Source of the DNA: an uncultured Alphaproteobacteria bacterium
Lineage (GTDB): Bacteria > Pseudomonadota > Alphaproteobacteria > Methylaequorales > Methylaequoraceae
Direction of reading: 5' to 3'
DNA: 64,000 bases
Assembly (NCBI GenBank): GCA_964484795.1
Contig: CAZAFN010000005.1
Span: forward strand, 273 to 64,272
Shown: piece after piece, positions 1-64,000 of the stretch
Position numbering within the stretch: the first letter of the stretch is position 1
Layout of the letters: the number at the start of each line of letters is the position of its first letter
Made by a program: the position numbers and the translations under genes
Notes under the pieces: generated by a model
The model's input: the letters and a program-made list of their open reading frames with translations, nothing else
What the model was told of the DNA's origin: nothing
Databases searched by the model: none

Positions 1-642
1 AATGCTGCATTCATCGCAGATTTTAATAAACATAAGTTTAAAAAAAAATATGATTTAATTTTTTGTTCTCACGTTATAGAACACCAAAGAAATCCAGGAC
101 TCTTTCTTGATAAAATTTTTGATTCTCTCAAAGATGAAGGGGATTTAATTATTTCAGCTCCAAAACATCCTGCGGAAAGATTTGTTGAAGGACATATATT
201 GTCCACTATTTTACCTGTTTTTTTACAGATGTTAATATATGCTGGATTTGATTGTAAAAAAGGTAAAATGATTTCACTTTTGGGTATTGAAAATTCATTT
301 ATTGTAAAAAAGTCTAAAAATTTCTCATTAGAGGAAAGAGATGCGACTGGATATAAATGGACAAAAAATCACCAAGATCGTTCGCCAATAGAATTAAGAG
401 CAGGCTATGAGATTCCAGCTACTACTTTGCATTTAAACAACTGTGAAATATTCAAGATATATGAAAAAGAATATGAAGAAAAAACAAATTCTGCCACTGG
501 ATTAATTTTCGATCCTCCTAAAAATTATAAAAAGAGAAACGTGAGTTTTTTGCTAAATACCTTTAAACAATTTTGTTTATACGATTCAGATAAAAATCTT
601 TTAGCTAATTTCAGTAATGATTATGTGCGTTTTAATATTTAA
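1..642 (+). CDS. Class I SAM-dependent methyltransferase, 5'-truncated by the window edge
   Basis: Frame 1 is open from nt 1 and continuous with the tracked ORF 199..642. The upstream translation reads ...KYDLIFCSHVIEHQRNPGLFLDKIFDSLKDEGDLIISAP, which is the typical post-motif-II/III region of Rossmann-fold methyltransferases. Confidence 0.6.
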   Translation, partial: NAAFIADFNKHKFKKKYDLIFCSHVIEHQRNPGLFLDKIFDSLKDEGDLIISAPKHPAERFVEGHILSTILPVFLQMLIYAGFDCKKGKMISLLGIENSFIVKKSKNFSLEERDATGYKWTKNHQDRSPIELRAGYEIPATTLHLNNCEIFKIYEKEYEEKTNSATGLIFDPPKNYKKRNVSFLLNTFKQFCLYDSDKNLLANFSNDYVRFNI

Positions 643-787
643 AAAAAGTAGTTATTAATCCAGACAACTTAATTAACTTTACTTAAAAACCTAATCCTAC
701 CCACCCCCATTGATTTCTAGGATGATTGCTTTAACATTCATAGGGATAATCTTAGAGATTTTGAAAAAAGAAATTGATACAAATTAA

Positions 788-883
788 AAAACTCAATGTA
801 GTCAAGGGTTCTAGACCTAACGCAACTGATTCAAAATCCGTCGAACTTCGGGACATGTCCATTTGAGTCGGACTAGGGGTGCC
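788..883. repeat. Copy A of a ~96-nt direct repeat; copy B is at 2117..2213, about 85% identical with one 3-nt indel
   Basis: Copy A reads aaactcaatgtagtcaagggttctagacctaacgcaactgattcaaaatccgtcgaacttcgggacatgtccatttgagtcggactaggggtgcc. I aligned the two copies by eye. They share the blocks ACTCAAT...TTGAGT and TAGTC...GACTA, a GATTcaaAATC hairpin, and a uCCG-loop-CGGg hairpin. The only indel falls in the loop of that last hairpin. Confidence 0.8.
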
Positions 884-893
884 ATAAAACTTT

Positions 894-2063
894 TTAGAAT
901 TTAAGATTTAATAATTTTGAAAGTAAATTGTCGTCAGGAATTTTTTTGAGAAAATTAATTATTATATGAATTTTTTCTCTAGAACTTTGAATTTGTTTTA
1001 CAGCCGCAGACAGTACTTCAACAAAATTATTAATACTTAATTTTTTATTTTCCTCGAATAATTGGCATACAAGAAGAAAATTAGTTAATTCTATAAAAAA
1101 TATTACTTCTCTTACAGAATCATAAAATGAATTTTCTGAAATTATAAAATTTTGAATATTTTTAATAAATTCATTTACAAAAAAGTTTTTAAAAATAAAT
1201 TCATTTTCTTTCTTAAAACTGTAAAATTTCGTTCTGTAGATAATGTCAAATTTCTTTTTGAATTCTTTTTCAGACAAATCAAAGTATTTACTTGTAGCTG
1301 CAGACTTTTTACAAATTTCTTGATATCTTGTATTATCTGGGAAATTTGAAAAACAAAGTTTTGCTAAAAAGTTTGTTTGAATTAAAGGAGAATTCTCTTT
1401 AATTTTTTTAACTTCATTTTTTGAGTAAGGTTGAGATGATTTTTTATTTTGAATCATTTTATTATATGAAATTATTATCTGTTTAAGAGCACCATAGAAA
1501 GTAATATTGCTACTTAATAGAAGGAATATGCCTTCAATGTATTTTAAAAATTTCTCTGGTAGATTTTTAGAAATTTCATATGAGTGAATATTATTTGAAT
1601 TAAATACATTAGGTAATTTATTTTTCTTCAATGTATTAATTTTTAAATTTGATTTATTTAAACACAATTTTGCCATTTCAGGACATGACAACTCACCCGC
1701 AATAAAACCAGTTTTATTAAATTTTCTTATTATTCTTGGATAGGTTGAACAACCTACTGATAAATTCTCTTGTCCCAATAAATTGTAAACATTACAAAGC
1801 TTTTTCTCATTTAAAAAGGGACAACAATTGTTATGATTAATTAATCTTCCGTAGGCTATATTTGAATTTAAATTCCTTTTAACTAGATGATTTCGAGAAA
1901 TGGATCTAATTTTTTTGTTAGTGGAATGTTCATATTTTTGATAAGTTTTTTTATCAATTTCTACATTCCAACCTATGCAACAAGAATCAATGCAATCTTC
2001 TCCAACACATTTAAAATCCAGCATATACTCTGGGACAAAAAAACTTGAACTTTCGAGATCCAT
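894..2063 (-). CDS. Cys-rich FliB/YkgJ-family protein (flagellin lysine-N-methylase-like, putative Fe/Zn-chelating domain)
   Basis: The N-terminus carries FKCVGEDCIDSCCIGW, which fits the C-x-G-x2-C-x-D-x-CC-x-GW pattern of the FliB/PF03692-type Cys cluster as I recall it. NCCPFL and GCSTYP motifs lie further in. The ORF is 389 aa and is bracketed by the two direct repeats. Confidence 0.5.
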   Translation of the reverse strand: MDLESSSFFVPEYMLDFKCVGEDCIDSCCIGWNVEIDKKTYQKYEHSTNKKIRSISRNHLVKRNLNSNIAYGRLINHNNCCPFLNEKKLCNVYNLLGQENLSVGCSTYPRIIRKFNKTGFIAGELSCPEMAKLCLNKSNLKINTLKKNKLPNVFNSNNIHSYEISKNLPEKFLKYIEGIFLLLSSNITFYGALKQIIISYNKMIQNKKSSQPYSKNEVKKIKENSPLIQTNFLAKLCFSNFPDNTRYQEICKKSAATSKYFDLSEKEFKKKFDIIYRTKFYSFKKENEFIFKNFFVNEFIKNIQNFIISENSFYDSVREVIFFIELTNFLLVCQLFEENKKLSINNFVEVLSAAVKQIQSSREKIHIIINFLKKIPDDNLLSKLLNLKF

Positions 2064-2116
2064 TTAATATTTTCGCAATATTAATGCCAAAATTTAAATT
2101 AAAAAACACCATTTTA

Positions 2117-2213
2117 GAAACTCAATTTAGTCAAGGGTTTTAGACCAGGCGCAACTGATTCAAAATCCGCCGTTGTCTTTCGGGATATGTCGATTTGAGT
2201 CGGACTAGGGGTA
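2117..2213. repeat. Copy B of the ~96-nt direct repeat, in the same orientation as copy A
   Basis: Copy B reads aaactcaatttagtcaagggttttagaccaggcgcaactgattcaaaatccgccgttgtctttcgggatatgtcgatttgagtcggactaggggtaac. It lies about 50 nt upstream of the minus-strand start of 894..2063 and about 100 nt upstream of the plus-strand start at 2317. Confidence 0.8.
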
Positions 2214-2316
2214 ACACTTTAAAGAAATTTAGAAATTATTTTTTTTGTCACTATTGTCACTGTTAATTACTTAAAATTCATATTAAAATTTATTAAGTAA
2301 TAACTGATTTAATAAT

Positions 2317-4044
2317 ATGTTGGAAAAAGTTAAAAAGTACTATCAATTAAAGAAGTACAATAAGGCAGAGATAATTGCTCGAAGAGAACTTAAAAAATCG
2401 CCAGGAATATTAGAATATTATTATTTACTTGGGCTCATTTACTATTCACTAAATAAATTAAATAATTCTCTTAAATATTTAGATATGTTTCTAGAACATA
2501 ATCCAAATCAAATTGATGCTTTAATTGCCAAGACACATTGCCTTAGGGCAATGAACAAAAATGATGAAGCCATAAACATTCTAAACAAACTATTGAATTT
2601 TGATTTTAAAAAATCTGATATTTTTCTTTTCCTTGGTGAGTGCCACCTTAAAATCTCTCAAGTGGAAAAAGCAAACTCATTTTTCCAAAAAAGTTTAGAA
2701 TTAAATTCTTCTAAGATTAACTTATTAAATGTTTATAAAATTTATAATGAATGTAATTTTCCAGAAAAGGCGTCAAAATTATTAAAAGAATCGTCTTTCT
2801 TTAAAAATGATGACGAAATAACTTTGAAATATTGTAACGATCAAGTAATTCATAATCTCCTTAATTATGAAGAAACTTACACCATTTTATCTAAATTCGT
2901 TCAAGATAAAGTAGTAAGTTCACAAATTTATAATCTTTTAGGTATGTGTTCTTTATTCCTAGGAAAAATTGAAGAAGCAAAAAAAAACTTTTTAGCATCC
3001 GTAGATTTTGATTATACCGATGCAAACCTTTCTTCTTTGTCAACATACATTTCCTCTTCATATTATCAACTTGCTCAAATGAATTATAAATTTGATGAAA
3101 ACACTCTAGACAAAATTAAAAATTTGCTTGGTAAGAATATTAATATCAATAATAAATCTTTATTAGGATATGCATTAAGCAAAATTTATTACAACAATGA
3201 GAACTTTTCAGAAAGTGCGAAGTTTCTTAAAATTTCTAACAAAAACATTTATAAAAACATAATTCTTCCTCGAGGTTGGACATTTGAAGATGAACTAAAG
3301 TTATTTCAAAATTTAAAAAAAATTTATCATTCTATTAAAAAATCAAAAATAATCTCAAATTTTGAAATCACCCCCATATTTATTCTGGGAATGCCTAGGT
3401 CAGGAACAACGTTAGTTGAGAATATTTTAAGTCAATCTGATTGTGTTCAACCGACAGGTGAAAATGGTTTTATTTTAAACCAAATTTCTGAGGAAATTCC
3501 TAACATAAAGAAAAGTAGCATTGAAGATTCCACCTTAATTTCCAAAATAAATAGCGACTTGATTTTTAAATATTTTGATTTTTTATCTCCTAAGAAAAAG
3601 TACTTTACAGATAAAACGCCTTTAAACTTTTTAGCCATAGGCATAATTAAAATACTTATTCCTAACTCCAAAATTATTTATTGCAAAAGAAATATGAATG
3701 ACAATCTCCTATCAATGTTCCAGCAATTTTTTCATTCCTATAGCTTTGATTTTTCGTATGATTTTAAAAGTCTTAAAAAATATTATGACTTACATACTGA
3801 AATTATTAAATTTTGGGACTCTGAAAATATAAGTTTCTTTAAATTAAAATATGAAGATCTAATTACCAATAAACAACAATACATTAACGACTTATGCTCT
3901 TTCATTGGAATAAATTATTCTGATGAAATGTTAGAACCTCATTTGAATAAAAGATATGTCAACACAGCTAGTTCATTTCAGGTAAGACAACCAATTAACT
4001 CTAACTCGGTAAATAAGTGGGACAAATTTAAAGAATTTTTTTGA
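2317..4044 (+). CDS. TPR-repeat protein with a C-terminal sulfotransferase domain
   Basis: The N-terminal ~300 aa are TPR-like (YYLLGLIYY, NPNQIDALIAKTHCL). The C-terminal half carries the PAPS 5'-phosphosulfate-binding motif ILGMPRSGTTLVENIL followed by sulfotransferase-like blocks. Confidence 0.75.
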   Translation: MLEKVKKYYQLKKYNKAEIIARRELKKSPGILEYYYLLGLIYYSLNKLNNSLKYLDMFLEHNPNQIDALIAKTHCLRAMNKNDEAINILNKLLNFDFKKSDIFLFLGECHLKISQVEKANSFFQKSLELNSSKINLLNVYKIYNECNFPEKASKLLKESSFFKNDDEITLKYCNDQVIHNLLNYEETYTILSKFVQDKVVSSQIYNLLGMCSLFLGKIEEAKKNFLASVDFDYTDANLSSLSTYISSSYYQLAQMNYKFDENTLDKIKNLLGKNININNKSLLGYALSKIYYNNENFSESAKFLKISNKNIYKNIILPRGWTFEDELKLFQNLKKIYHSIKKSKIISNFEITPIFILGMPRSGTTLVENILSQSDCVQPTGENGFILNQISEEIPNIKKSSIEDSTLISKINSDLIFKYFDFLSPKKKYFTDKTPLNFLAIGIIKILIPNSKIIYCKRNMNDNLLSMFQQFFHSYSFDFSYDFKSLKKYYDLHTEIIKFWDSENISFFKLKYEDLITNKQQYINDLCSFIGINYSDEMLEPHLNKRYVNTASSFQVRQPINSNSVNKWDKFKEFF

Positions 4045-4126
4045 CAACAATCTAATTGGCAATTCATAATTTTATTCTAAGATCGCAAAAGTACAGACCA
4101 GAAAATCAAAGTTACAAGCAAATTTA

Positions 4127-4978
4127 TTATTTTTTCAATAACGTTGAATTTTTCTTTCTAAGTGCGTCTATCAATGGATCTATTTCTCCATTTTTTATGA
4201 ATCCACTAAATTCTGATTTCCTAGTTGCCACCTCACTTATTGAACCATTTAGCAGTACATCAAAAACCTTCCACTTTCCGTCTTTAACAGTTAACAGGTA
4301 ATCGATTGAAACTTTCTCATTTTCTTTAAGAACTAAATTCGTTTTAACCTTCATATAGTTTTTTCCAAATTTTTTACTTTCTCCGCTTTCAAAGTCTGGT
4401 TGTTTGATCTTAATAAATCTTTTGATGTAACTTTTCGCAATGAACTCCTCAAAAACGAGTAACATTTCTTTTTGTTTTTCTATTCTGATGTTTTCCCAAA
4501 CATTTCCAATGATCATTGTAGTCATTTTTTCAACGTCTAAGGTACTTCTAATTAACTGCACAATTTCTTTGTAATTGCTAAAGTTTTGCAGACTTATTTT
4601 TTTCAACCCGGCATGTAGTTCCAAGATTGTATTAATTGCATCTTCCTTAATGACTTGAGCCTTTGGATTCAAATCACTAGGTTTCTTTGCAACCGGTTTG
4701 ATGGTAGGTAAATCCAGTTTAGGTTCTATTTTGGAAATTTCTTTAGAAGCAGGATCTACAATTTCTGGTTTTACATAATTTGTTGATTTGTCTGCATGAA
4801 TTATCGAATCAGTGTGTTCTTCAACCGAGGAGGTTTCTTCTGGGCCTTCATTCTCCTCTTTGTTAATTACGTTGTAGCAAGTTTTAATAGCAACTAACAT
4901 CAGTATGAATAAAAAGACTATTAGATAATAATTTCTTTTTTTAAATTGTGAAAAAAAACTAAATACTAATTTCTTCAT
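4127..4978 (-). CDS. MlaC/Ttg2D-family phospholipid-binding periplasmic protein with a ~120-aa Pro/Lys-rich N-terminal extension and a membrane anchor
   Basis: The C-terminal ~170 aa (LQNFSNYKEIVQLIRSTLDVEKMTTMIIGNVWENI...SIDYLLTVKDGKWKVFDVLLNGSISEVATRKSEF) matches the MlaC toluene-tolerance family signature. There is an N-terminal TM helix and a PKLDLPTIKPVAKKPSDLNPK linker. Confidence 0.65.
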   Translation of the reverse strand: MKKLVFSFFSQFKKRNYYLIVFLFILMLVAIKTCYNVINKEENEGPEETSSVEEHTDSIIHADKSTNYVKPEIVDPASKEISKIEPKLDLPTIKPVAKKPSDLNPKAQVIKEDAINTILELHAGLKKISLQNFSNYKEIVQLIRSTLDVEKMTTMIIGNVWENIRIEKQKEMLLVFEEFIAKSYIKRFIKIKQPDFESGESKKFGKNYMKVKTNLVLKENEKVSIDYLLTVKDGKWKVFDVLLNGSISEVATRKSEFSGFIKNGEIDPLIDALRKKNSTLLKK

Positions 4979-5001
4979 GATTGATCTTTATAATTCGAAA
5001 T

Positions 5002-6540
5002 TCATTCTTCATAAATTACTAGCAAATTAATTGAAAGTAAGATTAAAAAATATGCCACTGGCGTTAGATATCTGAAGATTTTGTCTAAACTTTCCACTAG
5101 CCTTCTCTTTTTAGAAATCAATGCACCTACAGCAACTGTCTGAATTACGGGAATACCTGAAAAAAAATATGACACTAGAATGGTTATATCCATTAATGTC
5201 AAATAAGATAATCGAGGCAAGTCTTTATCAACAACAAAATTATAAGCTATCAAAGACAGCAAACAAACTATACTAACTGTTATTCGACTCTCAATTTCCC
5301 TTGGGTTGATCCAAAACGTTGACCAGGAAATTATTAAAATCAGTAGAATCGGAAGAAAAATTTTTGTTAGATAATAAGTTGATTCTCTCTTAATCGCTAT
5401 AGCTACATATTTATCAAAAATATATACGTAGTTTATTAATTCTACATTTCTTTGATCCATCGAAGTAACTCTTACATATTTCCATTCTGGATTAGGTGGA
5501 AGGTCCTTAACACTTTCAAAAAACCTTTTATATGCAAAATCAGGAAAAATTATATCTTCAAAAACTAATCCTTCTTCTCCTGGAATGGGTTCAAATCCAG
5601 ATTCAAGAATAAATTCTATATACTGCTCATCAAAAGGAAACTTTTTGAATCTGAAATCATTCTTTAAAATTCCTCTTGAACTTTGAATGTTTTGAATGAA
5701 AGAAGAACCAAATATTTTTTCAAATTTATTTTCGTCTTCATAACTTCCAGGTTGAGAATAATCGAGTCTAACATCATTAGAATAAACCTCTGTAGAAGAA
5801 AAATTTCTAATTCCTACCCGTGGGTGGTATAGATTGTTTTCTTTAAAAAAAGAAAGAGGTATTTCACAATAATAATTGTAATTTGTGGCATCTTCATAAT
5901 TTATTTCTTTATATTCAGTCCAAACTTCATGCATTATTTTTGTAATTCTGTCATCGATCCAATTTTGGTGCATGTTAATTGCAAGGTCTACCTGGGATTC
6001 TCTTGATTTGATTTGATTAATTGTCTTAACTATGATTTCAACATTAACCGGATTATCGGAGTACCTTTTTTTTTTTAAATATATGTGTTCATCCCCTATG
6101 ACTAATTTTACGTCTTCCTTCTCTGATAATTCATAAAATATTTCTTCATCTGACATTTCAGCAGTATGTTTTGAATTTATGGACTTTATTGGTTCTAGCA
6201 ATACATCAGCACTTATGTCTTTTTCAAGTAATTCTTCGTAGAGATCTGGATGTATTTTTCCTAAAATTGCTTCATTGTTTTCTGAACGTTCAAGAGATGA
6301 AACTTCAAACTCAAGGTCATCAATATCATCAAATTTTCTTTCATCTTTTACTTTGAAAGGTGTGTAATATTCTAATTCGATTCCATGATATTCCCAAAAA
6401 CTGTCATTAGGACTGTCTAAGTCAGAATTCTGTTTCAATTTTTCTTCAAGAATTTCACATTCATCAAAACCATCATAAGCTAGAAGATTAAGCTTAAAAA
6501 AAACAATTAGAAGAAGTAATAAACTTTTTTTAATCATCAA
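5002..6540 (-). CDS. Prokaryotic pentameric ligand-gated ion channel (Cys-loop receptor family, GLIC/ELIC-like) with an extra ~150-aa N-terminal periplasmic domain
   Basis: After a signal peptide comes the start of the extracellular domain, PVNVEIIVKTINQIKSRESQVDLAINMHQNWIDDRI. The Cys-less Cys-loop KKFPFDEQYIEFILES aligns with GLIC RRYPFDSQTLHIYLIVRS. M1 reads YYLTKIFLPILLILIISWSTFW, against GLIC YFSYIPNIILPMLFILFISWTAFW. M2 (RITVSIVCLLSLIAYNFVVDKDLP), M3 and a C-terminal M4 are also present. Confidence 0.85.
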   Translation of the reverse strand: MMIKKSLLLLLIVFFKLNLLAYDGFDECEILEEKLKQNSDLDSPNDSFWEYHGIELEYYTPFKVKDERKFDDIDDLEFEVSSLERSENNEAILGKIHPDLYEELLEKDISADVLLEPIKSINSKHTAEMSDEEIFYELSEKEDVKLVIGDEHIYLKKKRYSDNPVNVEIIVKTINQIKSRESQVDLAINMHQNWIDDRITKIMHEVWTEYKEINYEDATNYNYYCEIPLSFFKENNLYHPRVGIRNFSSTEVYSNDVRLDYSQPGSYEDENKFEKIFGSSFIQNIQSSRGILKNDFRFKKFPFDEQYIEFILESGFEPIPGEEGLVFEDIIFPDFAYKRFFESVKDLPPNPEWKYVRVTSMDQRNVELINYVYIFDKYVAIAIKRESTYYLTKIFLPILLILIISWSTFWINPREIESRITVSIVCLLSLIAYNFVVDKDLPRLSYLTLMDITILVSYFFSGIPVIQTVAVGALISKKRRLVESLDKIFRYLTPVAYFLILLSINLLVIYEE

Positions 6541-7195
6541 CTTCTGATTGTAAAAGTTTATATTTCTTTAATAAATTCATAGAAAATATTATCAAATAAG
6601 CTAGAAGGATTAAATATAAAATACTCTGTATAGATACTAAAAAATTATAGAGCGAGTGAAATGCGATTGGGATTAGTAAGCTTAAAAACAAACTCTTTTT
6701 ATTGTTGTTAAATTTATAATCACTAAAATAAAAACCCATAATAACCCCACAAAAACAATGCAAAGGTATTGCTGAAAATGATCTTAATGCAGCCGTTATA
6801 TAGGAATCATAAACATTCTGTGTATTAAAAAAAACATACTCAAAATTTTCCAATGTAGCAAATCCAAGTGATAGGCATACTCCGTAGACTATTCCATCCA
6901 TCGGCTCATCGTAGTGTTTGTGATTATTTATATAAAATATAAAAAATAAAAACTTAAGAGTTTCTTCTGTGAAACCTGCCAAATATGCCTGCTCTTCAAA
7001 ATCTTGAATAACAAAAATATTTAAGTATCCAGCTGGAAAGCAAATCAAGATTCCCAAAAGAAAAATCTTTAAGATTGATGAAGCTGGTTCTCTAAACTTG
7101 TCTGATTTAACAAAAAAAATTAATAGGAAACATGACGGTAAAATGGTCATTAGAAGCAAATCAAAGTTTTCAGTCATAAATTTAATGTTTAACAA
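6530..7195 (-). CDS. PrsW-family intramembrane glutamic-type protease (M82-like)
   Basis: The protein is polytopic. It carries the PrsW motifs EETLK (EExxK), DGIVYGVCLSLGFATLENFEY and AIPLHCFCGVIMG (HxxxxxxG). Confidence 0.6.
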   Translation of the reverse strand: MLNIKFMTENFDLLLMTILPSCFLLIFFVKSDKFREPASSILKIFLLGILICFPAGYLNIFVIQDFEEQAYLAGFTEETLKFLFFIFYINNHKHYDEPMDGIVYGVCLSLGFATLENFEYVFFNTQNVYDSYITAALRSFSAIPLHCFCGVIMGFYFSDYKFNNNKKSLFLSLLIPIAFHSLYNFLVSIQSILYLILLAYLIIFSMNLLKKYKLLQSEVDD

Positions 7196-7224
7196 AAAGG
7201 TTATACAAAACTATACTATATCCT

Positions 7225-7812
7225 GTGAAATTTATTAATTCCATTAAGTATAGTTTTCAAAATGCATTTTCTTTGGATGGAAGAGCAAACAGATATGAAC
7301 TTTGGGTTTTTTACTTATTTTGTTTTAGTTTAGCATTTATAGGTGTCCTTCTTGATATCATCTTATTTGGGGAGGAGGAATTTGGACCTTTTTATGTCAT
7401 AGCTTTAGTTTTGACCATAATACCATCAATATGTCTCCAGGTAAGAAGAATTCATGACATCGGTTTTCACGGAGCAGCTTGGTTTCTTTTATTTATTCCT
7501 TTTGTAAACATTGTAGCTTTTTTCATATTCAATTTAAAGCAAGGCGATAAGTCAAACAACAAATTTGGCCCCCCACCGGTAGACCTTTATAAGAGTAATT
7601 CTATTGCACTTGAAAAATCGATTGGGAAAATGTCAAGCAAAGTTGGTAAAAATGTAACCCAGATTTATAAAGACCTAAAAGGAAAAAAACTGAACCCAGA
7701 AGATATAGAGAATGAACTTAAAAAAGTAGAAGAAATGTTCAAAAGAAATGTTATCTCTAAAAATGAAAGAGAAGATTTAAGAAAGAAAATCCTTGGGATT
7801 TTGAAAAAATAG
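7225..7812 (+). CDS. DUF805-family inner membrane protein
   Basis: It has the motifs GRANRYELWVFYLF...RRIHDIGFHGAAWFLLFIPFVNIVAFFIF...NKFGPPP, which are diagnostic of DUF805 (YhaH-like). Confidence 0.7.
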   Translation: MKFINSIKYSFQNAFSLDGRANRYELWVFYLFCFSLAFIGVLLDIILFGEEEFGPFYVIALVLTIIPSICLQVRRIHDIGFHGAAWFLLFIPFVNIVAFFIFNLKQGDKSNNKFGPPPVDLYKSNSIALEKSIGKMSSKVGKNVTQIYKDLKGKKLNPEDIENELKKVEEMFKRNVISKNEREDLRKKILGILKK

Positions 7813-7857
7813 ATTTTGGCAACTCATTAAAACAGCTAATTTCAAATTACCTTATAA

Positions 7858-7887
7858 TTGACAATTTTAATTTTAAATATCTATAAT
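7858..7887 (+). promoter_or_regulatory. Sigma70-type promoter with perfect consensus boxes, predicted to give a leaderless transcript of 7893..8525
   Basis: TTGACA is at 7858-7863, followed by an 18-nt spacer and TATAAT at 7882-7887. The ATG at 7893 is only 5 nt after the -10 box, so the TSS is expected at or within about 1 nt of the A of the ATG. There is no SD. Confidence 0.5.
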
Positions 7888-7892
7888 TTTGT

Positions 7893-8525
7893 ATGTCTAA
7901 TTGGGAAGTTGTTGATGCACGAAAATGGCAAGACAAATACAAGTCTGACGATTACAAACCTGAATTAATCTTTAAGGATTCTAATTCCAAGGAAAGCGCT
8001 TTGTTTTCTCTTAGTTTCTTCTTAATGATTATGGCATCTGAAATATTATTCAATCAACCATTTAGTAAAAAGATTGGAATGGTCCACAACCATTTTTACA
8101 AAAAATTGTTCAAAAAAAAATATGAAAAAATTGAAAGAGTTGAAACCAATTCATTTGCATTCAGCTTGTTTTTAATTTTGCACAAACTTTTAAAAGAAGA
8201 AAATACTCTTACTGATCGCATTAAAGACATTATCATCTATGCGACTTGTCATTGGTCCAACATACTGAAGTTGAATGAAAGTGAGCATCAGAAAAAATTG
8301 GCGATTTTATTTGCAATGTGGAATGAGAACAAGGATTTGGTTTTATCTTATAGGAATGATTCAATCATTGATCTAATTTTTTCTTTGTATAAAAGTTTTG
8401 AAGTAGGAATAAGCAATAAGAAGATAATTGAGAAAAATATTGCCGCACTTGATTTCTCAGTTAGCAAAGCTAACAAAGAATTTAGATTTGATGTGTTGAA
8501 TGAATTTAGGAAGAAAAGGTTTTAA
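7893..8525 (+). CDS. Hypothetical protein
   Basis: 210-aa ORF with no motif I recognise. Reasonable coding look; it follows the consensus promoter. Confidence 0.5.
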   Translation: MSNWEVVDARKWQDKYKSDDYKPELIFKDSNSKESALFSLSFFLMIMASEILFNQPFSKKIGMVHNHFYKKLFKKKYEKIERVETNSFAFSLFLILHKLLKEENTLTDRIKDIIIYATCHWSNILKLNESEHQKKLAILFAMWNENKDLVLSYRNDSIIDLIFSLYKSFEVGISNKKIIEKNIAALDFSVSKANKEFRFDVLNEFRKKRF

Positions 8526-8553
8526 AACATTTTTTTTTCTAAAATCATAGAAA

Positions 8554-9480
8554 CTAATTGACTTTTTTCCATTCCATTTTATTTGAGAAATTTATTTGAT
8601 TGTGCAAGAATTCTGCTTGACAGGTAGTGTCAATTCCATCGACAAAAGAAAACACGATACCGTTTGAAAAACTTTTAGCAACTGCTTTAACTTTTTCATT
8701 TGAATCATATACCAATGCCGAATCAAATGGATATTTTTTAATTTCATATCCATTTTTGTATTTGCCTGCTATCTGTTCAATATTGTTTTTCTCACTTTCT
8801 CGGTTAAAAAATAATTGAGCTATAGTTCCGTGGTTTTTCAATGACAATGTTCCAACAAAATATGGCGTTACATTCTCTAATTTGCTTGAATTAACTATTT
8901 CCATGTATTCTTCTACATCTCTTAATAAAAGTACAAACCTGTAATTAGTTGCTCCTAGATTATCAAGACATTCTTTTAAATTATTAATGTAACTAGTGCT
9001 TATTCCGAATCTTTTTGAAAAATCTTCTTTAGATGGTGCAAATTTCACAAGATTCTCCTGAGAGTTTGAAATTACAAACGTCTTTTGGATAAAATCATCC
9101 CTTATAAAATCTAAAAAACGTTTCCATAAATATGCATACTTATCTTTGAAATTTTGGTAGGTAGATTGATCAATCAATAATTCTTCGCCACTCTTCTCAA
9201 AATCATGAAAAAGCCATATTCCATTAATGCAAACAGCGTCTTTTTGTGAAATAGATTTCTTTAATAGACTCAATTCATTAACAGATGGTTGAAAAGCCTT
9301 TCCATCGTCATTTTTAAGTGACCTTAGTACAAATTCTTTCGTCACAACATTCCAATCATATGGCATGGAAACATCATTGGTATTTTCAAGAATCTCAATG
9401 GTAAACTTAGACTGGCATGAAAAACCAAGCGAAATGTAATTGTGTGGCAAATTATTCTTTATCATATAAATATATACCAA
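8554..9480 (-). CDS. DUF1796-like protein (putative papain-like fold), hypothetical
   Basis: The N-terminus HNYISLGFSCQSKFTIE...SMPYDWNVV resembles the ISLGxxC...PFDW opening of DUF1796 proteins, which are often found in surface-glycan loci. Similarity judged from memory only. Confidence 0.4.
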   Translation of the reverse strand: MVYIYMIKNNLPHNYISLGFSCQSKFTIEILENTNDVSMPYDWNVVTKEFVLRSLKNDDGKAFQPSVNELSLLKKSISQKDAVCINGIWLFHDFEKSGEELLIDQSTYQNFKDKYAYLWKRFLDFIRDDFIQKTFVISNSQENLVKFAPSKEDFSKRFGISTSYINNLKECLDNLGATNYRFVLLLRDVEEYMEIVNSSKLENVTPYFVGTLSLKNHGTIAQLFFNRESEKNNIEQIAGKYKNGYEIKKYPFDSALVYDSNEKVKAVAKSFSNGIVFSFVDGIDTTCQAEFLHNQINFSNKMEWKKVN

Positions 9481-9660
9481 AAGTATGATTTAAATATTCT
9501 TATTATACTTTTAAGTGCAATATTCGTGACAAATGTAGAGTTTTTAAAGTCTAATGCCTTACAACAATTTTTTTTATTAATCGAATGTTAGGCATACCAT
9601 TTATTTTATTTTTTGATAGTATTAACTCTCGTAATTAATTAACAGTGGAGGGTTGATTTA

Positions 9661-9792
9661 ATGAATGAAGATAATGAATGCGGATGTGGCCGATCTCCTA
9701 CAGGAAAGTGCATTGGATGGCATCTTTTGAGTGAGGAAGAATATAAAACAAAATTGGCTAATTACGAAAACAAAAAAGATTCAGAAAAATAG
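9661..9792 (+). CDS. Small Cys-containing protein, 43 aa (MNEDNECGCGRSPTGKCIGWHLLSEEEYKTKLANYENKKDSEK)
   Basis: The ATG is preceded by a strong SD (agtGGAGGgttgatttaATG), which is unusual in this genome. It lies in a 460-bp spacer and is below the ORF-track size cutoff. Confidence 0.35.
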   Translation: MNEDNECGCGRSPTGKCIGWHLLSEEEYKTKLANYENKKDSEK

Positions 9793-9944
9793 TTTTGAAT
9801 TTTATTGTTTAAACATCATTTAAAAAAACAAGAAAAATTACCCCAAAGACGATCAAAAACTGAATGATATTAAAAATCATTATCATTGACAAATCTAATT
9901 TAATAACTACATTTTTTATATAGTTAATTACAAGGAAAGTGTTT

Positions 9945-10370
9945 ATGAAAAGTTTTTTTTATTGTTTGTTTGTTTTATTCTTTGTGACCAGTGTAAACTC
10001 CGCTGACTTACAGATTGAAATGTTGAATAAGAGGGATGATGGTGCTCGAATGGTGTATAGTCAAGAAATAGCTAAAATTGATGCTGGGCAGACCATTGAA
10101 TGGGTCGCCAAAGACAAGGGGCATAATGTTGAAATGATAGTTGGTCCTGATGGTGCTGACTTGCCAAAAAAAAGTAAGTTAAGCAAAAATTTCTCCATGA
10201 AATTTGATGCTCCCGGAATTTATTTGTACAAGTGTACCCCTCATGTAGGACTAGGAATGATAGGTATTGTAGTCGTTGGAGGAGATAGTTCAAATAAAGA
10301 ATCCGTTGCCAAAGCAAAGTTATCTGGAAAATCAAAAAAAAAGAGAAACAAACTACTAGAAGGAATTTAG
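9945..10370 (+). CDS. Pseudoazurin / plastocyanin-like type-1 copper protein (cupredoxin)
   Basis: Signal peptide, then GHNVE...YLYKCTPHVGLGMIGIVVVG with the Cys-Thr-Pro-His...Met copper ligands. The true start is probably ATG 9945 with an AAGGAAAG SD; the track's 9939 is a GTG. Confidence 0.8.
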   Translation: MKSFFYCLFVLFFVTSVNSADLQIEMLNKRDDGARMVYSQEIAKIDAGQTIEWVAKDKGHNVEMIVGPDGADLPKKSKLSKNFSMKFDAPGIYLYKCTPHVGLGMIGIVVVGGDSSNKESVAKAKLSGKSKKKRNKLLEGI

Positions 10371-10397
10371 TTTTTAAAAATTAAATTCTGCTTTTTT

Positions 10398-11846
10398 CTA
10401 ATACGGCAACTTGCTGGCACCCATTAGGAATTTATCTACGCAATGTGCAACCTGTCTTCCCTCTCTAATGGCCCAAACTACTAGAGATTGTCCTCTTCTC
10501 ATATCACCAGAGACAAAGACTTTGCTTAGATTTGTTTTATAGTCTGAGTCATTAGCATGAACATTACCCCTATCATCCAGTACCAATCCTGAATTTTCAA
10601 TCAACTTATCTTTTATTGGATGCAAAAAACCCATGGCAAGCAACACTAGGTCTGCCTGAAGTGAAATTTCTGAATCTTTTCCGCGCATCTCACTCATTTC
10701 CATCTTACCATCACCGTTTTCATCCCACTGAATTTTCTTAAGTTTTAATCCCTTAACTTTCGTCCCATCACCTTCAAATGACTTTGTGGCCACACTCCAG
10801 TTTCTCTCAACCCCTTCTTCATGAGAAGATGAAGTTCTTAACTTTAATGGCCAATTAGGCCATGTCAGAAGCTTGTTTTCCTTGACTGGAGGTTTTTCAA
10901 GTATCTCTAACTGCGTAACTGATCTGGCTCCTTGTCTATTGGATGTTCCAATGCAATCAGAACCAGTATCACCTCCGCCTATTACCACAACATTCTTGTT
11001 TTTTGCAGAAAGTCTTTCATCAGCAGGTAATTTGTCACCCTCACATATTTTATTCTGACGAGTTAGGAAATCCATAGCAAAATGAACACCTTCTAGTTCT
11101 CTGCCGGGAATTTTTAAGTCTCTAGGTTCTTCAGAACCACACGCAAGAACAATGGCATCAAAATCTTTTTCTAATTCTTGGATTGATAGATTTTCTCCAA
11201 CTCGAACATTACATTCAAAAACTACTCCCTCTTTCTCCATTTGAATGATTCTTTTATCAATATAATGTTTTTCCATCTTGAAATTAGGAATCCCATATCT
11301 TAACAAACCTCCAATCCTATCATTTTTTTCAAAAACGACGACCTTATGTCCGGCTCTAGCAAGTTGTTGGGAACAAGCCAAGCCTGCCGGACCAGAACCA
11401 ACAACAGCTATTTTCTTATTAGTCTTTTCTATATTGGACTCAGGAACAACCCATCCTTCTTTATAACCTTTGTCTATAATAGATTTTTCAATGCTTTTTA
11501 TATTAACTGGACTATCTTCTATGTTTAACGTACAGGCAGCTTCACAAGGAGCCGGACATATTCGACCAGTAAATTCTGGGAAATTATTAGTGGAATGCAA
11601 AACCTCTAGAGCAATCTTCCAGTCTTTTTCATAGACCAATCCATTCCAGTCAGGAATAATGTTATTTATCGGACATGAGTTGTGACAATAGGGTATTCCA
11701 CAATCCATACATCTTGCCGCTTGCTGGTTTAGAGCATCATCAGACAAAGGTAGGACAAACTCATCAAAGTTGTTTATCCTTTTTGTAGGGGAGATTAAAT
11801 TGTTCTCAACTCTATCATATTCCAAAAAACCGGTTACTTTTGCCAT
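10398..11846 (-). CDS. gltD: Glutamate synthase (NADPH) small subunit
   Basis: N-terminal 4Fe-4S Cys cluster ([14 protein letters not shown]), FAD/NAD Rossmann motif [28 protein letters not shown], 482 aa, immediately downstream of gltB. Confidence 0.9.
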
Positions 11847-14800
11847 AATTTTTCATCCTCTGAACTAGTCTCTGAATGTTTTGACTTTTGTAATGCATTC
11901 TTAAAATCAATTGGCAGAACTTTTACAAACTTTTTTATATTCTCGTCAAACTTATCCAGAATCAATTTTGCCTTAAATGAATTTGTATAATTAACATGTC
12001 TATTTAACATTTCCTTGATTCTTAATTCATCATTTTCCAAAAGTGAGTATTTGTCAAAAATTTTCTCAGGATGATTAATTATTGATTTTTTAATTTTCAA
12101 AACCTCAACCATAGAAAAATTGCACTTTGATTTAAATTCTTCTTGCTCATCATATACATAGGCAATTCCACCACTCATTCCTGCCCCAAAATTCACACCT
12201 GTTTTGCCTAAGACCATTACAATGCCACCGGTCATATATTCACAACAATGATCACCTGTTCCTTCAACTATTGCAACGGCACCGGAATTTCTAACGGCAA
12301 ATCTTTCTCCTGCAATACCAGAAAAATAACATTCTCCTGATATTGCCCCATAAAGAACTGTGTTGCCTAAAATAATATTTTGGTGAGCTTCATATCCTGT
12401 CTTTTTAAAAGGTTTTATGGTTATTCTTCCACCTGACAAACCCTTGCCTACATAATCATTTGCCTCTCCTAAAAGATTAATGGTAATACCCCTTGATAAG
12501 AAAGTACCTAAACTCTGTCCTGCCGTTCCCTCAAGATTAATAACTATAGAATCCTCATTTAATCCCTTGAAACCGTATTTTTTTGCAATCTCTCCTGACA
12601 AAATAGCCCCAAAACTTCTATCAGTATTTCTTATTTTATGATTAATTTGTATGCTTTTTATCTTACCACCTATCACGCCTTGAGCCTCTTTAATGATTTT
12701 ATGGTCAATCGCTTTATGAACGTCATGCTCTTGGAATGATGAATTGAAATTTTCTTCTTGAGAATCAGTAGGAGGCTTCCAAAGGATTTTGGACAAGTCT
12801 ATATCTTTAGCTTTCCAATGGTCTATTACATCTTGCTTACACAATAGATCTGACTTTCCTATTAAATTTTTAAATTTTGCAATTCCTAATTCAGCCATAA
12901 TTTCTCTAACCTCTTCCGCCACAAGGAAAAAATAGTTTATGACATTCTCTGGTGTTCCTTTAAATTTTTTTCTTAATACTTTATTCTGAGTAGCTATTCC
13001 AACTGGACATGTGTTTAAATGACATTTTCTCATCATTATACAGCCTACCGAAACCAAAGGTGCGGTTGAGAAGCCAAATTCATCTGCACCAAGAATTGCA
13101 CCCACAATAACATCCCTCCCTGTTTTCAGACCACCATCAACTTGCAGTGAAATCCTATTCCTTAGTTTGTTGAGAACTAAAGTTTGGTGCGTTTCTGCCA
13201 GGCCTAATTCCCAAGGACTTCCAGCATTTTTTATTGATGTTAAAGGCGATGCTCCCGTTCCTCCGTCATAGCCTGAAATCGTTATGTGATCGGCTTTGCA
13301 TTTAGTTACACCCGCAGCAACAACTCCAACTCCAAACTCAGAAACAAGTTTTACACTTATTCTAGCATTACTGTTAACACTCTTTAAATCAAATATTAAC
13401 TGGGCAAGATCTTCAATAGAATAGATGTCATGATGTGGTGGGGGTGAAATCAGACCTACGCCAGGCGTTGAGTGCCTGACTTCTGCAATTTTTTCATCTA
13501 CCTTATGCCCTGGAAGTTGTCCACCTTCACCAGGTTTTGCTCCTTGACATATCTTAATTTGAATATCATTTGCATTTACTAGGTACTCTGTCGTAACTCC
13601 AAACCTACCTGATGCCACTTGTTTAATGGCACTCCTCATTGAATCACCATTTTTTAATGGTAAAAACCTCTCGCGTTCCTCACCACCTTCTCCTGTATTG
13701 GACTTTCCACCGATTCTATTCATAGCTAGTGCTAGAGTAGTATGAGCTTCTTTTGAAATGGATCCAAACGACATTGCACCTGTTGAAAATCTTTTAACTA
13801 TTTCCTGTGCACTTTCCACTTTTTCTAAGGGTATGCTCTGTTTTGAATCTTTAAATTTGAACAAACTTCTAATGGTAAATAATGATTTATTGTGGTCATT
13901 AATTTCTTTTGAGAATTCCTGAAATGATTCTTTAGAGTTAATCCTGACTGCTTTTTGAAGATTTGTTATTGTTGATGGTGACCATGCATGTTTTTCTCCG
14001 CTTATTCTAAAAGCATATTCGCCTCCCTCATCTAAATTTATTTCCCTTAAATTACTACTAATGTTCTTTCTATATCTTTCTACCGTTTCTTGTTGAATCT
14101 GTCCTAAATTCATCCCTCCAATTAGTGATGCTGTACCACAAAAATATCTGTCTATCACTTCTTCAGAAATGCCTATGGCGTCAAATATTTGTGCGCCACA
14201 GTAAGATTTAAGTGTAGAAATTCCCATTTTAGACATAATCTTGAGAATCGCCTTGCCTGATGCCTTTATAAAATTCTCCTGTGCTTTCTTATAACCTGCT
14301 TCTCCTACCAAATTACTGATTGTATTAAAAACTAAGTAAGGATTTATTGCCTCTACACCATATCCAGCTAGAACCGCAAAATGATGTAATTCTCTAGCCT
14401 CTCCCGTTTCAACCACTAGACTTATTTTCATTCTAAGTCCCTCCTTGATCAAAAAATGATGGACCGCTGATGCAGCAAGAAGCGTTGGGATAGGAACATA
14501 ATCATTGGAGATGTTTTTATCAGACAAAATCAGAATGTTTTTACCATTAATAATTTGTGATTTGGCTTCATTGCAAATTTTTTCTATTGCACTTTCTAGT
14601 TCATTCGAATCATCAGAATTTTTGAACAAAACATCTATGACTGCAGATTTTAATTTACCATTTGTCGATTTATCAATATTGATTATTGAGTTGATATCTT
14701 CATTTGTAAGTATTGGTTGATCAAGTTCTAACCTAAAACAATTGTTATTTTCTGGGTGGGAAAAAATATTAGGTTTAGGGCCCAGCGAAATATTTAAAGA

Positions 14801-16396
14801 CATAACCAATTCTTCTCTTATTGGATCTATTGGAGGATTTGTTACTTGGGCAAAACATTGCTTAAAATATGAGTATAAAAGTTTTGGTCTTTCGCACAAA
14901 AGTGAAATAGGGGTATCAGTACCCATAGAACCAATTGGTTCTGTGCCAGAACTGGAAATTGGGTCTATGAAGAATGAAATATCTTCCTTGGTATAGCCAA
15001 AGGCTAGTTGATATTTCTTTAGATTATTTTCAGATAAAAACTCATTTTTTTCCGAATTTGTCATTTCAGTAAGAAAAACCTGATTTTTCTTTAAGTATGA
15101 CTCATACTTGTATTTACTAGCATATTTTTTCTTCAATTCATCATTTTGCACTATTTTCTTTTTTTCTAGATCTATAAGAAACAGTTTTCCTGGCTCAAGC
15201 CTCCACCTCTTTTTAACTTTCTTTGGTGGCACGTCTAAAACTCCCATCTCTGATGAAAGTAGTACTAATCCATCATCTGTAATTAAGTATCTTGAGGGTC
15301 GAAGACCGTTCCTATCAAGCACACCACCAATCTTTTTCCCATCAGTAAAACACATTGCAGCAGGACCATCCCATGGCTCTATAAAATTAGAGTGATAGTC
15401 AAAATACGAGTTAAGTTCTTTGGTTTGATGTTTATTTTTTTCCCATGCCTCAGGTATTAGCAACATCATAGCCTCTTCTATATCATATCCGCCTATAATT
15501 AGGTACTCTAGTGCATTGTCAAAAGCGGCAGAATCAGACACATCGTCAAAAATAAGTGGATTAATATTCTTTAATTCCTCTGTAAAATGCTCTGAACTTG
15601 ATATTCTTGCTCTCGCGTTCATCCAATTGACATTACCTCTTAAAGTATTTATTTCTCCATTATGACATAAATATCTAAATGGTTGGGCTAGTTCCCAACT
15701 TGGAAATGTGTTGGTAGAGAATCTTTGATGAACTATTGCTAGAGATGATACGAATAATTCATCTTTCAGGTCAGTAAAGTAATCTTTCAAACTGTCTGAC
15801 ATAATCATACCTTTGTAATTGAGAACTCTACTAGATAGAGAAGCTACATAGAAATCGTATGATTTCAATGCAATTTCCATATTTCTTCTTGCAAGAAATA
15901 ACTTGAATTCAAATTCCTTGGTAGTTTTCAATTTTTTTGATGGTTTGACAAAAAACTGCAGAATCCTTGGTTCATTTCCAACTATTGAGAATCCTAGCAC
16001 TGCTTTCTCTGTGGGAACAGGCCTAATGAATATGGTTTCCATTCCAAACTGTTTGAAATATTTATTAATTATATTGTTACAATGTTTGCTTTCGTCTTTA
16101 TTAATAGGCAGAAAAAACATTCCTACAGCATAATCTTCATTCCTTGGAAGGATAACATTATGATTTGACAATTCCCTCTGAAAGAATTCATGGGGTATTT
16201 GCGTTAAAATCCCTACACCATCTCCAGCTTTAGGATCAGCACTGACAGCCCCTCTATGAGTAAGATTACATAAAATATTCAAAGCATTATCAATGATATT
16301 TCTAGATGGAATATCATATATGTTAGCAACAAAGCCAATTCCACATGAATCTTTCTCATTGGATGAACTATATAAACCTGTATTTTTTTTCAACAT
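11834..16396 (-). CDS. gltB: Glutamate synthase large subunit
   Basis: 1520 aa with N-terminal amidotransferase Cys ([10 protein letters not shown]), FMN and GXGXG domains. It overlaps the gltD start by 13 nt. Confidence 0.95.
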
Positions 16397-16447
16397 TCTC
16401 TAGTATTATCTAATTAGATTTAGATGATTAATCAATATAATTCAATT

Positions 16448-16467
16448 ATTATGTCAGATTATGTCAG
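16448..16467. repeat. Perfect 10-bp tandem duplication (attatgtcag x2) about 55-75 nt upstream of the gltB start codon on the minus strand
   Basis: 16448-16457 and 16458-16467 are identical. The repeat overlaps the stop codon of ORF 16464..17174. Confidence 0.6.
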
Positions 16468-17174
16468 TCATCCACTACCATGGTTTTTTCATAAAAAATC
16501 CTTCCCATTGTTTCAGAATTAGATTTTTCTTCCCTAGTAAGTTTTATTAGACCATAATCTCTTGAAAACCAAGCATTTGAAGTTATTTCAATGTTTATAT
16601 TACCTAAAGGGGGGCCAGCGTTGTAGCTTGTGGTTCCCTTCCCAACAACTTTGACACAATTCCTGAACTTTCTTCCTTCAAGATTAACCGTTACGTTAGT
16701 TTCAACTATTTTATTTTGCAATTCAAAATTGAGTAACGTTTCAAATATTCTATCAAATCCAAACTTCATTATTATCGTTGTTTGATCACGTGTTTTCCAA
16801 CTTGCACCATTTTTTATGGGAAATTTTAATAATAAATTTCCTTTCTCAAAAGCCATCTTGTTTTTTGGTTTTTTAGCTAATTCACTCTGAATATATTCTA
16901 TTTCTTCAATCTTTATTCCCTGCTTAATAAACTTGTAATAAATTACTTTTCCATCATTTCTCAAATGTGGAAAAAATTCACCATTTTTCTTTGGCAAAAA
17001 AACATAATTCTGTCTAAAATTTTGTGTTTTTTTTTCTTTATTTTCGTAATTTACTTTGTAGAAAATTTTTCGCCCTTCTTCAGTAGGGAAAAAATCACTC
17101 TCATCACCACATGAATGCAAAAGAAAAATCGCAAACAAAAAAAATAGTTCTTTACAATTAATGTGTGTATACAC
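16464..17174 (-). CDS. Hypothetical lipoprotein
   Basis: Signal peptide with a lipobox-like LLHSCG; no recognisable domain. Confidence 0.5.
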   Translation of the reverse strand: MYTHINCKELFFLFAIFLLHSCGDESDFFPTEEGRKIFYKVNYENKEKKTQNFRQNYVFLPKKNGEFFPHLRNDGKVIYYKFIKQGIKIEEIEYIQSELAKKPKNKMAFEKGNLLLKFPIKNGASWKTRDQTTIIMKFGFDRIFETLLNFELQNKIVETNVTVNLEGRKFRNCVKVVGKGTTSYNAGPPLGNINIEITSNAWFSRDYGLIKLTREEKSNSETMGRIFYEKTMVVDD

Positions 17175-17261
17175 TATTTTAGCAAAATCCTCTATTTATA
17201 GCGTTTTTTATTGCGTTTTCGTGGGTTTCAATATTTTGATGTATATGCACTTATATTTTAT

Positions 17262-17867
17262 TTAATCTTCTTCTTTGACTAGTCTAGTAAGCCCCAACTT
17301 GTATTCTATTGCATTGCAGAGCATCTGACCAATCATAATATGCATCTCTTGAATCCTTGAAGTATTCGTAGCTGGAACAGAAATTATTTCATCTGAATGT
17401 TTTTTTAAAGCTTCTATATTCCTACCAGTAAAAGCTATGCATTTTAATCCCATTTTTTTTGCTTCTTTAAAACCATTGATGATGTTTCTACTTTTTCCAG
17501 ATGTGGAAATGCCAATTGCAACGTCTCCTGAACAACCCAATGCTTGAACTTGTCTCGAAAAAATAAATTCGAATCCAAAATCATTCCCTATTGCTGTTAA
17601 TGCAGATGTATCCGTAGCTAGTGAAATTGCAGCTATCGGGTTTCTGTTTTTAGAAAATCGTACTGTAAGTTCTGTAGATAAGTGTTGAGCATCTGCGGCA
17701 CTACCGCCATTCCCGAATATTAATAATTTTCCACTTTTTTTTAAGCATTCAATGCAAATTTTAACAGAATTTACAAATGGCTTACATAGTATGTCATTAG
17801 ATCTGTTTGCTACCCTAATGTGCTCTTCTATTTGCAGATTAAAAAATTTTTCTAAGTTGTCATCCAT
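17262..17867 (-). CDS. gmhA: SIS-domain phosphoheptose isomerase (GmhA/DiaA family)
   Basis: LLIFGNGGSAADAQHLSTELTVRF plus ...GISTSGKSRNII. The tracked start at 17894 overlaps tRNA-Arg by 12 nt. The internal Met (M10, ATG at 17867) has GAGGA 7 nt upstream and puts ~50 aa before GNGGS, as in E. coli GmhA. Confidence 0.7.
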   Translation of the reverse strand: MDDNLEKFFNLQIEEHIRVANRSNDILCKPFVNSVKICIECLKKSGKLLIFGNGGSAADAQHLSTELTVRFSKNRNPIAAISLATDTSALTAIGNDFGFEFIFSRQVQALGCSGDVAIGISTSGKSRNIINGFKEAKKMGLKCIAFTGRNIEALKKHSDEIISVPATNTSRIQEMHIMIGQMLCNAIEYKLGLTRLVKEED

Positions 17868-17882
17868 TCTCATTTCCTCAAA

Positions 17883-17958
17883 TGGCGATCTCATCTGGAC
17901 TCGAACCAGAAACTAATCCTTAGGAGGGATTTGTTATATCCAGTTTAACTATGAGACC
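17883..17958 (-). tRNA. tRNA-Arg (anticodon CCU), 76 nt with encoded CCA
   Basis: The minus-strand sequence is GGTCTCA-TA-GTTA-AACTGGATA-TAAC-A-AATCC-CTCCTAA-GGATT-AGTT-TCTGG-TTCGAGT-CCAGA-TGAGATC-G-CCA. I folded it by hand into a cloverleaf with a 7-bp acceptor stem (one G-U pair), a 4-bp D stem, a 5-bp anticodon stem with U33 and the CCU anticodon, and a T-loop TTCGAGT. Confidence 0.9.
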
Positions 17959-17970
17959 GTCATTTATCCA

Positions 17971-18480
17971 TTATCTTAAAGGTATTTGGTACTTTAAAAC
18001 CAAAGTCTCTGAACCAGGGTTTCTGTAACCACTGTCAGCATTAGAAATATGAAAAATACCAACACCTAACCTAGTATTATTCTTAAATCTGTGAAACATA
18101 TCAATTCCAATGTAAAATTCTAGAGGGTTTCCTGCCTTAATTTCATGTCCATCCTTATAATATCCACAAGCAACACTTGGGGTTACAACAAAATTTTTTT
18201 TTTTGCCATAATATCCATCTATTCCAAACCCACCATAGGCATAATAAGTGTTTTCACTAGTTCCAAGGAAACCTGCAAATGGCTTAATCACATTAAACAA
18301 TTTCTCTCCGCTATGGATTTCTAAATTAATCATCTGAGATTGATCATTATGTGGTGGAGTACCATCCTCCATAAAGTTAAATTGACCCACGCCTACTGAA
18401 AGTCTGCGAGAATCTTTTGCAAAAGAAATGCTTGAACTCAACATTACTAATAAAAAAAAAATATTTCTTATAAAACTCAT
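17971..18480 (-). CDS. PagL-like outer-membrane lipid A deacylase-family beta-barrel protein (paralog 1)
   Basis: Signal peptide. The C-terminus GVGIFHISNADSGYRNPGSETLVLKYQIP carries the His/Ser (HxSN) catalytic-type block of PagL-family 8-strand barrels. It sits in tandem with a 45%-like paralog. Confidence 0.5.
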   Translation of the reverse strand: MSFIRNIFFLLVMLSSSISFAKDSRRLSVGVGQFNFMEDGTPPHNDQSQMINLEIHSGEKLFNVIKPFAGFLGTSENTYYAYGGFGIDGYYGKKKNFVVTPSVACGYYKDGHEIKAGNPLEFYIGIDMFHRFKNNTRLGVGIFHISNADSGYRNPGSETLVLKYQIPLR

Positions 18481-18491
18481 AACATTTAAAA

Positions 18492-19007
18492 CTAAAATGG
18501 AATTTGATATTTAAAGATAACTTGCTCTGACCCAGGGTTTCTATATCCTAACCCAGCATTTGAAATGTGAAAGACACCCACCCCAACTCTAACATTATTC
18601 CTAAACCTATACATAAAGTCACCTCCACTTCGAAATTCTATTGTATTCCCCAATCTAATTTGATCACCATCTTCATAAGCACCTACCGCTAAACTAGGAG
18701 TTAACACAAAACATTTACATCTAGCAAAGTAAAGATCCGTTGAAAGACCAAAATATGCATAGTATGCAGACTCATCTGTCCCAAGAAATCCAACCAGGGG
18801 TCTAATAAAGCCTAAAGCTTTTTTTCCTGAAAACAACTCAACATTATAAGCTATAGAGTCCTGGTTGTAACCTTGACTTCCGTGCTTCATAAAATTATAT
18901 TTGCCTGCTCCTAAAGACAATCTACTCTTGTTATCTTTTGCCAACAATGCAAATGTTGGAAATAGAAATATTATCAAGAAAAATTTAAGCTTTAATAAAA
19001 TATTCAT
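18492..19007 (-). CDS. PagL-like outer-membrane protein (paralog 2)
   Basis: The C-terminus GVGVFHISNAGLGYRNPGSEQVIFKYQIPF is clearly homologous to 17971..18480. Confidence 0.5.
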   Translation of the reverse strand: MNILLKLKFFLIIFLFPTFALLAKDNKSRLSLGAGKYNFMKHGSQGYNQDSIAYNVELFSGKKALGFIRPLVGFLGTDESAYYAYFGLSTDLYFARCKCFVLTPSLAVGAYEDGDQIRLGNTIEFRSGGDFMYRFRNNVRVGVGVFHISNAGLGYRNPGSEQVIFKYQIPF

Positions 19008-19051
19008 AAACCCCTATTATATTAAAAAAAATAAAAAATTAATATTTAATA

Positions 19052-20491
19052 ATGAAAAATACAATTAATTATTTTTTAGCTATATTTTCCTCATTTTTCC
19101 TGCTTTTGGGGTGTCAGTACAATCCTGCAACAGGTGAAAAAGAAGTAAACTTGATGTCTGAAAATGAAGAAACCTCAATTGGAAGAAGTGAACACCCAAA
19201 AATCGTTAAGGAATTTGGCGGAATTTATGAGGATAAGAAACTTCAAAACTACATTGAAAGTCTGGGAAATTTTCTTGTAAATACATCTGAAATGCCGGAC
19301 AGAAAGTTTACTTTTACCATTCTAAATACGCCAATTATCAATGCTTTTGCACTTCCTGGTGGGTATATCTACATAACCAGAGGTTTAATCTATTTATGCC
19401 AAAATGAAGCACAGCTTGCTGGGGTTATAGCTCACGAAATTGGCCACATTACAGCCAAACACACGGCTAGAAGATATACTCAGAGCATTGGGACCAACAT
19501 ACTAGTCAATGTTCTTGGAACTTTAGCCAACAATAATCTCATAACTAATTTAATAGGACAATCCGCTTCATTATACCTTTTATCTTATTCCAGAGGCCAG
19601 GAGTATGAGGCAGATGAGTTGGCCACAAGATATATGATTAGAGCTGGTTTTGACCCTAGAGAAATGGCAAATTTCCTAAAGATAATGGAAAAATTCTCAA
19701 ATCTTCAAAAAAAAATAATGAAAAAAGAAGGTGTCACAAATTCAGAATTACTCCAAACTCATCCAACGTCATCAAAACGAGTGCTTGAAATAGTTAACAA
19801 ACATAGTAATAAAATTCCTATCAACCCAATCATTGGAAGAGATATTTTTTTAAAAAAAATTGATGGTATTTTATTTGGTGAAAAAGTGAATGAAGGATTT
19901 TTCATTAAAAATTCATTTTTTCATAAATCTCTAGAAATTGTATTTGAATTTGATAAAGATTTTTTCTTCCTTAACTACCCTAAAAAACTGATAGGTTTAA
20001 GCAGAAAAGATACTAGAATTATCTTTGATGTTGACGATAGTGACATAGAAAATGATATTTCATATCTGGAAACTTGGTCAAAACAACCCAAAAAACAAAT
20101 AAAAAATTTCCAATCCTTCAATTCAAATGGTTTGGTCGTTTCAATGGGCTTAATTGAGAATGCTAAGAAAAAATTTCTATTTACCGCCATAAAAGACAAA
20201 GAATTTATTTTTAGGTTTGTACTTATAACAAACGAAAGTGAATTTGGTAATTACCATCAAAAATTTTTAAATATTATTTCATCATTTAAAAAAATCAATC
20301 CAATTGATCTGGAACACATTAATCCGCCAAAAATAAGGATATTAACCTTTTCTAACGAAGGTCCTTCCTTAAATCAGATTATCCAAAATTTGAATGTTCA
20401 AAGTCAATTCTCCGATGAACTTTTCTTCATTTTAAATGGCAAATCAGCAGATAAAATCTCTTTTGGTGAGAAGATTAAAAGCATTTATTGA
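19052..20491 (+). CDS. M48-family zinc metalloprotease lipoprotein (BepA/YfgC-like)
   Basis: Lipobox LLLGCQ, HExxH in AGVIAHEIGHITAKH, and a downstream GQEYEADELATRYM block typical of M48. Confidence 0.75.
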   Translation: MKNTINYFLAIFSSFFLLLGCQYNPATGEKEVNLMSENEETSIGRSEHPKIVKEFGGIYEDKKLQNYIESLGNFLVNTSEMPDRKFTFTILNTPIINAFALPGGYIYITRGLIYLCQNEAQLAGVIAHEIGHITAKHTARRYTQSIGTNILVNVLGTLANNNLITNLIGQSASLYLLSYSRGQEYEADELATRYMIRAGFDPREMANFLKIMEKFSNLQKKIMKKEGVTNSELLQTHPTSSKRVLEIVNKHSNKIPINPIIGRDIFLKKIDGILFGEKVNEGFFIKNSFFHKSLEIVFEFDKDFFFLNYPKKLIGLSRKDTRIIFDVDDSDIENDISYLETWSKQPKKQIKNFQSFNSNGLVVSMGLIENAKKKFLFTAIKDKEFIFRFVLITNESEFGNYHQKFLNIISSFKKINPIDLEHINPPKIRILTFSNEGPSLNQIIQNLNVQSQFSDELFFILNGKSADKISFGEKIKSIY

Positions 20492-20988
20492 TTTAATAAA
20501 TCTTCTAACTTTGTCTTTGCAGTCCTTTTTTCAAGATTTTGAACTGCTGCATACTCATTACTCAGTCTATTAAGAGCTGTCAAATAAATTTGTCTCTCTG
20601 AATATGATTGCTGTTCCATTGAATCTTCTTTCTTGTGAAGATCTCTAACTACTTCTGCAATTAAAACTGGGTCACCACTATTAATACTTTTTTCATATTC
20701 TTTAGCTCTTTTTATCCACATATCTTTTTTTATGGCAGGCTGTTCACTCAAAACATCAAGTGCTTTTGACAATCTGTTTTTATTACTTAATTTTCTCAAT
20801 CCTGAATTCGAGGCTTTATCAACAGGAATTCTAAGTTTCATTTTATCCTGCTTGAAATTAATCAAAATAAAATTGCTGTCTATACCGTCAATGTTGTGTT
20901 TCTCAAACTTCTCAATTTCTCCAACACCATAGATAGGATAAACAACCAAATCTCCAATCTCTATATTTAGATCTTTACTTTTTTTCAA
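20485..20988 (-). CDS. cdnL: CarD/CdnL-family RNA polymerase-binding transcription factor
   Basis: Tudor-like N-terminal domain GDLVVYPIYGVGEIEKFEKHNIDGIDSNFILINFKQDKMKLRIPVD; about 165 aa, as for alphaproteobacterial CdnL. Confidence 0.75.
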   Translation of the reverse strand: MKKSKDLNIEIGDLVVYPIYGVGEIEKFEKHNIDGIDSNFILINFKQDKMKLRIPVDKASNSGLRKLSNKNRLSKALDVLSEQPAIKKDMWIKRAKEYEKSINSGDPVLIAEVVRDLHKKEDSMEQQSYSERQIYLTALNRLSNEYAAVQNLEKRTAKTKLEDLLNQ

Positions 20989-21059
20989 AATTTACTCCTA
21001 ATCTGAAATACCAAAGTCGCAAAGTGTATCACAAAAACATCAATTTTTAAAGAATAAAC

Positions 21060-21434
21060 TTAAGTACCTTTTCCTGGTTTTGGACTAAAATGCTCCTCAA
21101 ACTTTTTTTTCTTGTCTTTCCACTCATCACTATCATCAGGCCGAGTGCCAACCTTATTAATGTTTGGCCACAACTCAGCATACTTTCTGTTAACATCAAT
21201 CCATTTTTTGCTTGATTCATCTGAATCATCACTTATGGCTTCTACAGGACATTCTGGTTCGCAAACACCACAATCAATACATTCGTCTGGATGAATAACA
21301 AGCATATTTTCACCTTCATAGAAGCAATCAACAGGACACACCTCCACACAATCCATATATTTACATCGGACGCACGCATCCTTAACTACATATGTCATAT
21401 TTTGCTGTATAGAACAGAAAATAAAATTGTTCAA
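21060..21434 (-). CDS. fdxA: 7Fe ferredoxin ([3Fe-4S][4Fe-4S])
   Basis: [51 protein letters not shown] is a classic FdxA. Confidence 0.9.
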
Positions 21435-21449
21435 GAATTTTCGCTAATT

Positions 21450-23798
21450 CTAATAGTCAGTCACTAACTTTACTTTCGTATGATTGTTCAAAATCATCTT
21501 TTCAAACTCATTCTTTACTTTGTAGGTAAGGTTTTCATTTTTCTTGAAATAATAAATCTTTCTTATAAATTTTTCATAATATTCATAATGGACCAAAAAC
21601 TTTTCTTTGTATTTGATTTCAAATAGATAAAAACCCATTTTTTCAAAAATTTTTAGTTTAGACTTTGAAATTTTTTTCTTTTTCAATTTAAATACCTCTC
21701 GAGATAAGAAAGATTTAAATTCATTTGCAAAAAAAATATTAATCAGCATTTGTTTGAAAAAACATAATCCTTTCTTTTCAAAATAAAAGAACAGGTTACC
21801 TATCTTAAAACCTAATTTCTTCAAGTGACTTATCTCCGATCTATTCAATTTCTTATAATGCTCAAACATATCATTTCTCATACAATGTCCCAAATTTTCA
21901 TATAGAGAAAATTTAATAGCACGAAAAGATTGTGAAGTTTTTTTAATTTCTTTTTCATCACTGATAAAGGACAACTCCTTCTTAGAAAGATATGAAAAAA
22001 AAACATCTATTTTTTTTCTTATTTTTTCTTCATACTTCATAAAATAATGGTCAGCAAAAATCTTTACCCTAGGGTTTGTTAAATTTTCACTTTTACCAAA
22101 CTTTCCTACCAATTTTCCATCCCAAAAAACCCCCCCATCAACCTCAAAATGAAATCTGTCAAGATCACTCATTAAAAAAACCTCAATTTCCTTTTTACAA
22201 ATTTCATTTAGATTATGTTTAAGCAATCTATTGTTAAATTTGTTGTGACTTTTTTGAAATAAAGAAAAAATTTTAAACCTAAGACCATCCACCTCTCCTA
22301 TTGTTTCACTTCCAAATTTTATAGAATTGTCATTTGATTTCACTACCAACTGATTTTTAGAATGATTTCGATCATTGATTAGTTCTAAATTTTTAAATTC
22401 ACCAATAAATTGAGAAATTAACTCCTTATGAAGTTTGGCTGAAAGTTCGTATTCAATCTTTCTAACTTGATGCTGATATAAATGATTTTTTTCTAACCAA
22501 TTAATCTTAAATGATATGAATGACCAAGTCCTTATTTGTGAAATTTTATAATTTAATTCACTTATTTTATTTGAATCTTTATTAATTTTTTTCAATTCAT
22601 TGTCAATCCAATGATTTGGAATTTTATTTTTTTTCTCAATCAAGAAAAGAAATATCTTTTTCAAAAAACTTGAATGAAATTCATCAAGTTTTCCAGAGTA
22701 ATCTGGAATTCCACAGATTTCCCAAAGTTTTCTTATTCTTTTTTCAGAATGCACTTTCAGATTTTTATCATTCAACAAAATTTTTAAATAATTATGATCT
22801 TTTGCATTTTTTTTAAGAAAGAAAAAATTTTTTCTAGGTCTAATCGCTAGACTCTTCAAAAGAGCCGTTGAAGTGCTAAAATCTAAATTTGAGTTTCTCC
22901 AAAAGATTTTTTTAATCTCTGAAAATTTGCAATTCTCAATATATTTTACTAAATCCTCATTAAAATTCTTTAAATTACCAGTAGTACCAAAAAATCCATT
23001 ATTTAGGAATCTTCCAGCTCTACCAGCTATTTGCGAAATTTCATCATAGGTTAAAATTCTCTCCCTAATTCCATCAAATTTAGCTAAATTTGAGAAAAAA
23101 ATATTCTTAATATTTAGATTTAGCCCTAGACCGATTGCATCCGTTGCAACCATATGATCTACTTTTCCATCTTCAAATAATTTTACTTGTGCATTTCTCA
23201 CATCAGGTGATAGCGCCCCCATAATTATAGAAACTCCACCGTGAGCTTGTTTTATCTTGTTTGCAATCTCATAAACATCTATCTGTGAGAACGCTATCAC
23301 TGCGGATCTTTTAGGTAATCTAGCAAGATTCTTATATCCACAGTAGGATAGTTTTGATAATCTTGGCTTTTTTAAAACTTTGATTTCAGGATGAATTTTT
23401 TTCAAAATTTTTTCTATGCCATTTGATCCTAAGAAAACTGTTTCAAACCTTCCAAACTTTCCAATGATTTTGTCTGTAAAAAGGTGTCCTCTTTCATAAT
23501 CTGAAGCAAGTTGAACCTCATCTATTGCTACAAAATCAAAAACAATATCATCTGGCATTGACTCAACCGTACAAAAAAAATATTTTGCATTCCCTGGAAT
23601 TTTCTTTTCTTCACCTGTAATTAATGCAACCTTCTCTTCACCCACCTTTTTTTTTGCAAATTCATAATTTTCTCTTGCTAATAATCTCAAGGGGAAACCA
23701 ATCACACCATTTCTATGTGAAAAAAGCCTCTCCATTGCAGAAAAAGTCTTACCAGTATTCGTGGGACCTAGAATTGCTAAAATTTTGTTTTTTAACAT
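21450..23798 (-). CDS. Suv3-like ATP-dependent helicase (superfamily 2) with a Lys-rich C-terminal tail
   Basis: Walker A ILGPTNTGKTFSAMERL, a DEVQ box (VAIDEVQLASD) and a SAT-like motif. 782 aa. Confidence 0.65.
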   Translation of the reverse strand: MLKNKILAILGPTNTGKTFSAMERLFSHRNGVIGFPLRLLARENYEFAKKKVGEEKVALITGEEKKIPGNAKYFFCTVESMPDDIVFDFVAIDEVQLASDYERGHLFTDKIIGKFGRFETVFLGSNGIEKILKKIHPEIKVLKKPRLSKLSYCGYKNLARLPKRSAVIAFSQIDVYEIANKIKQAHGGVSIIMGALSPDVRNAQVKLFEDGKVDHMVATDAIGLGLNLNIKNIFFSNLAKFDGIRERILTYDEISQIAGRAGRFLNNGFFGTTGNLKNFNEDLVKYIENCKFSEIKKIFWRNSNLDFSTSTALLKSLAIRPRKNFFFLKKNAKDHNYLKILLNDKNLKVHSEKRIRKLWEICGIPDYSGKLDEFHSSFLKKIFLFLIEKKNKIPNHWIDNELKKINKDSNKISELNYKISQIRTWSFISFKINWLEKNHLYQHQVRKIEYELSAKLHKELISQFIGEFKNLELINDRNHSKNQLVVKSNDNSIKFGSETIGEVDGLRFKIFSLFQKSHNKFNNRLLKHNLNEICKKEIEVFLMSDLDRFHFEVDGGVFWDGKLVGKFGKSENLTNPRVKIFADHYFMKYEEKIRKKIDVFFSYLSKKELSFISDEKEIKKTSQSFRAIKFSLYENLGHCMRNDMFEHYKKLNRSEISHLKKLGFKIGNLFFYFEKKGLCFFKQMLINIFFANEFKSFLSREVFKLKKKKISKSKLKIFEKMGFYLFEIKYKEKFLVHYEYYEKFIRKIYYFKKNENLTYKVKNEFEKMILNNHTKVKLVTDY

Positions 23799-23822
23799 TA
23801 TCGTAAATATTTTGGTTATTAA

Positions 23823-26450
23823 TTAAGAATTTACCTTATCTAAAACAAAAGGAAGAATGCCATCTTTTTTGAAATATTTGAGTTCTTTAAAAGTATCAAT
23901 CCTTGATTCCACTCTAACTTCAGTGGTTGAACCATCCTCAAATTTTATTTTTATTTTCATTTTGATATTTGGTTTACTCATAAATATCTCTAAATTACCA
24001 ATATCAAACAACTCATTCCCCTTCAAATTCAGCTCTTTCACTCTGGCGTTTGAGAACTGCAAAGGAAGAACTCCCATTCCAACTAAATTTGATCGATGAA
24101 TTCGTTCAAAGCTTTCTGCAATCACAACTCTAATTCCCAACAATTTTGTTCCTTTAGCTGCCCAGTCTCTTGATGAACCAGTACCATATTCTTTTCCTGC
24201 AACAACTATCAAAGGTATATCTTTGCTTTCATACATTTTAGCAATCTTATGAATTTCTCCGATATTCCCGGTCGGATAATGTTTAGTATAACCTCCAAAA
24301 TCATCAACCATATGGTTCTTAATTCTAATATTAGCAAAAGTCCCTCTGACCATTATTTCGTGGTTACCCCTCCTGGCACCGTATGAATTAAAGTCGTCTA
24401 CATTTACTTGTCTTTCCATTAAATATTTTCCAGCTTGGCTGTTTTCCTTAATGGCCCCAGCAGGTGATATATGATCTGTTGTAATAGAATCACCAAGAAT
24501 GAGGAGTGGTCTAGCATTAATTATTTTTTCAGATTTTTTTTCATGATTGTCTAAAAATGGTGGTTTTTTTATATACGTAGATGACAATGACCACTCATAC
24601 GTAGATGAATTCTTAACTCTCAAGTTTCTCCAATTTTCATCCCCTTTAAAAATTCCTTTATAGTTTTTTTCATATAAATCCTTTGTCAAAACCTTTTCCA
24701 TAATCTCATTGACCTCTTCATTAGAAGGCCAAAGATCTTCAAAAAATATTTCTTTTCCCCCAACTTGAGCAATTTTTTCATTTTTTATATTTATGTTTAC
24801 CCTACCGGCAATCGCAAACATCACTACAAGTGGCGGGGAGGTTAAAAAATTTGATTTTACGAGCGGATGAATCCTTCCCTCAAAATTCCTATTGCCTGAT
24901 ATCACACTACACACATTGAGATCTTTATCTTCAATCAAATCACTTACTTTTTGATCTAAAGGGCCTGAGTTTCCAATGCAGGTGGTGCATCCATAACCAA
25001 CAATATTAAAACCTACTCCATTCAAGGGCTCAATAAGGTTTGCTCGATCTAAGTATTTCTCAACTACTTTGCTTCCTGGTGCAAATGATGTTTTTACCCA
25101 CCAGGGCACTTTTATTCCAAAATCCAAGGCCTTTTTTGCTATTAGACCAGCCATTAGCAACACTGATGGATTAGAGGTGTTTGTACAACTGGTTATTGCA
25201 GCTATGCATACCTTACCATGGTTTAGTTGGTCTTCTTTATTAAATTTTTGGAGTTCTTTTTTTTCATTATCATTGAGCGATTCAAAATATTTATTTGTAA
25301 TTTTACCTAATTTTATTCTATCTTGAGGTCGCTTTGGTCCAGACAAACTTGATTCAATCGAACCTAATTTTATTTCAACAATTTCTGTATAATTAATATT
25401 TTCATAGTTTTCTTCATGCCAAAGGTTTTGTTTTTTAGCATAAATTTCAACAATTTCTATTTTACTTTTTTTTCTTCCAGTTATTTCTAAATACTTAAGC
25501 GTTTCGTTATCAATCGGAAACAGTCCACATGTAGCCCCATATTCTGGAGCCATATTCGAAATGGTAGATCTTTCAGAGAGAGTTAAAGACTTGATTCCTG
25601 GTCCAAAAAATTCAACAAATTTGCCAACAACATTTAATTTTCTTAATGTTTCTGTAATTGTCAAAACAACGTCCGTTGCAGTGACGCCAGGTTTTAAAAC
25701 ACCAGAGATTCTTACACCAACAATCTCAGGAATTTGCATTGAAATGGGCTGGCCTAGCATTACTGCCTCAGCCTCTATTCCTCCAACTCCCCAACCAAGA
25801 ACAGAAAGAGCATTTACCATCGTAGTATGGCTATCTGTTCCAACTACTGAATCTAAAAATAAAATATCTTTTGTTTGAGATACTATGTCAGCTAGATATT
25901 CAATATTTATTTGATGACAGATTCCAGAACCGGGAGGAAACAACGTAAAATTTTCTAGAGATTTCTGTGCCCACTTAAGCAACATATATCTCTCTTTATT
26001 TCTTGAATATTCTTTTTTAACATTTATTTCTAGCGAACTTTGTTTTGAATAACTATCAACAGATACTGAATGATCAATAACCAAGCTAACTGGAACCTTT
26101 GGGTTTATAATTTTAGGATCCCTACCTTTTTCCTTTATTTTATCTCTCATTGCCGCTAGGTCAGCAATGGCTGGCACTCCAGTATAATCTTGCATCAAAA
26201 CTCTGCTTGGTGAAAAGAAAATTTCCTTACCATAATCAAAATTTATTAGATTTTTAAGGTCCTTCTTGGTAACGTTTTTTCCATCAATTTTCCTGATTAA
26301 ATTTTCAAGCAATATTCTGTAACAGAACGGTAATTTTTTAATGTCAAAATTCAATATTTTTTCAGCTTTATTTAAACTTACATATTGAAATTTCCTATCA
26401 AGAATATTTAAATTTTCCAAAAAATTTGAAGTTGTTGAATGCATTTTCAT
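23823..26450 (-). CDS. acnA: Aconitate hydratase A
   Basis: 875 aa. It has aconitase family blocks and the Fe-S ligating Cys regions (CTNTSNP, GCTTCIGNSGP, NRNFEGR). Confidence 0.95.
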   Translation of the reverse strand: MKMHSTTSNFLENLNILDRKFQYVSLNKAEKILNFDIKKLPFCYRILLENLIRKIDGKNVTKKDLKNLINFDYGKEIFFSPSRVLMQDYTGVPAIADLAAMRDKIKEKGRDPKIINPKVPVSLVIDHSVSVDSYSKQSSLEINVKKEYSRNKERYMLLKWAQKSLENFTLFPPGSGICHQINIEYLADIVSQTKDILFLDSVVGTDSHTTMVNALSVLGWGVGGIEAEAVMLGQPISMQIPEIVGVRISGVLKPGVTATDVVLTITETLRKLNVVGKFVEFFGPGIKSLTLSERSTISNMAPEYGATCGLFPIDNETLKYLEITGRKKSKIEIVEIYAKKQNLWHEENYENINYTEIVEIKLGSIESSLSGPKRPQDRIKLGKITNKYFESLNDNEKKELQKFNKEDQLNHGKVCIAAITSCTNTSNPSVLLMAGLIAKKALDFGIKVPWWVKTSFAPGSKVVEKYLDRANLIEPLNGVGFNIVGYGCTTCIGNSGPLDQKVSDLIEDKDLNVCSVISGNRNFEGRIHPLVKSNFLTSPPLVVMFAIAGRVNINIKNEKIAQVGGKEIFFEDLWPSNEEVNEIMEKVLTKDLYEKNYKGIFKGDENWRNLRVKNSSTYEWSLSSTYIKKPPFLDNHEKKSEKIINARPLLILGDSITTDHISPAGAIKENSQAGKYLMERQVNVDDFNSYGARRGNHEIMVRGTFANIRIKNHMVDDFGGYTKHYPTGNIGEIHKIAKMYESKDIPLIVVAGKEYGTGSSRDWAAKGTKLLGIRVVIAESFERIHRSNLVGMGVLPLQFSNARVKELNLKGNELFDIGNLEIFMSKPNIKMKIKIKFEDGSTTEVRVESRIDTFKELKYFKKDGILPFVLDKVNS

Positions 26451-26486
26451 AACAAATGTTTATTATAATAAAAAAAGTCACCTTTC

Positions 26487-27149
26487 ATGATTCTAGAAAT
26501 AAAATCAATATATCTAACAAGAAACCGAAGGTTGATCTTCGATAACTTTAATTTAAAATTAAAAAAATCTCAAATAATGATTTTACTTGGAAAAAATGGC
26601 TCAGGAAAAACTAGTTTACTTGATTTGATAGTAGGGTTGATAAAACCTCAAAAAGGTCGAATAAAAATTAACGGCATTGCTCTTGAAGAATTAGGAGAAT
26701 TAAAGAAAGATCTTTTCACCTACTTACCTCATAAAGACTCTTTAAAAGAAAATCTTACGATTAAAGAGAATTTGTACATCTGGTTGGATTTATCAAACTT
26801 AAAATACGTGAATCTTCATAAAAATCTTAATTTTTTTGATCTTTTAGATCTTAAAAATGAACAAATTAGAAATCTTTCACAAGGTCAGAGAAAAAAAGTA
26901 TCTTTAACTAAATTGTTATTTGCCAAAACAAAATTATGGTTACTTGATGAACCTTTAAATGGGTTGGATATAGAAACAATTCAAAAATTAAAAAAATTAA
27001 TTAATCTTCATACAAAAAATGGAGGTTCAACTTTGATGTCCAGTCATATCAATTTAGGAATGAAAAAGTGTACAAAAATTATTCTGGACAAAAAAAACAA
27101 ATTAAAAGAAACCAGAAATGGAATATTTAATGACTGGGGAATACTTTAA
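26487..27149 (+). CDS. ccmA: Heme exporter ATP-binding protein CcmA
   Basis: Walker A LGKNGSGKTSLL, ABC signature LSQGQRKK, Walker B LLDEP. First gene of the ccm operon. Confidence 0.9.
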   Translation: MILEIKSIYLTRNRRLIFDNFNLKLKKSQIMILLGKNGSGKTSLLDLIVGLIKPQKGRIKINGIALEELGELKKDLFTYLPHKDSLKENLTIKENLYIWLDLSNLKYVNLHKNLNFFDLLDLKNEQIRNLSQGQRKKVSLTKLLFAKTKLWLLDEPLNGLDIETIQKLKKLINLHTKNGGSTLMSSHINLGMKKCTKIILDKKNKLKETRNGIFNDWGIL

Positions 27150-27818
27150 ATGTGCTTTGAATTTTACAAATTGTTAAGAAGAGAGATGCGCATAAGTTTA
27201 TCAAGTTTTATTGGCCTGCTAACTTATTCAACCTTTTTTTTTCTTGCAATACTAATCTTTGTTTTTTCTGTAGGATCAAACCTTGAGAGATTAAATGATT
27301 TTTATCTTCCCATTATTTGGGTAGTTTCATTATTTTCCCTAATATTAATATCGGAAAGTTTCGTTTTACATGATCATCTAGATGGGGGTTTAAAAGAACT
27401 CCAATTTTTAGGATTTAGTGAGGAATTAATTTTAATGAGTAAAGCATTAACAATGTGGATTATATTGATGATTCCCAATCTAATTTTTTTGCCTATTTGT
27501 TCAATATTATTCTCGATTAATTTAGAAAATTTAATCAAACTAATTCTAAATATTCTAATTGCCAGTCCCACGCTAATATTGATATCACTACTGTCAGCTT
27601 TTTTCTCAATTCAAGTAAAAAGAAACAAATTACTTCAGTTTGTCATTGCCATGCCTTTTTACATACCAGTTATAATATTTGCCACATCGACAAACAAAAT
27701 TAGCATAATGGGTGGTATGCAAAATAATAATTTTTTTATTTTAACTGGGATATTTTTTATTACATTACCATTGAGTTTATTAGTAGGTAAATTGATAATT
27801 AAGGAAACCAATAATTAA
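27150..27818 (+). CDS. ccmB: Heme exporter permease CcmB
   Basis: 222 aa, 6-TM, immediately after ccmA. Confidence 0.85.
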   Translation: MCFEFYKLLRREMRISLSSFIGLLTYSTFFFLAILIFVFSVGSNLERLNDFYLPIIWVVSLFSLILISESFVLHDHLDGGLKELQFLGFSEELILMSKALTMWIILMIPNLIFLPICSILFSINLENLIKLILNILIASPTLILISLLSAFFSIQVKRNKLLQFVIAMPFYIPVIIFATSTNKISIMGGMQNNNFFILTGIFFITLPLSLLVGKLIIKETNN

Positions 27819-27819
27819 A

Positions 27820-28533
27820 ATGTTTTCACTTGCCAATCCATATAAATTCCAAAAAAAATCAGAAATGATCCTCCCTTTATGCATAACCTTTATGTTTGTT
27901 CTTTTTTTTTTAGGATTATTTTTTTGTTTTTTTAGAAGTCCACCAGATTATCTTCAAGGTGAAACAGTTCGGATTATGTATATTCATGTTCCCTGCGCTT
28001 GGTTATCTCTTATGATATATGGTTTAATGGCCGTTTGTAGTTTCGTTTCCATAATTTTTAGACATACTCTCGCAGATATAATATCTAGATCTTGCGCGCC
28101 TGTGGGCGCATGTTTCACACTTTCAGCTCTAATAACTGGATCCATTTGGGGTAAACCAACCTGGGGTACTTGGTGGGTATGGGATGCAAGGTTAACTTCA
28201 GAATTAGTACTATTTTTCATTTACATAGGTCATATTTTAATTTCCAATGCTTTCGATGACAGAAGAAAAGGGGATAGAAATGCATCTATATTAACACTAA
28301 TAGGCATTGTAAATTTGCCAATAATTAAATGGTCCGTTGACTGGTGGAATACACTACACCAACCTGCTAGCATTTCAAAGTTTAGCTCTCCATCTATTGA
28401 TTCTTCTATGTTAATACCACTTCTCATAATGACAGTTTCATTTTTTTTGTTCTTCATTTCAGTAGTATTGCTAAGAATCAGAAGTGAAATTATTATAAGA
28501 AAAATAGAGGTTTTTAAATTTAACAAAAGCTAG
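27820..28533 (+). CDS. ccmC: Heme exporter protein CcmC
   Basis: WGTWWVWDARL tryptophan-rich (WWD) motif; polytopic. Confidence 0.9.
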   Translation: MFSLANPYKFQKKSEMILPLCITFMFVLFFLGLFFCFFRSPPDYLQGETVRIMYIHVPCAWLSLMIYGLMAVCSFVSIIFRHTLADIISRSCAPVGACFTLSALITGSIWGKPTWGTWWVWDARLTSELVLFFIYIGHILISNAFDDRRKGDRNASILTLIGIVNLPIIKWSVDWWNTLHQPASISKFSSPSIDSSMLIPLLIMTVSFFLFFISVVLLRIRSEIIIRKIEVFKFNKS

Positions 28534-28536
28534 AAA

Positions 28537-28695
28537 ATGGAATATTTCATAAAATTCATAGAGTCAAAAGACCATCTTCCCTTCGTACTTTTTTCATATC
28601 TAATTGTTTTTTTAATTATGGGAATTATCTTTTTATTAAGTTTAAAAAAACTAAAAAAATTTGAAAAAATTCTTAATGAATTAGAAAAGAAATGA
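28537..28695 (+). CDS. ccmD: Heme exporter protein CcmD, 52 aa (MEYFIKFIESKDHLPFVLFSYLIVFLIMGIIFLLSLKKLKKFEKILNELEKK)
   Basis: Single TM helix with a basic tail. ATG is at 28537, 3 nt after the ccmC stop, and the TGA overlaps the ccmE ATG (ATGA). Below the ORF-track cutoff. Confidence 0.7.
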   Translation: MEYFIKFIESKDHLPFVLFSYLIVFLIMGIIFLLSLKKLKKFEKILNELEKK

Positions 28696-29141
28696 AACCT
28701 AAATATAAGCGTCTATTAAATTTAATTTCTTTATTAGGAATTTTCTTGTTTGGCTGTTCAATCCTTTTCTATAACTTAAAAGATAATCTTGTTTTCTTTT
28801 ATTCTCCAACGGAAGCAATTGAAAAAAAGATTACAAATAATAAAAAAATTAGAATTGGTGGAATGGTTAAAAATAAAAGTTTAAAAAAAAATGTAACAAT
28901 CGTTAATGATAAAAAGGTTGAGAAAATTAGTTTTATTATTACAGATTTAAATAAGGAAATTTTAGTTTCTTATATAGGCATATTACCAGACCTATTTAGA
29001 GAAGGTCAGGGAATTATTGCTGAAGGTAAACTTCATAGCCAAAAATCTTTTATTGCAGAAAAAGTTTTAGCAAAACATGATGAAAATTATATGCCTCCAG
29101 AAATTAGAGACATTAAAACTTCAAGGGAGATTACTAAATGA
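28692..29141 (+). CDS. ccmE: Cytochrome c-type biogenesis heme chaperone CcmE
   Basis: N-terminal TM, OB-fold blocks FRLGGMV-like (IRIGGMVKNKS), and the heme-binding His in VLAKHDENYMPPE. Confidence 0.9.
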   Translation: MKPKYKRLLNLISLLGIFLFGCSILFYNLKDNLVFFYSPTEAIEKKITNNKKIRIGGMVKNKSLKKNVTIVNDKKVEKISFIITDLNKEILVSYIGILPDLFREGQGIIAEGKLHSQKSFIAEKVLAKHDENYMPPEIRDIKTSREITK

Positions 29142-31054
29142 TCTCCGAGGTTGGACTTTTCTTTATCATTTTGTCAATGATTACATCAAGTTTAAGTTTT
29201 CTAATTCCTATACTTGGGTATAGTGAAAAATTATCGGAAAAACTTAAATTTCAAGAAAAGATTTCAGAATGCATTTTTCTTTTTACATTATTGTCCTTTA
29301 TTTGTTTGTCATATTCATTTTTAATATCAGATTTTTCATTAATTGTAATTTCAAGTAATTCTAATAGCCAGTTACCTTTAATTTATAAATTTACTGGCGT
29401 TTGGGGAAATCATGAAGGTTCAATCCTTTTATGGTTGTTGGTAATGACTTTTTTTGGATTTTTTTTCTCAAAGCATAAGATGATGGATTTGAAATTTAAG
29501 AAAGACGTACTAAAAATCCAAAGTTCACTTTGCTTTCTAGTTAGTTTGTTTGTTGTTCTAACTTCTAACCCCTTTGAAAAAAATTTTCCACCAGCAATTG
29601 AAGGTGCAGATCTTAACCCACTACTTCAAGACCCTGGTTTAGCTATTCATCCTCCTTTTTTATATTTAGGTTACGTAGGTTTTTCGATAGTTTATTCAAT
29701 CGCTCTCGGTGCTTTGTTATCCAAAAACAGAAATCTGCAATTCATTGAAATTTTAAAACCTTGGGTTTTCATTTCGTGGGTTTCATTAAATTGTGGTATT
29801 GGGCGTCGTAGTTTGGGGGGCTTCTTAGTGTTTCGCGGGGGAGGGTTTTGGTTTTGGGATCCAGTTGAAAATGCATCTCTACTTCCTTGGTTAACTTCAT
29901 CAGCGTTATTACATACAATAGTGATGGCAGAGAAGAAAAAAAAATTTCTCAATTGGACATTGATACTATCTATCATCACTTTTTTGTTAAGCCTGCTTGG
30001 AACATTTTTAGTAAGATCAGGAGTCTTGGTTTCAGTACATGCATTCGCTAATGATCCCACACGAGGGGTATTTATTCTTATTTTATTATCATTAATATCA
30101 GGGTTTGGGCTGTACTTGTTTTTAAAAAAACATCATATTTTTTCTTTAAATAATGAAATAAATTTGATCTCTAGAGAAGGGGCAATTTCTTTAAATAATA
30201 TTTTTATGCTTTCAATAAGTTTCACAATTTTGCTAGGCACTATTTATCCGTTATTTGCAAATGTGTTTTTTAATACTAAGATTTCTGTTGGAGCACCATT
30301 TTTCAATTCGGTTTTAAGTCCAATTCTAATCCCGATGGTTTTAGGCATGATATTTGGACCGTATCTCAAATGGGGGAAAGATGATATTAAAAAATTATTA
30401 AACAGACTGAAAACATTACTATTAATTTTTTTGATTCTTTCCATATTTGTGTGGTACTTAAATTATAAAGGACCGGTCATATCATTGGTTTTTTTTATTC
30501 TGGCTGTCTGGATAATTGCTAGCTCATTTTTTGAATTTTTTAATGTTTTAAATTCCAACATTAAAAAAAAAATTCCTCTTAAGGTTCTAGCTCAAATAAC
30601 AGCCCATATAGGAGTCGGTTTGCTAATGATTGGAGCAACCGGAAGCTCGATTTTGAAAGAAGAAAGAATTCAATTTCAAAATCTTGGAGAAATTGTAAAT
30701 ATAAAAAAATTTCAAGTTAAATTCCTAGGAATTAAAGATACAGAAGGCCCAAATTATCTTAGTCAAATGGGATTCTTCGAAATATCAAAAGATAATGTGA
30801 AGTTAAAAATACTTAAGCCTGAAAAAAGGTTCTATAATGCGAACAAACAAGTGACAACAGAAGCAGCTATACATTCGACAATTTTAGGGGATCTTTATAT
30901 AGCTATTGGTGACAAAAGTTCATCTACTGATTCGGATGCTTGGACCACTAGAATCTGGTTCAATCCTTTTACTATTTGGATTTGGATTGGAGTCGGTTTT
31001 TTAGTTTTTGGTGGAGGAATTTCACTAATAAATAGCTTGAAATTTAGAAAATGA
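29138..31054 (+). CDS. ccmF: Cytochrome c-type biogenesis protein CcmF (heme lyase component)
   Basis: 638 aa, polytopic. WWD-type block FRGGGFWFWDPVENASLLPWL. Confidence 0.9.
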   Translation: MISEVGLFFIILSMITSSLSFLIPILGYSEKLSEKLKFQEKISECIFLFTLLSFICLSYSFLISDFSLIVISSNSNSQLPLIYKFTGVWGNHEGSILLWLLVMTFFGFFFSKHKMMDLKFKKDVLKIQSSLCFLVSLFVVLTSNPFEKNFPPAIEGADLNPLLQDPGLAIHPPFLYLGYVGFSIVYSIALGALLSKNRNLQFIEILKPWVFISWVSLNCGIGRRSLGGFLVFRGGGFWFWDPVENASLLPWLTSSALLHTIVMAEKKKKFLNWTLILSIITFLLSLLGTFLVRSGVLVSVHAFANDPTRGVFILILLSLISGFGLYLFLKKHHIFSLNNEINLISREGAISLNNIFMLSISFTILLGTIYPLFANVFFNTKISVGAPFFNSVLSPILIPMVLGMIFGPYLKWGKDDIKKLLNRLKTLLLIFLILSIFVWYLNYKGPVISLVFFILAVWIIASSFFEFFNVLNSNIKKKIPLKVLAQITAHIGVGLLMIGATGSSILKEERIQFQNLGEIVNIKKFQVKFLGIKDTEGPNYLSQMGFFEISKDNVKLKILKPEKRFYNANKQVTTEAAIHSTILGDLYIAIGDKSSSTDSDAWTTRIWFNPFTIWIWIGVGFLVFGGGISLINSLKFRK

Positions 31055-31566
31055 AATACTCCATACTGATAACATCCTTATTATTAATCTTTTTTATTTT
31101 TTTTGTTGGGTTGAAAAAAGATCCTTCAATCATTCCGTCTAATTTAATTTCTCAAAAAGTTACTAAATTTCATTTGGAGCCTATGCAGGATTTTCCTCTA
31201 TTTTCATTTGGTGATTTGTTAGAAAAAAAGGAAAAAATTAAGATAGTAAACTTTTTTGCTTCTTGGTGTCCACCCTGCAAGATAGAGCATCCTCAGTTGA
31301 TTAAACTTGGTGAAGAACATAATGTTTATGGAATTGCAAAAAAAGATAATGAAAAAAATCTTGCCGGATGGTTGGATAAACTAGGGAATCCTTTCAAAAA
31401 AATTGGGTTAGATAAGGATGGTCTAGTTAGCATAGAATGGGGCGTTTATGGTTTGCCAGAAACCTTCATAATAGATAAAGATGGAATAATTCGATACAAG
31501 CATATTGGTCCAATTCTTAAAAATGATATTAAGAATTTGCAGCTAATGATAGAAGGTTTAGAATGA
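31051..31566 (+). CDS. ccmG: Thiol:disulfide interchange protein CcmG/DsbE
   Basis: Thioredoxin fold with WCPPCK. Confidence 0.9.
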   Translation: MKYSILITSLLLIFFIFFVGLKKDPSIIPSNLISQKVTKFHLEPMQDFPLFSFGDLLEKKEKIKIVNFFASWCPPCKIEHPQLIKLGEEHNVYGIAKKDNEKNLAGWLDKLGNPFKKIGLDKDGLVSIEWGVYGLPETFIIDKDGIIRYKHIGPILKNDIKNLQLMIEGLE

Positions 31567-31949
31567 GATTATTTTCTTTTTTTATGTTTTTTTTTATTTC
31601 CATTTCAACCATAATTCCTGCCATAGAACCAGACGAGAAACTAAACGATCCAGAGCTTGAAAAAACTGCCAGGCATATAAGCAAACAACTAAGATGCCTT
31701 GTTTGTCAGAATGAAGATATTGATAGTTCAAATGCAGATATTGCAAAAGATTTGAGGCTGCTAATTAGAAACAAATTACTTGAGGGAAAATCAAAAAAAG
31801 AAATCATTGACTATGTCCATTCAAGATATGGCGACTTTATCCTTTTTTCACCTCCATTTAGGCGTGATACAATTGGACTTTGGGTTTTACCAATAAGTTT
31901 CCTTATCCTATTATCTTATTTATTCTTCAGAAAAAAAAATAAAAAATGA
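31563..31949 (+). CDS. ccmH: Cytochrome c-type biogenesis protein CcmH/CycL
   Basis: LRCLVCQNEDIDSSNA (LRCxxC) and a C-terminal TM. Confidence 0.85.
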   Translation: MRLFSFFMFFFISISTIIPAIEPDEKLNDPELEKTARHISKQLRCLVCQNEDIDSSNADIAKDLRLLIRNKLLEGKSKKEIIDYVHSRYGDFILFSPPFRRDTIGLWVLPISFLILLSYLFFRKKNKK

Positions 31950-32575
31950 TTTTTTTCATAATAATAACAATACTGACTGTATCATCTTGTGCTTATTATT
32001 TCTTTAGTCCTAGGAAAGAAGTAAAAAAATTTTTTATAATTTTTCTTTTTCTTTCTTCATCAAGCTTCCTCTTATATTTTTTTAAGGGAAATAAAGAATC
32101 ATTTTTTTTTGCTGAGAATCTTAAAAAAGAAATTGATACACTAATTACAAACTCAGATAGTTTGGATAATTTTGATCCAACAAAAATAGTACTTTTTTTA
32201 GAAAATAAATTAAAAGAAGAGCCCAATGATCTTGAAGGATGGATGATTTTAGCAAGAACCTGCTTAATGACAGGGCATACTCAGAAAGCAGATTTCCATT
32301 ACAAAAATGGACTTAAATATTTTCCAAATGACGAAGACCTTCTTTATGAATATGCAATGTTGAAAAAAAATACCAATCAATTCTCTAGTGCTATAAAATA
32401 TCTTGAAAAAATAAAAAAAATTAATCCGCAAAATATTAACTCAAGAAAAGCATTAGTAGAGATTCTAATTCAAACCAAACAAAGTGAAAGAGCAAATAAT
32501 GAATTTTTAGAAATTAAAGAATTAGAAGATATCAGTTCAATTTGGTTAAAAAAAAAATTGGAAGATCTAGACTAA
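31946..32575 (+). CDS. ccmI: Cytochrome c-type biogenesis protein CcmI/CycH-like (TPR)
   Basis: Two N-terminal TM segments, then a TPR-like region. Position at the end of the ccm operon. Confidence 0.55.
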   Translation: MIFFIIITILTVSSCAYYFFSPRKEVKKFFIIFLFLSSSSFLLYFFKGNKESFFFAENLKKEIDTLITNSDSLDNFDPTKIVLFLENKLKEEPNDLEGWMILARTCLMTGHTQKADFHYKNGLKYFPNDEDLLYEYAMLKKNTNQFSSAIKYLEKIKKINPQNINSRKALVEILIQTKQSERANNEFLEIKELEDISSIWLKKKLEDLD

Positions 32576-33462
32576 AAAAACTCTAATCTATTATCTTTTT
32601 CAATTTTATTTTCAATGTGAAAAAAATCAATTAACTCTTTCGTTTGATCTGAAATATTAAATTTTTTCTTACCTAACCTTTTAACAGGCATTATTTTGAT
32701 GACAGAATTGGTGAGAAACATTTCATCATATTTTTCCAAATTTTTCTTATTCACATTTGTAATTTTTATATCATCAAAGAAAAGTCTTGCTTTCTCAATT
32801 ACAACCTTTCTCATAATACCATCAATTCCAGAACCCTTTATTGGTGGAGTATGCAAAGTTTTATTCTTTACAAAGAAAATGTTTGTCATAGTTCCTTCTA
32901 TCAAATTTGATTTGTAATCAAGAAAAACACCTTCAAAGAAACCTTCATTCCACTCTGCCCTTGCCATTACAGAATCAAGCCTATTTAAATGTTTTAAACC
33001 AAAAAGCTCTCTATTTTGAGACAATGAACTCTTACAGTATCTTACTGTAGCACCTCTTTCATAAAGTCTTTCATCTATTACAGGTTTTGGAAACACTAGA
33101 AAAATAACTGTGGACATCATTTTCTTCTCAAATTTGTATCCTCTACCACCTACTCCTCTGGTAACAATTATTTTTAATATCCCCTCACTTAAACCTTCTA
33201 AGTGGGCTTTAAATAATATTTTTTTTCTATACCTTGCTAACAATTTTGAATTTGGAAGATTTATCTTAGTCAATTTACAACTAGTTTTAATTCTTCTTAA
33301 ATGTCTCTTCCAGAATTCCACGCCGAACAAATGTTTATCTTTTTTGTTTCCAAATTGCCAAATCATAGTCTCAAAAAAGCCATCACCATACGATAAACCT
33401 CTATCCAAAACTGAAATTGAGTCTTTAAACTCTCCATTTATTAAAGATATACATTTATTCAT
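32572..33462 (-). CDS. pabC: Class IV aminotransferase-fold protein, probably aminodeoxychorismate lyase
   Basis: Class IV PLP fold blocks (FETMxW..., RG..GG...). It overlaps pabB by 4 nt. Confidence 0.55.
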   Translation of the reverse strand: MNKCISLINGEFKDSISVLDRGLSYGDGFFETMIWQFGNKKDKHLFGVEFWKRHLRRIKTSCKLTKINLPNSKLLARYRKKILFKAHLEGLSEGILKIIVTRGVGGRGYKFEKKMMSTVIFLVFPKPVIDERLYERGATVRYCKSSLSQNRELFGLKHLNRLDSVMARAEWNEGFFEGVFLDYKSNLIEGTMTNIFFVKNKTLHTPPIKGSGIDGIMRKVVIEKARLFFDDIKITNVNKKNLEKYDEMFLTNSVIKIMPVKRLGKKKFNISDQTKELIDFFHIENKIEKDNRLEFF

Positions 33463-34880
33463 TTTTTAAACGACCCAATTGCCTTAAGCATACCATTAGC
33501 TTTTGCCTCCGTTTCAAGCGTTTCATTTTCAGGAATTGAATCGGCTACAATTCCTCCGCCAGCTCTAAAAAAAAGATTATTGTCCTCTTTTAAAATTGAC
33601 CTAATTAAAATATTTATGTCCATATTTCCAGAATGAGTTACATATCCCATAGAGCCAGTATAAGGGCCTCTACCAACTTTTTCTAAATCACCCAAAATTT
33701 CCATACATCTCACTTTTGGACAACCAGTAATTGTACCACCTGGAAAAACAGCTGAAATTATTTTTCCTGGTGTTGACTTTTTCATCTTTTCTCCTCGAAT
33801 ATTTGACACAATATGGTGAACATGGGCATAAGATTCAATTATCATCATTTCATCTACTTCTACTGTACCTGGTTTACACACCCTTGAAATGTCATTCCTT
33901 TCCAAATCAACTAACATAAGGTGTTCTGCCTTCTCTTTATCAGAATTAATTAATTCCTTGGAAAGTTCTATATCTAATAACCCAGAGCCTCCTCGAGGCC
34001 TGGTGCCAGCAATTGGTCTTGTCTGAAGTAAATTACCCTCAACTGAAACCAACCTTTCTGGTGATGAACTAATAATACTACTATTTTCATAAATCACTAA
34101 ACCTGAAAAAGGTGAAGGGTTTTTCTTTCTTAATTGTCTATAAATATCAAAATCACTTAGATTATCATTAGCTCTAAATTTCCACAATCTTGACAAATTA
34201 GCCTGGAAAATCTCTCCTTGATAAATATAATCAATGCATGCCCTAACCTGTTCTTGATGTTCTTCAGATGTATCTTTAAATAATATCTCGACTGAACCTG
34301 AAGAATTATTTGATTTTTTTGAATCATAAATTTTAAACAAATCATTTTGCATGTCATCAAAATCATCTGCAAAAGAATCAAATTTGTCAGAAGTAAAGTA
34401 GATTTCTCTATCTATGTGATCATAAATTATTGATGAGTTAATTCTAGCAGCAAATGCAGTTGGCAAATAAAAAGGAGATTCTGGAATTTTAAGTTTTTCC
34501 TCAATTTCCTTCGCAATTTCGTAACCTAAATAAACAAACCATCCGCCACAAAATGGAATTTTCTTTTCACCTAAAAAAGTTTTATCTTGAAATATTTTTT
34601 CTTTTTCCCACAACTTATCGAACTTCTCTAAAAAATTAATTTCTTCAAAACTGTTTTTTTTTAGTAGTATTTTTGGTTTATAAAAAAGTATGGAATATCT
34701 ATTTTTGGTATTTCCTCTAGATGAACTTTCAAGTAGAAATGGATATTTCTCTCTATTTGATTCTTGAAGTTCTAAAATATCAAAATTCTGGTTTTTCTTT
34801 AATTTGAGAAATCTTGCTCTCCAACCTTTCCCATTAATATCTTTAAATAAAAAATTCATATAAACCTTGAAGTTAGACAA
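33459..34880 (-). CDS. pabB: Aminodeoxychorismate synthase component I (chorismate-binding enzyme)
   Basis: Chorismate-binding C-terminal domain ...[15 protein letters not shown]...[20 protein letters not shown]. Coupled to a class IV aminotransferase. Confidence 0.7.
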
Positions 34881-34894
34881 GGGAAGAATTCACT

Positions 34895-35299
34895 TTAATC
34901 TTTTTTTTCCGACAAAGAAGTCATAACATTCAGATTTCTCCAGAAATCCTCACTTTTGGCATTTATGTCACTTAAACGAATTAACAGGCTCCTCAAAATC
35001 GCTCTAATTACCGGATCTGCAGCTTGAATCTTTTGCTTTAATGTTTTTTCACTAATTGGATATACAATACAATTAGTTGCGGCTTCAGCAGTAACCGACC
35101 TTGATTCTTCCAAAGAAGGGCCCCGTTCACCAAAGATCTCTCCTTCACCTATTTGACCCAACAACAAACCACCTGGACTAAAAATATTCACTTTTCCAGT
35201 ATGAACATAATAAGCAAAATGAGCTGAATCACCTCTAGAATAAATTTCTTTACCTTTATTGAATTTTAGTTGGTTAAGACCAAATTTTGAAGTCTGCAT
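34895..35299 (-). CDS. Stand-alone cyclic-nucleotide-binding domain protein
   Basis: cNMP-binding beta-roll GEGEIFGE...R..T.A.A. 134 aa with no DNA-binding or effector domain. Confidence 0.6.
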   Translation of the reverse strand: MQTSKFGLNQLKFNKGKEIYSRGDSAHFAYYVHTGKVNIFSPGGLLLGQIGEGEIFGERGPSLEESRSVTAEAATNCIVYPISEKTLKQKIQAADPVIRAILRSLLIRLSDINAKSEDFWRNLNVMTSLSEKKD

Positions 35300-35306
35300 A
35301 ATAACC

Positions 35307-36677
35307 CTAAATACTGTTAAAAGATTGTCTTCTTTTTAAATATCTAGCTGAAAATTTATTCTTCGATAAAATCAATCTTCCAAAAAAACTCTTATCACCA
35401 AAATCGTAAGCGTAACAGGGTTGAGATTGAATGTTTATTTTTTTTAAATTTAAAGCCTTCTCCAGTATAACGTTTATTTTATCTAATACAATTTTCTCCA
35501 TAATTGATTGGTAAAATATTTTTTCCTTAATTAAATATACTGGTATTTTGGCACTCGCGAGCTGCTTGATAAGTTCAAAAAAAACATTGGAGACAAATTT
35601 CGACCAATCAACAAAATAGCCTTTAAAAAAAAATTTTGAAATTGAATAGTTTGTTTTAATGAAACGATCAATGAAATCCTTTGAATTAGATCCTAAAATT
35701 TCAAAATCCATCCCAATTTTTCTTTTGTCATTATTAATGGATCTATAAAAACTATCTGCCTTGCTTGAATGCAAACCCTTTAGAATTAAATGAATCTTTT
35801 GGTCCACATTTAATCCCTTATAATTAGGATTTAAATCTAAATTAATCTTTGTCTCAAATTTTTGTGATAAAAATATAGAAAAGAAATCAAGCAGGTCTAT
35901 ATGATTCGTTTTTTCGTGGTTAATTATAAAATGTCTTTTAAAATTGTTAATGGAATGAATGTCTAATTTGTTCCACCAGGAACCCTTAAATTCTCCAGAA
36001 GAATTTATGGCCTCAGTAAAAATATAATCTGTTGTTGAGTTTGTATCCGCAATTGCCACCCTTCTATTATCCCCTCTTATAATGAATTTTTTTTCAATAC
36101 TTGGGATGTCAAAGAAAGTTTTTAAAATCAAATCGTTATAACAAACTATAATATCCCTAATTTCATGGGTTTTAAAATTATCGGAATATTCAATTAATTC
36201 TTTGTTTTTGTTAGATATCAGTAAATACTCTCTTTTCAAATGATTGACTTTCCATCCTGGTATTTTTCTAATTTTATTAAAATGTTCTCTAAGAACTTCT
36301 GAAGCTCTTATTCTTGTTAGTCTGCTTATCCTTCTTTTAGAATCATAAAACCCAGGAAAAAAATCTATCAGACCTTCCGCATGCAAATGTCTTACGGCTC
36401 TTATAGTATATGACGAGATTTTATTAGGATTATATCTGGAATTTGCTCTATAACCCCTCTTCGACATAGAAACCTTTAGAAATTGGTCTTCACTCTCGTT
36501 CCAACAATAATACAACTCAATTAATAGTAACTTCAAATGCCGCAACAATAAAACGTCGTTTTTGCACTTACCTATTAAAATATTAAAAGTATCTGAGAAA
36601 TTATTAAGATTCAGGTCTTTTTGAAAATCTAATGAACGACTAAAATTAAAATCTAATTTATCACTATCATTTTTCAT
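35307..36677 (-). CDS. Hypothetical protein, 456 aa
   Basis: No motif recognised; Lys/Asn-rich. It sits 8 nt upstream of the cNMP-binding ORF on the same strand. Confidence 0.45.
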   Translation of the reverse strand: MKNDSDKLDFNFSRSLDFQKDLNLNNFSDTFNILIGKCKNDVLLLRHLKLLLIELYYCWNESEDQFLKVSMSKRGYRANSRYNPNKISSYTIRAVRHLHAEGLIDFFPGFYDSKRRISRLTRIRASEVLREHFNKIRKIPGWKVNHLKREYLLISNKNKELIEYSDNFKTHEIRDIIVCYNDLILKTFFDIPSIEKKFIIRGDNRRVAIADTNSTTDYIFTEAINSSGEFKGSWWNKLDIHSINNFKRHFIINHEKTNHIDLLDFFSIFLSQKFETKINLDLNPNYKGLNVDQKIHLILKGLHSSKADSFYRSINNDKRKIGMDFEILGSNSKDFIDRFIKTNYSISKFFFKGYFVDWSKFVSNVFFELIKQLASAKIPVYLIKEKIFYQSIMEKIVLDKINVILEKALNLKKINIQSQPCYAYDFGDKSFFGRLILSKNKFSARYLKRRQSFNSI

Positions 36678-36702
36678 ACTATAAAATTATAGTTCTACCA
36701 TT

Positions 36703-36990
36703 ATGTATTTTTTATATTTTCTTGCTAGTATTATCACTCAAATTTTATCAATATACAAATGGACTGTTATATTTTATGTCATATTAAATATGTTAATATC
36801 TTTTGGGGTAATTAATGATAGTAACAAGTTCATCTCTGTGATTATGGATTTTTTTTTTAAACTGGTAGAACCTGCTCTAAACTTCATCCGAAGGTTCATA
36901 CCTAACTTTGGAGCCATAGATATTTCACCTGTAATATTGATAATAATTATTGTAGCCATTCAAGAAGTAATGGGAAGGTATGGGTTTTAA
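36703..36990 (+). CDS. YggT-family membrane protein
   Basis: [26 protein letters not shown], characteristic of YggT/Ycf19. Confidence 0.7.
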
Positions 36991-36992
36991 AT

Positions 36993-37892
36993 ATGAATGA
37001 AAAAAAAATTATCGACGGCAAGTCTATTGCAGCTGAAATTAGATCAAAAATTAAAACTCACGGTGGAAAATTAATAAAAAGATCAGAACGAATTCCTGGT
37101 CTTGCTGTTGTCTTGGTTGGAGAAAATCCAGCTAGTAAGGTATATGTTAGAAATAAAATTGAACAGACTAAGGAAGTTGGGTTTAATTCAATCGAACACA
37201 AGTTAGATGAAAATGTAACTGAACAAGAACTTCTTAATTTGGTAAATAAATTAAATGGGGACAATGATGTTCAAGGAATTTTAGTTCAATTACCACTTCC
37301 AAAACACATCAATGCTGACAAAGTTCTTGACACAATTACCCCAATCAAAGATGTTGATGGTTTTCATGCACAAAATGTTGGAAAACTTTGGTCGGGATTA
37401 AATTCTTTGGTTCCATGCACACCTCTTGGGTGTAGCATTCTTTTAAAAAGAATTACACCAGATTTATCTGGGAAAAACGCACTTATAGTTGGTAGATCTA
37501 ATATCGTTGGAAAACCGATGGCAGCCTTGCTTTTGGGAATGAATGCGACTGTAACCATAGCTCACTCAAGAACTAAGGAAATTGAAAAATTAGCCAAAAA
37601 TGCTGACGTTTTAATCGCTGCTGTTGGAATACCAGAGATGGTAAAAGGAAATTGGGTAAAAAAGAATGCCGTTGTAATAGATGTAGGAATCAACAGAATT
37701 GAAAGGAATGGGAAGAAAATTCTTGTTGGTGATGTTGACTTTGCAACAGCCTCTCAACAAGCAGGAAGAATCACGCCTGTTCCAGGAGGAGTGGGACCAA
37801 TGACAATTGCTTGTCTATTATTAAATACCCTTTTTACCTCATATCAACAGTTTGGGGAAAGTCCTGTAGATCTAACTTCTATCCTTGAGTAA
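36993..37892 (+). CDS. folD: Bifunctional methylenetetrahydrofolate dehydrogenase/cyclohydrolase
   Basis: [12 protein letters not shown]..., [51 protein letters not shown]. Confidence 0.95.
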
Positions 37893-39080
37893 TTTTAGTC
37901 TGAGAGCATTGAGTTTTATAAACCCATCAGCATCATTTTGATCGTAAACCTGATCTTTTTCAAAAGTTGCCATCTGACTTGAATATAAACTATTACTAGA
38001 TTTTCTACCTAGAACTATTACATTTCCTTTGTAGATTCTTAGCTTAACCTCTCCATTAACTTCTTTTTGACTATCATCGATTAACGACTGTAACATTTTT
38101 CTTTCGGGAGAAAACCAAAGACCGTTATATATCAATTCTGAATATTTTGGCATAATTTCGTCTTTTAAATGGGCGGCACCTTTATCTAAGGTTAAACTCT
38201 CAATTGCTCTTCTTGCAATCAGTAATATATGGCCTCCTGGCGTTTCATAAACACATCTTGATTTCATTCCTATAAATCTGTTTTCAACAATGTCTATTCT
38301 ACCCACACCATTTTTGCCGCCTATTTCATTTAATTTTCTAAGTAGATTCGATGGAGAAAGTTTCTTATTATTAATTGACAATGGATCTCCTCCTTGAAAT
38401 TTAATAATTATCTCCACAGCCCTATTAGGAGCCTTTTCACAAGAAACAGTCTTAGTAAACATCGACTCATCAGGAATCTTCCATGGATCTTCAAGAACCT
38501 TGCCCTCATATGAAGTATGCAGTAGATTAGAATCCATCGAATATGGTGGTTCATTTAATTTGCTTTGAGGAATTGGAATTTGATTTTTTTTCGCATAATC
38601 AAGCAGGTCTTTTCTTGACTTAATTTTCCATTCTCTCCAAGGTGCTATAACATTTATATTTGGATCATTGGCATAATACCCTAATTCAAATCTAACCTGG
38701 TCATTTCCCTTTCCTGTTGCTCCGTGTGAAACATATTTGGCACCTACTAAATGGGCTATTTCAATTTGTCTTTTAGCTATTAACGGTCTAGCTATTGCCG
38801 TACCAAGTAAATAGTAACCCTCGTACACTGCATTGGCTCTAAACATAGGAAAGACATAATCCTTGGCAAACTCATCACACAAATTGTCAATGAAAATTTT
38901 CTTAACACCAAGTAATTTAGCTTTCTTTTTTGCATCTCCAACTTCAACACCTTGTCCAATATCTGCAGTAAAGGTCACAACCTCAAAATCATATTCCTGT
39001 TGCAACCATTTAAGAATAATTGATGTATCTAAACCGCCTGAAAAGGCAAGAACTACTTTATTTTTTTTTGCAGACTTCAT
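37872..39080 (-). CDS. argG: Argininosuccinate synthase
   Basis: [18 protein letters not shown]-loop and ArgG blocks throughout. The tracked ATG at 39161 adds 27 non-homologous residues. ATG 39080 ([16 protein letters not shown]) fits ArgG N-termini but still overlaps the upstream ORF by 23 nt. Confidence 0.85.
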
Positions 39081-39594
39081 TAATTTTCTGATAAGCCTTG
39101 CTAAAGCCCATAAGTGAATAGGTATCTGTTGTAATTGTTCCTCTGGCTGAAGTTCCAACAATTCTCATTTTCATTGATGATTTAAGTGATTTAATTATTT
39201 TTTCATCATCACTAGGACTAAAGCTCCAAGCGCGTGAACCAGATGTAAATAACTGAAATTTAACATCTCCAATCGTTGCATTTGGATTGCTATCAGCTTT
39301 ATAATTATAGCCAGCAACTATACTAAACTCATTCCACTTATCTTGCCCTGGAAAATGCGTAACAGTAGCAAAAACATCTCCACGTTTCTTATAGTTTCCT
39401 TCAGCTTTTTTTGGTTTGGATATTGCCATACACGCTAGGTTCTTTCCTTCACCTTCGGCATAAGCACTCCAATCATTATATTTAGCTAGTTCTTTAGAAA
39501 ATGAGTATCCGGAGGTTAAAATTATACTTAGAATAAAAATTAACAAAAAAAATAATTTCAGTGAAAATCGTAAAAGCATTATTTTTATTGACAT
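39058..39594 (-). CDS. Invasion-associated locus B (IalB)-family periplasmic protein
   Basis: Signal peptide, then ...[23 protein letters not shown]... and the size of the IalB family. Confidence 0.6.
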
Positions 39595-39607
39595 AATTAA
39601 AAGTAAA

Positions 39608-40504
39608 TTGCAAGAAACTAAAAATCAAAAAATAAAAATGTCCCCATTAGTACTTATAACTCTCTCATGTTTTTTCTTTTCAATTTTAGCTGCGTTAATA
39701 AAATTCAATTCAACATTCATTCATCCAATAGAACAGGCTTTTTTTAGGAATATCTTGAGCATCTTTATTCTACTGCCGTTTTTCGTAAGAAAAAAAATAG
39801 TCATTAATAAAAAAGGAAATATAAAATATCTGATTTTAAGAGGGTTGTTAGGGGGAATAACAATGATTTTGTTGTTTTGGTCATATGCTCTGATACCCTT
39901 GTCTCAAGCAATGTCAATTAGTTTTAGCACTCCATTATTTATGTATTTTGGTAGTATCATCTTCTTTCGAGAAAAAGTTGATAAACAAAATACTCTTCTT
40001 ACTTGCGTAGGTTTTCTACTCACACTAGTGATCATTAGGCCTGATCTTAGCCTGCAATTGGGGACCTTTCTTGCTATTTTAGCAGCCATTACTCATGCCA
40101 CAGCTGGCCTTTTGGTAAAAAAACTCTCTGAAACTGAAACAGTACTTACTTTAATGCTTAGTATGGTAATTCTGATGACTCCAATTACTTTCATTCCCTC
40201 AATATATGTTTGGAAAACGCCTAATTCAGTAAATATTCAAATACTTCTCTTCTCTATTGCACTAGTAGCTACTTTAGGAAATTATTTTTGGACAAAGTCA
40301 ATAAGTATGGAAAAGTTAACCAATCTAATGCCCTTCGACTTTACAAAATTAATATTCGCTACTCTTTTAGGTTTTATCTTTTTTGATGAAAAGATTGACC
40401 TAGTAACATTAATTTGTGGGTCAGGTCTAATATTGTGCAACACATTAATTGCAACCAAAATAAACAAAAATGAAAAAATTAAAACCATACTACCAAATAA
40501 TTAG
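39608..40504 (+). CDS. EamA/DMT-superfamily transporter
   Basis: 10-TM duplicated EamA architecture. Confidence 0.65.
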   Translation: MQETKNQKIKMSPLVLITLSCFFFSILAALIKFNSTFIHPIEQAFFRNILSIFILLPFFVRKKIVINKKGNIKYLILRGLLGGITMILLFWSYALIPLSQAMSISFSTPLFMYFGSIIFFREKVDKQNTLLTCVGFLLTLVIIRPDLSLQLGTFLAILAAITHATAGLLVKKLSETETVLTLMLSMVILMTPITFIPSIYVWKTPNSVNIQILLFSIALVATLGNYFWTKSISMEKLTNLMPFDFTKLIFATLLGFIFFDEKIDLVTLICGSGLILCNTLIATKINKNEKIKTILPNN

Positions 40505-41321
40505 TTGTCTTTTTTTTGCATTTCTTGGACTACAGATAAAAATTATCACCTTGACAGTAAACATCGAAACAATAGTTTTTTTTAGATCCATAATAGGCAC
40601 AATAATTGTTTTTTTTTTAATAATTTTGTCAAAGAAAAATTTTTCAGTTGAACTGATTTATACTTCAAATTTTAAGATTCACCTTCTCAGAACAATCTTT
40701 GGAACATTAGCAATGTATTCTGGTTACAAAGCGCTAGGATTAATCTCTCTATCACAGGCAACTACAATTGGTTTTACAAAAGTTTTTTTTACAACTCTAA
40801 TTGCATCGATTTTATTTAAAGAAAAATTAAAGTCTTTAAATTTATTCTTCATTTTCTTTGGTTTTCTTGGAGTCTATTTAATTACCAATCCTGATGAAAT
40901 AAGCAATCATAATGGTTTTTATCTCAGTTTGTTTTCTGCACTCTGCGTTTCAGGAGGAATACTCTCAATTACCTATCTAGGTAAAAAGGATGAAACGTTT
41001 AAGATTCTTTTTTATCATTCATTAATGTCATCATTAATCTTTTTAGGAATTTTCCATTCAAATATCAATTTTTCCATAAACGATAATTTTTTCAATTTCT
41101 TACTTTTAACACTCACTGCACTTACAGGGCAATATTTCAATGCCGAGTCATACAAAAATGAAGAAACTGGGAAAGTTATTACTTTAAGTTATTCAAGAAT
41201 AATCTTTGCTTGTATTTTGGGATTCTTGTTTCTTGGCGAAAAGATCAGTTTTTTAACAATTTGTGGAATTTTAATTATTATTTTTACAACCTTTTTAATG
41301 CAGAAGAAAAAAAAAAATTAA
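40470..41321 (+). CDS. EamA/DMT-superfamily transporter (second, tandem)
   Basis: 10-TM EamA-like, adjacent to 39608..40504. Confidence 0.6.
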   Translation: MKKLKPYYQIISCLFFAFLGLQIKIITLTVNIETIVFFRSIIGTIIVFFLIILSKKNFSVELIYTSNFKIHLLRTIFGTLAMYSGYKALGLISLSQATTIGFTKVFFTTLIASILFKEKLKSLNLFFIFFGFLGVYLITNPDEISNHNGFYLSLFSALCVSGGILSITYLGKKDETFKILFYHSLMSSLIFLGIFHSNINFSINDNFFNFLLLTLTALTGQYFNAESYKNEETGKVITLSYSRIIFACILGFLFLGEKISFLTICGILIIIFTTFLMQKKKKN

Positions 41322-42358
41322 GGGCATGGATAAGGATTTTCATTATGAATCTTTTCTATTTCCTCTAAAATATCAGATGAAAGTTTTATTTTATGACTAG
41401 AAACATTTTCTTTCAGTTGATCCAAATTAGTTGCTCCAATTATGTTGCTAGTAAGAAATTTTCTTGAGTTAACAAAAGCTAACGCCATTTTTGTAGGAGT
41501 TAGATTTTGATTTATAGCCAAATCATTAAATTTCTCTGAATATTTTAAACCTTTGTCTTTCGTATACCTCGTGAACATATCACCAAATAATGTTAGACGA
41601 GCACCATCAGGTTTGGCACCGTTATCGTATTTGCCAGTCAACATTCCAAATGCCAAAGGAGAATATGCCAAAAGGCCACACTTTTCCCTAACGGAAATCT
41701 CAGCCATACCTACTTCGTAGCTTCTATTAAGCAAAGAATAGGGGTTTTGAACGGACACAACTCTAGGTAAATCATATTGACTAGCAATTGACAAAAATTT
41801 CATCAACCCCCATGGTGTTTCGTTAGATAGTCCAATATATCTAATTTTTCCTGATTTGATATGATCAGACAAGGATTCAAGTTGTGTTCTAACTTCAATG
41901 AAATCTTCTTCTTCTTCATGCTCATAACCAAGCTTTCCAAAAAAGTTGGCCTTTCTATCAGGCCAGTGTAATTGATAAAGGTCTATATAGTCGGTTTTTA
42001 GCCTTTTCAAACTTCCTTCCAAAGCCTGTGTAATTTGTTCCTTATTTAGTCTCGTCTCTTTATTTCTGAACCACTTCATTCCGGATCTTCCAGTAACCTT
42101 AGTAGCAAGAATAATTTTATCCCTGCATTTTTTTATCTCTAACCAATTGCCTATTATTACTTCCGTAGAACCCCAAGTTTCTTTTTTTGGTGGAACGGAA
42201 TAAAGTTCTGCTGTGTCAAAAAAATTTATTCCCTGGTCAAATGAGTAATCCATTTGAGCAAAACCATCTTCTTGGGTATTCTGCTCTCCCCACGTCATTG
42301 TACCTAAGCAAATCAAACTTACTTTAATGTCAGTATTTCCTAAGTTTCTGTATTCCAT
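41318..42358 (-). CDS. NADP(H)-dependent aldo/keto reductase (Tas-like)
   Basis: MEYRNLGNTDIKVSLICLGTMTWGEQNTQEDGFAQMDYSFDQGINFFDTAELY. Confidence 0.85.
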   Translation of the reverse strand: MEYRNLGNTDIKVSLICLGTMTWGEQNTQEDGFAQMDYSFDQGINFFDTAELYSVPPKKETWGSTEVIIGNWLEIKKCRDKIILATKVTGRSGMKWFRNKETRLNKEQITQALEGSLKRLKTDYIDLYQLHWPDRKANFFGKLGYEHEEEEDFIEVRTQLESLSDHIKSGKIRYIGLSNETPWGLMKFLSIASQYDLPRVVSVQNPYSLLNRSYEVGMAEISVREKCGLLAYSPLAFGMLTGKYDNGAKPDGARLTLFGDMFTRYTKDKGLKYSEKFNDLAINQNLTPTKMALAFVNSRKFLTSNIIGATNLDQLKENVSSHKIKLSSDILEEIEKIHNENPYPCP

Positions 42359-42467
42359 AAATTAAATAATTTCCTTGATTTAAAAAAAATGTAACATATT
42401 TTAACTATTAAATAATAGTAGTATAATGTACTACAAGTAAACGTCAAAATTATAGGAGTTACAAATT

Positions 42468-43199
42468 ATGGCTTATGACTATGAAAGAAATGTCAGATCT
42501 AGAGAAACTTCCAGTGAGTTAGATTTAGGCCTTAAGGCCTATATGAGCAAGGTCTACTCTTTTATGGCAGTAGGATTGGTCTTAACTGGCGCAATTGCAC
42601 ACTTAACTGCAGCTTTAGCATTTGATTTTAATACTAATTCATATACATCCGTCGGTAATGCAATCTTCGGTTCACCACTCGGGTTTATTATAATGTTAGC
42701 ACCTTTAGGGTTCATCATTGCTTTAAATGTTGGTGTTGCCAAAATGAGAGAGTCAACTCTCCAGATTTTATTCTGGGCCTTTGCTGGAGTTATGGGTTTG
42801 TCCTTGTCATCAATATTTATTGTATACGAAATGCCCTCCATAGCGAGAGTGTTTTTTATCTCCGCTGGAACATTTGGTGCACTTAGCCTATACGGATATA
42901 CAACCAAAAAAGACCTTACAGGATGGGGATCTTTCTTGTTTATGGGTCTAATAGGTATATTAATTGCTTCAATTGTGAATATGTTTATGGCTAGTTCAGC
43001 CTTACAATTTGCAATATCAGTAATTGGTGTTCTTGTTTTTGCTGGTTTAACAGCTTACGACACGCAAAGAATAAAGGCTATGTACTATGATGGATCAGGT
43101 CAAGAAGGTAAAAAGGCAATAATGGGAGCATTGTCTCTTTATCTTGACTTTATAAATCTTTTCATAATGCTTCTTCAGCTTTTTGGTCAAAGAAGATAA
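42468..43199 (+). CDS. Bax-inhibitor-1/YccA-family membrane protein
   Basis: 7-TM. N-terminal MAYDYERNVRS and a C-terminal basic tail typical of BI-1/YccA. Confidence 0.75.
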   Translation: MAYDYERNVRSRETSSELDLGLKAYMSKVYSFMAVGLVLTGAIAHLTAALAFDFNTNSYTSVGNAIFGSPLGFIIMLAPLGFIIALNVGVAKMRESTLQILFWAFAGVMGLSLSSIFIVYEMPSIARVFFISAGTFGALSLYGYTTKKDLTGWGSFLFMGLIGILIASIVNMFMASSALQFAISVIGVLVFAGLTAYDTQRIKAMYYDGSGQEGKKAIMGALSLYLDFINLFIMLLQLFGQRR

Positions 43200-43211
43200 T
43201 TTTATCTAAGG

Positions 43212-43919
43212 TTGGTTGAATTACATATTCAACCAACCTTCGTTCATGTGAAAAAAATATTTCTTATTTTTTTTCTTACTATATTTTCAGTTAATTCATC
43301 ACCTAAATGCTTTGAGCGTTCAGATATTTTCTTCCACGTCTATAGAAATGGCAGCAAGATTGGTTACCACAAGATTAATTTCTCTAGAAATGAAGATTAC
43401 GTTAAAGCTTCAGTCGAAATAAAATTCGAAGTAACATTTTTGGGATTCGTTGTTTATGATTACTATCACAAAAATGAAGAAAATTGGCTTGATGATAGCC
43501 TAGTGAATTTAAGAACAACGACCGACAAAAATGGGGAATCATTATTTTGCAATCTCAATAAAAAAAATGATGTTTTTGTTGTTGAAGGATCAATTGGAAA
43601 TGAAGAAATTTTCAATAACATAATTCCAACAAGTTATTGGAATCATAAGTTAATAGTTGGTCGGTCTACAAAACACGTTCTAAACACTCAGGATTGTAGT
43701 TTCATTGATTTAAGCATCAAACCATTAGGTGAAAAAGAAATATATGATGTTGCACTCCTAACAAATCATTACAAGCTAACTGGAAAAGAAAGTTCTGGTG
43801 AAGCTCTTGATATTGACATCTGGTATGATCAGAATGAAAACTGGGTAAAAATGATTTTCATTAAGGATGGCAGCAAAATTGAATATTATCTAGATAGGTT
43901 TTATGAAAAAGAACAATAA
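43212..43919 (+). CDS. Hypothetical secreted protein
   Basis: N-terminal hydrophobic segment; no domain recognised. Confidence 0.45.
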   Translation: MVELHIQPTFVHVKKIFLIFFLTIFSVNSSPKCFERSDIFFHVYRNGSKIGYHKINFSRNEDYVKASVEIKFEVTFLGFVVYDYYHKNEENWLDDSLVNLRTTTDKNGESLFCNLNKKNDVFVVEGSIGNEEIFNNIIPTSYWNHKLIVGRSTKHVLNTQDCSFIDLSIKPLGEKEIYDVALLTNHYKLTGKESSGEALDIDIWYDQNENWVKMIFIKDGSKIEYYLDRFYEKEQ

Positions 43920-44664
43920 AAAAGTTGCGTGGATTACAGGAGGTGGCACCGGAATTGGCAAGGAATTAGCAAAAGTTCTTGTTAAAAACAAATGGAATGT
44001 TGTGATAAGTGGAAGAAGAATCGACAAGTTAAATCAAGTTAAAAATTTTGGCAAAAATAATATAACTTCATTAAAGTTGGATATAAGTTCTTCAACACAA
44101 TGCCAAAAAATAGTAAAAAAAATTTTTACAAAATTTGGAAAAATTGATCTAGCAATACTTAATGCTGCTGCTTACAATCCAGGGAATTTAGAATTTGGTG
44201 AGTTAAAAAAAATTAAAAATGTAATTGATGTTAATCTAACTGGTCAAATAAATTGTCTTAGTTATATCGTTCCTTATATGAAGAAAGAAAAATCTGGCCA
44301 GATTGTTTTTATTTCTTCTCCTGCAGGTTTCAGAGGATTGCCAAACGCTGGAATTTATGGAGTAACTAAATCAGCTTTAACTTTTCTAGCCGAAAGCACT
44401 CACATAGAATTGTCAAAATCAAAAATTAAAATTCAGGTCGTACATCCTGGTTTTATTAAAACACCAATGACTGATAAGAATAAATTTCCTATGCCTTTTT
44501 TAATGTCTTCTGAAGAGGCAGCTCAAAAAATATTTAACAAACTGAAATCTCCAGAATTTGAAATCTCTTTCCCTAAAAAGCTAATAATACCAATGAAGAT
44601 TCTTCAAATAATACCTTACAAACTCTATTTTTTTTTAATGAAAAATTTTGTTAAATTAATTTAA
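43903..44664 (+). CDS. Short-chain dehydrogenase/reductase (SDR)
   Basis: VAWITGGGTGIGKELA Rossmann motif and a YGVTK active-site motif (YxxxK). Confidence 0.85.
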   Translation: MKKNNKKVAWITGGGTGIGKELAKVLVKNKWNVVISGRRIDKLNQVKNFGKNNITSLKLDISSSTQCQKIVKKIFTKFGKIDLAILNAAAYNPGNLEFGELKKIKNVIDVNLTGQINCLSYIVPYMKKEKSGQIVFISSPAGFRGLPNAGIYGVTKSALTFLAESTHIELSKSKIKIQVVHPGFIKTPMTDKNKFPMPFLMSSEEAAQKIFNKLKSPEFEISFPKKLIIPMKILQIIPYKLYFFLMKNFVKLI

Positions 44665-44680
44665 TTGAAATAAAAAGTTT

Positions 44681-45208
44681 TCATTGATTAATCTTTAAGA
44701 AAGTTATTGTCACCACACCTATTTTTATTCCCCATTTCTTTACATCTGCTCTATTAATCAAAATATTCCTATCTTGCAAAAACATCCAATCATCAAAATC
44801 TACCGTAACGGTTGAGTTTTTAACTTTTAAATTCAATTTGTAAGTCCAATTCAAAGCATTGCCAACTGCTTTTCCCTTCGCTTCTCCAATCACATCATCA
44901 GCACTGCCAAGATATTTTTTTTCACCCAATATTTTTATTTTCCAAATTCTTTGTTCTTGCTCACCATCATCATATAAAAACTTCTCATTAAGAACTAACG
45001 TGTCTCCATCTTTTTTTCCATCAATATCTACGCTAAATGATCTTTGCAGATTTCCAAATCGGTCATGAAACAACCCCCAAGCCTCAACCTTACCAGAAAA
45101 ATAATCCTCTAATATTAGTTCGGGATTATTATTTTTAAACTTATCTATATCCATATTTGTCGAACATGAAACAACAAAAAACAAAGTAATTACTCTAATT
45201 AGTTGCAT
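44681..45208 (-). CDS. DUF3833-family lipoprotein
   Basis: Lipobox VVSCS and the DUF3833 blocks LEDYFSGKVEAWGLFHDRFGNLQRSF...W.Y.L. Confidence 0.6.
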   Translation of the reverse strand: MQLIRVITLFFVVSCSTNMDIDKFKNNNPELILEDYFSGKVEAWGLFHDRFGNLQRSFSVDIDGKKDGDTLVLNEKFLYDDGEQEQRIWKIKILGEKKYLGSADDVIGEAKGKAVGNALNWTYKLNLKVKNSTVTVDFDDWMFLQDRNILINRADVKKWGIKIGVVTITFLKINQ

Positions 45209-45235
45209 ACTAAATATATGGTACCAGATTCAGAA

Positions 45236-46525
45236 CTATCCATAAATTTTTTTCTGAATTTTTACCTGCTCATTTTGGTTGGATTTAAAATTTATCAGCA
45301 AAAAACCTGAAATTAATTTAAGTAGAACTGGAAGAAAAGCATATGAAAAAAATATAAATCTTTTGCTTTCATTATTTATTGCTTGATTTGTGTCAAAGTC
45401 TAGAATGCCAAGAACTCCAAACACAAATAAACTCATCAAAGCAAAAGAAATTTTATTGATAAAAGTAATAAAAGAAAATAACAACCCAGAAATATCTTCT
45501 TTAAATTTATATTTGTGGATATCCGTTATATCAGCCTGAATGGATGGAGGAATAATTAAATCTGCCCCTAGGCAAAAACCTGTAAGACAAGATATAATTA
45601 TAAAACAAAATAAGTCGCCACTATCTAAAAATAAGACAAACACAAAAAATAATGATGAAAGGGAAAGTGAGACTGCCCAGGTATGGTTTTTGTTTATTTT
45701 TTTACTTAATAAAGTCCAGAATGGTATTCCTAAAATTGCAAAGAGGAAATAAAAAAACAAAACTCTCTGTCTATCAAAATCATTACCCCCGAGAACGTAC
45801 GTGACAAAAAAGGCAAACAAGATCATTGGAAGTACATTTGCCAAACTATTAATTAAAAAAATTGCCATCAATCTGATTAAAGATTTATTTTTCTTTAAGT
45901 TTCTCAATGTTAAAAAAAAATTTTTATTTTCTTTTTTTTGTGTATTTTCAGTTGGCACAAAAAAGCAAATCAATAAAATCCCAATGAACCCAGAAAGAAC
46001 TGCAACATACACCAAATATTCTGCTAATTCTCCACTATTAAATTCAAATATCATTGGCAATCCCAAAGAAAAAAATAGACCCAGTAAAATGAAAAACTCA
46101 CGAGACGCACTAAGCTTCGTTCTTAAAAAATAATTCCTTTCTAGGTCATAACCAATTGAAAGATATGGTATTTGGAACATTGTCCAGCCCAAATACAACA
46201 AACCAACCCAAATCAACAAATAATGCTCATACGGGATGAATTCTAAAACAAAAAGTTTTTTCAACGCAAAGCCAGAAATTAATCCACCAAATATAAGCCA
46301 GTATTTTCTAGAAAAAAATGATTTATCATTTACCCACCCCATTATTGGATCAGAGACTATATCAATAAGTTTTGCTAAAAAAAGGTAGATGCCAATATCA
46401 GAAAGATCATAACCATATTTTTCTGAATAAAGTGCTGGCAAAATAATCATTACAGGAAAAGTGGGGATGGCAAATGCAAATGCTGGAGAAGCATACAGAA
46501 TGTTTCTAAGAGTAATATTAGTCAA
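45236..46525 (-). CDS. MFS transporter (GPH/sugar-cation symporter-like)
   Basis: 12-TM with D-P motifs (LIDIVSDPIMGWVNDK). Confidence 0.65.
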   Translation of the reverse strand: MTNITLRNILYASPAFAFAIPTFPVMIILPALYSEKYGYDLSDIGIYLFLAKLIDIVSDPIMGWVNDKSFFSRKYWLIFGGLISGFALKKLFVLEFIPYEHYLLIWVGLLYLGWTMFQIPYLSIGYDLERNYFLRTKLSASREFFILLGLFFSLGLPMIFEFNSGELAEYLVYVAVLSGFIGILLICFFVPTENTQKKENKNFFLTLRNLKKNKSLIRLMAIFLINSLANVLPMILFAFFVTYVLGGNDFDRQRVLFFYFLFAILGIPFWTLLSKKINKNHTWAVSLSLSSLFFVFVLFLDSGDLFCFIIISCLTGFCLGADLIIPPSIQADITDIHKYKFKEDISGLLFSFITFINKISFALMSLFVFGVLGILDFDTNQAINNESKRFIFFSYAFLPVLLKLISGFLLINFKSNQNEQVKIQKKIYG

Positions 46526-46526
46526 T

Positions 46527-47711
46527 TCAAACTTTCTTTATCAAGAATTGACCAACATTAATATTCCCAGATCTAAAGCCCCCTTCACAATATCCTAAAT
46601 AATATTTCCACATTCGCTTAAATGTATTATCAAATCCCATCTGTTTGATTTTTTCCCATGAACCTTCAAATGAATTCATCCAATGTTTAAGGGTCTTCGC
46701 ATAATGATGCCCAAACATTATTTGTTCCTGAATTGTTAGGCCACTGGAAAAAGCTACTTTCCTCATTTCCTCCACAGAAGGCAACATACCTCCAGGAAAA
46801 ATGTAAGTCTGAATGAAATCTGGAAATCTTCTATAGCTTCTGTAAAAATTGTTTTCAATTGTTATTGTTTGAAGTCCAATGCATCCATTGTGTTTTAAAT
46901 TTTTTTTTAAAGTATTAAAATAAATTGGCCAATACTTCTCACCCACAGCCTCAAACATTTCTATAGAAACTATTTTGTCATAAAAACCTTTTATATCTCT
47001 GTAATCTTTCAATTTAATGTTTATTTTGTCATTTAATTTTTCTTCAAAAACTCTTTTTTTCACTGATTCGTATTGTTTTTTCGAAATAGTAATGGCTGTC
47101 ACTTTGGCTGAAAGATTCTTTGCCAAAAAAATTGAAAAACCGCCCCATCCACAACCAATTTCAAGCACTTCATCATTTTGTTTGATTTGGCACATTCTAA
47201 TTAAATTTTTATATTTATTAATTTGAGCATCATAAAGATCTTCCATACCACTGTTAAACAATGCAGATGAATAGGTCATTGATTTATCCAACCAATATTT
47301 GTAGAAATTATTGCCTAAGTCGTAGTGCATACTTATATTTTTGCGTGACCCAGATTTAGTATTTCTATTAAAGTAATGTTTCAATCTTAGAAACAAAATA
47401 ATGTACCATTTACCACGAATAAATTTTGAGAATTCATGGAAATTTTTGGCACCCCATTCTAAAAAATCACTTAGACTGGATGTATCCCAATTTTCATCAA
47501 TGTAACTTTCTGCCCAACCTAGATCACCTTTTAGAAAAAAATCGTCTAAACATTTCATATTTTTTATTGAAATTTCAGCATTTGGTCCCGGATTATTAGC
47601 TTCAAAAAAAAAAACTTTTTTTTTCTTGTTGTAAACAGAAATCTTTCCGTATTTGCTTTGTGACAAAACACTATAAAAAAGTTCTAATTTTTTTTTTAGC
47701 TCTTTATTCAT
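46527..47711 (-). CDS. Cyclopropane-fatty-acyl-phospholipid synthase-family SAM methyltransferase
   Basis: VLEIGCGWGGFSIFLAKNL SAM motif within CFA-synthase-like blocks. Confidence 0.8.
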   Translation of the reverse strand: MNKELKKKLELFYSVLSQSKYGKISVYNKKKKVFFFEANNPGPNAEISIKNMKCLDDFFLKGDLGWAESYIDENWDTSSLSDFLEWGAKNFHEFSKFIRGKWYIILFLRLKHYFNRNTKSGSRKNISMHYDLGNNFYKYWLDKSMTYSSALFNSGMEDLYDAQINKYKNLIRMCQIKQNDEVLEIGCGWGGFSIFLAKNLSAKVTAITISKKQYESVKKRVFEEKLNDKINIKLKDYRDIKGFYDKIVSIEMFEAVGEKYWPIYFNTLKKNLKHNGCIGLQTITIENNFYRSYRRFPDFIQTYIFPGGMLPSVEEMRKVAFSSGLTIQEQIMFGHHYAKTLKHWMNSFEGSWEKIKQMGFDNTFKRMWKYYLGYCEGGFRSGNINVGQFLIKKV

Positions 47712-47713
47712 GA

Positions 47714-48475
47714 TTATTTAACAGAAGAAAAAAAGTCGTCAGGTTTTTTTGGTTTCTTTATATATATTGCGCCTTTAAAAAACAATTTCAATGCCTGGAT
47801 GTAAATGCCTAAAGTTACCTGAAGATTTTGGAAGATTCTACCAAAAAGAACCTTTAGCAAATTAATTTCGCTCATCTGCCTTGACCTACCAGAAAATGAT
47901 GCTTCAAAAATCTTTTGGTTATTTACTTCATAAAATATAAAAAAGTTTAACAAATTATTGTCAATGCTAAATTTTATCTTATAACTCCCTTTAACTTTAA
48001 AAAATGGTGATACGTAAAATTTTTTTTTAATATTGAAAAATTTTTCATTCCTAACTTTACAAATGTAAGCGTGCCTTTCATTAAATGTGTTGCTCACTTC
48101 GAAAATTATTACCTTTGCATTTTTTTTTTTATCATAACAAACAAAAATTGATATTGGATTAAAAACGTAACCTAAAATTCTTGGCAAGCAAAAAGCTTTA
48201 ATGGATTTAATGTTATAAATTGAATTTTTTTTTAATTTTTTTTGCAAATATTCATAAAGACTCACTTTTTTTTCATTAACTGAACCATGATCATTATCAC
48301 AAAATGTAAAGAAAGAAATTTTATTCCTTCTAAATGTTAAAAAATTTCCAAAATTACAAATGTCAAACCAAAAATAAGTCAACTTGTATTTAAAATTATG
48401 ATTAAATGGTTTAAACCTTGAATGTTTCACTATTCCTTCATACAAGGCATCTTTTGTAAAATTTATTTTAACCAT
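47714..48475 (-). CDS. DUF1365-family protein
   Basis: ALYEGIVKHSRFKPFNHNFKYKLTYFWFDI matches the DUF1365 N-terminus (LY.G.V.H.R..P..H.F.Y...). Confidence 0.7.
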   Translation of the reverse strand: MVKINFTKDALYEGIVKHSRFKPFNHNFKYKLTYFWFDICNFGNFLTFRRNKISFFTFCDNDHGSVNEKKVSLYEYLQKKLKKNSIYNIKSIKAFCLPRILGYVFNPISIFVCYDKKKNAKVIIFEVSNTFNERHAYICKVRNEKFFNIKKKFYVSPFFKVKGSYKIKFSIDNNLLNFFIFYEVNNQKIFEASFSGRSRQMSEINLLKVLFGRIFQNLQVTLGIYIQALKLFFKGAIYIKKPKKPDDFFSSVK

Positions 48476-49710
48476 TCTCTTCTCATTCCTGACATTTTCT
48501 CAGCAACATTTAGTCCTGATTTTATTCCATCTTCGTGAAATCCATACCCTAAATATGCACCGCAGAACCAAGTTTTATTTTCTCCTTGAATTAATTTAAT
48601 ATCTTTTTGTGCCTCAAAAGTTTCACAATTAAAAATAGGGTGCTCATAATGTATAATCTTATAGGTTTTATCTTTTTTAGGTTCTTGACTTGGGTTTAGT
48701 GTTACAAAAATATTTCTACTTGTTTCTAGTTTTTGAAGTTGGTTCATCCAATATGTAACAGAAATTTCATTCTTTCCATTTTCCAAATAATTCCAACTCG
48801 ACCAAACCTTTTTTAATTTTGGCATTAATGATTCATCAAAATGTAAAAAAACTTTATTCTTTTTATATTGTATTTTAGAAAAAATTTTTCTTTCATTCGA
48901 TGCCATATTTTCTAGTATATTTTTAATTTGATCGGCATGAACAGCCAATACCACATAATCATATTTTATTATCTTTTTGTCAATTTTTATCTCCACATAT
49001 TTACCATTTCTTCTTACAACCTTAACATTACAATTTTTTATGGGATTTATATTCTTACATCTAATTATTTTTTCTACGTAATTTCTACTTCCACCAAGAA
49101 CAGTCCTCCATTTTGGTCTGTCAAAAAATTTTAATAAACCATGATTTGAGAAAAAATCCACAAACTCTCTCAATGGATATTTTTTAATATCTTTCAATGA
49201 TGACGACCAGATACTTGAAGCCATTGGATAAATATGGTTGTACTTAAAAAAATCTGAGTAATTTTTCTTGTGCAGATATTCATCAATAGTGGAAAAAGAG
49301 AAATTTTCTTTATCCAACTCGACACTTTTATAAAATCTAACTATTTCAAATAACATCTTAATGAATTTGAGATTTAAAAAATTTGATTTCTGGCCAAAAA
49401 TAGATGACATATTTGATCCTCCATATTCCAGAGCACCTTTATCTTTAGAAAATGCAAATGACATATCACTTTCATAAGATTCTACATTTAGACTTTTAAA
49501 CAAATTACACAGATTTGGATAATTAATTTCATTGAATACTATGAAACCTGTATCAACGGATATATCCATTTCATTAACTTTGATTTTTTCCGTGTTGGAA
49601 TGACCACCAAAGTATGAGTTTTTTTCAAAGAGATCAACTTTGTGACCCTTTGAAAGCAACCATGCACAAGATAATCCTGAAATCCCACTGCCAATAACAG
49701 CTATTCTCAT
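48463..49710 (-). CDS. NAD(P)/FAD-dependent oxidoreductase (amine-oxidase-like)
   Basis: MRIAVIGSGISGLSCAWLL dinucleotide-binding motif. First gene of the operon. Confidence 0.8.
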   Translation of the reverse strand: MRIAVIGSGISGLSCAWLLSKGHKVDLFEKNSYFGGHSNTEKIKVNEMDISVDTGFIVFNEINYPNLCNLFKSLNVESYESDMSFAFSKDKGALEYGGSNMSSIFGQKSNFLNLKFIKMLFEIVRFYKSVELDKENFSFSTIDEYLHKKNYSDFFKYNHIYPMASSIWSSSLKDIKKYPLREFVDFFSNHGLLKFFDRPKWRTVLGGSRNYVEKIIRCKNINPIKNCNVKVVRRNGKYVEIKIDKKIIKYDYVVLAVHADQIKNILENMASNERKIFSKIQYKKNKVFLHFDESLMPKLKKVWSSWNYLENGKNEISVTYWMNQLQKLETSRNIFVTLNPSQEPKKDKTYKIIHYEHPIFNCETFEAQKDIKLIQGENKTWFCGAYLGYGFHEDGIKSGLNVAEKMSGMRREWLK

Positions 49711-49901
49711 TTTTTTAATAAAACATAATATTAGAAATTAAAAAAAAAAAGAAAAAAAAATCAATATATTGTTTGACTTATATAAAAAATCACTATATAT
49801 TGATACTGGGCTAGTATGATTATAACAAAACTTTGTGCAATAACATTCTCCTCAATTTTTTTGTTACTACTAGTTTCAAGTCTATTTTAATTTCCTCCAA
49901 T

Positions 49902-49930
49902 AAAACCCTGGTTCTGCCAGGGTTTTATTG
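49902..49930. terminator. Bidirectional intrinsic terminator (9-bp perfect stem, 5-nt loop, T/A runs on both sides)
   Basis: aaaaCCCTGGttctgCCAGGGtttt: the 49902-49911 stem, ttctg loop, 49917-49926 stem, then tattgtt. It lies downstream of the minus-strand gene(s) 49975..50524. Confidence 0.7.
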
Positions 49931-49974
49931 TTAAATCTAAATTGTAGTCTTATTTTGCTGTTATATTGGGAAGT

Positions 49975-50244
49975 TTATGGTTTTCTGTAGATTGTTAACC
50001 AGTTTGATGAGAGCAATTGATGGTCCAGTGACTCAACATTGTCATAACCGGAAAGCTCAGAAGTATTGTAATTGTTCAAGTTTTTACGAAACGAGTGATC
50101 GTAATTTCTTCTAATTCTATCAAACCTTATGTTATGTATTAGATTCAACATCAAGATACTTAACGACTCATTAGAAATTTGTTTAATTCTATTCTCTGAT
50201 AAAGTGCCTTCTAAACTCACAAACTGCTGAAAAATAAGGATCAC
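49975..50244 (-). CDS. Doubtful small ORF (GTG start) overlapping the 3' end of 50189..50524
   Basis: It has only a GTG start, no SD and no domain, and overlaps the upstream gene by 56 nt. Without it there would be an unusually long (~260 nt) 3' UTR. Confidence 0.2.
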   Translation of the reverse strand: MILIFQQFVSLEGTLSENRIKQISNESLSILMLNLIHNIRFDRIRRNYDHSFRKNLNNYNTSELSGYDNVESLDHQLLSSNWLTIYRKP

Positions 50245-50524
50245 CAGGTCTTGGTTCTGTAATCATAACTTCTCTATTTAAAGCACATGACTCTGCAATC
50301 AAGGTATTGAGCAAATGTCCTGCATTAGCATATGATGTATGAATAGCAAGAAAGAAATTATCAGAATTCCTACACTTCTTTAATTGTTTTTGTAATTCTC
50401 CTGGAGACATTTCTTTATTATATATCACTTTGCACCAATTGGCTGAATAACTGAAATTAAAGGTAAAAACTGTTAAAAAAAATAAAATCAACTTAATATT
50501 TTTCTTCATATGAAAATTCTCCAA
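50189..50524 (-). CDS. Hypothetical secreted protein
   Basis: Signal peptide KKNIKLILFFLTVFTFNFSYSA, several Cys; no domain recognised. Start may be M6 at 50509. Confidence 0.5.
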   Translation of the reverse strand: MENFHMKKNIKLILFFLTVFTFNFSYSANWCKVIYNKEMSPGELQKQLKKCRNSDNFFLAIHTSYANAGHLLNTLIAESCALNREVMITEPRPGDPYFSAVCEFRRHFIRE

Positions 50525-51285
50525 TATATAAGTTTCAAAAAATCACCTGTACTCATTATGTTCTTCTCTTCAAATTCTTCAAATTGCTGTTTAAAAAAAA
50601 ATTTATATATAAGAACTGGAAATATAGATCCAAGGTAAGCTCCAAAGAAAATATCACTAGGAAAATGCATAGACATAAATATTCTCGATATACCCATTAA
50701 TGTGGCAACAATTAAAATTAAAATTATATGTCTATTGAAATACAAAATAAATAGCATTGCAATGGTAAAAGCTGCTTGCGTATGTCCAGAAGGAAAGGAA
50801 TTCACCTTATGTTCAATGTTAAAGGAATTAATTCTTTCATGACTGCCTAAGAAAAAATATTTAGGCCTTGCAACACCAACAACATACTTAAGGAGATTAC
50901 AAGCAACCCCTGCTGTAATTAATGAAAAGACAATGTGTTTACATACTAATGAAGAATAGGAAAATGTATTAGATATTGGAAGAAAATCAAAACCTGTTTT
51001 TGTCTCTAAAATTTTAAGTTTTGATGGATTTTTAAGTATTGAATTGATATTCAAATTTGCAAATAAAATAATTAAGCAGATTATTATAATGTTTAATGGG
51101 TCGAGTATATCTGATATTGGATCTATAAAGTTTTTGAAAAAAGAAAAAAATATTCCGTGAAAAGATCTTGTAAGTTGAAAAATATATACATCAAAAAATT
51201 TGAATAGCACCACTGTAATTGTTAAAACAAAAAATAAAAGACTGTAGGATGTTAAAAAGTTTAATTTTTTAATAGATTCATTCAT
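50506..51285 (-). CDS. PAP2-family membrane phosphatase (LpxE/LpxF / PgpB-like)
   Basis: Tripartite PAP2 signature KYVVGVARPKYF, SFPSGHT and SRIFMSMHFPSD. Confidence 0.85.
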   Translation of the reverse strand: MNESIKKLNFLTSYSLLFFVLTITVVLFKFFDVYIFQLTRSFHGIFFSFFKNFIDPISDILDPLNIIIICLIILFANLNINSILKNPSKLKILETKTGFDFLPISNTFSYSSLVCKHIVFSLITAGVACNLLKYVVGVARPKYFFLGSHERINSFNIEHKVNSFPSGHTQAAFTIAMLFILYFNRHIILILIVATLMGISRIFMSMHFPSDIFFGAYLGSIFPVLIYKFFFKQQFEEFEEKNIMSTGDFLKLIYWRIFI

Positions 51286-51287
51286 AA

Positions 51288-52895
51288 TCAGTTTTTATAA
51301 ATCTCAAATGACATATTTCTTCCTTTTGAATAATTGAAGCCTTGAAATTTCTCAACTAGTTTAAAATCTGAATACTTTGGATTTTTAAAAAAAATCTCGC
51401 TATATTCACTGGACACAATATACATAATTTTTTTTGAAAATATCGTATTTTCTTTCAAAATGTGAGGGTCAATTTTCTTTGATTTGTGAGATGTTAAAAA
51501 AATTAGGCTTGGTTCGTTAAACCCATAATTTAATATTTCATCAACATCATTTTGGTTCCTATCAACAATCTTTGCAATATTCTCTGATATCCAAAGAACA
51601 TTCATTTTTGGAATCAAAAAGTAAATTAATGAAAGATATACGCATAATTGAAATACACCCACAAAAACTAAAAGTTTTTTTAGATTTTTTTTTAGATTAA
51701 TACTTAATAGGTAGAAGGTAAATATCAAAAAAATGAAAATTAACAACCAAAAAAAAGGATCAGGATTTGAATAATTGTAAATTGAAAAAAGCAGCAAACC
51801 AATGAATAAGCATGGAAAAATGATTAGAGGGATTGTTGTATATTTTAATTTTTCGTATTCAAAGTTTATAGAAAATAGATGTTTAGCAATTAATATACTC
51901 AAAGCTGAATATGATGGAAGAATGTAGTGTGGAAGCTTTGTTGGCACAATCTCATAAATTATTAACGGAACCAAAAACCACAAGGACAAAAAACAATCTT
52001 CCTTACTATCCAAAAATAATACTCTCCATTTCTTAATTGAATTAATCAAGACAGATGGGAAAAAAATTGAACCTGGCCAAAAAAATATAAAAATTAAAAT
52101 GAAGTAGTATCCAGGAGGAAATCCATGGGATTCTTGTCCAGATTTTAATTTGTTAAACAAATCAAAAACAACCGACTCATACCAAAAAACACCACTAGAT
52201 TTTATTGTTATTGCTATAAACCATGGGAGAGTAATAACCAAAAAAGAAAGCAAACCTAACCAAGACCAAATTTGCTTAAAATAATTATTTCTCTGAAGAA
52301 GTGAAAAAACGAACAATGGAATTAATGTAAAAATAAAAATTATTGGCCCTTTAATTAGAACCCCAAATGCCAAAATAATCCAAAAAACAATCTTGAGAAA
52401 ATTTTTAACTTTGTTTGTCCTAACCAGTTCAAAAATCAACAAATTTGCTGCATTTACCGTTAAAAACAAGAGTCCATCAGTTTTAGCTTGATGCATTTCA
52501 GAAATGGTTAAAATTGAGCAAATCAAAAAATAAATTGATATAAAAGCAATGTCTTTGTTGTAAATTCTGATCAAATAAAAATATATGAGTAAAAAACTAA
52601 CCAAAATTCCAAAAAGTGATGGTAATCTATATACCCAAATTTTGTCATATGGTTCGTGTCCAAAAATATAATTAGCTAACACTTGACTCCAATAAATACC
52701 AATGGGTTTTTTATATCTGGATTCCTCTAACATTTTAATGTCAACAAAGTCTTTTGTTTCAATCATAGTTTTAGTAGCTGTTGCAAACCTAGCTTCATCT
52801 CTATCCATTACTGGAAGTTTCAAAATGCCTTGAAAAAAAAGAATTGTGCATAGAAGTAAAAAAATTAAAAATTTTTTTTGTTTTAAAAAAGTCAT
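51288..52895 (-). CDS. ArnT/PMT-family (GT39/GT83) glycosyltransferase, polyprenyl-phosphate-sugar dependent
   Basis: Loop motif MDRDEARFATATKTMIE...YKKPIGIYW, about 13 TM. 535 aa. Confidence 0.8.
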   Translation of the reverse strand: MTFLKQKKFLIFLLLCTILFFQGILKLPVMDRDEARFATATKTMIETKDFVDIKMLEESRYKKPIGIYWSQVLANYIFGHEPYDKIWVYRLPSLFGILVSFLLIYFYLIRIYNKDIAFISIYFLICSILTISEMHQAKTDGLLFLTVNAANLLIFELVRTNKVKNFLKIVFWIILAFGVLIKGPIIFIFTLIPLFVFSLLQRNNYFKQIWSWLGLLSFLVITLPWFIAITIKSSGVFWYESVVFDLFNKLKSGQESHGFPPGYYFILIFIFFWPGSIFFPSVLINSIKKWRVLFLDSKEDCFLSLWFLVPLIIYEIVPTKLPHYILPSYSALSILIAKHLFSINFEYEKLKYTTIPLIIFPCLFIGLLLFSIYNYSNPDPFFWLLIFIFLIFTFYLLSINLKKNLKKLLVFVGVFQLCVYLSLIYFLIPKMNVLWISENIAKIVDRNQNDVDEILNYGFNEPSLIFLTSHKSKKIDPHILKENTIFSKKIMYIVSSEYSEIFFKNPKYSDFKLVEKFQGFNYSKGRNMSFEIYKN

Positions 52896-52945
52896 TGTTT
52901 TTCGAATCCACTAGTTTAGATTTAGTGTTATCATAACATTCTAAA

Positions 52946-53644
52946 ATGAATAATTTTACAATTATAATCCCAATATTTAATGAGTCCGAATCAATTTTTA
53001 GACTCCTAGATGAAATTAGTTATGAATTCCAAAAGAAATTACCAGAAATTCTGATAGTTGATGATGGAAGTAATGATGACTTTCAACAAAAAAGTGCAAA
53101 TTTAAAAAAAAGAAAATTTAAAATTTTTACTCATACCAAAAATTTAGGTAAATCTAAAGCAATGGAAACAGGAATAAAAAATGCTGGAAATGATTTAATC
53201 TGTGTTATGGATGGAGATGGGCAAAATCCCCCCTACGAGGTTAAAAAATTAATAAATCATTGGAAAAAAACACCAAAGAATAATTTCACTTTAATCTGTG
53301 GAAACAGAACATCTAGAAAAGATACTTTCATTAAACGGCTAAGTTCTAAATTGGCCAACAAAATAAGGAGGCTAATACTTGATGATGATTGTAATGACAC
53401 CGCTTGTGCACTAAAGGTCTTCTCTAAATCTGATTATCTAAAAATCCCCTATCTTAAAAATATGCATAGATTCTTACCAGCTTTATTTAAAATGAGAAAT
53501 GGGGCTATTTACAATATTGCCATTGATGACAGAGAGCGATTTGCTGGTATTTCAAAATTTAATTTTAATAATAGATTTTGGGTTGGCATACTAGATCTGA
53601 TAAAAGTTTGGATATTAATTAAAAAAAAAAGGAGTTATTTATGA
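52946..53644 (+). CDS. GT2 polyprenyl-phosphate glycosyltransferase (ArnC/DPM1-like)
   Basis: IIIPIFNESESI, VDDGSNDD, DGDGQNPP (DxD). Confidence 0.85.
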   Translation: MNNFTIIIPIFNESESIFRLLDEISYEFQKKLPEILIVDDGSNDDFQQKSANLKKRKFKIFTHTKNLGKSKAMETGIKNAGNDLICVMDGDGQNPPYEVKKLINHWKKTPKNNFTLICGNRTSRKDTFIKRLSSKLANKIRRLILDDDCNDTACALKVFSKSDYLKIPYLKNMHRFLPALFKMRNGAIYNIAIDDRERFAGISKFNFNNRFWVGILDLIKVWILIKKKRSYL

Positions 53645-53943
53645 CTACAGAACAAATCTGGTTGATAATAGGTTTTATAGGGCAAACTATTTTTGCGTCT
53701 AGATTTTTAATACAATGGGTTGTAAGTGAACGTGCATCTAAAAGCATTATACCTAACATCTTTTGGTGGATTAGTTTGGCTGGAAGCATGGTATTATTAA
53801 GTTATGCTATCCACAAAGTAGACCCAGTTTTCATTGTGGGTCAATCATGTGGATTTCTTATCTATTCTAGAAACATCTACCTAATTAAAAAAGAAGGGAA
53901 AAATAGAAAATCTGATCCATCAAAAATTATGAAAGTTAATTAA
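53641..53943 (+). CDS. Lipid-A-biosynthesis N-terminal domain (LAB_N) small membrane protein
   Basis: 100 aa. EQIWLIIGFIGQTIFASRFLIQWVVSE...FWWISLAGSMVLLSYAIH..DPVFIVGQSCGFLIYSRNIYLI. Confidence 0.7.
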   Translation: MTTEQIWLIIGFIGQTIFASRFLIQWVVSERASKSIIPNIFWWISLAGSMVLLSYAIHKVDPVFIVGQSCGFLIYSRNIYLIKKEGKNRKSDPSKIMKVN

Positions 53944-54557
53944 TGTCTTATGATCATAATTTTCTTCATAATATTTTACTAAAGAAAAGTGAACCATTTA
54001 AATTTCTTTCTAGAGAAATTAAAACTAATGGTCTAATTAAATTAAAAAAAACAAGGTTGGATTTTTTTACTTTCTTATTTCAAACAATAATATCACAACA
54101 AATTTCAAATAAGGCAGCTGGCTCTATTTGGAAAAATCTATGTAATTCTCTAGAAGTTAAAAACCCCTCAATTAAAGATTTTTCTAACACATCTTTTTTA
54201 CTAAAAAAACTTGATGAAATCAGAGTTTCCAGGCAAAAAAAAAATTACATTACTTCTATCTACGAAACCATAAATAAAAATAAACTAATTTTGTCTGATC
54301 TCAAAAAATTAAGTGACGAAACAGTCAAACAGAAATTGATCAAAATAAAAGGGGTTGGGAATTGGACATGCGATATGATTCTAATATTTTTTTTTCTAAG
54401 GCCAAATATTTTACCTGAAAATGATTTAATTATAAAAAAAACACTAAATAAAATTTCTAGGATTGAAGGAAAAAAAATAAATTTCAAAAAAAATTTTGAT
54501 CCATATCTCTCAATTTTCTCTCTTCATCTTTGGAAAATGGCTAAAAGGATTCTCTAG
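53943..54557 (+). CDS. HhH-GPD superfamily DNA glycosylase (AlkA-like)
   Basis: Helix-hairpin-helix IKGVGNWTCDMIL, then a catalytic Asp region. Confidence 0.6.
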   Translation: MSYDHNFLHNILLKKSEPFKFLSREIKTNGLIKLKKTRLDFFTFLFQTIISQQISNKAAGSIWKNLCNSLEVKNPSIKDFSNTSFLLKKLDEIRVSRQKKNYITSIYETINKNKLILSDLKKLSDETVKQKLIKIKGVGNWTCDMILIFFFLRPNILPENDLIIKKTLNKISRIEGKKINFKKNFDPYLSIFSLHLWKMAKRIL

Positions 54558-55838
54558 AAAAGACTTAAAAAAAGTATCTTTCTCATCTACAGTAATTTTA
54601 CTTTTTGGCCATTCAATCATATTTACAGCACTACATTTAATGCAAACAAAATCCCATTTCTCAAATTTAGAATTACAGTTATTACAACTCCAAAGTGGTT
54701 CCATCTTAAGATTTTCAGAAATTTCAGGTAATTTAATTTTTGGAGTTTCATCAGAAATCTTCTCATATAGATCAATCACTCTTTTATCCCAGTTCGTTTT
54801 TGGAATTGAATCCAAATATTTCTGTGCTTCTCCCCACATAGAAGATTCGTATGCTGCAAGTGCAAGAGCAATTTTTGATTCATCTGAATCTTTAGCGTTC
54901 TTTTTTAGAGTTTTGGAAATCAAATTAAACCTTTTCAAAGATTCACTTTCATTTTTCTTTTTATAACTCATAAAGATTTCAACAATATCTAAACAAAGTA
55001 AATTCACCCAGTTTTTTTCGAAGACGTTTGCAGCTTTCTTTATGTTAGATTGATCTATGTAGTATTTAATTGTTTCTATTACTACATTGATTGATTGATT
55101 TGAAATTTTTAATGCTTCTGGCGCCTCTTTTCCAGAGAAAATTTTTAAATTTGCCAACATATTTTTAATTTTAGCTGATTTATGAATTTTCAATTTTAAT
55201 AAGATATTGTGTGCTTCTATCCAGTCCTTTTTCATAGAGTAAATCGTTGCTAGTTTTTCTGCAAACCATTGATCATTTGGATAATCTTCGCAAAATTTAT
55301 TTAAATTATCTTTAGCTTCATCAAATTTATTTTCCTTCAAATTAACTAGTACTATAGCCCTTTTAGCTATGTAGTCTGCCTTAGGAATACCTTGCAAAAC
55401 TTTTAAATATTTTTTTGACTCATCAATTTTATTTCCTATTAATGAAGAATTAAACAACATAAAAGTTGAAAACAAATCATTCCTTAGGAATTTTTTTAAC
55501 ATTCTTGAATTTTTCTCAAGCTTGACAGAATCACCTAAAACTAGATTTACTGCCATATCATCAAGCACGTCATTACCCAAAACTAAATATTTTTCCTTTT
55601 TTTTTATTTCATAGTTTTTTGGTATTTCTTTAATTTTTTTTGTAGATATATAAAACACCAAAACAATACCTGTAAAAATTAATAGTATTGAGACCAACCC
55701 TATTAGATTCGTGTGAATCAAATATTCTTTCCAAATTATCTCCACATTTCCAGGATAATTAGATAGCCATACAATGAATACTGATATGATGATTGTTATT
55801 GCAAAAAATTTAAAAATTTTAATCAAAGTTACTTCCAA
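54510..55838 (-). CDS. hemY: HemY-like TPR membrane protein with a C-terminal CxxC...CxxC zinc ribbon
   Basis: Two N-terminal TM segments plus the HemY_N region, TPR repeats, and CNNCNSKFEKWDFVCIKC. Last gene of the hemC-D-X-Y block. Confidence 0.65.
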   Translation of the reverse strand: MEVTLIKIFKFFAITIIISVFIVWLSNYPGNVEIIWKEYLIHTNLIGLVSILLIFTGIVLVFYISTKKIKEIPKNYEIKKKEKYLVLGNDVLDDMAVNLVLGDSVKLEKNSRMLKKFLRNDLFSTFMLFNSSLIGNKIDESKKYLKVLQGIPKADYIAKRAIVLVNLKENKFDEAKDNLNKFCEDYPNDQWFAEKLATIYSMKKDWIEAHNILLKLKIHKSAKIKNMLANLKIFSGKEAPEALKISNQSINVVIETIKYYIDQSNIKKAANVFEKNWVNLLCLDIVEIFMSYKKKNESESLKRFNLISKTLKKNAKDSDESKIALALAAYESSMWGEAQKYLDSIPKTNWDKRVIDLYEKISDETPKIKLPEISENLKMEPLWSCNNCNSKFEKWDFVCIKCSAVNMIEWPKSKITVDEKDTFFKSFLENPFSHFPKMKREN

Positions 55839-56904
55839 TAATAATTAACAATTCACTTTCCAGTTCATCCATTCTTTCATCTGCTTTAAGGATGGCATTT
55901 GCTTCATCCAGCCAATATTTTACATTATCAAGGGAGAAATTTGAGTTTTCTATAGTTTCTATCGATTTTTCCAAATCATTAAGTAGTAAAAATTCCTTCG
56001 CTAATAACAATGATTCTTTTAGAGCTTGATTGTAATTAAATTGTTGACCTTCTCTTATTTCTGAATTTTCTAGTTTAGTTATTTTAAATGTAGAATTAAA
56101 AATACTTCTTAAGTAATTTAAAAAATTTTCTTTAGATTCAAATATTTTTTTTCCCTGAAATCTTTCATCTTTTTCCAATCTTGCAATGAATTGATCAAAA
56201 CTCTCCTCATAAAATTGTAAATTATTGATTAATTCTTTAAGGAGAAAACTTTTTGTTTTTAATGAGTTAACTTCTAATTTTGAGAAAAATTCCAACAAAT
56301 TTTTTAATTTTTCATGATTCTCATAAAAGTCTAATAATCTATCTAGCTCCTCGCCAAAGTTTTTACGGGAAGAATAATTTTTTTTTAGAATGTTGAAATA
56401 GATTAAAGATTTATTTCCATAAGAAATCTCTTCATCTAAATTCCCTTCAATATTTATTAAACTCAATTCATCCATCCTTCTGTTTAAATTTTCTAACAAT
56501 CTTTCTGTTTCTTTGATTTTCTCTAAATTTTTCATAGATCTTGAGTTAGCATTTAAAATTGAATCTTCTAAAACTTTTGTATTTTCCTTAGAATTTTTTT
56601 TCTCTTTCCTTTCATTTTCAGAAATGGTTTCGAGAAAATTCTTCCTTGAATCAATAGGATAATCTAAACTTTCTAACTCTGGTGAAAAATCAATTAACTC
56701 AGAATCTGAGACATTTTCACTTTTATTTAGTCTCTTAAAAAAATCTAAAATGTCATCAAAATAAAACCCTGTAGAAAAAAACAAGGAAAAAAAAATTAAA
56801 AATATATATGCATTTCTTATATAATTTGTTTTTTTCTTGTATTGTGAATTGTCTAAGTCAATGAAATCCTCCTTCTTGGATTGTTTGTTTTTGGAGTCAC
56901 TCAT
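55819..56904 (-). CDS. HemX-like membrane-anchored coiled-coil protein
   Basis: One TM plus long coiled coils, positioned between hemD and hemY. Confidence 0.5.
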   Translation of the reverse strand: MSDSKNKQSKKEDFIDLDNSQYKKKTNYIRNAYIFLIFFSLFFSTGFYFDDILDFFKRLNKSENVSDSELIDFSPELESLDYPIDSRKNFLETISENERKEKKNSKENTKVLEDSILNANSRSMKNLEKIKETERLLENLNRRMDELSLINIEGNLDEEISYGNKSLIYFNILKKNYSSRKNFGEELDRLLDFYENHEKLKNLLEFFSKLEVNSLKTKSFLLKELINNLQFYEESFDQFIARLEKDERFQGKKIFESKENFLNYLRSIFNSTFKITKLENSEIREGQQFNYNQALKESLLLAKEFLLLNDLEKSIETIENSNFSLDNVKYWLDEANAILKADERMDELESELLIIIGSNFD

Positions 56905-57632
56905 TTTTTTTCTCCTGAACCAAAAACAGTCATTAATGTTTTAATCATATTCTTCTCATTTGGTTTGTCAGCAATGAAAATCTTTCCTATATTTAAACCT
57001 CTTAACTCATTTTTTACAGTTTCACTTATGACAACAAATTTCTTTGCAAAACAATATCTGTCCAAATTGAATTTTATAATTTCATTACAAAATGATCTTG
57101 CTGTTCTGCTTGAATAGAGGGTTATTATTCCATTTTTGTTTGTTTTAATAAATTTTTTAAAAATCTCTGGGTATATATTTTTCATATTAGAACGATAACA
57201 TTCTACTGGAAAATAGTCGCAACCATAATTAGAAAAAAAATCCATCAGGCTTTCTTCAACAATATTTGATGTTGGATGTAAAACTTTCATTCCACTTTTT
57301 AAAAATCTTGCAATTTTTTTTTTTAATTCTTTCAGATCACCGTCTGAATCAAAAACATTTGAAACTCCAGTTTCTTCCAATAGTTTTTTTGTTCCAGAAC
57401 CGACGGCAAAAATCCTTAAATTTTTATTGAATAGAATATTCTTATCATCAAAATATCGAATGCCATTCTTACTTGTAAACATAATAACATCCACGCCAAT
57501 GAATTTTTTAAATCTATACGTTTTTTTTTTTACGTCAATAAGAGGTGCAATTTCAAAATCCCACATTTTTTCCCTCAAAATTTTTGAAGTTTCAAGAGAG
57601 TCAATCTTTGATCTAGTTAATAATATCTTCAC
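56901..57632 (-). CDS. hemD: Uroporphyrinogen-III synthase
   Basis: MKILLTRSK...FEIAPLID start and HemD size; 4-nt overlap with hemC. Confidence 0.75.
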   Translation of the reverse strand: MKILLTRSKIDSLETSKILREKMWDFEIAPLIDVKKKTYRFKKFIGVDVIMFTSKNGIRYFDDKNILFNKNLRIFAVGSGTKKLLEETGVSNVFDSDGDLKELKKKIARFLKSGMKVLHPTSNIVEESLMDFFSNYGCDYFPVECYRSNMKNIYPEIFKKFIKTNKNGIITLYSSRTARSFCNEIIKFNLDRYCFAKKFVVISETVKNELRGLNIGKIFIADKPNEKNMIKTLMTVFGSGEKK

Positions 57633-58564
57633 AATTTTCCTAATCCAATTTTTTTTCTTATCTTTTTTCCTAAGTTAAGACTCTCAAATCTAAATTCTGA
57701 CATTTTAAAATATGTCTTATTCTTAACAAAGTTTTTGCCATCTAATGAGGAGGCCATATATCTAAAAAAAAAATGCTTTTTACCTTTTACATTTTTTATC
57801 CTTGCCATCCCTCCAATTGGTGTTTGGCAAGAACCATCTAGGGCTTTTAAATATTCTCTTTCACATTCAGATTCAACAAAAGTATCTTCATCATTTATTT
57901 CTCTTAAAATATTAATAATTTTTTTATTTTTTTTATCAGCTACAATTGCTATTACACCTTGTCCAATTGCTGGTACTATTTTTTTTGTATCTATCTCAAA
58001 GAAATTTTTCTTAATTCCGAGCCGTTTCAAGCCAGCTGCAGCTAGTATTATCGCGTCATATTTGCCATCTTTTATTTTTTTTATTCTAGTCTCAACGTTT
58101 CCTCGAATTTCTTTTACTACTAAATCAGGTCTTAGGTGCTTAAGTTGTATTGCTCTTCTAATTGAAGAAGTCCCAATAATTGCTTTTTTTTTCAGATTAT
58201 TTAGATTTTTATAATTTTTACTATAAATAACATCCCTGCAGTCCCCTCTAGGAAGAACAGCTGCAATAATCAATCCTTCTGGAAGATTGGTTGGCAAATC
58301 TTTCAACGAATGAACTCCTATATCAATTTCAGCCCTTAATTGAGCTTCATCAATTTCTTTAGTAAACAAACCTTTGTTCCCAATCTCAGAAATATTTTTA
58401 TTCAAAAATTTATCACCAGACGTTTTGTAAAACCTAACTTCAATTTTGTTTTCAATTTTTTCTCCAAATTTATCTAAAAGCGCTTTCAAGAATATGTTCA
58501 TTTGTGCTTTTGCAAGAGGACTTGCTCTTGATCCAACTCTAATTTTATCTAATATTTTTTTCAT
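57629..58564 (-). CDS. hemC: Porphobilinogen deaminase (hydroxymethylbilane synthase)
   Basis: IRVGSRASPLAKAQ, the dipyrromethane cofactor Cys region LDGSCQTPIGG. Confidence 0.95.
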   Translation of the reverse strand: MKKILDKIRVGSRASPLAKAQMNIFLKALLDKFGEKIENKIEVRFYKTSGDKFLNKNISEIGNKGLFTKEIDEAQLRAEIDIGVHSLKDLPTNLPEGLIIAAVLPRGDCRDVIYSKNYKNLNNLKKKAIIGTSSIRRAIQLKHLRPDLVVKEIRGNVETRIKKIKDGKYDAIILAAAGLKRLGIKKNFFEIDTKKIVPAIGQGVIAIVADKKNKKIINILREINDEDTFVESECEREYLKALDGSCQTPIGGMARIKNVKGKKHFFFRYMASSLDGKNFVKNKTYFKMSEFRFESLNLGKKIRKKIGLGKL

Positions 58565-58631
58565 AATTATGTTTTATTTTATTTTAGTAGCAAATAATGT
58601 ATTTTTAAATATTCTTAATTTATTAAAAATT

Positions 58632-59666
58632 ATGATAGTACTTGGAATTGAAACAAGTTGTGATGAAACTTCCGTTTCGATAGTAAAAAAAAACAAAAAA
58701 AGGTTATCTGGCAAGGTAATTTGTGAAAGAACTCTTTCACAAATTTCTAAGCATAAAGCTTTTGGAGGAGTGGTGCCTGAATTAGCATCCAGAGAACATA
58801 GTGAAGCTTTGCATATTTTAGTAAAGAAAGTATTAAAAAATTCTGGATTAACGCTTAATCAAATCAATGCCTTCGCCGCTACTACTGGTCCTGGGCTTCT
58901 TGGTGGTTTGTTAATAGGTTCAAACTATGCCAAAACACTTGCATTAGCATCTAAAAAACCTTTTTTTTCAGTGAACCACCTTCAAGGGCATATATTAGTT
59001 TCAAGGATGGAAAAGAAAATTAGTTTCCCATTCTTATGCTTACTAGTATCTGGCGGCCACACACAGATACTAATAGCCAAAAGTTATAAGAAATTTATCT
59101 TGTTGGGGGAAACTTTAGATGATGCATTAGGAGAAGCGTTTGATAAAACGGCTAAGATCCTTGGCCTGGACTACCCAGGAGGACCTTTATTAGAAAAATT
59201 GGCACTAAAAAGTAGTAATGTTCAAGAAAAATTTAACTTACCTAGGCCATTAATAAACGAAAAAAGTTTTAATTTCTCTTTTTCTGGTTTAAAAACGGCC
59301 ATAAGAAGAGTTGTTCAGAATGGAATCAACGAAGATGAAAAAAGTGATTTAGCCAATGAATTTCAATTGTGTATAACAGATTGCTTAATAGCAAAAATTG
59401 AAAAAGCTATTGCATTTTTTAAAAACAAATTTGATAACAACTATTTCGTTCTGGCTGGTGGAGTAGCCTCAAATAATTTTGTCAGAGAAAAGTTGCAAAA
59501 ACTTTGCAAAAAAAAAAAAATGTCATTCTACGTGCCTAAACCAAAATTATGCGTTGATAATGCAACAATGATTGCTTGGACAGGAATAGAGAAATTATTG
59601 AATGGAGAAAAGGGAGATTCATTGCAATTTTCTCCAAGACCTAGATGGGGTTTAGAAAAATTATGA
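58632..59666 (+). CDS. tsaD: tRNA N6-adenosine threonylcarbamoyltransferase TsaD (Kae1/Gcp)
   Basis: MIVLGIETSCDETSVSIV... The tracked start at 58446 would overlap the divergent hemC; ATG 58632 is in frame and homologous. Confidence 0.9.
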   Translation: MIVLGIETSCDETSVSIVKKNKKRLSGKVICERTLSQISKHKAFGGVVPELASREHSEALHILVKKVLKNSGLTLNQINAFAATTGPGLLGGLLIGSNYAKTLALASKKPFFSVNHLQGHILVSRMEKKISFPFLCLLVSGGHTQILIAKSYKKFILLGETLDDALGEAFDKTAKILGLDYPGGPLLEKLALKSSNVQEKFNLPRPLINEKSFNFSFSGLKTAIRRVVQNGINEDEKSDLANEFQLCITDCLIAKIEKAIAFFKNKFDNNYFVLAGGVASNNFVREKLQKLCKKKKMSFYVPKPKLCVDNATMIAWTGIEKLLNGEKGDSLQFSPRPRWGLEKL

Positions 59667-60604
59667 CAAAAATTGGCATAATTGGATCTGGTCAGTGGGC
59701 ATTTGCTCTATCAAAAGTTTTAAATAAAAATCAGATCATTATTAAATGTAGAAATTTAAGAAAAACAAAGAAAAAATTTCTTCAATCACAAAGACAAATT
59801 GTTACAGATGATTTTGGATTGCTTCAAGATTGTGAATATATTTTTCTGTCAATTCCATCACAATCAGTAAGAGAAAATCTAAAAATTCTTAAAAATAAAA
59901 CTAAAAACCTCCGGTCCACTTTCATAATTTGTTGTAAAGGTGTGGAAAAAAATAGCAATAAACTAATTAGCGAAATTTTATTTGAATTTTTTCCCAACAG
60001 TAGTTTTGCAATCTTGTCTGGCCCAAATTTCTCATCAGAGGTAATAAAAGGTCTTCCGACTGCTGCAGTTTTGTCATCACAAAAAAAAGAGGTTCTCATA
60101 AAAACATCAAAAATCATTTCTCAGGAAAGATTTAGAACTTATTTCAATAAGGACATAATAGGAACTCAGATTGGGGGAGCAATGAAAAATATTATAGCTA
60201 TAGCGTCTGGCCTAATCATAGGCAAAAACCTTGGAAACAATGCTAAAGCAGCCATCATAACCAGAGGTCTTTCAGAAACAGTTCAACTGGGACTAAAAAT
60301 GGGTGCCAAAAAAAATACTTTTTATGGTTTGTCAGGAATTGGTGATTTGACACTAACTTGTTCCTCATTAAAATCGAGAAATGCAAAACTTGGTTACTGT
60401 TTAGCAAAAGGAGGAAAAATTTCTATCTTAAAAAAAAATGCTGTCGTAGAAGGTTTGGATTCTTGTGAGAGCATCTGTCAGCTAGGATTAAGGTATGATG
60501 TAGAACTTCCAATTTGTAATTCTGTAAAAAAAATCATTTATGGTGAAAATGTAAAAAAGATAGCAACAAGTCTTCTTTCAAGACCACTTCAATACGAAAA
60601 ATAA
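59663..60604 (+). CDS. gpsA: Glycerol-3-phosphate dehydrogenase [NAD(P)+]
   Basis: MTKIGIIGSGQWAFALS...GEN. ATG 59663 forms an ATGA overlap with the tsaD stop. Confidence 0.9.
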   Translation: MTKIGIIGSGQWAFALSKVLNKNQIIIKCRNLRKTKKKFLQSQRQIVTDDFGLLQDCEYIFLSIPSQSVRENLKILKNKTKNLRSTFIICCKGVEKNSNKLISEILFEFFPNSSFAILSGPNFSSEVIKGLPTAAVLSSQKKEVLIKTSKIISQERFRTYFNKDIIGTQIGGAMKNIIAIASGLIIGKNLGNNAKAAIITRGLSETVQLGLKMGAKKNTFYGLSGIGDLTLTCSSLKSRNAKLGYCLAKGGKISILKKNAVVEGLDSCESICQLGLRYDVELPICNSVKKIIYGENVKKIATSLLSRPLQYEK

Positions 60605-60876
60605 TGGCATACTTATTAATCTGTAAAGATAAAAAAAATTCTCTAAAAAAAAGACTGTCTGTCAGAAATGAACATCTTAATTATATAAAAAAATTTGAAA
60701 AAAAGCTTATTCTCGCAGGACCTATATTAGACAAAACTGAGAAATCCAGAGGAAGCATTATTGTATTAGACTTTGATAATCTTAACGATGTCAACGTGTT
60801 TATAAAAAACGACCCATACTCAAAAATCAAATTATTCGACAAAATTATAATCCATAAATTTAAAAAGGTTTTTTAG
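60604..60876 (+). CDS. YciI-family protein
   Basis: 90 aa. MAYLLICKDKKNSLKKRLSVRNEHLNYI...GPIL has the YciI-like fold signature. Confidence 0.7.
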   Translation: MAYLLICKDKKNSLKKRLSVRNEHLNYIKKFEKKLILAGPILDKTEKSRGSIIVLDFDNLNDVNVFIKNDPYSKIKLFDKIIIHKFKKVF

Positions 60877-60941
60877 TTTTTTTTATTAATTTGATTCATA
60901 AATTGATATATTCTTAAGTTCTTGGCTTAAATGAGGAGAAG

Positions 60942-62864
60942 ATGAAATTTATTGACAATAAATTGAAGAATTCATCATTAACTTTTGAAGAATATAAAAA
61001 AGATTATTTAAAGTCTATTGAAGAGCCTGAAAAATTCTGGGCTGAAAAGGCAAAGACTCTTTTGTGGATTAAAGATTTCTCAAAAGTTAAAGATAGTTCG
61101 TTTGATGACGATGTTAAAATAAAATGGTTTAAAGACGGAACCCTTAACGTTTCACAAAACTGTCTAGATAGACATTTAAAAAAAAATGGAGATAAAGTTG
61201 CAATTATATGGGAATCTGATGATCCAAATTTGAGCAAAAAAATTACATTTAAAGAACTCCACAAAGAAGTTTGTAAACTTTCTAATGGGTTAAGGTCCTT
61301 AGGTCTAAAAAAAGGAGATAGAGTAACCATATACCTACCAATGATACCGGAAGCAGCAATAGCTATGCTTGCATGCGCAAGGATAGGAGCTATACACTCA
61401 GTAGTTTTCGGAGGTTTTGCTCCAGAATCATTAAAAAATAGAATTCTAGACTGCAAGTCATCAATAGTGATAACTGCCAATGAAGGAATAAGAGGGGGGA
61501 AGAAAGTCCCACTTCTATACAATGTTAAAGAAGCAATAAAAGGACTCGATGTCGTTAAAAAATGCATCGTTGTTAAAAGAACTAATTCTGAGGAACATTA
61601 TGATAAAAAAACAGACATATGGTACGAGAATCTCCTCTCAACACAATCTGAAGATTGTGAAATTTCAGAACAGAATGCTGAAGACCCATTGTTCATTTTG
61701 TATACCTCTGGATCAACCGGAAAGCCAAAAGGTGTTTTGCATACCACAGCTGGATATTTACTACATGCCTCACTTAGTCACAAGGTGATTTTTGATGTTA
61801 AGGATGATGATGTCTATTGGTGCACGGCAGATGTTGGTTGGGTTACTGGTCATTCATATATCGTATATGGACCATTATGTAATGGCTTAACTACAGTTAT
61901 GTTTGAAGGTGTGCCAACTTTTCCTACACCCTCTAGATTTTGGGAAATTGTTGATAAATTTAATGTTAACATTTTCTATACAGCTCCTACTGCAATAAGA
62001 GCACTGATGGGGCTAGGCGAGAAATACGTTAAGTCTACCAAGAGATCTTCATTAAAAGTTCTGGGTACTGTTGGAGAACCTATAAATCCTGAAGCATGGA
62101 AATGGTATTTTGAAATTGTTGGAAATAGTAAATGCCCAGTAATTGATACTTGGTGGCAAACTGAAACTGGGGCTGCTTTGATTTCACCAATAGCTGGAAC
62201 AACTCCATTAAAGCCAGGTTCAGCCACTTTACCTTTTTTTGGTATTCAACCAATAATAGTAGATAATAACGGAATTGAGTTAGAGGGAGCTTGTGAAGGA
62301 AACCTTTGTATAACCACTTCCTGGCCTGGAATGATGAGAACCGTTTACAGAGATCACAAGAGATTTGTGGAAACTTATTTTTCTTCATTTAGTGGAAAAT
62401 ATTTTACTGGAGATGGTTGTAAGAGAGACAAGGATGGGTATTACTGGATAACAGGTAGAGTTGATGACGTTATAAATGTGTCCGGTCATAGATTAGGAAC
62501 CGCTGAGGTTGAAAGTGCTCTTGTATTGCACAAAAAAGTTTCTGAAGCTGCTGTAGTTGGTTATCCGCACAATGTTAAAGGGCAAGGGATTTATGCGTAT
62601 GTAACACTTATGACTGGAGAAGAATATAACGAGGAGTTAAGGCAAGAACTCGTTCGGTGGGTTAGATCAGTTATTGGGCCAATTGCAGCACCAGATATTA
62701 TCCAATGGGCACCAAATCTACCTAAAACAAGATCTGGAAAAATTATGCGTCGTATTTTAAGAAAGGTTGCTTGTAATGAAGAAAACTCAATCGGTGACAC
62801 TTCAACTTTAAATGAACCTAATGTTGTAAAAGAATTAATTGAAAATAGATCTCGGATTTCTTAA
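60942..62864 (+). CDS. acs: Acetyl-CoA synthetase
   Basis: 640 aa. [15 protein letters not shown]-binding motif, WWQTETG, and a SD AGGAGA upstream. Confidence 0.95.
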
Positions 62865-62998
62865 AAATCGTAACAAATACCTTTTTTTTCCCAATCACCA
62901 TATCTTGTTGGTTCAGGACCTTTAGGACCACCGATTTCATTTTTTTGATTTATGGGCTTTTTTTTTATTAGCTTTTTTTGTTTCATTCTTTTTTTCAT
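62861..62998 (-). CDS. DUF1674 / SDHAF4-like mini-protein, 45 aa ([45 protein letters not shown])
   Basis: Translated by hand from the minus strand. The C-terminal [20 protein letters not shown] matches the DUF1674 signature ([18 protein letters not shown]). Its stop overlaps the acs stop codon. Below the ORF-track cutoff. Confidence 0.7.
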
Positions 62999-63040
62999 TA
63001 TAATAACTTAAGAAATGTTGAATAGATAAACCATAGATTT

Positions 63041-64000
63041 TTGCTAAACTCAAGAGAAATTTCCACTCAAATTCTTTCAAAAATATATAATGATTGTGAT
63101 TTGGAAGATGCAATTAATTCTAGTCAAAGTTTTTTAAAACTTGGGTCTAGAGACAGAGCATTTACAAGATTAATCCTTTTAAACACACTTAGACGTCATG
63201 GCGAAATTGACAATGTCATAGGAATGTTCTTAAAAAAACCATTAAAAAAAAAAGATTACTTTATACAAAACTTGTTGAGAATTTCAGTGGCACAAATTCT
63301 TTTTCTAGATACACCTGAGTACTCTGCCGTTAATTCAGCAGTGGAAATTTCCAAAAAATCTGGATTTGACAAACTAGTAAATGGGGTGCTAAGGAATATA
63401 TGTAGGAAGAAAAAATCTTTAATTAAAAACCTTAATCCAAACACAAATTTACCCGAATGGATAAAAAGAGATATAAAAAAAAATTTTGGAGAAAAGATTC
63501 TATCTAAAATATCACAAAAAATAGTTGAGGAACCCTACATTGACATAAAAATAAAATCAAGTTCTTATGGCTCTAAAGATTGGGCTAAGATATTAAATGG
63601 AAAAATAATTTTTCCGGAGATTATCAGAACTAAAAGCCAAGGCCCTATTCCATCTCTCCCTTTCTTTAACGATGGGTTGTGGTGGGTTCAAGGATTAGCC
63701 TCAATATTTCCAGTAATAATAATCAATGAAATTTACAAAGATTCTAATAAGAACTCTGTCGCTGTTCTGGATGTTGGAGCTGCACCAGGAGGTAAAACAT
63801 TTCAATTAATAGAAAGCGGCTATGATATAACTTCTTTGGAAATATCCTCTAAAAGAATTAAAAAATTAAATGAAAATCTAAGAAGATTAAACCTAAGAAC
63901 CAAAATAATTTGTGAAGACTTAAAAAAATTAAATTCAACGAATTTGTATGATTGCATCTTAATTGATGCGCCATGTACGGGGTCAGGTTTAATTCAAAAA
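63041..64000 (+). CDS. rsmB: 16S rRNA (cytosine-C5)-methyltransferase RsmB/Sun-family, 3'-truncated by the window edge
   Basis: In frame 2, a NusB-like N-terminal domain ...SRDRAFTRLILLNTLRRHGEIDNVIGMF..., then LDVGAAPGGKT and DCILIDAPCTGSGLIQK. There is no in-frame ATG after the stop at 63023-25; the nearest start is TTG 63041. Confidence 0.8.
   Translation, partial: MLNSREISTQILSKIYNDCDLEDAINSSQSFLKLGSRDRAFTRLILLNTLRRHGEIDNVIGMFLKKPLKKKDYFIQNLLRISVAQILFLDTPEYSAVNSAVEISKKSGFDKLVNGVLRNICRKKKSLIKNLNPNTNLPEWIKRDIKKNFGEKILSKISQKIVEEPYIDIKIKSSSYGSKDWAKILNGKIIFPEIIRTKSQGPIPSLPFFNDGLWWVQGLASIFPVIIINEIYKDSNKNSVAVLDVGAAPGGKTFQLIESGYDITSLEISSKRIKKLNENLRRLNLRTKIICEDLKKLNSTNLYDCILIDAPCTGSGLIQK

Follow-up and report, generated by a model that had tools for sequence, protein, structure and literature searches.

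Background

Genomic islands of SAR11 are linked to tRNA genes, and partial tRNA repeats mark the insertion of their cassettes; these islands showed no mobile elements, and the flexible genome has lower GC and longer spacers (Microbiome 2025, PMC11796062). According to the proposal of a preprint, surface-polysaccharide genes form a hypervariable region that is anchored at a tRNA (10.64898/2026.04.03.716430). The window, that is, the whole stretch of 64,000 nucleotides analysed here, comes from a streamlined marine genome that is SAR11-like. In its left 10 kb, genes specific to the lineage form a patchwork, which adjoins an integration hot spot at tRNA-Leu and a cluster of sugar-coat genes.

The likeness to the islands of PMC11796062 is close: insertions are small, often of a single gene, and tied to tRNAs, no integrase (by motif scan) or mobile element was found, and compared with the core the GC is lower and the spacers are longer. 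Here, however, the gene concerned is tRNA-Leu(CAA), in a lineage whose GltD is only 73-79% identical to that of any GTDB species representative, and the scars have decayed much further, being about 70-89% identical to the 3' part of the tRNA, against more than 90% in that study. In addition, the present analysis resolves families of conserved arms and places the crossover close to the anticodon loop.

The SAR11 HVR2/O-chain island (Wilhelm 2007; 'Pelagibacter, resolved' preprint 2026) is also a tRNA-bounded surface-polysaccharide cluster at which assemblies break, with methyl- and sulfotransferases at its edge. Contrary to HVR2, the window covers only the shoulder outside the glycan cluster, and the two loci are at most candidate equivalents; the anchors described for Pelagibacter are tRNA-Phe/His and tRNA-Arg, here tRNA-Leu.

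Integrative islands that target tRNAs, and the CIMEs (cis-mobilisable elements that lack an integrase and are flanked by att sites), resemble the locus in several ways: one end carries an intact tRNA, its 3' part recurs as direct repeats, accretion is in tandem, and the element-side arms have paired short repeats. The locus differs in that a motif scan of about 100 loci found no integrase, and in that its cassettes are 1-4.6 kb long and hold one to four genes. Integron cassette arrays also have single-gene cassettes and a recurring site of about 100 nt, all sites in one orientation. Here, however, the sites derive from a tRNA and not from attC hairpins, with complementary boxes that lack nesting, there is no IntI, and the cassette genes face either way.

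Layout of the region

The features of the region are the following, in window coordinates.

1..642, plus strand: class-I SAM methyltransferase, C-terminal 213 of 273 aa (Pfam Methyltransf_23, 1.5e-7)
779..884, plus strand: E1, attR-like scar; 779-819 non-tRNA arm, 820-884 copy of tRNA-Leu positions 23-87 (57/65 identical)
894..2063, minus strand: FliB-family protein, 389 aa, putative [4Fe-4S]/SAM lysine N-methylase (NCBIfam NF038110, 2e-48; PF27117 FliB_C)
2108..2216, plus strand: E2, attR-like scar, older; 2108-2146 arm, 2147-2216 copy of tRNA-Leu positions 21-87 with a 3-nt insertion
2317..4044, plus strand: fusion of TPRs and a sulfotransferase, 575 aa (Sulfotransfer_3, 3e-31; Sulfotransfer_1, 1e-19; several TPR families)
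4127..4978, minus strand: MlaC/HpnM-family lipid-binding protein, 283 aa (Pfam MlaC, 1e-28; HpnM, 99 bits)
5002..6537, minus strand: pentameric ligand-gated ion channel (pLGIC), 511 aa (Neur_chan_memb, 2e-9; LGIC_1, 4.5e-19)
6530..7177, minus strand: PrsW-family intramembrane protease, 215 aa (Pfam PrsW-protease, 1e-29; NF033739, 2e-37)
7225..7812, plus strand: DUF805 membrane protein, 195 aa, divergent from PrsW (Pfam DUF805, 1e-20)
7893..8525, plus strand: all-helical 210-aa protein, lineage-restricted (24/25 related loci; no Pfam)
8554..9465, minus strand: rare 303-aa protein, distant relative of DUF1796, a putative papain-like Cys peptidase (relatives match PF08795)
9661..9792, plus strand: small Cys-rich ORF, 43 aa (GGAGG ribosome-binding site)
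9945..10370, plus strand: pseudoazurin, a single-gene presence/absence cassette by gltD (TIGR02375, 1e-28)

The original prediction, made from the letters alone, described positions 1-9480 as an accessory cell-surface island with long spacers and repeated changes of orientation. Both traits are borne out: the median spacer is 80 bp, against 1 bp in the remaining window (Mann-Whitney p=0.0035), and the strand flips at 6/9 junctions, against 14/50 (Fisher p=0.033). The range of "about 80-460 bp" that it gave is inaccurate: four of the nine spacers measure -11 to 29 bp and the 458-bp "spacer" holds the 43-aa ORF, which is called in every near-identical contig and conserved in the sister lineage L190. 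The suggested check for deviant GC is negative: at 27.9%, the left region is merely the 15th lowest among 110 segments of equal size, which is not unusual, and the minimum lies at 48-57 kb, outside it. Nor does the variable stretch end at 9480; its right limit is gltD, at 10398.

The five gene products that had been named hold, one of them only as a distant relative. The start of the methyltransferase gene precedes the window by 179 nt on the left (the full 273-aa gene lies at 157-978 of contig L042) and its Pfam match confirms the call, as do Sulfotransfer_3 and the TPRs for the fusion protein. The FliB-like protein matches NF038110 over its full length with 165.8 bits (cut-off 85) and has an exact CX4CX3CC motif at C19-C29. 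The MlaC call is equally sound; the best NCBIfam match is HpnM, whose 99 bits fall under the cut-off of that model, and the protein carries an N-terminal anchor and a low-complexity linker. The DUF1796 call stands only indirectly: the 303-aa protein itself has no match even at E<=10, but 20 of its 36 aligned relatives match PF08795 (best 1.7e-5), with C17 and H87 conserved; it falls in only three clusters among 5.8 billion proteins, and a further search gave 65 representatives. Four genes (about 3.6 kb) had been overlooked: those of pLGIC, PrsW, DUF805 and the 210-aa protein. Not all products modify the envelope: PrsW-pLGIC-DUF805, a signalling or membrane module, takes up about one third of the coding sequence.

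Scars of a tRNA-Leu gene

An intact tRNA-Leu(CAA) gene lies at window positions -303..-217, that is, 217 nt left of the window; ARAGORN calls it at 33-119 of L042 and 9877-9963 of L048. Further left is a glycan-biosynthesis cluster with epimerase, methyltransferase, WbqC, DegT, NTP-transferase, radical SAM, GFO_IDH and RmlC genes. Alignment shows E1 and E2 to be decayed copies of the 3' two-thirds of this tRNA joined to a non-tRNA arm, bracketing the methyltransferase and FliB-like genes, the latter directly. They form a direct repeat and both bear a conserved non-tRNA extension of 30-40 nt; repeat cores of 19 nt and 18 nt occur twice each in the window, where 0.02 and 0.05 copies are expected by chance. 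Against tRNA positions 34-87, E1 has 6 mismatches and E2 has 16, compared with 0-1 in most other fragments; this decay suggests old, immobilised insertions. The two scars have common derived substitutions relative to the tRNA (CAACTG, ATTTGAG), and could consequently be one scar duplicated locally instead of two integrations.

The same structure is found elsewhere. Among eighty metagenome loci, tRNA-Leu occurs as a full gene 40 times and as an internal fragment 39 times; where a fragment follows a full gene, the two are 0.65-4.6 kb apart. Fragments diverge from the tRNA just 5' of the anticodon loop, and their arms fall into at least four families, each with paired short direct repeats. The family of E1 and E2 (family-1) recurs in L101, L114, L127 and L099. 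These arms border other cassettes in many marine contigs, with cargo including a restriction-modification system, FkbM methyltransferases and FliB-like genes; FliB-like homologues adjoin tRNA-Leu or its fragments in L128, L116, L094 and L085. A 66% identical homologue of the methyltransferase in L037, beside a sulfotransferase, adjoins MlaC without any tRNA scar, so the methyltransferase need not always travel as cassette cargo. The motif scan for an integrase covered the window and every SAR11-like locus and found none, and the viral contigs searched held no att arm.

Could E1 and E2 be cis-regulatory or small structured, tRNA-like RNAs that control the methyltransferase, FliB-like and sulfotransferase genes? 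Both are rich in GC, whereas the genome has 28%; they lie at both ends of the opposite-strand FliB-like gene, and one precedes the sulfotransferase start by about 100 nt. However, neither matches an Rfam family, ARAGORN calls no tRNA in E1, and folding is no better than that of shuffled sequences (z-scores -0.89 and +0.76). Both run colinear with the genuine tRNA-Leu next to them over its 3' two-thirds, with substitutions that break the anticodon stem, and the same structure borders unrelated cargo elsewhere; we hold this explanation to be very improbable.

Anchors and slots

The gltB side is fully syntenic in related species. On the other side, only two genes of the region recur downstream of gltD across 25 related species: the MlaC-like gene (20/25 loci) and the 210-aa gene (24/25). 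These two are conserved anchors, and the remaining genes are lineage-specific. An accessory region, as predicted, is thus found at the between-species level, with the tRNA-Leu site and the glycan cluster adjoining it; the "orphan MlaC", counted among its accessory genes, does not belong to them. The 210-aa protein falls in 100 clusters, has no Pfam match, and yields an AF2 model of pLDDT 84.5 without a PDB fold match. The TPR-sulfotransferase is lacking at 24/24 related gltD loci, and in relatives the same slots are occupied by cassettes of glycan genes: DegT+GT11, ManC+Gmd, sulfotransferases. Among relatives, pseudoazurin is found in L037 and L074 only; L190 lacks it cleanly, window position 9913 being joined to 10357.

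That a single degraded prophage or integrative element at tRNA-Leu makes up all of the 10 kb is very improbable, even if the tRNA adjacency and att-like repeats fit, and the preprint model is one of phage insertion followed by decay (10.64898/2026.04.03.716430). No phage, integrase or conjugation genes were found, nor any att scar right of 2216, and the MlaC-like gene and the 210-aa gene are chromosomal backbone, being syntenic with gltD in 20-24 of the 25 species.

A PrsW-pLGIC operon

The most novel by-product is a conserved operon: the stop of PrsW overlaps the start of pLGIC, and PrsW is directly upstream of a pLGIC homologue in 7/7 contexts. The searchable literature holds no mention of an operon coupling the two. 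In L182 and L184, too, less than 2 kb separates DUF805 from PrsW-pLGIC. The channel matches sTeLIC and DeCLIC in the PDB; its AF2 model (pLDDT 81) has a Foldseek TM of about 0.75 to GABA-A beta3 and sTeLIC. With DeCLIC (6v4a) and sTeLIC (6fl9) it has in common the four transmembrane helices and the FPFD loop motif, and its extra N-terminal domain of about 160 aa recalls the additional periplasmic domain of DeCLIC. The protease scores 128.9 bits against NF033739, under the 225-bit cut-off, and shows EExxK and HxxxN; it is of the same family as the PrsW site-1 protease of the B. subtilis RsiW pathway, from which it differs in that no anti-sigma factor gene is nearby.

Variation within the population

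The original prediction expected strain hypervariability, with a drop in metagenomic coverage. A strain-level ("metagenomic") island, whose content would differ among co-occurring strains and whose reads would be under-recruited, fits the long spacers, the frequent strand flips, the lineage-specific content, and the presence or absence of pseudoazurin between lineages about 85% identical; moreover, four assemblies end 32-156 bp from the methyltransferase start or the tRNA. However, the full gene order is identical in eight assemblies at 98.5-99.9% nucleotide identity: alignment to related genomes reveals differences of content between species, and synteny among these near-identical assemblies. 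Clusters at 90% identity have a median size of 8 for genes of the region and 6 for flanking core genes, about the same, which as a crude stand-in for read recruitment speaks for uniformity. These breaks are located at the tRNA, to the left of the window and not within 1-9480, and may reflect repeats or cross-species conservation of the tRNA and not strain heterogeneity; contig L045 breaks inside E1. True hypervariability most likely resides in the glycan cluster on the far side of the tRNA, and we find a strain-level island here unlikely. The region is flexible between species and fixed within the population.

Proposed origin

We consider it probable that positions 1-10397 are the gltD-proximal shoulder of a flexible interval from tRNA-Leu(CAA) to gltD, built by cassettes at the tRNA end and by insertions into slots. 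As for recombinase mechanism and order of insertion, which we infer, single-gene cassettes (methyltransferase, FliB-like) would have entered tract 1-2216 when a site-specific recombinase inserted them in the anticodon-loop region of tRNA-Leu, each insertion leaving an attR-type scar made of the element arm and the tRNA 3' two-thirds; this recombinase is not encoded in the region. Right of 2216, the MlaC-like and 210-aa anchors would be interleaved with lineage-specific modules dropped into recurrent slots: the TPR-sulfotransferase, DUF805/PrsW-pLGIC, the DUF1796-like gene and pseudoazurin.

The methyltransferase and sulfotransferase may decorate the glycan of the neighbouring cluster, the FliB-like enzyme may methylate lysines of a non-flagellar surface protein, and PrsW-pLGIC could act as a periplasmic sensor. 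The region is of a known kind of flexible region (Microbiome 2025), here fixed and without strain variation in gene content. It had been named the likeliest place for strain-specific novelty: that novelty is allelic and does not lie in gene content, the sole polymorphism hot spot of the region being, by allele analysis, the periplasmic domain of the pLGIC.

Gene content and composition

The left 9.5 kb had been read, in the original prediction, as a strain-variable accessory cell-surface island. The genes of the region considered here (1-10397, ending at gltD) were established by ORF listing and family scans.

Genes of the left region and its border (coordinates, strand, product)
1-642, + strand, SAM methyltransferase, 3' part of a 273-aa gene
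894-2063, - strand, FliB-family protein, 389 aa
2317-4044, + strand, fusion of TPR and sulfotransferase
4127-4978, - strand, MlaC/HpnM-family protein
5002-6537, - strand, pentameric ligand-gated ion channel (pLGIC), 511 aa
6530-7177, - strand, PrsW intramembrane protease, its stop overlapping the pLGIC start
7225-7812, + strand, DUF805 protein
7893-8525, + strand, 210-aa protein, matching no known family
8554-9465, - strand, 303-aa protein (DUF1796-like)
9661-9792, + strand, Cys-rich ORF, 43 aa
9945-10370, + strand, pseudoazurin
10398 onward, - strand, gltD, then gltB

The five predicted gene calls are correct by these scans, that of DUF1796 with transitive support only; the 210-aa gene had been overlooked, as had the block of PrsW, pLGIC and DUF805. 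A PADLOC scan for defence systems returned nothing beyond a weak match of the methyltransferase to mad2.

The unusual spacing and orientation of the genes hold up: the median spacer is 80 bp in the region versus 1 bp elsewhere in the window (p=0.0035), and the strand flips at 6 of 9 junctions versus 14 of 50 (p=0.033). A 458-bp spacer is intergenic in part, the small conserved ORF at 9661-9792 filling another part. The GC content does not single out the region: at 27.9% versus 30.6%, the region ranks only 15th of 110 windows, and GC3 is not distinct. The GC minimum of the window is at 46.5-57 kb; the lowest-GC part holds, at 46527-54557, envelope-lipid genes (CFA synthase, DUF1365, amine oxidase, PAP2, an ArnT-like PMT_2 and GT2), with a 478-bp spacer at 49711-50188.

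The FliB-like protein matches the NCBIfam model NF038110 (FliB flagellin lysine-N-methylase) over positions 1-371 of 373 with 165.8 bits, for a cut-off of 85, and carries the motif CX4CX3CC as C19-x4-C24-x3-C28C29. This motif binds a [4Fe-4S] cluster in the FliB of Salmonella (PMC8598068). No flagellar gene was found among the roughly 40 window proteins scanned, and the neighbours of the FliB-like gene are the tRNA scars described below. The MlaC-like protein matches PF05494 (1.2e-28) and the E. coli-type MlaC model at just 6e-6; HpnM is the better match, yet it remains under the HpnM cut-off. As predicted, this gene stands without mlaFEDB: pLGIC and sulfotransferase genes adjoin it, and no Mla partner appears among the window proteins scanned. 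Its neighbours vary among 20 relatives.

The 303-aa protein itself has no match at E<=10 to DUF1796 (PF08795), a putative papain-like peptidase family, but among 36 relatives collected by an exhaustive HMMER search, 20 match PF08795 at E<=0.1, with 1.7e-5 as the lowest value. In this family, H87 is invariant and C17 nearly so; a PDB profile search with the family found nothing. The 210-aa protein is all-helical and lineage-restricted (100 clusters); its AF2 model has a pLDDT of 84.5 and no fold match in PDB. The 43-aa Cys-rich ORF (MNEDNECGCGRSPTGKCIGWH...) has a GGAGG site and is conserved in a sister lineage, locus L190.

Variation between species and fixity within the population

We compared the loci anchored at gltD in 25 related species, with GltD 73-79% identical; the species of the window is absent from this collection, and the relatives are MAGs and SAGs labeled Pelagibacteraceae, Rickettsiales or Alphaproteobacteria, none of them an isolate. 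Synteny is complete toward gltB. Downstream of gltD, two genes alone recur, at variable spacing: the 210-aa gene (24 of 25 loci) and the MlaC-like gene (20 of 25). Six genes of the region are singletons in this set, being found in the window only: FliB-like, TPR-sulfotransferase, pLGIC, PrsW, DUF805 and DUF1796-like. The slot between the two recurring anchor genes holds, in other species, DegT and GT11, ManC and Gmd, or VTT/DedA genes, and the closest relative (L037) has a sulfotransferase and an arylsulfotransferase beside a homologue of the methyltransferase. The whole window is without backbone genes common in relatives and assigned by inspection: a TesA-like GDSL lipase, an ABC ATPase and an FtsX-type permease. 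Gene content at the same chromosomal position thus varies among related genomes, in agreement with the original prediction.

At about 85% nucleotide identity, the sister lineage L190 keeps the DUF805, 210-aa and DUF1796-like genes, the small ORF and gltD. Pseudoazurin is cleanly missing there, a single-gene difference (window 9913-10357 versus L190 2615-2635); it is also found in L037 and L074. A tRNA-Arg(CCT) at 17883-17958 of the window has a counterpart at the corresponding position of almost every related locus.

Closer to the window, the picture is one of fixity. Eight assemblies from different samples, 98.5-99.9% identical to the window, have the same gene order. Clusters at 90% identity, a crude proxy for read recruitment, contain 4-49 members for the region genes (median 8) and 2-13 for ten flanking core genes (median 6). 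At the level of this proxy, representation is thus uniform and synteny among close strains conserved, which the original prediction had named as refuting it; neither strain-level variation in gene content nor, by the proxy, a drop in recruitment is seen. The observation behind the island was thus largely right, and its interpretation half right: flexibility between species stands, variability between strains does not. The region is flexible between species and fixed in its population, with conserved backbone genes.

The literature on SAR11 describes such islands, and the region therefore belongs to a kind already known. A 2025 study reports 61 genomic islands, mostly tiny, of which seven are linked to tRNAs and almost none contain integrases, and finds that the flexible genome has GC below and spacers above those of the core (PMC11796062). 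A 2026 preprint describes a universal, tRNA-anchored hypervariable region of surface-polysaccharide genes, with tRNA-Arg as one of its anchors, and proposes that it originated in phage integration followed by decay (10.64898/2026.04.03.716430).

Two decayed tRNA-Leu scars

Two GC-rich spacers of the region, E1 (779-884) and E2 (2108-2216), are direct repeats of each other. Near-identical metagenome contigs that run beyond the left edge of the window contain a third copy, which ARAGORN identifies as an intact tRNA-Leu(CAA) (positions 33-119 of contig L042), 217 nt left of the window. E1 aligns at 820-884 with positions 23-87 of this tRNA, and E2 at 2147-2216 with positions 21-87; a non-tRNA extension of 30-40 nt is common to both. 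This is the layout of a tRNA-integrated island, whose two sides are marked by the complete tRNA and by a direct repeat of the 3' part of that tRNA, and the region bears the scars of tRNA integration. With 6 mismatches to the tRNA in E1 and 16 in E2, versus 0-1 in most other fragments of this kind, the two scars are far more decayed, which argues that the cassettes of the window are old.

Other readings of these spacers were considered. Rfam, in gathering and E-value modes, and ARAGORN found in them no family, no tRNA and no tmRNA, and a structured RNA at 643-893 was rejected, as this segment folds no better than its shuffles. An integron cassette array was rejected as well: the complementary boxes of E1 and E2 are not nested, the sites are derived from a tRNA, and a motif scan found no integrase.

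Left of the tRNA-Leu lies a glycan cluster (L048) with epimerase, methyltransferase, WbqC, DegT, NTP-transferase, radical SAM, GFO_IDH and RmlC genes. Contigs end at or inside the tRNA-Leu in 4 independent assemblies, and inside E1 in one. The real hypervariable part is most likely this glycan island, beside the region and outside the window.

tRNA-Leu cassettes in other loci

We now turn to the same tRNA in other genomes. A metagenome scan with the T-arm and acceptor end of tRNA-Leu returned 80 loci, in which the tRNA is intact 40 times and cut by contig ends 15 times, and which contain 39 internal fragments; the distance from an intact tRNA-Leu to the downstream fragment is typically 0.65-4.6 kb. 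The similarity of the fragments to the tRNA stops just 5' of the anticodon loop, the attR layout that would be expected if integration crossed over in that loop. Their element-side arms, the non-tRNA parts, fall into four families or more, and every family has its own pair of short direct repeats. The family-1 arm (ACATTGAYACC-N6-ATTGAYACC...GTCAAGGGTTTTAGACC) is found in E1, E2 and nine other loci (L071, L072, L089, L090, L099, L101, L104, L114 and L127), reused at independent insertions with differing cargo: that of L127 consists of two DNA methyltransferases and a third gene. Further cargo at tRNA-Leu loci includes FkbM methyltransferases and FliB-like genes, the latter 31-60% identical in L128, L116, L094 and L085.

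FliB-like genes are thus a repeated cargo of tRNA-Leu cassettes. In L128, an intact tRNA-Leu and, downstream, a family-3 fragment (3784, 5168) flank the FliB-like gene, which is 60% identical; ARAGORN scores this fragment as a tRNA, yet its 5' half is not tRNA-like. In L077, a decayed family-1 fragment (778-796) is beside homologues of the window genes at 17262-20491, with no gltBD between them; the arrangement therefore differs from that of the window.

No candidate recombinase came out of the searches. A scan for tyrosine-recombinase motifs found none in the window or in any SAR11-like locus, the sole match among all loci scanned being in an unrelated Bryobacteraceae locus, and the Pfam, NCBIfam and PADLOC scans contain no integrase family. 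Scans of viral contigs for the tRNA core and att arm gave 0 matches, or 6 chance ones without extended similarity, and the T-loop variant specific to E1 and E2 had 0 matches in the metagenome scan.

A polymorphic channel and its protease neighbour

The AF2 model of the pLGIC (pLDDT 81) resembles the GABA-A beta3 receptor and sTeLIC (Foldseek E 7.5e-18, TM about 0.75) and has the expected architecture: a beta-sandwich ectodomain, four transmembrane helices and, conserved at residues 300-303, the FPFD loop motif. Where the window and near-identical contigs diverge, they do so mainly in its gene, the only hot spot, which contains 21 of the 23 differences to L047 and 32 of the 34 to L042 (p=4e-20). 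In three comparisons, its pN/pS is 3.3, 1.9 and 0.84, versus 0.08-0.46 for neighbouring genes; the excess is significant over the background (p about 1e-6) and not over neutrality (p=0.06-0.8). Variable sites are even over codon positions (22, 25, 17), and uneven along the protein: per 100 nt, the N-terminal domain has 6.0, the ectodomain 4.7 and the transmembrane domain 0.8. The changes are nearly all non-synonymous, and the transmembrane domain is almost free of them.

The alleles are mosaic, with haplotype blocks at codons 56-83, 320-362 and 370-385. By the alignment with sTeLIC and the AF2 model, the last two correspond to beta8, loop F, beta9, loop C and beta10. A diversity-generating retroelement was rejected as the source of this diversity: the variable patches are unrepeated in 1-12000, no reverse transcriptase was found, and the substitutions, which involve every base, segregate in haplotype blocks. 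In two independent assemblies, a 1-bp deletion (L042 near 6400; L050, window position 6064) divides the gene into ORFs of 323 and 168 aa; this may be a true pseudogene allele or else a sequencing error shared by both assemblies. Simple pseudogenisation of the gene is disfavoured by the conservation of the transmembrane domain.

Homologues of the channel that have the N-terminal domain are 24-33% identical to it, and in 7 of 7 genomic contexts PrsW is directly upstream, with stop and start overlapping. One of these contexts, in the SAG AG-895-B20, is on a contig other than that of gltD, and the gltD locus of this SAG is without the module. DUF805 lies less than 2 kb from the pair in three contexts, and a short pLGIC of 391 aa is without PrsW. 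No mention of PrsW together with pLGICs was found in the literature searched, and the pair is apparently a conserved module that has gone undescribed. It is tempting to go further, if with slightly less than even confidence: the block at 5002-7812 may be an undescribed envelope-sensing module of marine oligotrophs, in which PrsW is translationally coupled to a channel with an extra periplasmic domain, and the ligand-binding loops F and C and the N-terminal domain stay polymorphic, in an otherwise near-clonal population, by diversifying selection and patchwise recombination.

Implications

What looked like one island splits in three: a glycan cluster left of the window, most likely the hypervariable part; the scars of old tRNA-Leu cassettes; and modules specific to the lineage, set between anchors that are conserved. 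The flexible look of a raw sequence need not mean variability at the level of strains. The families of att arms, with their paired repeats, provide a handle for tracing the recombinase behind the integrase-less cassettes of SAR11-like genomes. Finally, the PrsW-pLGIC operon places bacterial pentameric channels, for which few natural roles are known, in a physiological context that can be put to the test.

Follow-up and report, generated by a model that had tools for sequence, protein, structure and literature searches.

Each of the two direct repeats at the left end of the 64,000-nucleotide stretch of alphaproteobacterial DNA analysed here (the window), hereafter copies A and B, consists of a conserved non-coding arm fused to the decayed remnant of a tRNA-Leu(CAA) gene, of which the 3' two-thirds are left. 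We regard it as probable (roughly 0.85) that the repeats are scars of the attL/attR type, produced when cassettes integrated one after another by site-specific recombination at the anticodon loop of this tRNA gene. This reading is based on the observed tRNA origin and orientation of the copies, on their arrangement in arrays, on empty and occupied sites in related loci, on the conserved arms, and on a fixed junction between arm and tRNA.

Two direct repeats bracket a FliB-like gene beside tRNA-Leu(CAA)

The locus comprises the following features (window coordinates, strand).
1..642, +: SAM-methyltransferase, 3' 642 nt of a 273-aa gene (Pfam Methyltransf_23/31/11)
643..819, +: non-coding arm of copy A, P-arm-like (9-locus multiple alignment)
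820..884, +: tRNA part of copy A, tRNA positions 23-87, anticodon CAA at 832-834
894..2063, -: FliB-like Cys-rich gene, 389 aa, sole ORF between the copies (ORF list; PF27117 in homologues)
2103..2146, +: shorter arm of copy B, ACACCATTTTAGAAACTCAATTTAGTCAAGGGTTTTAGACC; in other genomes its homologous counterpart is the stretch of the arm nearest to the tRNA
2147..2216, +: tRNA part of copy B, tRNA positions 20-87, anticodon CAA at 2161-2163
2217..2260, +: P'-arm-like flank after copy B, consisting of CTTTAAAG, about 25 nt, TGTCAC (2246-2251) and TGTCAC (2255-2260)
2317..4044, +: TPR-sulfotransferase beyond copy B (Pfam Sulfotransfer_3/1 plus TPR)

The repeat search and the ORF list confirmed that direct repeats bracket a single Cys-rich FliB-like gene, as described in an initial annotation of the sequence. 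Copies A (788-884) and B (2117-2216) align with 85 matches, one 3-nt indel (3 gap columns) and 15 mismatches, rather than the approximately 12 substitutions first reported. They were recovered as two collinear blocks, 779-843 / 2108-2172 (65 nt, 85%) and 838-880 / 2170-2212 (43 nt, 86%), between which the spacing of the copies shifts from 1329 to 1332, so that a 3-nt indel lies near 840-843. This indel is real, but its initial placement in the loop of a CCG...CGG hairpin depends on the alignment, and in the MAFFT alignment it takes the form of a duplicated CCG where the anticodon stem meets the variable arm. With up to three mismatches allowed, the two invariant 20-mers of the copies are found nowhere else in the 64 kb, and they had 0 occurrences in 100 shuffles. 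Homology exceeds the coordinates of the copies, extending for copy A upstream to ~643 in comparison with other genomes and for copy B downstream to ~2260. Among related loci, which are designated L with a number, L006 contains both copies and L041-L044 have the matching gene order; as these are independent assemblies, the two-copy structure is not an assembly artefact.

The ORF at 894-2063 falls into the FliB / flagellin lysine-N-methylase family; it gives a weak PF03692 (CxxCxxCC) match, and its homologues are named lysine-N-methylase by their sources. The near-identical contig L041 allows an intact tRNA-Leu(CAA) gene to be placed ~220 nt to the left of the window. In L041, window 1-200 is present exactly, window position 1 corresponds to position 337, and the encoded sulfotransferase protein is identical. 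The tRNA lies at 33-119 (+) of this contig, and the full methyltransferase gene lies at 157-978, 37 nt downstream of the tRNA. After the tRNA come, one behind the other, the methyltransferase, copy A, the FliB-like gene, copy B and the sulfotransferase, the tRNA and both copies having one orientation. The methyltransferase gene is cargo between the intact tRNA-Leu(CAA) and copy A, and the sulfotransferase gene may be either the right flank or an older cassette. An nhmmer search of the whole window (--max, E <= 50) returned only the two copies; beyond the sulfotransferase gene it detected no further tRNA fragment that would close a cassette, and the 460-nt spacer at 9480-9939 holds no such fragment either. 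Because there is no closing fragment, the P'-like flank after copy B is not fully explained.

The repeats are remnants of a tRNA-Leu(CAA) gene

In both copies, the 65-70 nt at the 3' end correspond to positions 20/23-87 of tRNA-Leu(CAA). They reach from the 3' strand of the D stem / anticodon stem to the CCA end and include the anticodon arm, the long variable arm, the T arm and the acceptor 3' strand. As the similarity is collinear over all three arms and reaches E = 1e-12, a spurious match is hard to sustain. In copy A, 57/65 positions are identical to the intact tRNA, and nhmmer with the tRNA alone gave E = 3.8e-12; its variable arm and T arm are damaged, with C56 of the T-loop changed to T, and it ends in GCCA. 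Copy B, in a local alignment over tRNA positions 20-87, gave an nhmmer E-value of 7.6e-8 and is more decayed than copy A, with a 3-nt CCG insertion and ACA in place of the CCA end. This gradient is also apparent when the tRNA-derived parts are compared with the canonical sequence, from which copy A differs at 6 positions and copy B at 11 plus the indel. The intact 87-nt tRNA-Leu(CAA) was called by ARAGORN in L016, L017, L022, L023, L031, L032, L034 and L041, and its sequence is identical in the four copies compared.

The outcome that the initial annotation had set against its own proposals, namely that the repeat is a fragment of a known gene, is what the alignment, ARAGORN and nhmmer indicate, the gene being tRNA-Leu(CAA). 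This origin explains the GATT-CAA-AATC hairpin and puts the CCG...CGG hairpin on the long variable arm. The local hairpins initially described are present, but they are inherited tRNA arms or are seated on tRNA arms.

A conserved arm joins the tRNA at a fixed position

The 5' 30-40 nt of each copy form part of a conserved non-tRNA arm, and the fusion of this arm with the same tRNA half (referred to below as a hybrid) is also found in approximately ten other SAR11-type contigs. In the arm of copy A, the segment 730-819 is common to all hybrid copies, and the segment 643-729 is common to L022, L023 and L030. This arm holds a TTGATAC motif (775-781) and ACTCAA / AGTCAA direct repeats (791-806). 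Repeats of the TGACAC/TGATAC motifs are present in the arms, and the P'-like flanks contain two TGTCAC motifs at a fixed spacing. Homologues of the 3' flank of copy B occur at equal spacing after the hybrids in L030 and L035 and after the intact tRNA in L031. Arm identity is 77-98% among L020, L022, L023, L027 and L030-L032, whereas the FliB-like proteins encoded next to the arms in L022 and L020, when compared over 133 aa, are only 35% identical. A small minus-strand ORF in the arm (MNVK...) was considered as a conserved feature and rejected, since it stops after four codons in L030 and indels shift its frame between loci.

The position at which the arm gives way to the tRNA is fixed. In at least five arm types, tRNA homology begins at positions 19-29 and is perfect from GATTCAAAATCC. 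This junction matches the anticodon-loop sublocation that is reportedly typical of tRNA-targeting tyrosine integrases.

Related loci include empty sites and cassette arrays

Empty and occupied sites were compared in related lineages other than that of the window. L016 and L017 exhibit the empty site (attB), in which an intact tRNA is convergent with a FliB-like gene (P0043). L018, L019 and L020 encode a protein identical to P0043 and have a near-identical 3' flank. In L018 and L020, the tRNA is replaced by a 3' fragment with a foreign 5' sequence, and L019 ends at the contig edge within the fragment.

Several loci exhibit arrays. L022 comprises the tRNA, a 327-aa gene, a hybrid and a FliB-like gene. 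L023 comprises the tRNA, a Sel1 gene, a fragment, two C5 DNA methylases that enclose a gene of unknown function, and a hybrid. In L034/L032, the tRNA is followed by a 2OG oxygenase, a hybrid, further genes and a degenerate hybrid, and in L021 two fragments surround sulfate-activation genes. The cargo between the tRNA and the fragments differs among L021, L022, L023, L029, L031, L032, L034 and the window, and several fragments with different arms stand in series in L021, L023, L029 and L031. The FliB-like gene is not a constant partner of the element, as L008-L015, L037 and L038 possess the gene with no tRNA fragment nearby. Two loci retrieved by the arm-pattern scan of genomes and metagenomes, L033 and L036, proved to be chance matches inside a phage tail-tube gene, and four arm-pattern matches in one Dehalococcoidia MAG belong to an unrelated repeat.

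The initial annotation had also proposed a cassette-type recombination site, or a repeat at the edge of an accessory island. Both proposals are supported: the copies are tRNA fragments that point in the same direction as the intact tRNA-Leu(CAA), they lie between single-gene cassettes, and relatives exhibit empty and differently filled sites.

Probable serial integration at the tRNA gene

As expected of att scars, the copies are direct repeats of the tRNA 3' part, oriented as the intact tRNA at one end; related lineages show an empty site with a near-identical flank on the conserved side; and the crossover position is fixed across independent insertions. A cognate integrase gene within or beside the inserted DNA, which would also be expected, was absent from the annotated ORFs.

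From these observations, we infer an integrase, a circular intermediate and an order of events. Circular cassettes with an attP-like site, consisting of a P arm, a tRNA-like core with the 3' half, and a P' arm, would recombine with the chromosomal tRNA gene through a tyrosine-type integrase that cuts in the anticodon-loop region. At each insertion, the 5' part of the host gene and the 3' part carried by the cassette would together restore an intact tRNA, and the previous tRNA 3' part would be pushed downstream, where it would be headed by the P arm of the cassette. Several insertions in series would then line up an array in which the age and decay of the fragments increase with distance from the tRNA, copy B probably being older than copy A. 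As there is no integrase in the annotated cassettes, the enzyme would act in trans, and may be host-encoded, phage-encoded or now lost.

No integrase or other recombinase was found in the Pfam-annotated ORFs of the first 10 kb of the window and of the L016-L035 cassettes, and there is no integrase among the 25 commonest families listed in a bulk Pfam scan of 75 locus ORFs. A blastn search for an attP donor gave no match in 50,697 phage records. Exact-word scans of viral contigs gave no match to the T-arm/acceptor words, the arm pattern or the anticodon/variable-arm word, and no circular or attP form was seen among the phage records and viral contigs. The 18-mer GCAACTGATTCAAAATCC gave four chance matches in viral contigs, all within unrelated sequence.

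The cassettes measure 1.1-1.3 kb, which is uncommonly short for an integrase-mediated element. Relative to the canonical tRNA sequence, five derived bases are common to copies A and B, and copy A looks mosaic, with a canonical 5' part and a B-like 3' part. A simple serial model does not predict these two features, which need gene conversion between copies A and B or a related donor.

Alternative explanations

Homologous recombination, instead of site-specific integration, may have made the two-copy arrangement and may drive the present turnover; we consider this unlikely. The tRNA and the arm-plus-fragment unit (~250 nt) would be conserved anchors, double crossover at which would exchange the cassettes lying between them, and copies A and B would result from local duplication or unequal crossover, although the original scar could still be one ancient integration. 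The shared derived bases and the mosaic copy A fit this explanation, as does the fact that no integrase or attP donor was found in annotated ORFs, phage records or viral contigs. SAR11 islands are, moreover, described as being without canonical mobile elements (PMC11796062), and recombination in flexible islands is reported (PMC4033161). Nevertheless, homologous recombination alone creates no new tRNA fragments with new arms, and at least five unrelated arm types join the tRNA at one position. The serial fragments with different arms in L021, L023, L029 and L031, and the presence of P'-type flanks after both intact tRNAs and internal hybrids, also argue against it.

It is highly improbable that the copies are a functional structured RNA, such as a cis-regulatory leader, a riboswitch-like element or a small RNA, acting on the sulfotransferase gene (+) and the FliB-like gene (-). 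The G+C content of the element is higher than that of its surroundings, it contains local hairpins, and it occupies intergenic sites beside gene starts, all of which would favour such a role. However, both the G+C content and the hairpins derive from the tRNA, copy A sits at the 3' end of both neighbouring genes, and the homologues adjoin unrelated genes in either orientation. The Rfam scan suggested in the initial annotation gave no family match at the gathering score in the 64 kb, and only spurious matches (HIV_GSL3, CRISPR repeat, RAGATH-12) at E <= 10 in 600-2400; the Rfam tRNA model scores even an intact class II tRNA at only 29.1 bits. Folding energies of both copies on both strands were no better than those of shuffles (z = +0.35 to +1.5), and no promoter- or terminator-like sites above chance coincide with the copies. 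The covariation analysis was unfavourable to the structure initially proposed, since none of its pairs, including the long-range ones, changes on both sides. Two of the six pairs in ACTCAA/TTGAGT are disrupted in 8-10 of the 14 homologues and are not restored by compensatory changes, and TAGTC/GACTA hardly varies and hence says little either way. The cis-regulatory or riboswitch-like interpretation is largely refuted.

We give even less credence to the idea that the copies are functional non-canonical tRNA or tRNA-like genes, for instance a spare tRNA-Leu or a tRNA-half RNA. In favour of this idea, the CAA anticodon loop and most of the T arm are kept, and the variable arm of copy B has stayed paired because two pairs changed on both sides, one from AU to UA and the other from AU to CG. 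A complete cloverleaf is lacking, however, since the acceptor 5' strand and the D arm are absent: tRNA homology starts at positions 20-23, and the unrelated sequence 5' of it cannot pair with TAGGGGT. Nor are the stems intact: the anticodon stem has a T-C mismatch, pair 47/62 is unpaired in 13/14 hybrids, and both copies in the window have lost the T-stem pairs 83/93 and 84/92. In both copies the universally conserved C56 is a T, so that the sequence of the T-loop is TTTGAGT and not TTCGAGT, and copy B lacks the CCA end. ARAGORN called no tRNA at copy A or copy B, in contrast to the intact gene in the eight related loci. A permuted or two-piece tmRNA, a tRNA-Sec and a 5S rRNA were also considered; ARAGORN and Rfam find none of them, and every block is accounted for by the alignment with tRNA-Leu. 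As RNA, the copies most likely have no function today. As DNA, they may still act as secondary att sites, or provide the homology through which cassettes are exchanged or lost.

The idea that the copies are attC sites at the borders of an integron cassette can be dismissed almost entirely, for although a single promoterless-looking ORF lies between ~100-nt direct repeats and cassette arrays with varied cargo occur elsewhere, the copies are plainly tRNA-derived, have no GTTRRRY core and no nested R''-L''/L'-R' imperfect palindrome (the complementary blocks cross rather than nest), fold no better than shuffles on either strand, and are accompanied by no intI-like gene among the annotated ORFs. 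A possible analogy with integrons would be in function only, namely an integrase acting in trans on single-gene cassettes.

Comparison with known systems

Integrative elements that target tRNA genes, including prophages, genomic islands and ICEs, leave attL/attR direct repeats. The present locus resembles them in that the repeats are the 3' part of a tRNA, oriented as the intact copy at one end, that the junction is at the anticodon stem-loop with element-derived arms flanking the core, and that tandem arrays occur in which the fragments farther from the tRNA are more decayed. Unlike these elements, the annotated cassettes are one-gene units of 1.1-1.3 kb with no integrase, and one arm type recurs on unrelated cargo. 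Tycheposons of Prochlorococcus are defined by a tyrosine recombinase together with tRNA-flanked cargo, and CIMEs are elements that have kept their att sites but lack a recombinase of their own and depend on one in trans. Both are similar to the present locus in the tRNA-anchored accretion of cargo modules separated by partial tRNA repeats. Of the features of a tycheposon, the tRNA flank and the partial repeats are present here, but a tyrosine recombinase was not found in the annotated ORFs; with respect to CIMEs, mobility in trans would be a feature of the proposed mechanism.

HTVC019P-type pelagiphages integrate into tRNA-Leu, tRNA-Cys and tRNA-Arg genes of SAR11, the tRNA-Leu targets being TAG and TAA and not CAA (bioRxiv 10.1101/410191). 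The similarities are the SAR11 host clade, recombination by a tyrosine integrase in the middle of a tRNA, and attR-type tRNA 3' fragments from metagenomes (bioRxiv 10.1101/410191). The window locus differs in having no phage genes and no match in phage records or viral contigs.

Genomic islands offer further published parallels. In four islands of SAR11 genomes without canonical mobile elements, the insertion of cassettes can be recognised from partial tRNA repeats (PMC11796062), and recurring tRNA-Lys 3' repeats define an additive island (fGI-2) in Methylophilaceae (PMC10872708). These share with the present locus a streamlined, low-G+C host (SAR11-like here), a tRNA-adjacent position, partial repeats that delimit cassettes, no canonical mobile elements, and a strain-variable cargo that includes envelope modification, methyltransferases and restriction-modification (PMC10872708; PMC11796062). 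The locus is tRNA-adjacent, with strain-variable cargo and recurring tRNA 3' repeats, which is how an additive flexible genomic island, a type found in marine and freshwater bacteria, is defined (PMC10872708; PMC11796062). The SAR11 repeats described in PMC11796062 are >90% identical to the tRNA, as opposed to ~80-88% here, and the passages of PMC11796062 drawn on here make no mention of a conserved 100-190-nt arm or of tRNA-Leu(CAA).

Since the arms are 77-98% conserved beside genes that are only 35% identical, a broader interpretation is kept open. SAR11-type bacteria may carry an integron-like cassette system at tRNA-Leu(CAA), with tiny cassettes that often hold one gene and in which no integrase was found, a ~250 bp composite att site on each, a recombinase in trans and movement between lineages; we put this forward tentatively, as a possibility that is less probable than not. 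In such a system, the composite att site could conceivably consist of a P arm with TGAYAC repeats, an anticodon-loop core with the 3' half, and a P' arm with TGTCAC repeats.

Implications for accessory gene gain in SAR11

Partial tRNA repeats in SAR11 islands are already published (PMC11796062), and the insertion of cassettes beside a tRNA gene is an established route by which marine SAR11-type bacteria acquire accessory genes. The present locus bears on the acquisition and exchange of such genes by streamlined SAR11 genomes in which mobile elements are not recognisable. It is a clean example at the sequence level, with two single-gene cassettes, an intact tRNA-Leu(CAA) and two tRNA halves in successive stages of decay, and its conserved arm is found again beside unrelated cargo genes in other genomes of the SAR11 type. 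Together, these features open the insertion mechanism to testing and provide a search key for cassette boundaries in metagenomes. There is also a warning for annotation: intergenic repeats of higher G+C content that appear structured in AT-rich genomes can be remnants of tRNA genes that are missed by tRNA finders and by Rfam. If it exists, the integron-like system at tRNA-Leu(CAA) would be a concrete mechanism of gene gain in a clade that is said to lack mobile elements.

Direct repeats around a FliB-like gene

The two direct repeats near the left end of the window, copies A and B, are decayed halves of a tRNA-Leu(CAA) gene, which mark cassette insertions in an accessory region of the SAR11 type.

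Features of the repeat region (window coordinates)
788-884, plus strand: copy A, direct repeat of copy B
894-2063, minus strand: FliB-like ORF, 389 aa, the single ORF separating copies A and B
2117-2216, plus strand: copy B, direct repeat of copy A
2217-2260, plus strand: P'-like flank of copy B, CTTTAAAG, about 25 nt, TGTCAC-TAT-TGTCAC

The repeat search in the window gave two collinear blocks of 65 nt (85%) and 43 nt (86%), between which the A-to-B spacing changes from 1329 to 1332, hence a 3-nt indel. The aligned copies exhibit 85 matches, 15 mismatches and 3 gap columns. With up to three mismatches allowed, the two invariant 20-mers of the repeat are confined to copies A and B in the 64-kb window, and they are absent from all 100 shuffles. 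Assemblies made independently from further samples (L006 and L041-L044) show the two-copy arrangement too. Given the 85 matches, the single ORF and the agreement of these assemblies, the direct repeats around one Cys-rich FliB-like gene described in the initial annotation are real. Homologues of the protein encoded at 894-2063 carry PF27117 (FliB_C), and their source records call them flagellin lysine-N-methylase; the SAR11-type clade is not known to have flagella.

Beyond the CCA end of each copy, 885-925 and 2217-2255 are weakly alike (about 25 of 37 positions), and this likeness may be due to chance, the stretch being AT-rich. As the stretch after copy A takes in the final codons of the FliB-like gene and its stop codon (894-896), the 3' end of this gene may lie within one-time att-flank sequence.

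Origin of the repeats from tRNA-Leu(CAA)

Contigs with homologues of the FliB-like protein were searched with a profile built from copies A and B. In L016 and L017, the match falls within an 87-nt gene, which ARAGORN identifies as tRNA-Leu(CAA): GCCCCTATGGCGGAATTGGTAGACGCGACGGATTCAAAATCCGTTGAACTTCGGTTCATGTCCGTTCGAGTCGGACTAGGGGTACCA. This tRNA is identical in the four contigs compared directly (L016, L017, L022 and L023), and an 87-nt tRNA-Leu(CAA) is also called by ARAGORN in L031, L032, L034 and L041. In the alignment, 820-884 of copy A corresponds to tRNA positions 23-87 (57/65 identical), and 2147-2216 of copy B to positions 20-87, plus a 3-nt insertion. An nhmmer search with only the tRNA recovered the two copies at E = 3.8e-12 and 7.6e-8 and found no third copy in the window, where ARAGORN calls tRNA-Arg(CCT) at 17883-17958 and nothing else.

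This origin explains most of the local features listed in the initial annotation. GATT-CAA-AATC represents the anticodon stem-loop, and its CAA the anticodon. The CCG...CGG hairpin and its variable loop map to the long variable arm typical of class II tRNAs, which has TGAAC/GTTCA as its own stem, and one of the two scored CCG/CGG pairs never forms. TTGAGTCGGAC corresponds to the T loop and T stem, and GACTAGGGGTnCCA to the T stem, the acceptor 3' strand, the discriminator base and CCA. Across 14 aligned homologous copies, 85% pairing is seen in the stems that derive from the tRNA; the TAGTC/GACTA blocks hardly vary and so say little about their pairing. The ACTCAA/TTGAGT helix that had been proposed does not hold, as two of its six pairs fail in 8-10 of the 14 sequences and compensatory change is absent. 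Rfam gives no match at copies A and B, which weighs little alone because the Rfam tRNA model gives the intact tRNA-Leu(CAA) only 29.1 bits. Neither strand of the repeat copies folds better than shuffled sequence. The suggestion of a structured RNA is rejected, since the sequence is tRNA-derived, belongs to no Rfam family and folds no better than shuffles; the alternative suggestion of a recombination site is upheld, in the form of tRNA-gene halves marking cassette insertions.

Copies A and B are not functional tRNAs either: they have no acceptor 5' strand and no D arm, a mismatch interrupts their anticodon stem, their T stem is disrupted, T stands in place of the conserved C56 of the T loop, and the 3' end of copy B is ACA.

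Conserved arms and a fixed junction

At its 5' end, each repeat has 30-40 nt that do not come from the tRNA. A scan of species-representative genomes and metagenome contigs with this 5' part, the arm, gave matches in SAR11-type single-cell genomes, MAGs and marine contigs, which we take to be SAR11 from their ~29% G+C, their record titles and their SAG plate series as in PMC11796062. In L020, L022, L023, L027, L030-L032, L034 and L035, the arm meets, at one identical point, a 3' half of tRNA-Leu that is perfect or nearly so. Its conservation extends over ~90 nt in all of these contigs, and over ~180 nt in the window, L022, L023 and L030, where it reaches the preceding gene's stop codon (643-819 in the window). 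The arm contains direct repeats (CATTGACACC or CATTGATAC one to three times, AGTCAA twice) and is 77-98% identical among the arm-bearing genomes; the FliB-like proteins adjoining it in L022 and L020 exhibit 35% identity over 133 aa only. A second arm type, in L031 and L029, has GTGACA four times, and further types head the fragments in L018, L021 and L023. In every arm type, tRNA homology starts at positions 19-29 and is perfect from GATTCAAAATCC. Homologues of the P'-like flank of copy B follow, at equal spacing, the hybrids (arm fused to the tRNA 3' half) of L030 and L035 and the intact tRNA of L031.

Just upstream of the conserved arm, on the strand opposite the tRNA-Leu fragments, L027 (1291-1380) and L023 (311-400) exhibit tRNA-His-like remnants, whose anticodon region contains GTG and which have a T arm and a AGCCACCCCA end; ARAGORN makes no call at them. 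These remnants hint that cassettes may bear scars of other tRNA sites.

The Dehalococcoidia MAG CBDANK01 contains an intergenic repeat element of ~150-230 nt in at least four copies (L024 509-543, L025 7673-7709, L026 1226-1261 and L028 3617-3652). Its 24-nt stretch AATGTAGTCAAGGGTTTTAGACCC is identical to the SAR11 arm in three of these four copies and has one mismatch in that of L025; the remainder of the element is unrelated to the arm, with no tRNA nearby and no Rfam family. By a rough estimate, a chance origin of this 24-nt identity is improbable.

Empty and occupied sites in relatives

In L016 and L017, the intact tRNA is convergent with a FliB-like gene, with no insertion. L018, L019 and L020 encode a FliB-like protein identical to theirs, with a near-identical 3' flank; in L018 and L020 the fragment is headed by foreign sequence, and in L019 the contig end cuts within the fragment. 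The order is tRNA, a 327-aa gene without assigned function, hybrid and FliB-like gene in L022; tRNA, Sel1-repeat gene, fragment, C5 DNA methylase, uncharacterised gene, C5 DNA methylase and hybrid in L023; and tRNA, 2OG-Fe(II) oxygenase, hybrid, more genes and a degenerate second hybrid in L034 and L032. Two fragments surround ATP-sulfurylase, pyruvate-kinase and APS-kinase genes in L021, and sugar-modification genes precede a hybrid in L029.

The L023 cassette at 471-4220, bounded by two tRNA-Leu fragments and comprising two C5 cytosine DNA methylases around a 464-aa uncharacterised protein, probably serves in restriction-modification or another form of defence.

The FliB-like gene is not always tied to the fragments, as L008-L015, L037 and L038 carry the gene with no fragment nearby. 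Homologues occupy at least five gene neighbourhoods across SAR11-type contigs (L016, L021, L022, L008-L015, L037, L038 and the window), adjoining tRNA-Leu(CAA) or its fragments in some and not in others, and the gene behaves as a flexible gene.

The array in this lineage

Four other contigs, L041-L044, encode a sulfotransferase protein identical to that of the window. Window positions 1-200 are found exactly in L041, from its position 337, and this contig has an intact tRNA-Leu(CAA) at 33-119, 37 nt upstream of a methyltransferase gene (273 aa), the last 642 nt of which open the window. The array order therefore starts at the intact tRNA (+), followed by the methyltransferase (+), arm and copy A, the FliB-like gene (-), arm and copy B, the P'-like flank, the TPR-sulfotransferase (+), MlaC and more genes. 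No closing tRNA fragment was found by nhmmer in the window to the right of the sulfotransferase.

L042 breaks off within the intact tRNA-Leu(CAA). The left ends of L041 (1-119 region), L042 (1-55 region) and L043 are at or just beyond this tRNA, and that of L044 falls within the methyltransferase gene, some 600 nt before the tRNA would be reached, which suggests a repeat-induced or population-level assembly break at the island head.

Divergence from the canonical sequence rises with distance from the intact tRNA, the tRNA part having 6 differences in copy A and 11 plus an indel in copy B; five derived bases are common to both. Compared with the canonical tRNA, the variable-arm stem of copy B (2170-2190) has two double substitutions (AU to UA and AU to CG), by which it stays fully paired. 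The stem of copy A (840-858) is broken because its 5' strand is canonical and its 3' strand B-like, and copy A looks like a recombinant or mosaic of canonical and B-like sequence. The shared derived bases and the mosaic copy A suggest gene conversion or homologous exchange between the copies.

The 460-nt spacer at 9480-9939 lies directly before the point, at 10 kb, where G+C climbs from about 0.28 to about 0.39. It exhibits a short Cys-rich ORF at about 9662-9793 (MNEDNECGCGRSPTGKCIGWHLL...), no tRNA fragment was found in it, and it may be the inner edge of the accessory region.

Mechanism of cassette insertion

In the best-supported mechanism, cassettes integrated one after another, site-specifically, into the tRNA-Leu(CAA) gene, and the crossover fell in the anticodon-loop region. 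An incoming circle would carry an attP-like site, comprising a P arm, a tRNA-like core with 3' half, and a P' arm. Integration would restore the tRNA, and the displaced 3' half would end downstream with the P arm at its head; repeated rounds would give the series of P-fragment-P' junctions and the decay gradient seen here. What the data show directly is a junction at a fixed position, several arm types, empty sites for comparison, and how the fragments are oriented with respect to the intact tRNA. We infer that a recombinase and a circular intermediate took part, and in which order the events took place. No attP donor was found in phage records and viral contigs, and no integrase or other recombinase among those ORFs of the first 10 kb of the window and of the compared loci that were examined for Pfam families. 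These two negative results, the five shared derived bases with the mosaic-like copy A, and the lack of a closing fragment fit the serial mechanism less well.

An integrase acting in trans on integron-like cassettes is a tentative reading, at well below even odds. The main rival is homologous recombination, which, with the tRNA and the arm-plus-fragment units as anchors, could move cassettes now and have made the A/B pair; this would fit the shared derived bases and the mosaic-like copy A. It leaves the origin of new fragments with new arms unexplained, and we consider it unlikely as the mechanism of present turnover.

Comparison with known systems

Integrated elements are well known to end in direct repeats of tRNA-gene fragments. 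The anticodon-loop crossover of serial integration would fall in one of the classes of sublocation reportedly distinguished by Williams in 2002 for tRNA-targeting tyrosine integrases.

At the locus, the features of an att scar tested here are present, save that no integrase was found, and for this reason it is not filed as a tycheposon or prophage. The tested features of an additive flexible island are present, and no attC was found. PMC11796062 describes seven tRNA-linked genomic islands in SAR11, with no canonical mobile elements and one integrase only. An additive island of Methylophilaceae is defined by recurring tRNA-Lys 3' repeats (PMC10872708), and HTVC019P-type pelagiphages integrate into the tRNA-Leu(TAG/TAA), tRNA-Cys and tRNA-Arg genes of SAR11 (bioRxiv 10.1101/410191). 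The available portions of the compared literature yielded no description of a long conserved arm common to unrelated single-gene cassettes, or of tRNA-Leu(CAA) as the anchor. The feature is real yet of an already known kind, namely tRNA-gene halves as insertion marks.

What the first reader, a model, noticed from the sequence alone, without database searches (positions are those of the whole stretch)
5002..7812. Pentameric ligand-gated ion channel (Cys-loop receptor homolog) with an extra N-terminal domain, clustered with a PrsW-like protease and a DUF805 protein
ORF 5002..6540 aligns by eye with GLIC/ELIC across the whole channel. It has the extracellular-domain start (V.V...I..I...ES.VDL..N.HQ.W.D.RI), the FPFDEQ Cys-loop core, the M1 LPILLILIISWSTFW and a polar M2 with a ring of Ser/Thr. 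It also carries an extra ~150-aa acidic N-terminal periplasmic domain. pLGICs are rare and patchy in bacteria, and I do not recall one being described in a SAR11-type genome. Its ligand would define a chemosensory input in an organism with very few signal-transduction genes. It shares the minus strand and a 11-nt overlap with a PrsW-type intramembrane protease. A divergent DUF805 membrane protein follows. This looks like a compact envelope signalling/processing module sitting in an accessory region.
Basis: partly seen in the sequence, partly recalled or inferred. Interest (0 to 1): 0.85.

Follow-up and report, generated by a model that had tools for sequence, protein, structure and literature searches.

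The report
PDZ-capped bacterial ion channel paired with PrsW
This gene encodes a bacterial relative of animal neurotransmitter-gated ion channels that carries an inserted PDZ (peptide-binding type) domain and almost always sits directly behind a membrane protease gene; the pairing recurs across abundant ocean bacteria and does not appear in the literature I could search.

Summary
ORF 5002..6540(-) is a genuine pentameric ligand-gated ion channel (pLGIC). Pfam Neur_chan_memb scores above its cut-off. The AlphaFold model (pLDDT 85) superposes on sTeLIC, ELIC, DeCLIC and GABA-A receptors (TM 0.72-0.81). The FPFD Pro-loop, pre-M1 Arg, 9' Leu and a -2' Glu (cation-type filter) are all present.

The PrsW link is real. 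In 55 of 62 loci from SAR11, SAR86 and other marine proteobacteria, a PrsW gene lies within four genes. In 39 it is directly upstream on the same strand, usually overlapping. The link is one-sided, because most related PrsW genes have no channel beside them. DUF805 is only an occasional neighbour of PrsW.

The claim that pLGICs are unknown in SAR11 is wrong. Jaiteh 2016 names Pelagibacter, and this family is common in Pelagibacteraceae genomes.

Among near-identical strains, the channel's periplasmic part carries two dimorphic patches with dN far above dS, while the pore is invariant.

Verdict: a new variant of a known kind. The PDZ insertion and the protease partnership appear undescribed. 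The ligand and the role of PrsW remain inferred.

The parts
5002..6540 (-). pLGIC gene (512 aa from TTG 6540; more likely 511 aa from ATG 6537; stop TGA 5002-5004)
   Evidence: Searches give the ORF and its ends. Pfam PF02932 scores above its cut-off. PDB relatives include sTeLIC and DeCLIC. AF2 model pLDDT 85.4, pTM 0.79. Foldseek TM 0.72-0.81 to pLGIC structures.
6475..6540 (-). Signal peptide (residues 1-22, MMIKKSLLLLLIVFFKLNLLA|YDG)
   Evidence: Read from the sequence: a hydrophobic N-terminus followed by an A-x-A-like site. The cleavage site is inferred, not predicted with a dedicated tool.
6415..6471 (-). N-terminal alpha1 helix carrying Cys28 (nearly invariant in the family)
   Evidence: Helix 27-37 in the model. 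C28 is conserved in at least 90% of sequences and C225 is invariant. Both Cys are retained in the short paralogs that lack the PDZ. A C28-C225 disulfide is inferred.
6070..6408 (-). PDZ-fold domain (residues ~45-157) inserted between alpha1 and beta1; carboxylate-loop-like HGI (Gly53 nearly invariant)
6289..6372 (-). Hypervariable patch 1 (codons 56-83 from the ATG): the loop after the HGI strand of the PDZ
   Evidence: Two alleles reassort among near-identical contigs, and almost all changes are nonsynonymous. The region has low pLDDT.
6066..6076 (-). A11 homopolymer (LKKKK) at the PDZ/ECD junction
   Evidence: Contigs L064 and L066 are one A short of the in-frame length, and the gene is called there as 168 + 323 aa.
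5383..6069 (-). Extracellular (periplasmic) beta-sandwich domain, residues 158-386, with family-specific helices at 197-218 and 334-345
   Evidence: Secondary structure of the model. Foldseek alignments of about 360 columns to pLGIC structures. Neur_chan_LBD is significant in 16 of 53 family members.
5623..5661 (-). Pro-loop (Cys-loop equivalent without cysteines), FKKFPFDEQ
   Evidence: P302, F303 and D304 are invariant; F301 and Q306 are conserved in at least 90%. No Cys flanks the motif (read).
5452..5580 (-). Hypervariable patch 2 (codons 320-362 from the ATG): end of beta8, loop-F helix, beta9
   Evidence: 17 nucleotide differences between the two alleles, nearly all nonsynonymous. Each allele is seen in at least 4 independent assemblies.
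5005..5382 (-). Transmembrane domain M1-M4 (residues 387-511); M2 at 5227-5295 with -2' Glu417, 0' Arg419, 2' Thr421, 9' Leu428
   Evidence: Helices 387-410, 416-438, 449-474 and 479-511. Invariant columns. Gap-free alignment of M2 to sTeLIC and DeCLIC. No amino-acid polymorphism among sister contigs.
6530..7177 (-). PrsW-family intramembrane protease (215 aa from the ATG; longest ORF runs to 7195), overlapping the channel start
   Evidence: Pfam PF13367 1.2e-29. NCBIfam NF033739 2.1e-37, below the equivalog cut-off. The EExxK, SLGFAxxEN, PxH and HxxYN motifs are invariant in 20-55 homologs. It lies upstream of the channel in 39 of 62 loci.
7225..7812 (+). DUF805 membrane protein, divergent from PrsW; an occasional neighbour, not a core part
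   Evidence: Pfam PF05656 9.5e-21. Present in 15 of 64 genome loci and 17 of 80 PrsW metagenome loci, in variable position and strand.
4127..4978 (-). MlaC/HpnM-like lipid-binding protein with an N-terminal membrane anchor and linker, 23 nt downstream of the channel on the same strand; a lineage-specific third gene of the probable operon
   Evidence: Pfam MlaC 1.2e-28. NCBIfam HpnM 1.9e-28. The 23-nt gap is read. The same arrangement occurs only in the sister contigs. No terminator-like site lies between the genes.

Best explanation
**Shown**
- The ORF encodes an intact member of the pentameric ligand-gated ion channel superfamily (Pro-loop type). Its pore is under purifying selection.
- It belongs to a large, diverse family from marine metagenomes and marine bacterial genomes.
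- Family members carry a PDZ-fold domain inserted between a conserved Cys-bearing N-terminal helix and strand beta1. This puts the PDZ before beta1, which is the apical end of the domain in solved pLGIC structures.
- The gene starts inside the stop region of an upstream PrsW-type intramembrane protease gene with intact catalytic motifs. This gene order recurs in SAR11, SAR86 and other marine proteobacteria.

**Inferred**
- The protein assembles as a pentamer in the inner membrane.
- The -2' Glu / 0' Arg / 2' Thr / 9' Leu pore makes it a cation channel, so opening would depolarise or otherwise shift the membrane potential of a very small cell.
- Gating is driven by a periplasmic cue read at two places. 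One is the subunit-interface pocket, probably for a small amine-like ligand as in ELIC, suggested by the periplasmic amine oxidase next to the PDZ-less paralogs. The other is the PDZ cap, which retains the x-Phi-G-Phi carboxylate-binding loop and most likely binds a peptide or protein C-terminus and modulates gating allosterically, as the DeCLIC N-terminal domain does.
- PrsW, made from the same message, most likely acts on the channel. It may trim or release a periplasmic part of it, or create or remove the C-terminal ligand seen by the PDZ. By analogy, PrsW makes the site-1 cut in RsiW, and PrsW domains are predicted to process adjacent cargo in polymorphic toxins.
For: **Channel identity**
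- Pfam, NCBIfam and PDB sequence hits.
- AF2 model with pLDDT 85.4 and Foldseek TM 0.72-0.81 over about 360 columns.
- Invariant Pro-loop PFD, pre-M1 R385, M1 P397, 2' T421 and 9' L428; -2' E417 and 0' R419 conserved in at least 90% of sequences.

**The gene is functional**
- Codons 386-511 have 0 nonsynonymous and 3 synonymous polymorphisms among sister contigs.

**PDZ**
- Gly53 of the HGI / IGI / FGF loop is nearly invariant.
- The insertion topology is shown by alignment with the roughly 400-aa paralogs.

**PrsW coupling**
- 39 of 62 loci are directly adjacent on the same strand, with gaps of -74 to +30 nt. Another 16 have PrsW within 1-4 genes. Six of the 7 loci without PrsW are truncated close upstream of the channel.
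- The pairing holds in loci labelled SAR86 and Gammaproteobacteria (L005, L006, L014) as well as Pelagibacteraceae.
- PrsW catalytic motifs are invariant.

**Ligand surfaces and the small-amine hint**
- Ligand-facing surfaces are the parts that diversify. Two patches have pN/pS up to about 5, against 0.08-0.38 in neighbouring genes.
- A TAT-signal FAD amine oxidase lies directly upstream of the short paralog in 14 loci.

**Precedents**
- N-terminal domains modulate gating in DeCLIC (PMC12664993).
- PrsW acts as a processing peptidase for adjacent modules (PMC3482391).
Against: - No ligand, conductance, oligomeric state or cleavage has been tested.
- The window protein's own PDZ is degenerate in sequence. 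It has no Pfam PDZ hit, HGI instead of Phi-G-Phi, and LEPIKSINS instead of GDxIxxING.
- PrsW does not need the channel. Only about 21 of 80 related PrsW loci have one. LGIC-linked and LGIC-less PrsW genes are interleaved (50-89% identity). The same lysS-PrsW-[LGIC]-mdh backbone occurs with and without the channel. Adjacency could therefore reflect an insertion site plus operon piggy-backing.
- Paralogs without a PDZ also sit in PrsW-headed clusters, so the PDZ is not required for the association.
- Promoter and terminator scans are no better than chance.
Confidence: 0.55

Rival explanations
1. The channel and PrsW are functionally independent. PrsW is a vertically inherited core gene at the end of its transcription unit. 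The slot behind it is a tolerated insertion point where accessory envelope genes (the channel among them) are gained and lost, borrowing PrsW's promoter in a streamlined genome. On this reading the channel is simply a small-molecule or pH-gated cation channel like ELIC, GLIC or sTeLIC.
For: - 33 PrsW loci with at least 1.5 kb of downstream sequence have no channel, and 48 of 68 loci with at least 400 nt downstream have none.
- Identical backbones occur with and without the channel.
- PrsW genes with and without a channel are interleaved by identity.
- Several unrelated envelope genes (DUF805, amine oxidase, x24/m13, c3/m1b, m4/m7) also recur beside PrsW.
Against: - From the channel's side the association is almost absolute: 55 of 62 loci, with a single clear exception, L045.
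- It holds across different classes of bacteria and different flanking genes, including this window, where the context (gltBD, cupredoxin, sulfotransferase) differs from every other locus.
- The start usually overlaps the PrsW stop, which suggests translational coupling.
Confidence: 0.3
2. A conflict or defence module. The periplasmic PDZ/ECD surfaces detect a foreign protein or peptide (phage component, bacteriocin), and channel opening collapses the membrane potential in an abortive response, with the CPBP/Abi-related PrsW as processing partner.
For: - Diversifying, dimorphic, reassorting patches are confined to periplasmic recognition surfaces.
- Presence/absence polymorphism.
- A frameshift-prone A11 tract that could switch the gene off.
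- PrsW domains are used in polymorphic toxin systems (PMC3482391).
- The channel sits in a low-GC stretch with genes of unknown function.
Against: - No PADLOC hit for any of six local proteins.
- No relatives on viral contigs.
- No toxin, immunity or nuclease genes nearby.
- Neighbours in other genomes are housekeeping genes such as lysS, mdh and lipoamide dehydrogenase.
- The association with an amine oxidase points to metabolite sensing.
Confidence: 0.1
3. The gene is decaying in this lineage. The high dN/dS, the degenerate PDZ motifs, the loss of the C-terminal tail seen in relatives and the frameshifted copies would then reflect relaxed selection.
For: - pN/pS of 0.9-5 for the whole gene.
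- L064 and L066 are frameshifted.
- The nearest homolog outside the sister contigs is only about 32-35% identical.
Against: - Substitutions are clustered in two patches rather than spread evenly.
- The 125-codon TMD has no amino-acid change.
- All family-invariant residues are kept.
- The ORF is intact in the window and in L001, L002 and L065, and no disruption is seen in the partial copies L067, L068 and L069.
Confidence: 0.04

Closest known systems
sTeLIC (PDB 6FL9), pLGIC of a Tevnia endosymbiont
   Same: It is the best solved-structure relative by sequence (E=1e-14 over M1-M4 and the last ECD strands) and by fold (TM 0.76-0.81). It shares the Pro-loop type, the short M3-M4 loop, the EEW motif before beta9 and the LPR/KLxYxT M2-M3 motif.
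   Different: sTeLIC has no N-terminal extra domain. No protease partner is reported for it (my knowledge). Sequence identity is only about 20%.
DeCLIC (PDB 6V4A/9FTG), Desulfofustis pLGIC with an N-terminal domain
   Same: It is a prokaryotic pLGIC with an additional periplasmic domain preceding the canonical ECD, and that domain modulates gating (PMC12664993, PMC9897478). It is the second-best PDB hit (4e-13).
   Different: The DeCLIC NTD consists of two lobes that the paper likens to Ca-binding domains of Tk-SP and collagenase. Here it is a single PDZ fold inserted after a disulfide-tethered helix. According to PMC9897478, DeCLIC was then the only NTD-bearing pLGIC with a solved structure.
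ELIC / GLIC
   Same: The overall fold is the same. The pore pattern resembles GLIC, with -2' Glu, 2' Thr and 13' Ala. An amine-gated reading like ELIC's is suggested by the amine oxidase neighbour of the paralogs (the ELIC agonists are from my knowledge).
   Different: The ECD carries two helical insertions (197-218 and 334-345) plus the PDZ. The ligand is unknown.
Bacterial pLGIC fusions listed by Tasneem et al. 2005 (PBP-I, MCP-N + Cache; operons with PBP-II or Cache)
   Same: The principle is the same: a sensor domain is added N-terminal to the LBD, and there are conserved sensor-encoding neighbours (PMC549065).
   Different: That survey reports no PDZ fusion and no protease neighbour. Text searches for pLGIC with PrsW, or with PDZ in prokaryotes, found nothing relevant.
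PrsW of Bacillus subtilis (site-1 protease of anti-sigma-W RsiW) and PrsW domains of polymorphic toxins
   Same: The family is the same (Pfam 1.2e-29, NCBIfam 2e-37) and the motifs are conserved. The polarity also matches: the protease is encoded first and the variable partner second (PMC3482391).
   Different: It scores below NCBIfam's equivalog cut-off. There is no RsiW-like anti-sigma gene here. The partner is a separate, translationally coupled channel gene rather than a fused toxin.
PDZ sensors of envelope proteolysis (DegS, RseP/S2P, Ctp/Tsp)
   Different: Here the PDZ is attached to an ion channel, not to a protease. Binding has not been tested.

Membership tests
Pentameric ligand-gated ion channel (Cys-loop/Pro-loop) superfamily | Four-helix transmembrane domain M1-M4 matching Neur_chan_memb | tested here: met
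   PF02932 E=1.9e-9, 38.5 bits against a cut-off of 28.1. Four helices at 387-511. NCBIfam LGIC_1 4.5e-19 and TIGR00860 1.3e-18, both below their full-length cut-offs.
Pentameric ligand-gated ion channel (Cys-loop/Pro-loop) superfamily | Extracellular ten-strand beta-sandwich ligand-binding domain | tested here: met
   By sequence this protein is below threshold (PF02931 E=0.026, 14.4 bits against 26), although 16 of 53 family members hit it (best 2.2e-7). By structure the model aligns over about 360 columns, ECD plus TMD, to sTeLIC, ELIC and GABA-A with TM 0.72-0.81.
Pentameric ligand-gated ion channel (Cys-loop/Pro-loop) superfamily | Cys-/Pro-loop FPFD motif, pre-M1 Arg, M1 Pro, 9' Leu in M2 | tested here: met
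   P302, F303, D304, R385, P397 and L428 are invariant across 53 family members. No flanking cysteines, so it is the prokaryotic Pro-loop type.
Pentameric ligand-gated ion channel (Cys-loop/Pro-loop) superfamily | Homopentameric assembly and ligand-gated conductance | not testable with these tools
   Only monomer models could be built. No electrophysiology.
Cation-selective pLGIC subclass | Acidic residue at -1'/-2' before M2 followed by a basic 0' residue (E-x-R/K) | tested here: met
   IE(417)S R(419) aligns without gaps to the sTeLIC and DeCLIC M2. E417 and R419 are conserved in at least 90% of sequences. The rule itself comes from the literature (PMC549065). Selectivity has not been measured.
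PDZ domain | Sequence-profile match to PDZ | tested here: inconclusive
   The window protein has no Pfam PDZ hit. The family profile that includes it hits many PDZ chains in the PDB (best 6.8e-8), and 9 of 53 members hit PF00595.
PDZ domain | PDZ fold | tested here: met
PDZ domain | Carboxylate-binding loop x-Phi-G-Phi and peptide binding | tested here: inconclusive
   The Gly (G53) is nearly invariant. Most members have IGI, FGF or LGF, while the window protein has HGI. Binding has not been tested.
PrsW family intramembrane protease | Match to the family model and the conserved EExxK/R, FxxxH-type His and HxxxN motifs | tested here: met
   PF13367 103.7 bits against a cut-off of 23.5. E71, E72, K75, H140, H174 and N178 are invariant in 20 homologs. 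NF033739 scores 128.9 bits, below its 225-bit equivalog cut-off, so it is a family member but not an ortholog of B. subtilis PrsW.
PrsW family intramembrane protease | Site-1 cleavage of an anti-sigma factor (RsiW-type pathway) | tested here: not met
   No anti-sigma or ECF sigma gene was found among the Pfam-scanned neighbours in the window or among the recurrent gene clusters of 140 related loci that were annotated. The substrate here must be something else.
DUF805 | Match to PF05656 | tested here: met
   E=9.5e-21, 74.8 bits against a cut-off of 25.7. Its function is unknown, and it is not a constant neighbour.
Known anti-phage defence systems (PADLOC) | Any component matching a PADLOC model | tested here: not met
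   No hit for six local proteins at E<=0.01.

The most novel reading that the evidence does not exclude
The PDZ cap makes this the first pentameric ligand-gated channel gated or licensed by a protein C-terminus. The co-translated PrsW protease would create or destroy that ligand, or clip the channel itself. This would be a proteolysis-coupled electrical envelope sensor in the ocean's most abundant bacteria. Its recognition surfaces evolve under diversifying selection, possibly because the cue comes from a phage or a competitor.
Probability: 0.2. Interest if true: 0.85.

Novelty: new variant of a known kind. Interest (0 to 1): 0.62.

Why it matters
Prokaryotic pLGICs are the structural models for human neurotransmitter receptors, yet their physiological roles in bacteria are essentially unknown. 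According to a 2022 paper, only one channel with an accessory N-terminal domain (DeCLIC) had then been solved.

This finding describes a large natural family (902 cluster representatives at E<=1e-10) with three features:
- a well-understood module, a PDZ, placed before beta1 of the receptor domain;
- a conserved genetic partner, PrsW, that gives a concrete, testable hypothesis for regulation;
- natural allelic series in the recognition surfaces.

For marine microbiology, it points to a fast electrical or chemical sensing device in SAR11- and SAR86-type cells, which have very few classical signal-transduction genes (my knowledge). It also points to a possible link with amine metabolism through the oxidase-linked paralogs. 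If the PrsW link is functional, it would give a PrsW-family protease a substrate class outside sigma-factor signalling.

Tried and rejected
1. **Diversity-generating retroelement as the source of the hypervariable patches.** Rejected: the substitutions are not restricted to adenines, and no reverse transcriptase was seen among the neighbouring genes scanned.
2. **Known defence system.** No PADLOC hit.
3. **Phage-borne gene.** No relative in the viral contigs.
4. **Organism of origin.** This could not be identified.
   - The exact channel sequence is not on record.
   - The sister contigs are metagenome scaffolds without taxonomy.
   - The flanks of the 61 genome loci share no housekeeping gene with the window.
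   - Cluster look-ups returned no organism names.
   - Rfam found only one tRNA in the window.
5. **AFDB fold search** for full-length PDZ-channel architectures with organism names. The library was not available.
6. **Solved structure of a PrsW relative.** None at E<=1.
7. **Promoter and terminator scans** are no better than shuffled sequence.
8. **C28-C225 distance in the model.** Coordinates are not exposed, so the disulfide rests on conservation alone.
9. **RPAP3_C hit in residues 77-141** (E=8.6e-4, below its cut-off). Dismissed as a weak match within the PDZ region.

Full report
**1. The observation**

- The minus-strand ORF 5002..6540 (512 aa from TTG) is present. An ATG one codon downstream (6537) gives the 511-aa product called in sister contigs.
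- PrsW ends at 6530, so the two genes overlap by 11 nt from the TTG or 8 nt from the ATG (ATGATTAA).
- Pfam gives Neur_chan_memb E=1.9e-9 (38.5 bits, cut-off 28.1). Neur_chan_LBD reaches only E=0.026, below its cut-off.
- The neighbours score PrsW-protease 1.2e-29, DUF805 9.5e-21 and, downstream, MlaC 1.2e-28.
- phmmer against PDB sequences finds sTeLIC (1e-14), DeCLIC (4e-13), ELIC, GluCl, GABA-A and glycine receptors.

**2. Fold**

- An AlphaFold2 model built on 53 family sequences has mean pLDDT 85.4 and pTM 0.79. It shows a beta-rich domain followed by four long helices at 387-410, 416-438, 449-474 and 479-511.
- Foldseek against the PDB returns only pLGICs at the top (E about 1e-17 to 1e-18). 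TM-scores normalised to the target are 0.72-0.81 over about 360 columns.

**3. Channel features**

- Across the family alignment these residues are invariant: the Pro-loop P302-F303-D304, W353, pre-M1 R385, M1 P397, T421, L428 and D438. E417, R419, V425 and C426 are conserved in at least 90% of sequences.
- M2 aligns without gaps to sTeLIC and DeCLIC. That gives -2' Glu, 0' Arg, 2' Thr, 6' Val, 9' Leu, 13' Ala and 16' Phe.
- The E-x-R signature is the one the literature associates with cation channels (PMC549065). Selectivity itself is inferred.
- No cysteines flank the FPFD motif, so this is the prokaryotic Pro-loop type.

**4. The extra domain is a PDZ fold, and it is an insertion**

- Nine of 53 family members hit Pfam PDZ.
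- A profile of the N-terminal region (27 sequences) hits many PDZ chains in the PDB. The best are the PDZ tandem of an Aquifex site-2 protease (6.8e-8) and PSD-95 (1e-7), followed by DegP, HtrA1 and syntrophin.
- The nearly invariant Gly53 lies in an HGI / IGI / FGF motif, which corresponds to the PDZ carboxylate-binding loop.
- In the window protein the sequence motifs are degenerate (HGI; LEPIKSINS in place of GDxIxxING). For this protein, PDZ membership therefore rests on the fold and the family profile.
- Alignment with paralogs of about 400 aa that lack the domain shows two things. The paralogs keep the N-terminal helix with its conserved Cys (EECDNILE against DECEILEE) and the invariant beta3 Cys (C225). 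The PDZ is therefore inserted between helix alpha1 and beta1.
- A C28-C225 disulfide tethering the helix is inferred from conservation only.

**5. How common the family is, and in which organisms**

- The word-indexed search found one 95% identical protein. Identity then drops to about 32% for a family of 470-560-aa proteins from TARA, GOS and other marine data.
- The exhaustive search of 1.84 billion representatives found 5005 hits at E<=1e-3, 902 at E<=1e-10 and 78 at E<=1e-30.
- A scan of one genome per GTDB species returned 61 loci:
  - about 50 are labelled Pelagibacteraceae or Pelagibacter, including records named for HIMB4, HIMB1456 and AAA795-J21;
  - the rest are SAR86, Gammaproteobacteria MAGs and "uncultured Alphaproteobacteria" single-cell genomes.
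- Jaiteh et al. 2016 already name Pelagibacter among microbes with pLGICs (PMC4795631). The statement that none has been described in SAR11 is therefore incorrect.
- I could not establish the taxon of the window itself. Its channel and PrsW are closest to those of SAGs labelled Alphaproteobacteria, Pelagibacteraceae and SAR86.

**6. The PrsW link, seen from the channel**

I called ORFs in 62 loci (the window plus the genome loci) and clustered them.

| Arrangement | Loci |
|---|---|
| PrsW immediately upstream of the channel, same strand, gap -74 to +30 nt (longest-ORF starts) | 39 |
| PrsW one to four genes away | 16 |
| No PrsW in the locus | 7 |

- In six of the seven loci without PrsW, the channel lies within about 850 nt of the contig end. 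L045 is the one clear exception.
- The pairing also holds in the SAR86 and gammaproteobacterial loci (L005, L006, L014).
- The PrsW homologs keep the EExxK, EPxDGxVYG, SLGFAxxEN, PxH and HxxYN motifs, so they look catalytically competent.
- NCBIfam calls the family "glutamic-type intramembrane protease PrsW". This protein scores below the equivalog cut-off.

**7. The PrsW link, seen from PrsW**

- A metagenome scan with a PrsW alignment gave 80 loci at 42-53% identity to the window's PrsW. Only about 21 have a channel next to PrsW.
- 48 of the 68 loci with at least 400 nt of downstream sequence have none. That includes 33 loci with at least 1.5 kb downstream.
- The same backbone occurs with the channel (lysS-PrsW-LGIC-<m5-<mdh; L081, L127) and without it (L082, L090, L102, L104, L108, L114 and others).
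- PrsW genes with and without a channel are interleaved by identity.
- Other envelope genes recur beside PrsW:
  - DUF805;
  - an FAD amine oxidase with a TAT-like signal;
  - two families of periplasmic proteins.
- In 14 genome loci the amine oxidase directly precedes the short, PDZ-less channel paralog.
- The dependence is therefore one-sided. The channel nearly always comes with PrsW, whereas PrsW is a core gene that often stands alone.

**8. DUF805 and the MlaC-like gene**

- DUF805 occurs in 15 of 64 genome loci and 17 of 80 PrsW loci, on either strand and at varying positions. It is an occasional neighbour of PrsW, not a fixed part of the module.
- The MlaC/HpnM-like gene (4127..4978) starts 23 nt after the channel stop on the same strand. 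That arrangement is seen only in the window and its sister contigs.
- In some SAR11 genomes an unrelated MlaC-MlaA pair lies convergent to the channel.

**9. Microdiversity (found in passing)**

- Eight contigs from independent assemblies are 98.4-99.7% identical to the window over up to 10 kb.
- Neighbouring genes have pN/pS of 0-0.38 wherever synonymous differences exist. Against L065 they show 0-1 differences in more than 2000 codons.
- Against the same contig the channel gene has 21 differences, 20 nonsynonymous and 1 synonymous (pN/pS about 5). Against L068 the ratio is 1.6 and against L001 it is 0.9.
- The differences form two dimorphic patches that reassort among contigs:
  - codons 56-83, in the low-confidence loop after the HGI strand of the PDZ;
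  - codons 320-362, covering the end of beta8, the loop-F helix and beta9.
- Codons 386-511 (the pore domain) have no amino-acid change.
- The changes are not adenine-specific, so they do not look like a diversity-generating retroelement.
- This pattern argues against decay and for diversifying or balancing selection on periplasmic recognition surfaces.
- An A11 tract at 6066..6076 is one base short of the in-frame length in L064 and L066, which splits the gene there. This could be phase variation or an assembly error.

**10. What it most likely does**

Shown:
- an intact pLGIC with a conserved pore;
- a PDZ-fold insertion;
- conserved operon-like coupling to a PrsW protease with intact motifs;
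- rapidly diversifying periplasmic surfaces.

Inferred:
- a cation-selective pentamer in the inner membrane, opened by a periplasmic cue;
- a small ligand at the subunit interface, with amines as the best guess given the oxidase-linked paralogs;
- a PDZ cap that binds a peptide or protein C-terminus and tunes gating, as the DeCLIC N-terminal domain does (PMC12664993, PMC9897478);
- PrsW acting on the channel or on the PDZ ligand. The analogies are its site-1 cut of RsiW and its predicted role as a processing peptidase encoded ahead of variable cargo (PMC3482391).

The main rival is that PrsW merely provides a landing site and a promoter. The one-sided association cannot exclude this.

**11. 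Novelty**

- Known accessory domains of bacterial pLGICs are PBP-I, MCP-N plus Cache, and the DeCLIC NTD. Known operon partners are PBP-II and Cache proteins (PMC549065).
- Full-text searches found no paper that combines pLGIC with PrsW.
- None combines prokaryotic pLGICs with PDZ beyond pharmacology compendia.
- None links PrsW or neurotransmitter-gated channels with SAR11 in a relevant way.
- The channel itself is a new member of a known superfamily. The PDZ insertion and the protease partnership make it a new variant of a known kind.
- The searchable library lacks most subscription-journal papers, so prior description cannot be ruled out.

Noticed in passing
window 5452..5580 and 6289..6372 (minus strand), compared with L001, L002, L064-L069: There are two dimorphic, reassorting patches in the channel's periplasmic part, and almost all substitutions in them are nonsynonymous. 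Against L065 the channel gene has 20 nonsynonymous and 1 synonymous change, while the neighbouring genes are identical or differ at 0-1 sites. The pore domain has no amino-acid change.
   Followed up: yes
window 6066..6076 (minus strand A11): A homopolymer tract sits inside the channel gene at the PDZ/ECD junction. Contigs L064 and L066 are one A short of the in-frame length, and the gene is called there as two fragments (168 + 323 aa). This could be phase variation or an assembly error.
   Followed up: partly
L008, L010, L012, L013, L015-L017, L020, L021, L027, L030, L031, L033, L036: Many SAR11 genomes carry a second, roughly 400-aa channel paralog without the PDZ (Neur_chan_LBD 1.4e-11). 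It is directly preceded by an FAD amine oxidase of about 445 aa with a TAT-like signal. The typical order is PrsW - [long channel] - DUF805 - amine oxidase - short channel. This hints at amine sensing.
   Followed up: partly
L081, L127, L091 versus L082, L090, L102, L104, L108, L114: The channel shows presence/absence polymorphism in an otherwise identical backbone (lysS - PrsW - [channel] - <m5 - <malate dehydrogenase). PrsW is a core gene and the channel is accessory.
   Followed up: yes
alignment A1, columns 701-755 (C-termini): Most family members have a tail of 10-20 residues after M4, ending in hydrophobic residues (for example NTIKSFSF, NTISAFKFMS, YTNAMISWTALK). In pLGICs this tail lies on the periplasmic side. 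The window protein lacks it and ends ...LLVIYEE. It may be a PDZ or PrsW target.
   Followed up: no
window 4127..4978 (-): This MlaC/HpnM-like lipid-binding protein has an extra N-terminal region of about 130 aa (a membrane anchor plus a Pro/Lys/Glu-rich linker). It starts 23 nt after the channel stop, so it probably belongs to the same operon in this lineage only.
   Followed up: partly
window 1..10000: This stretch has lower GC (26-30%, against 31-37% in gltBD) and holds several unusual genes:
- a TPR-sulfotransferase (2317..4044);
- a Cys-rich 389-aa protein annotated FliB_C in a sister contig (894..2063);
- two unassigned ORFs (7893..8525 and 8554..9480);
- a cupredoxin (9939..10370).
This is consistent with a variable region. 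The same context was found only in near-identical contigs.
   Followed up: partly
L018 2426..3478, L023 4835.., L083 992..2059: A 350-aa protein lies between PrsW and a short channel paralog in L018 and L023, and directly after PrsW with no channel in L083. It has a periplasmic N-terminal domain and a C-terminal membrane domain related to a 107-aa membrane protein (c3) that recurs upstream of PrsW. It has no Pfam assignment.
   Followed up: no
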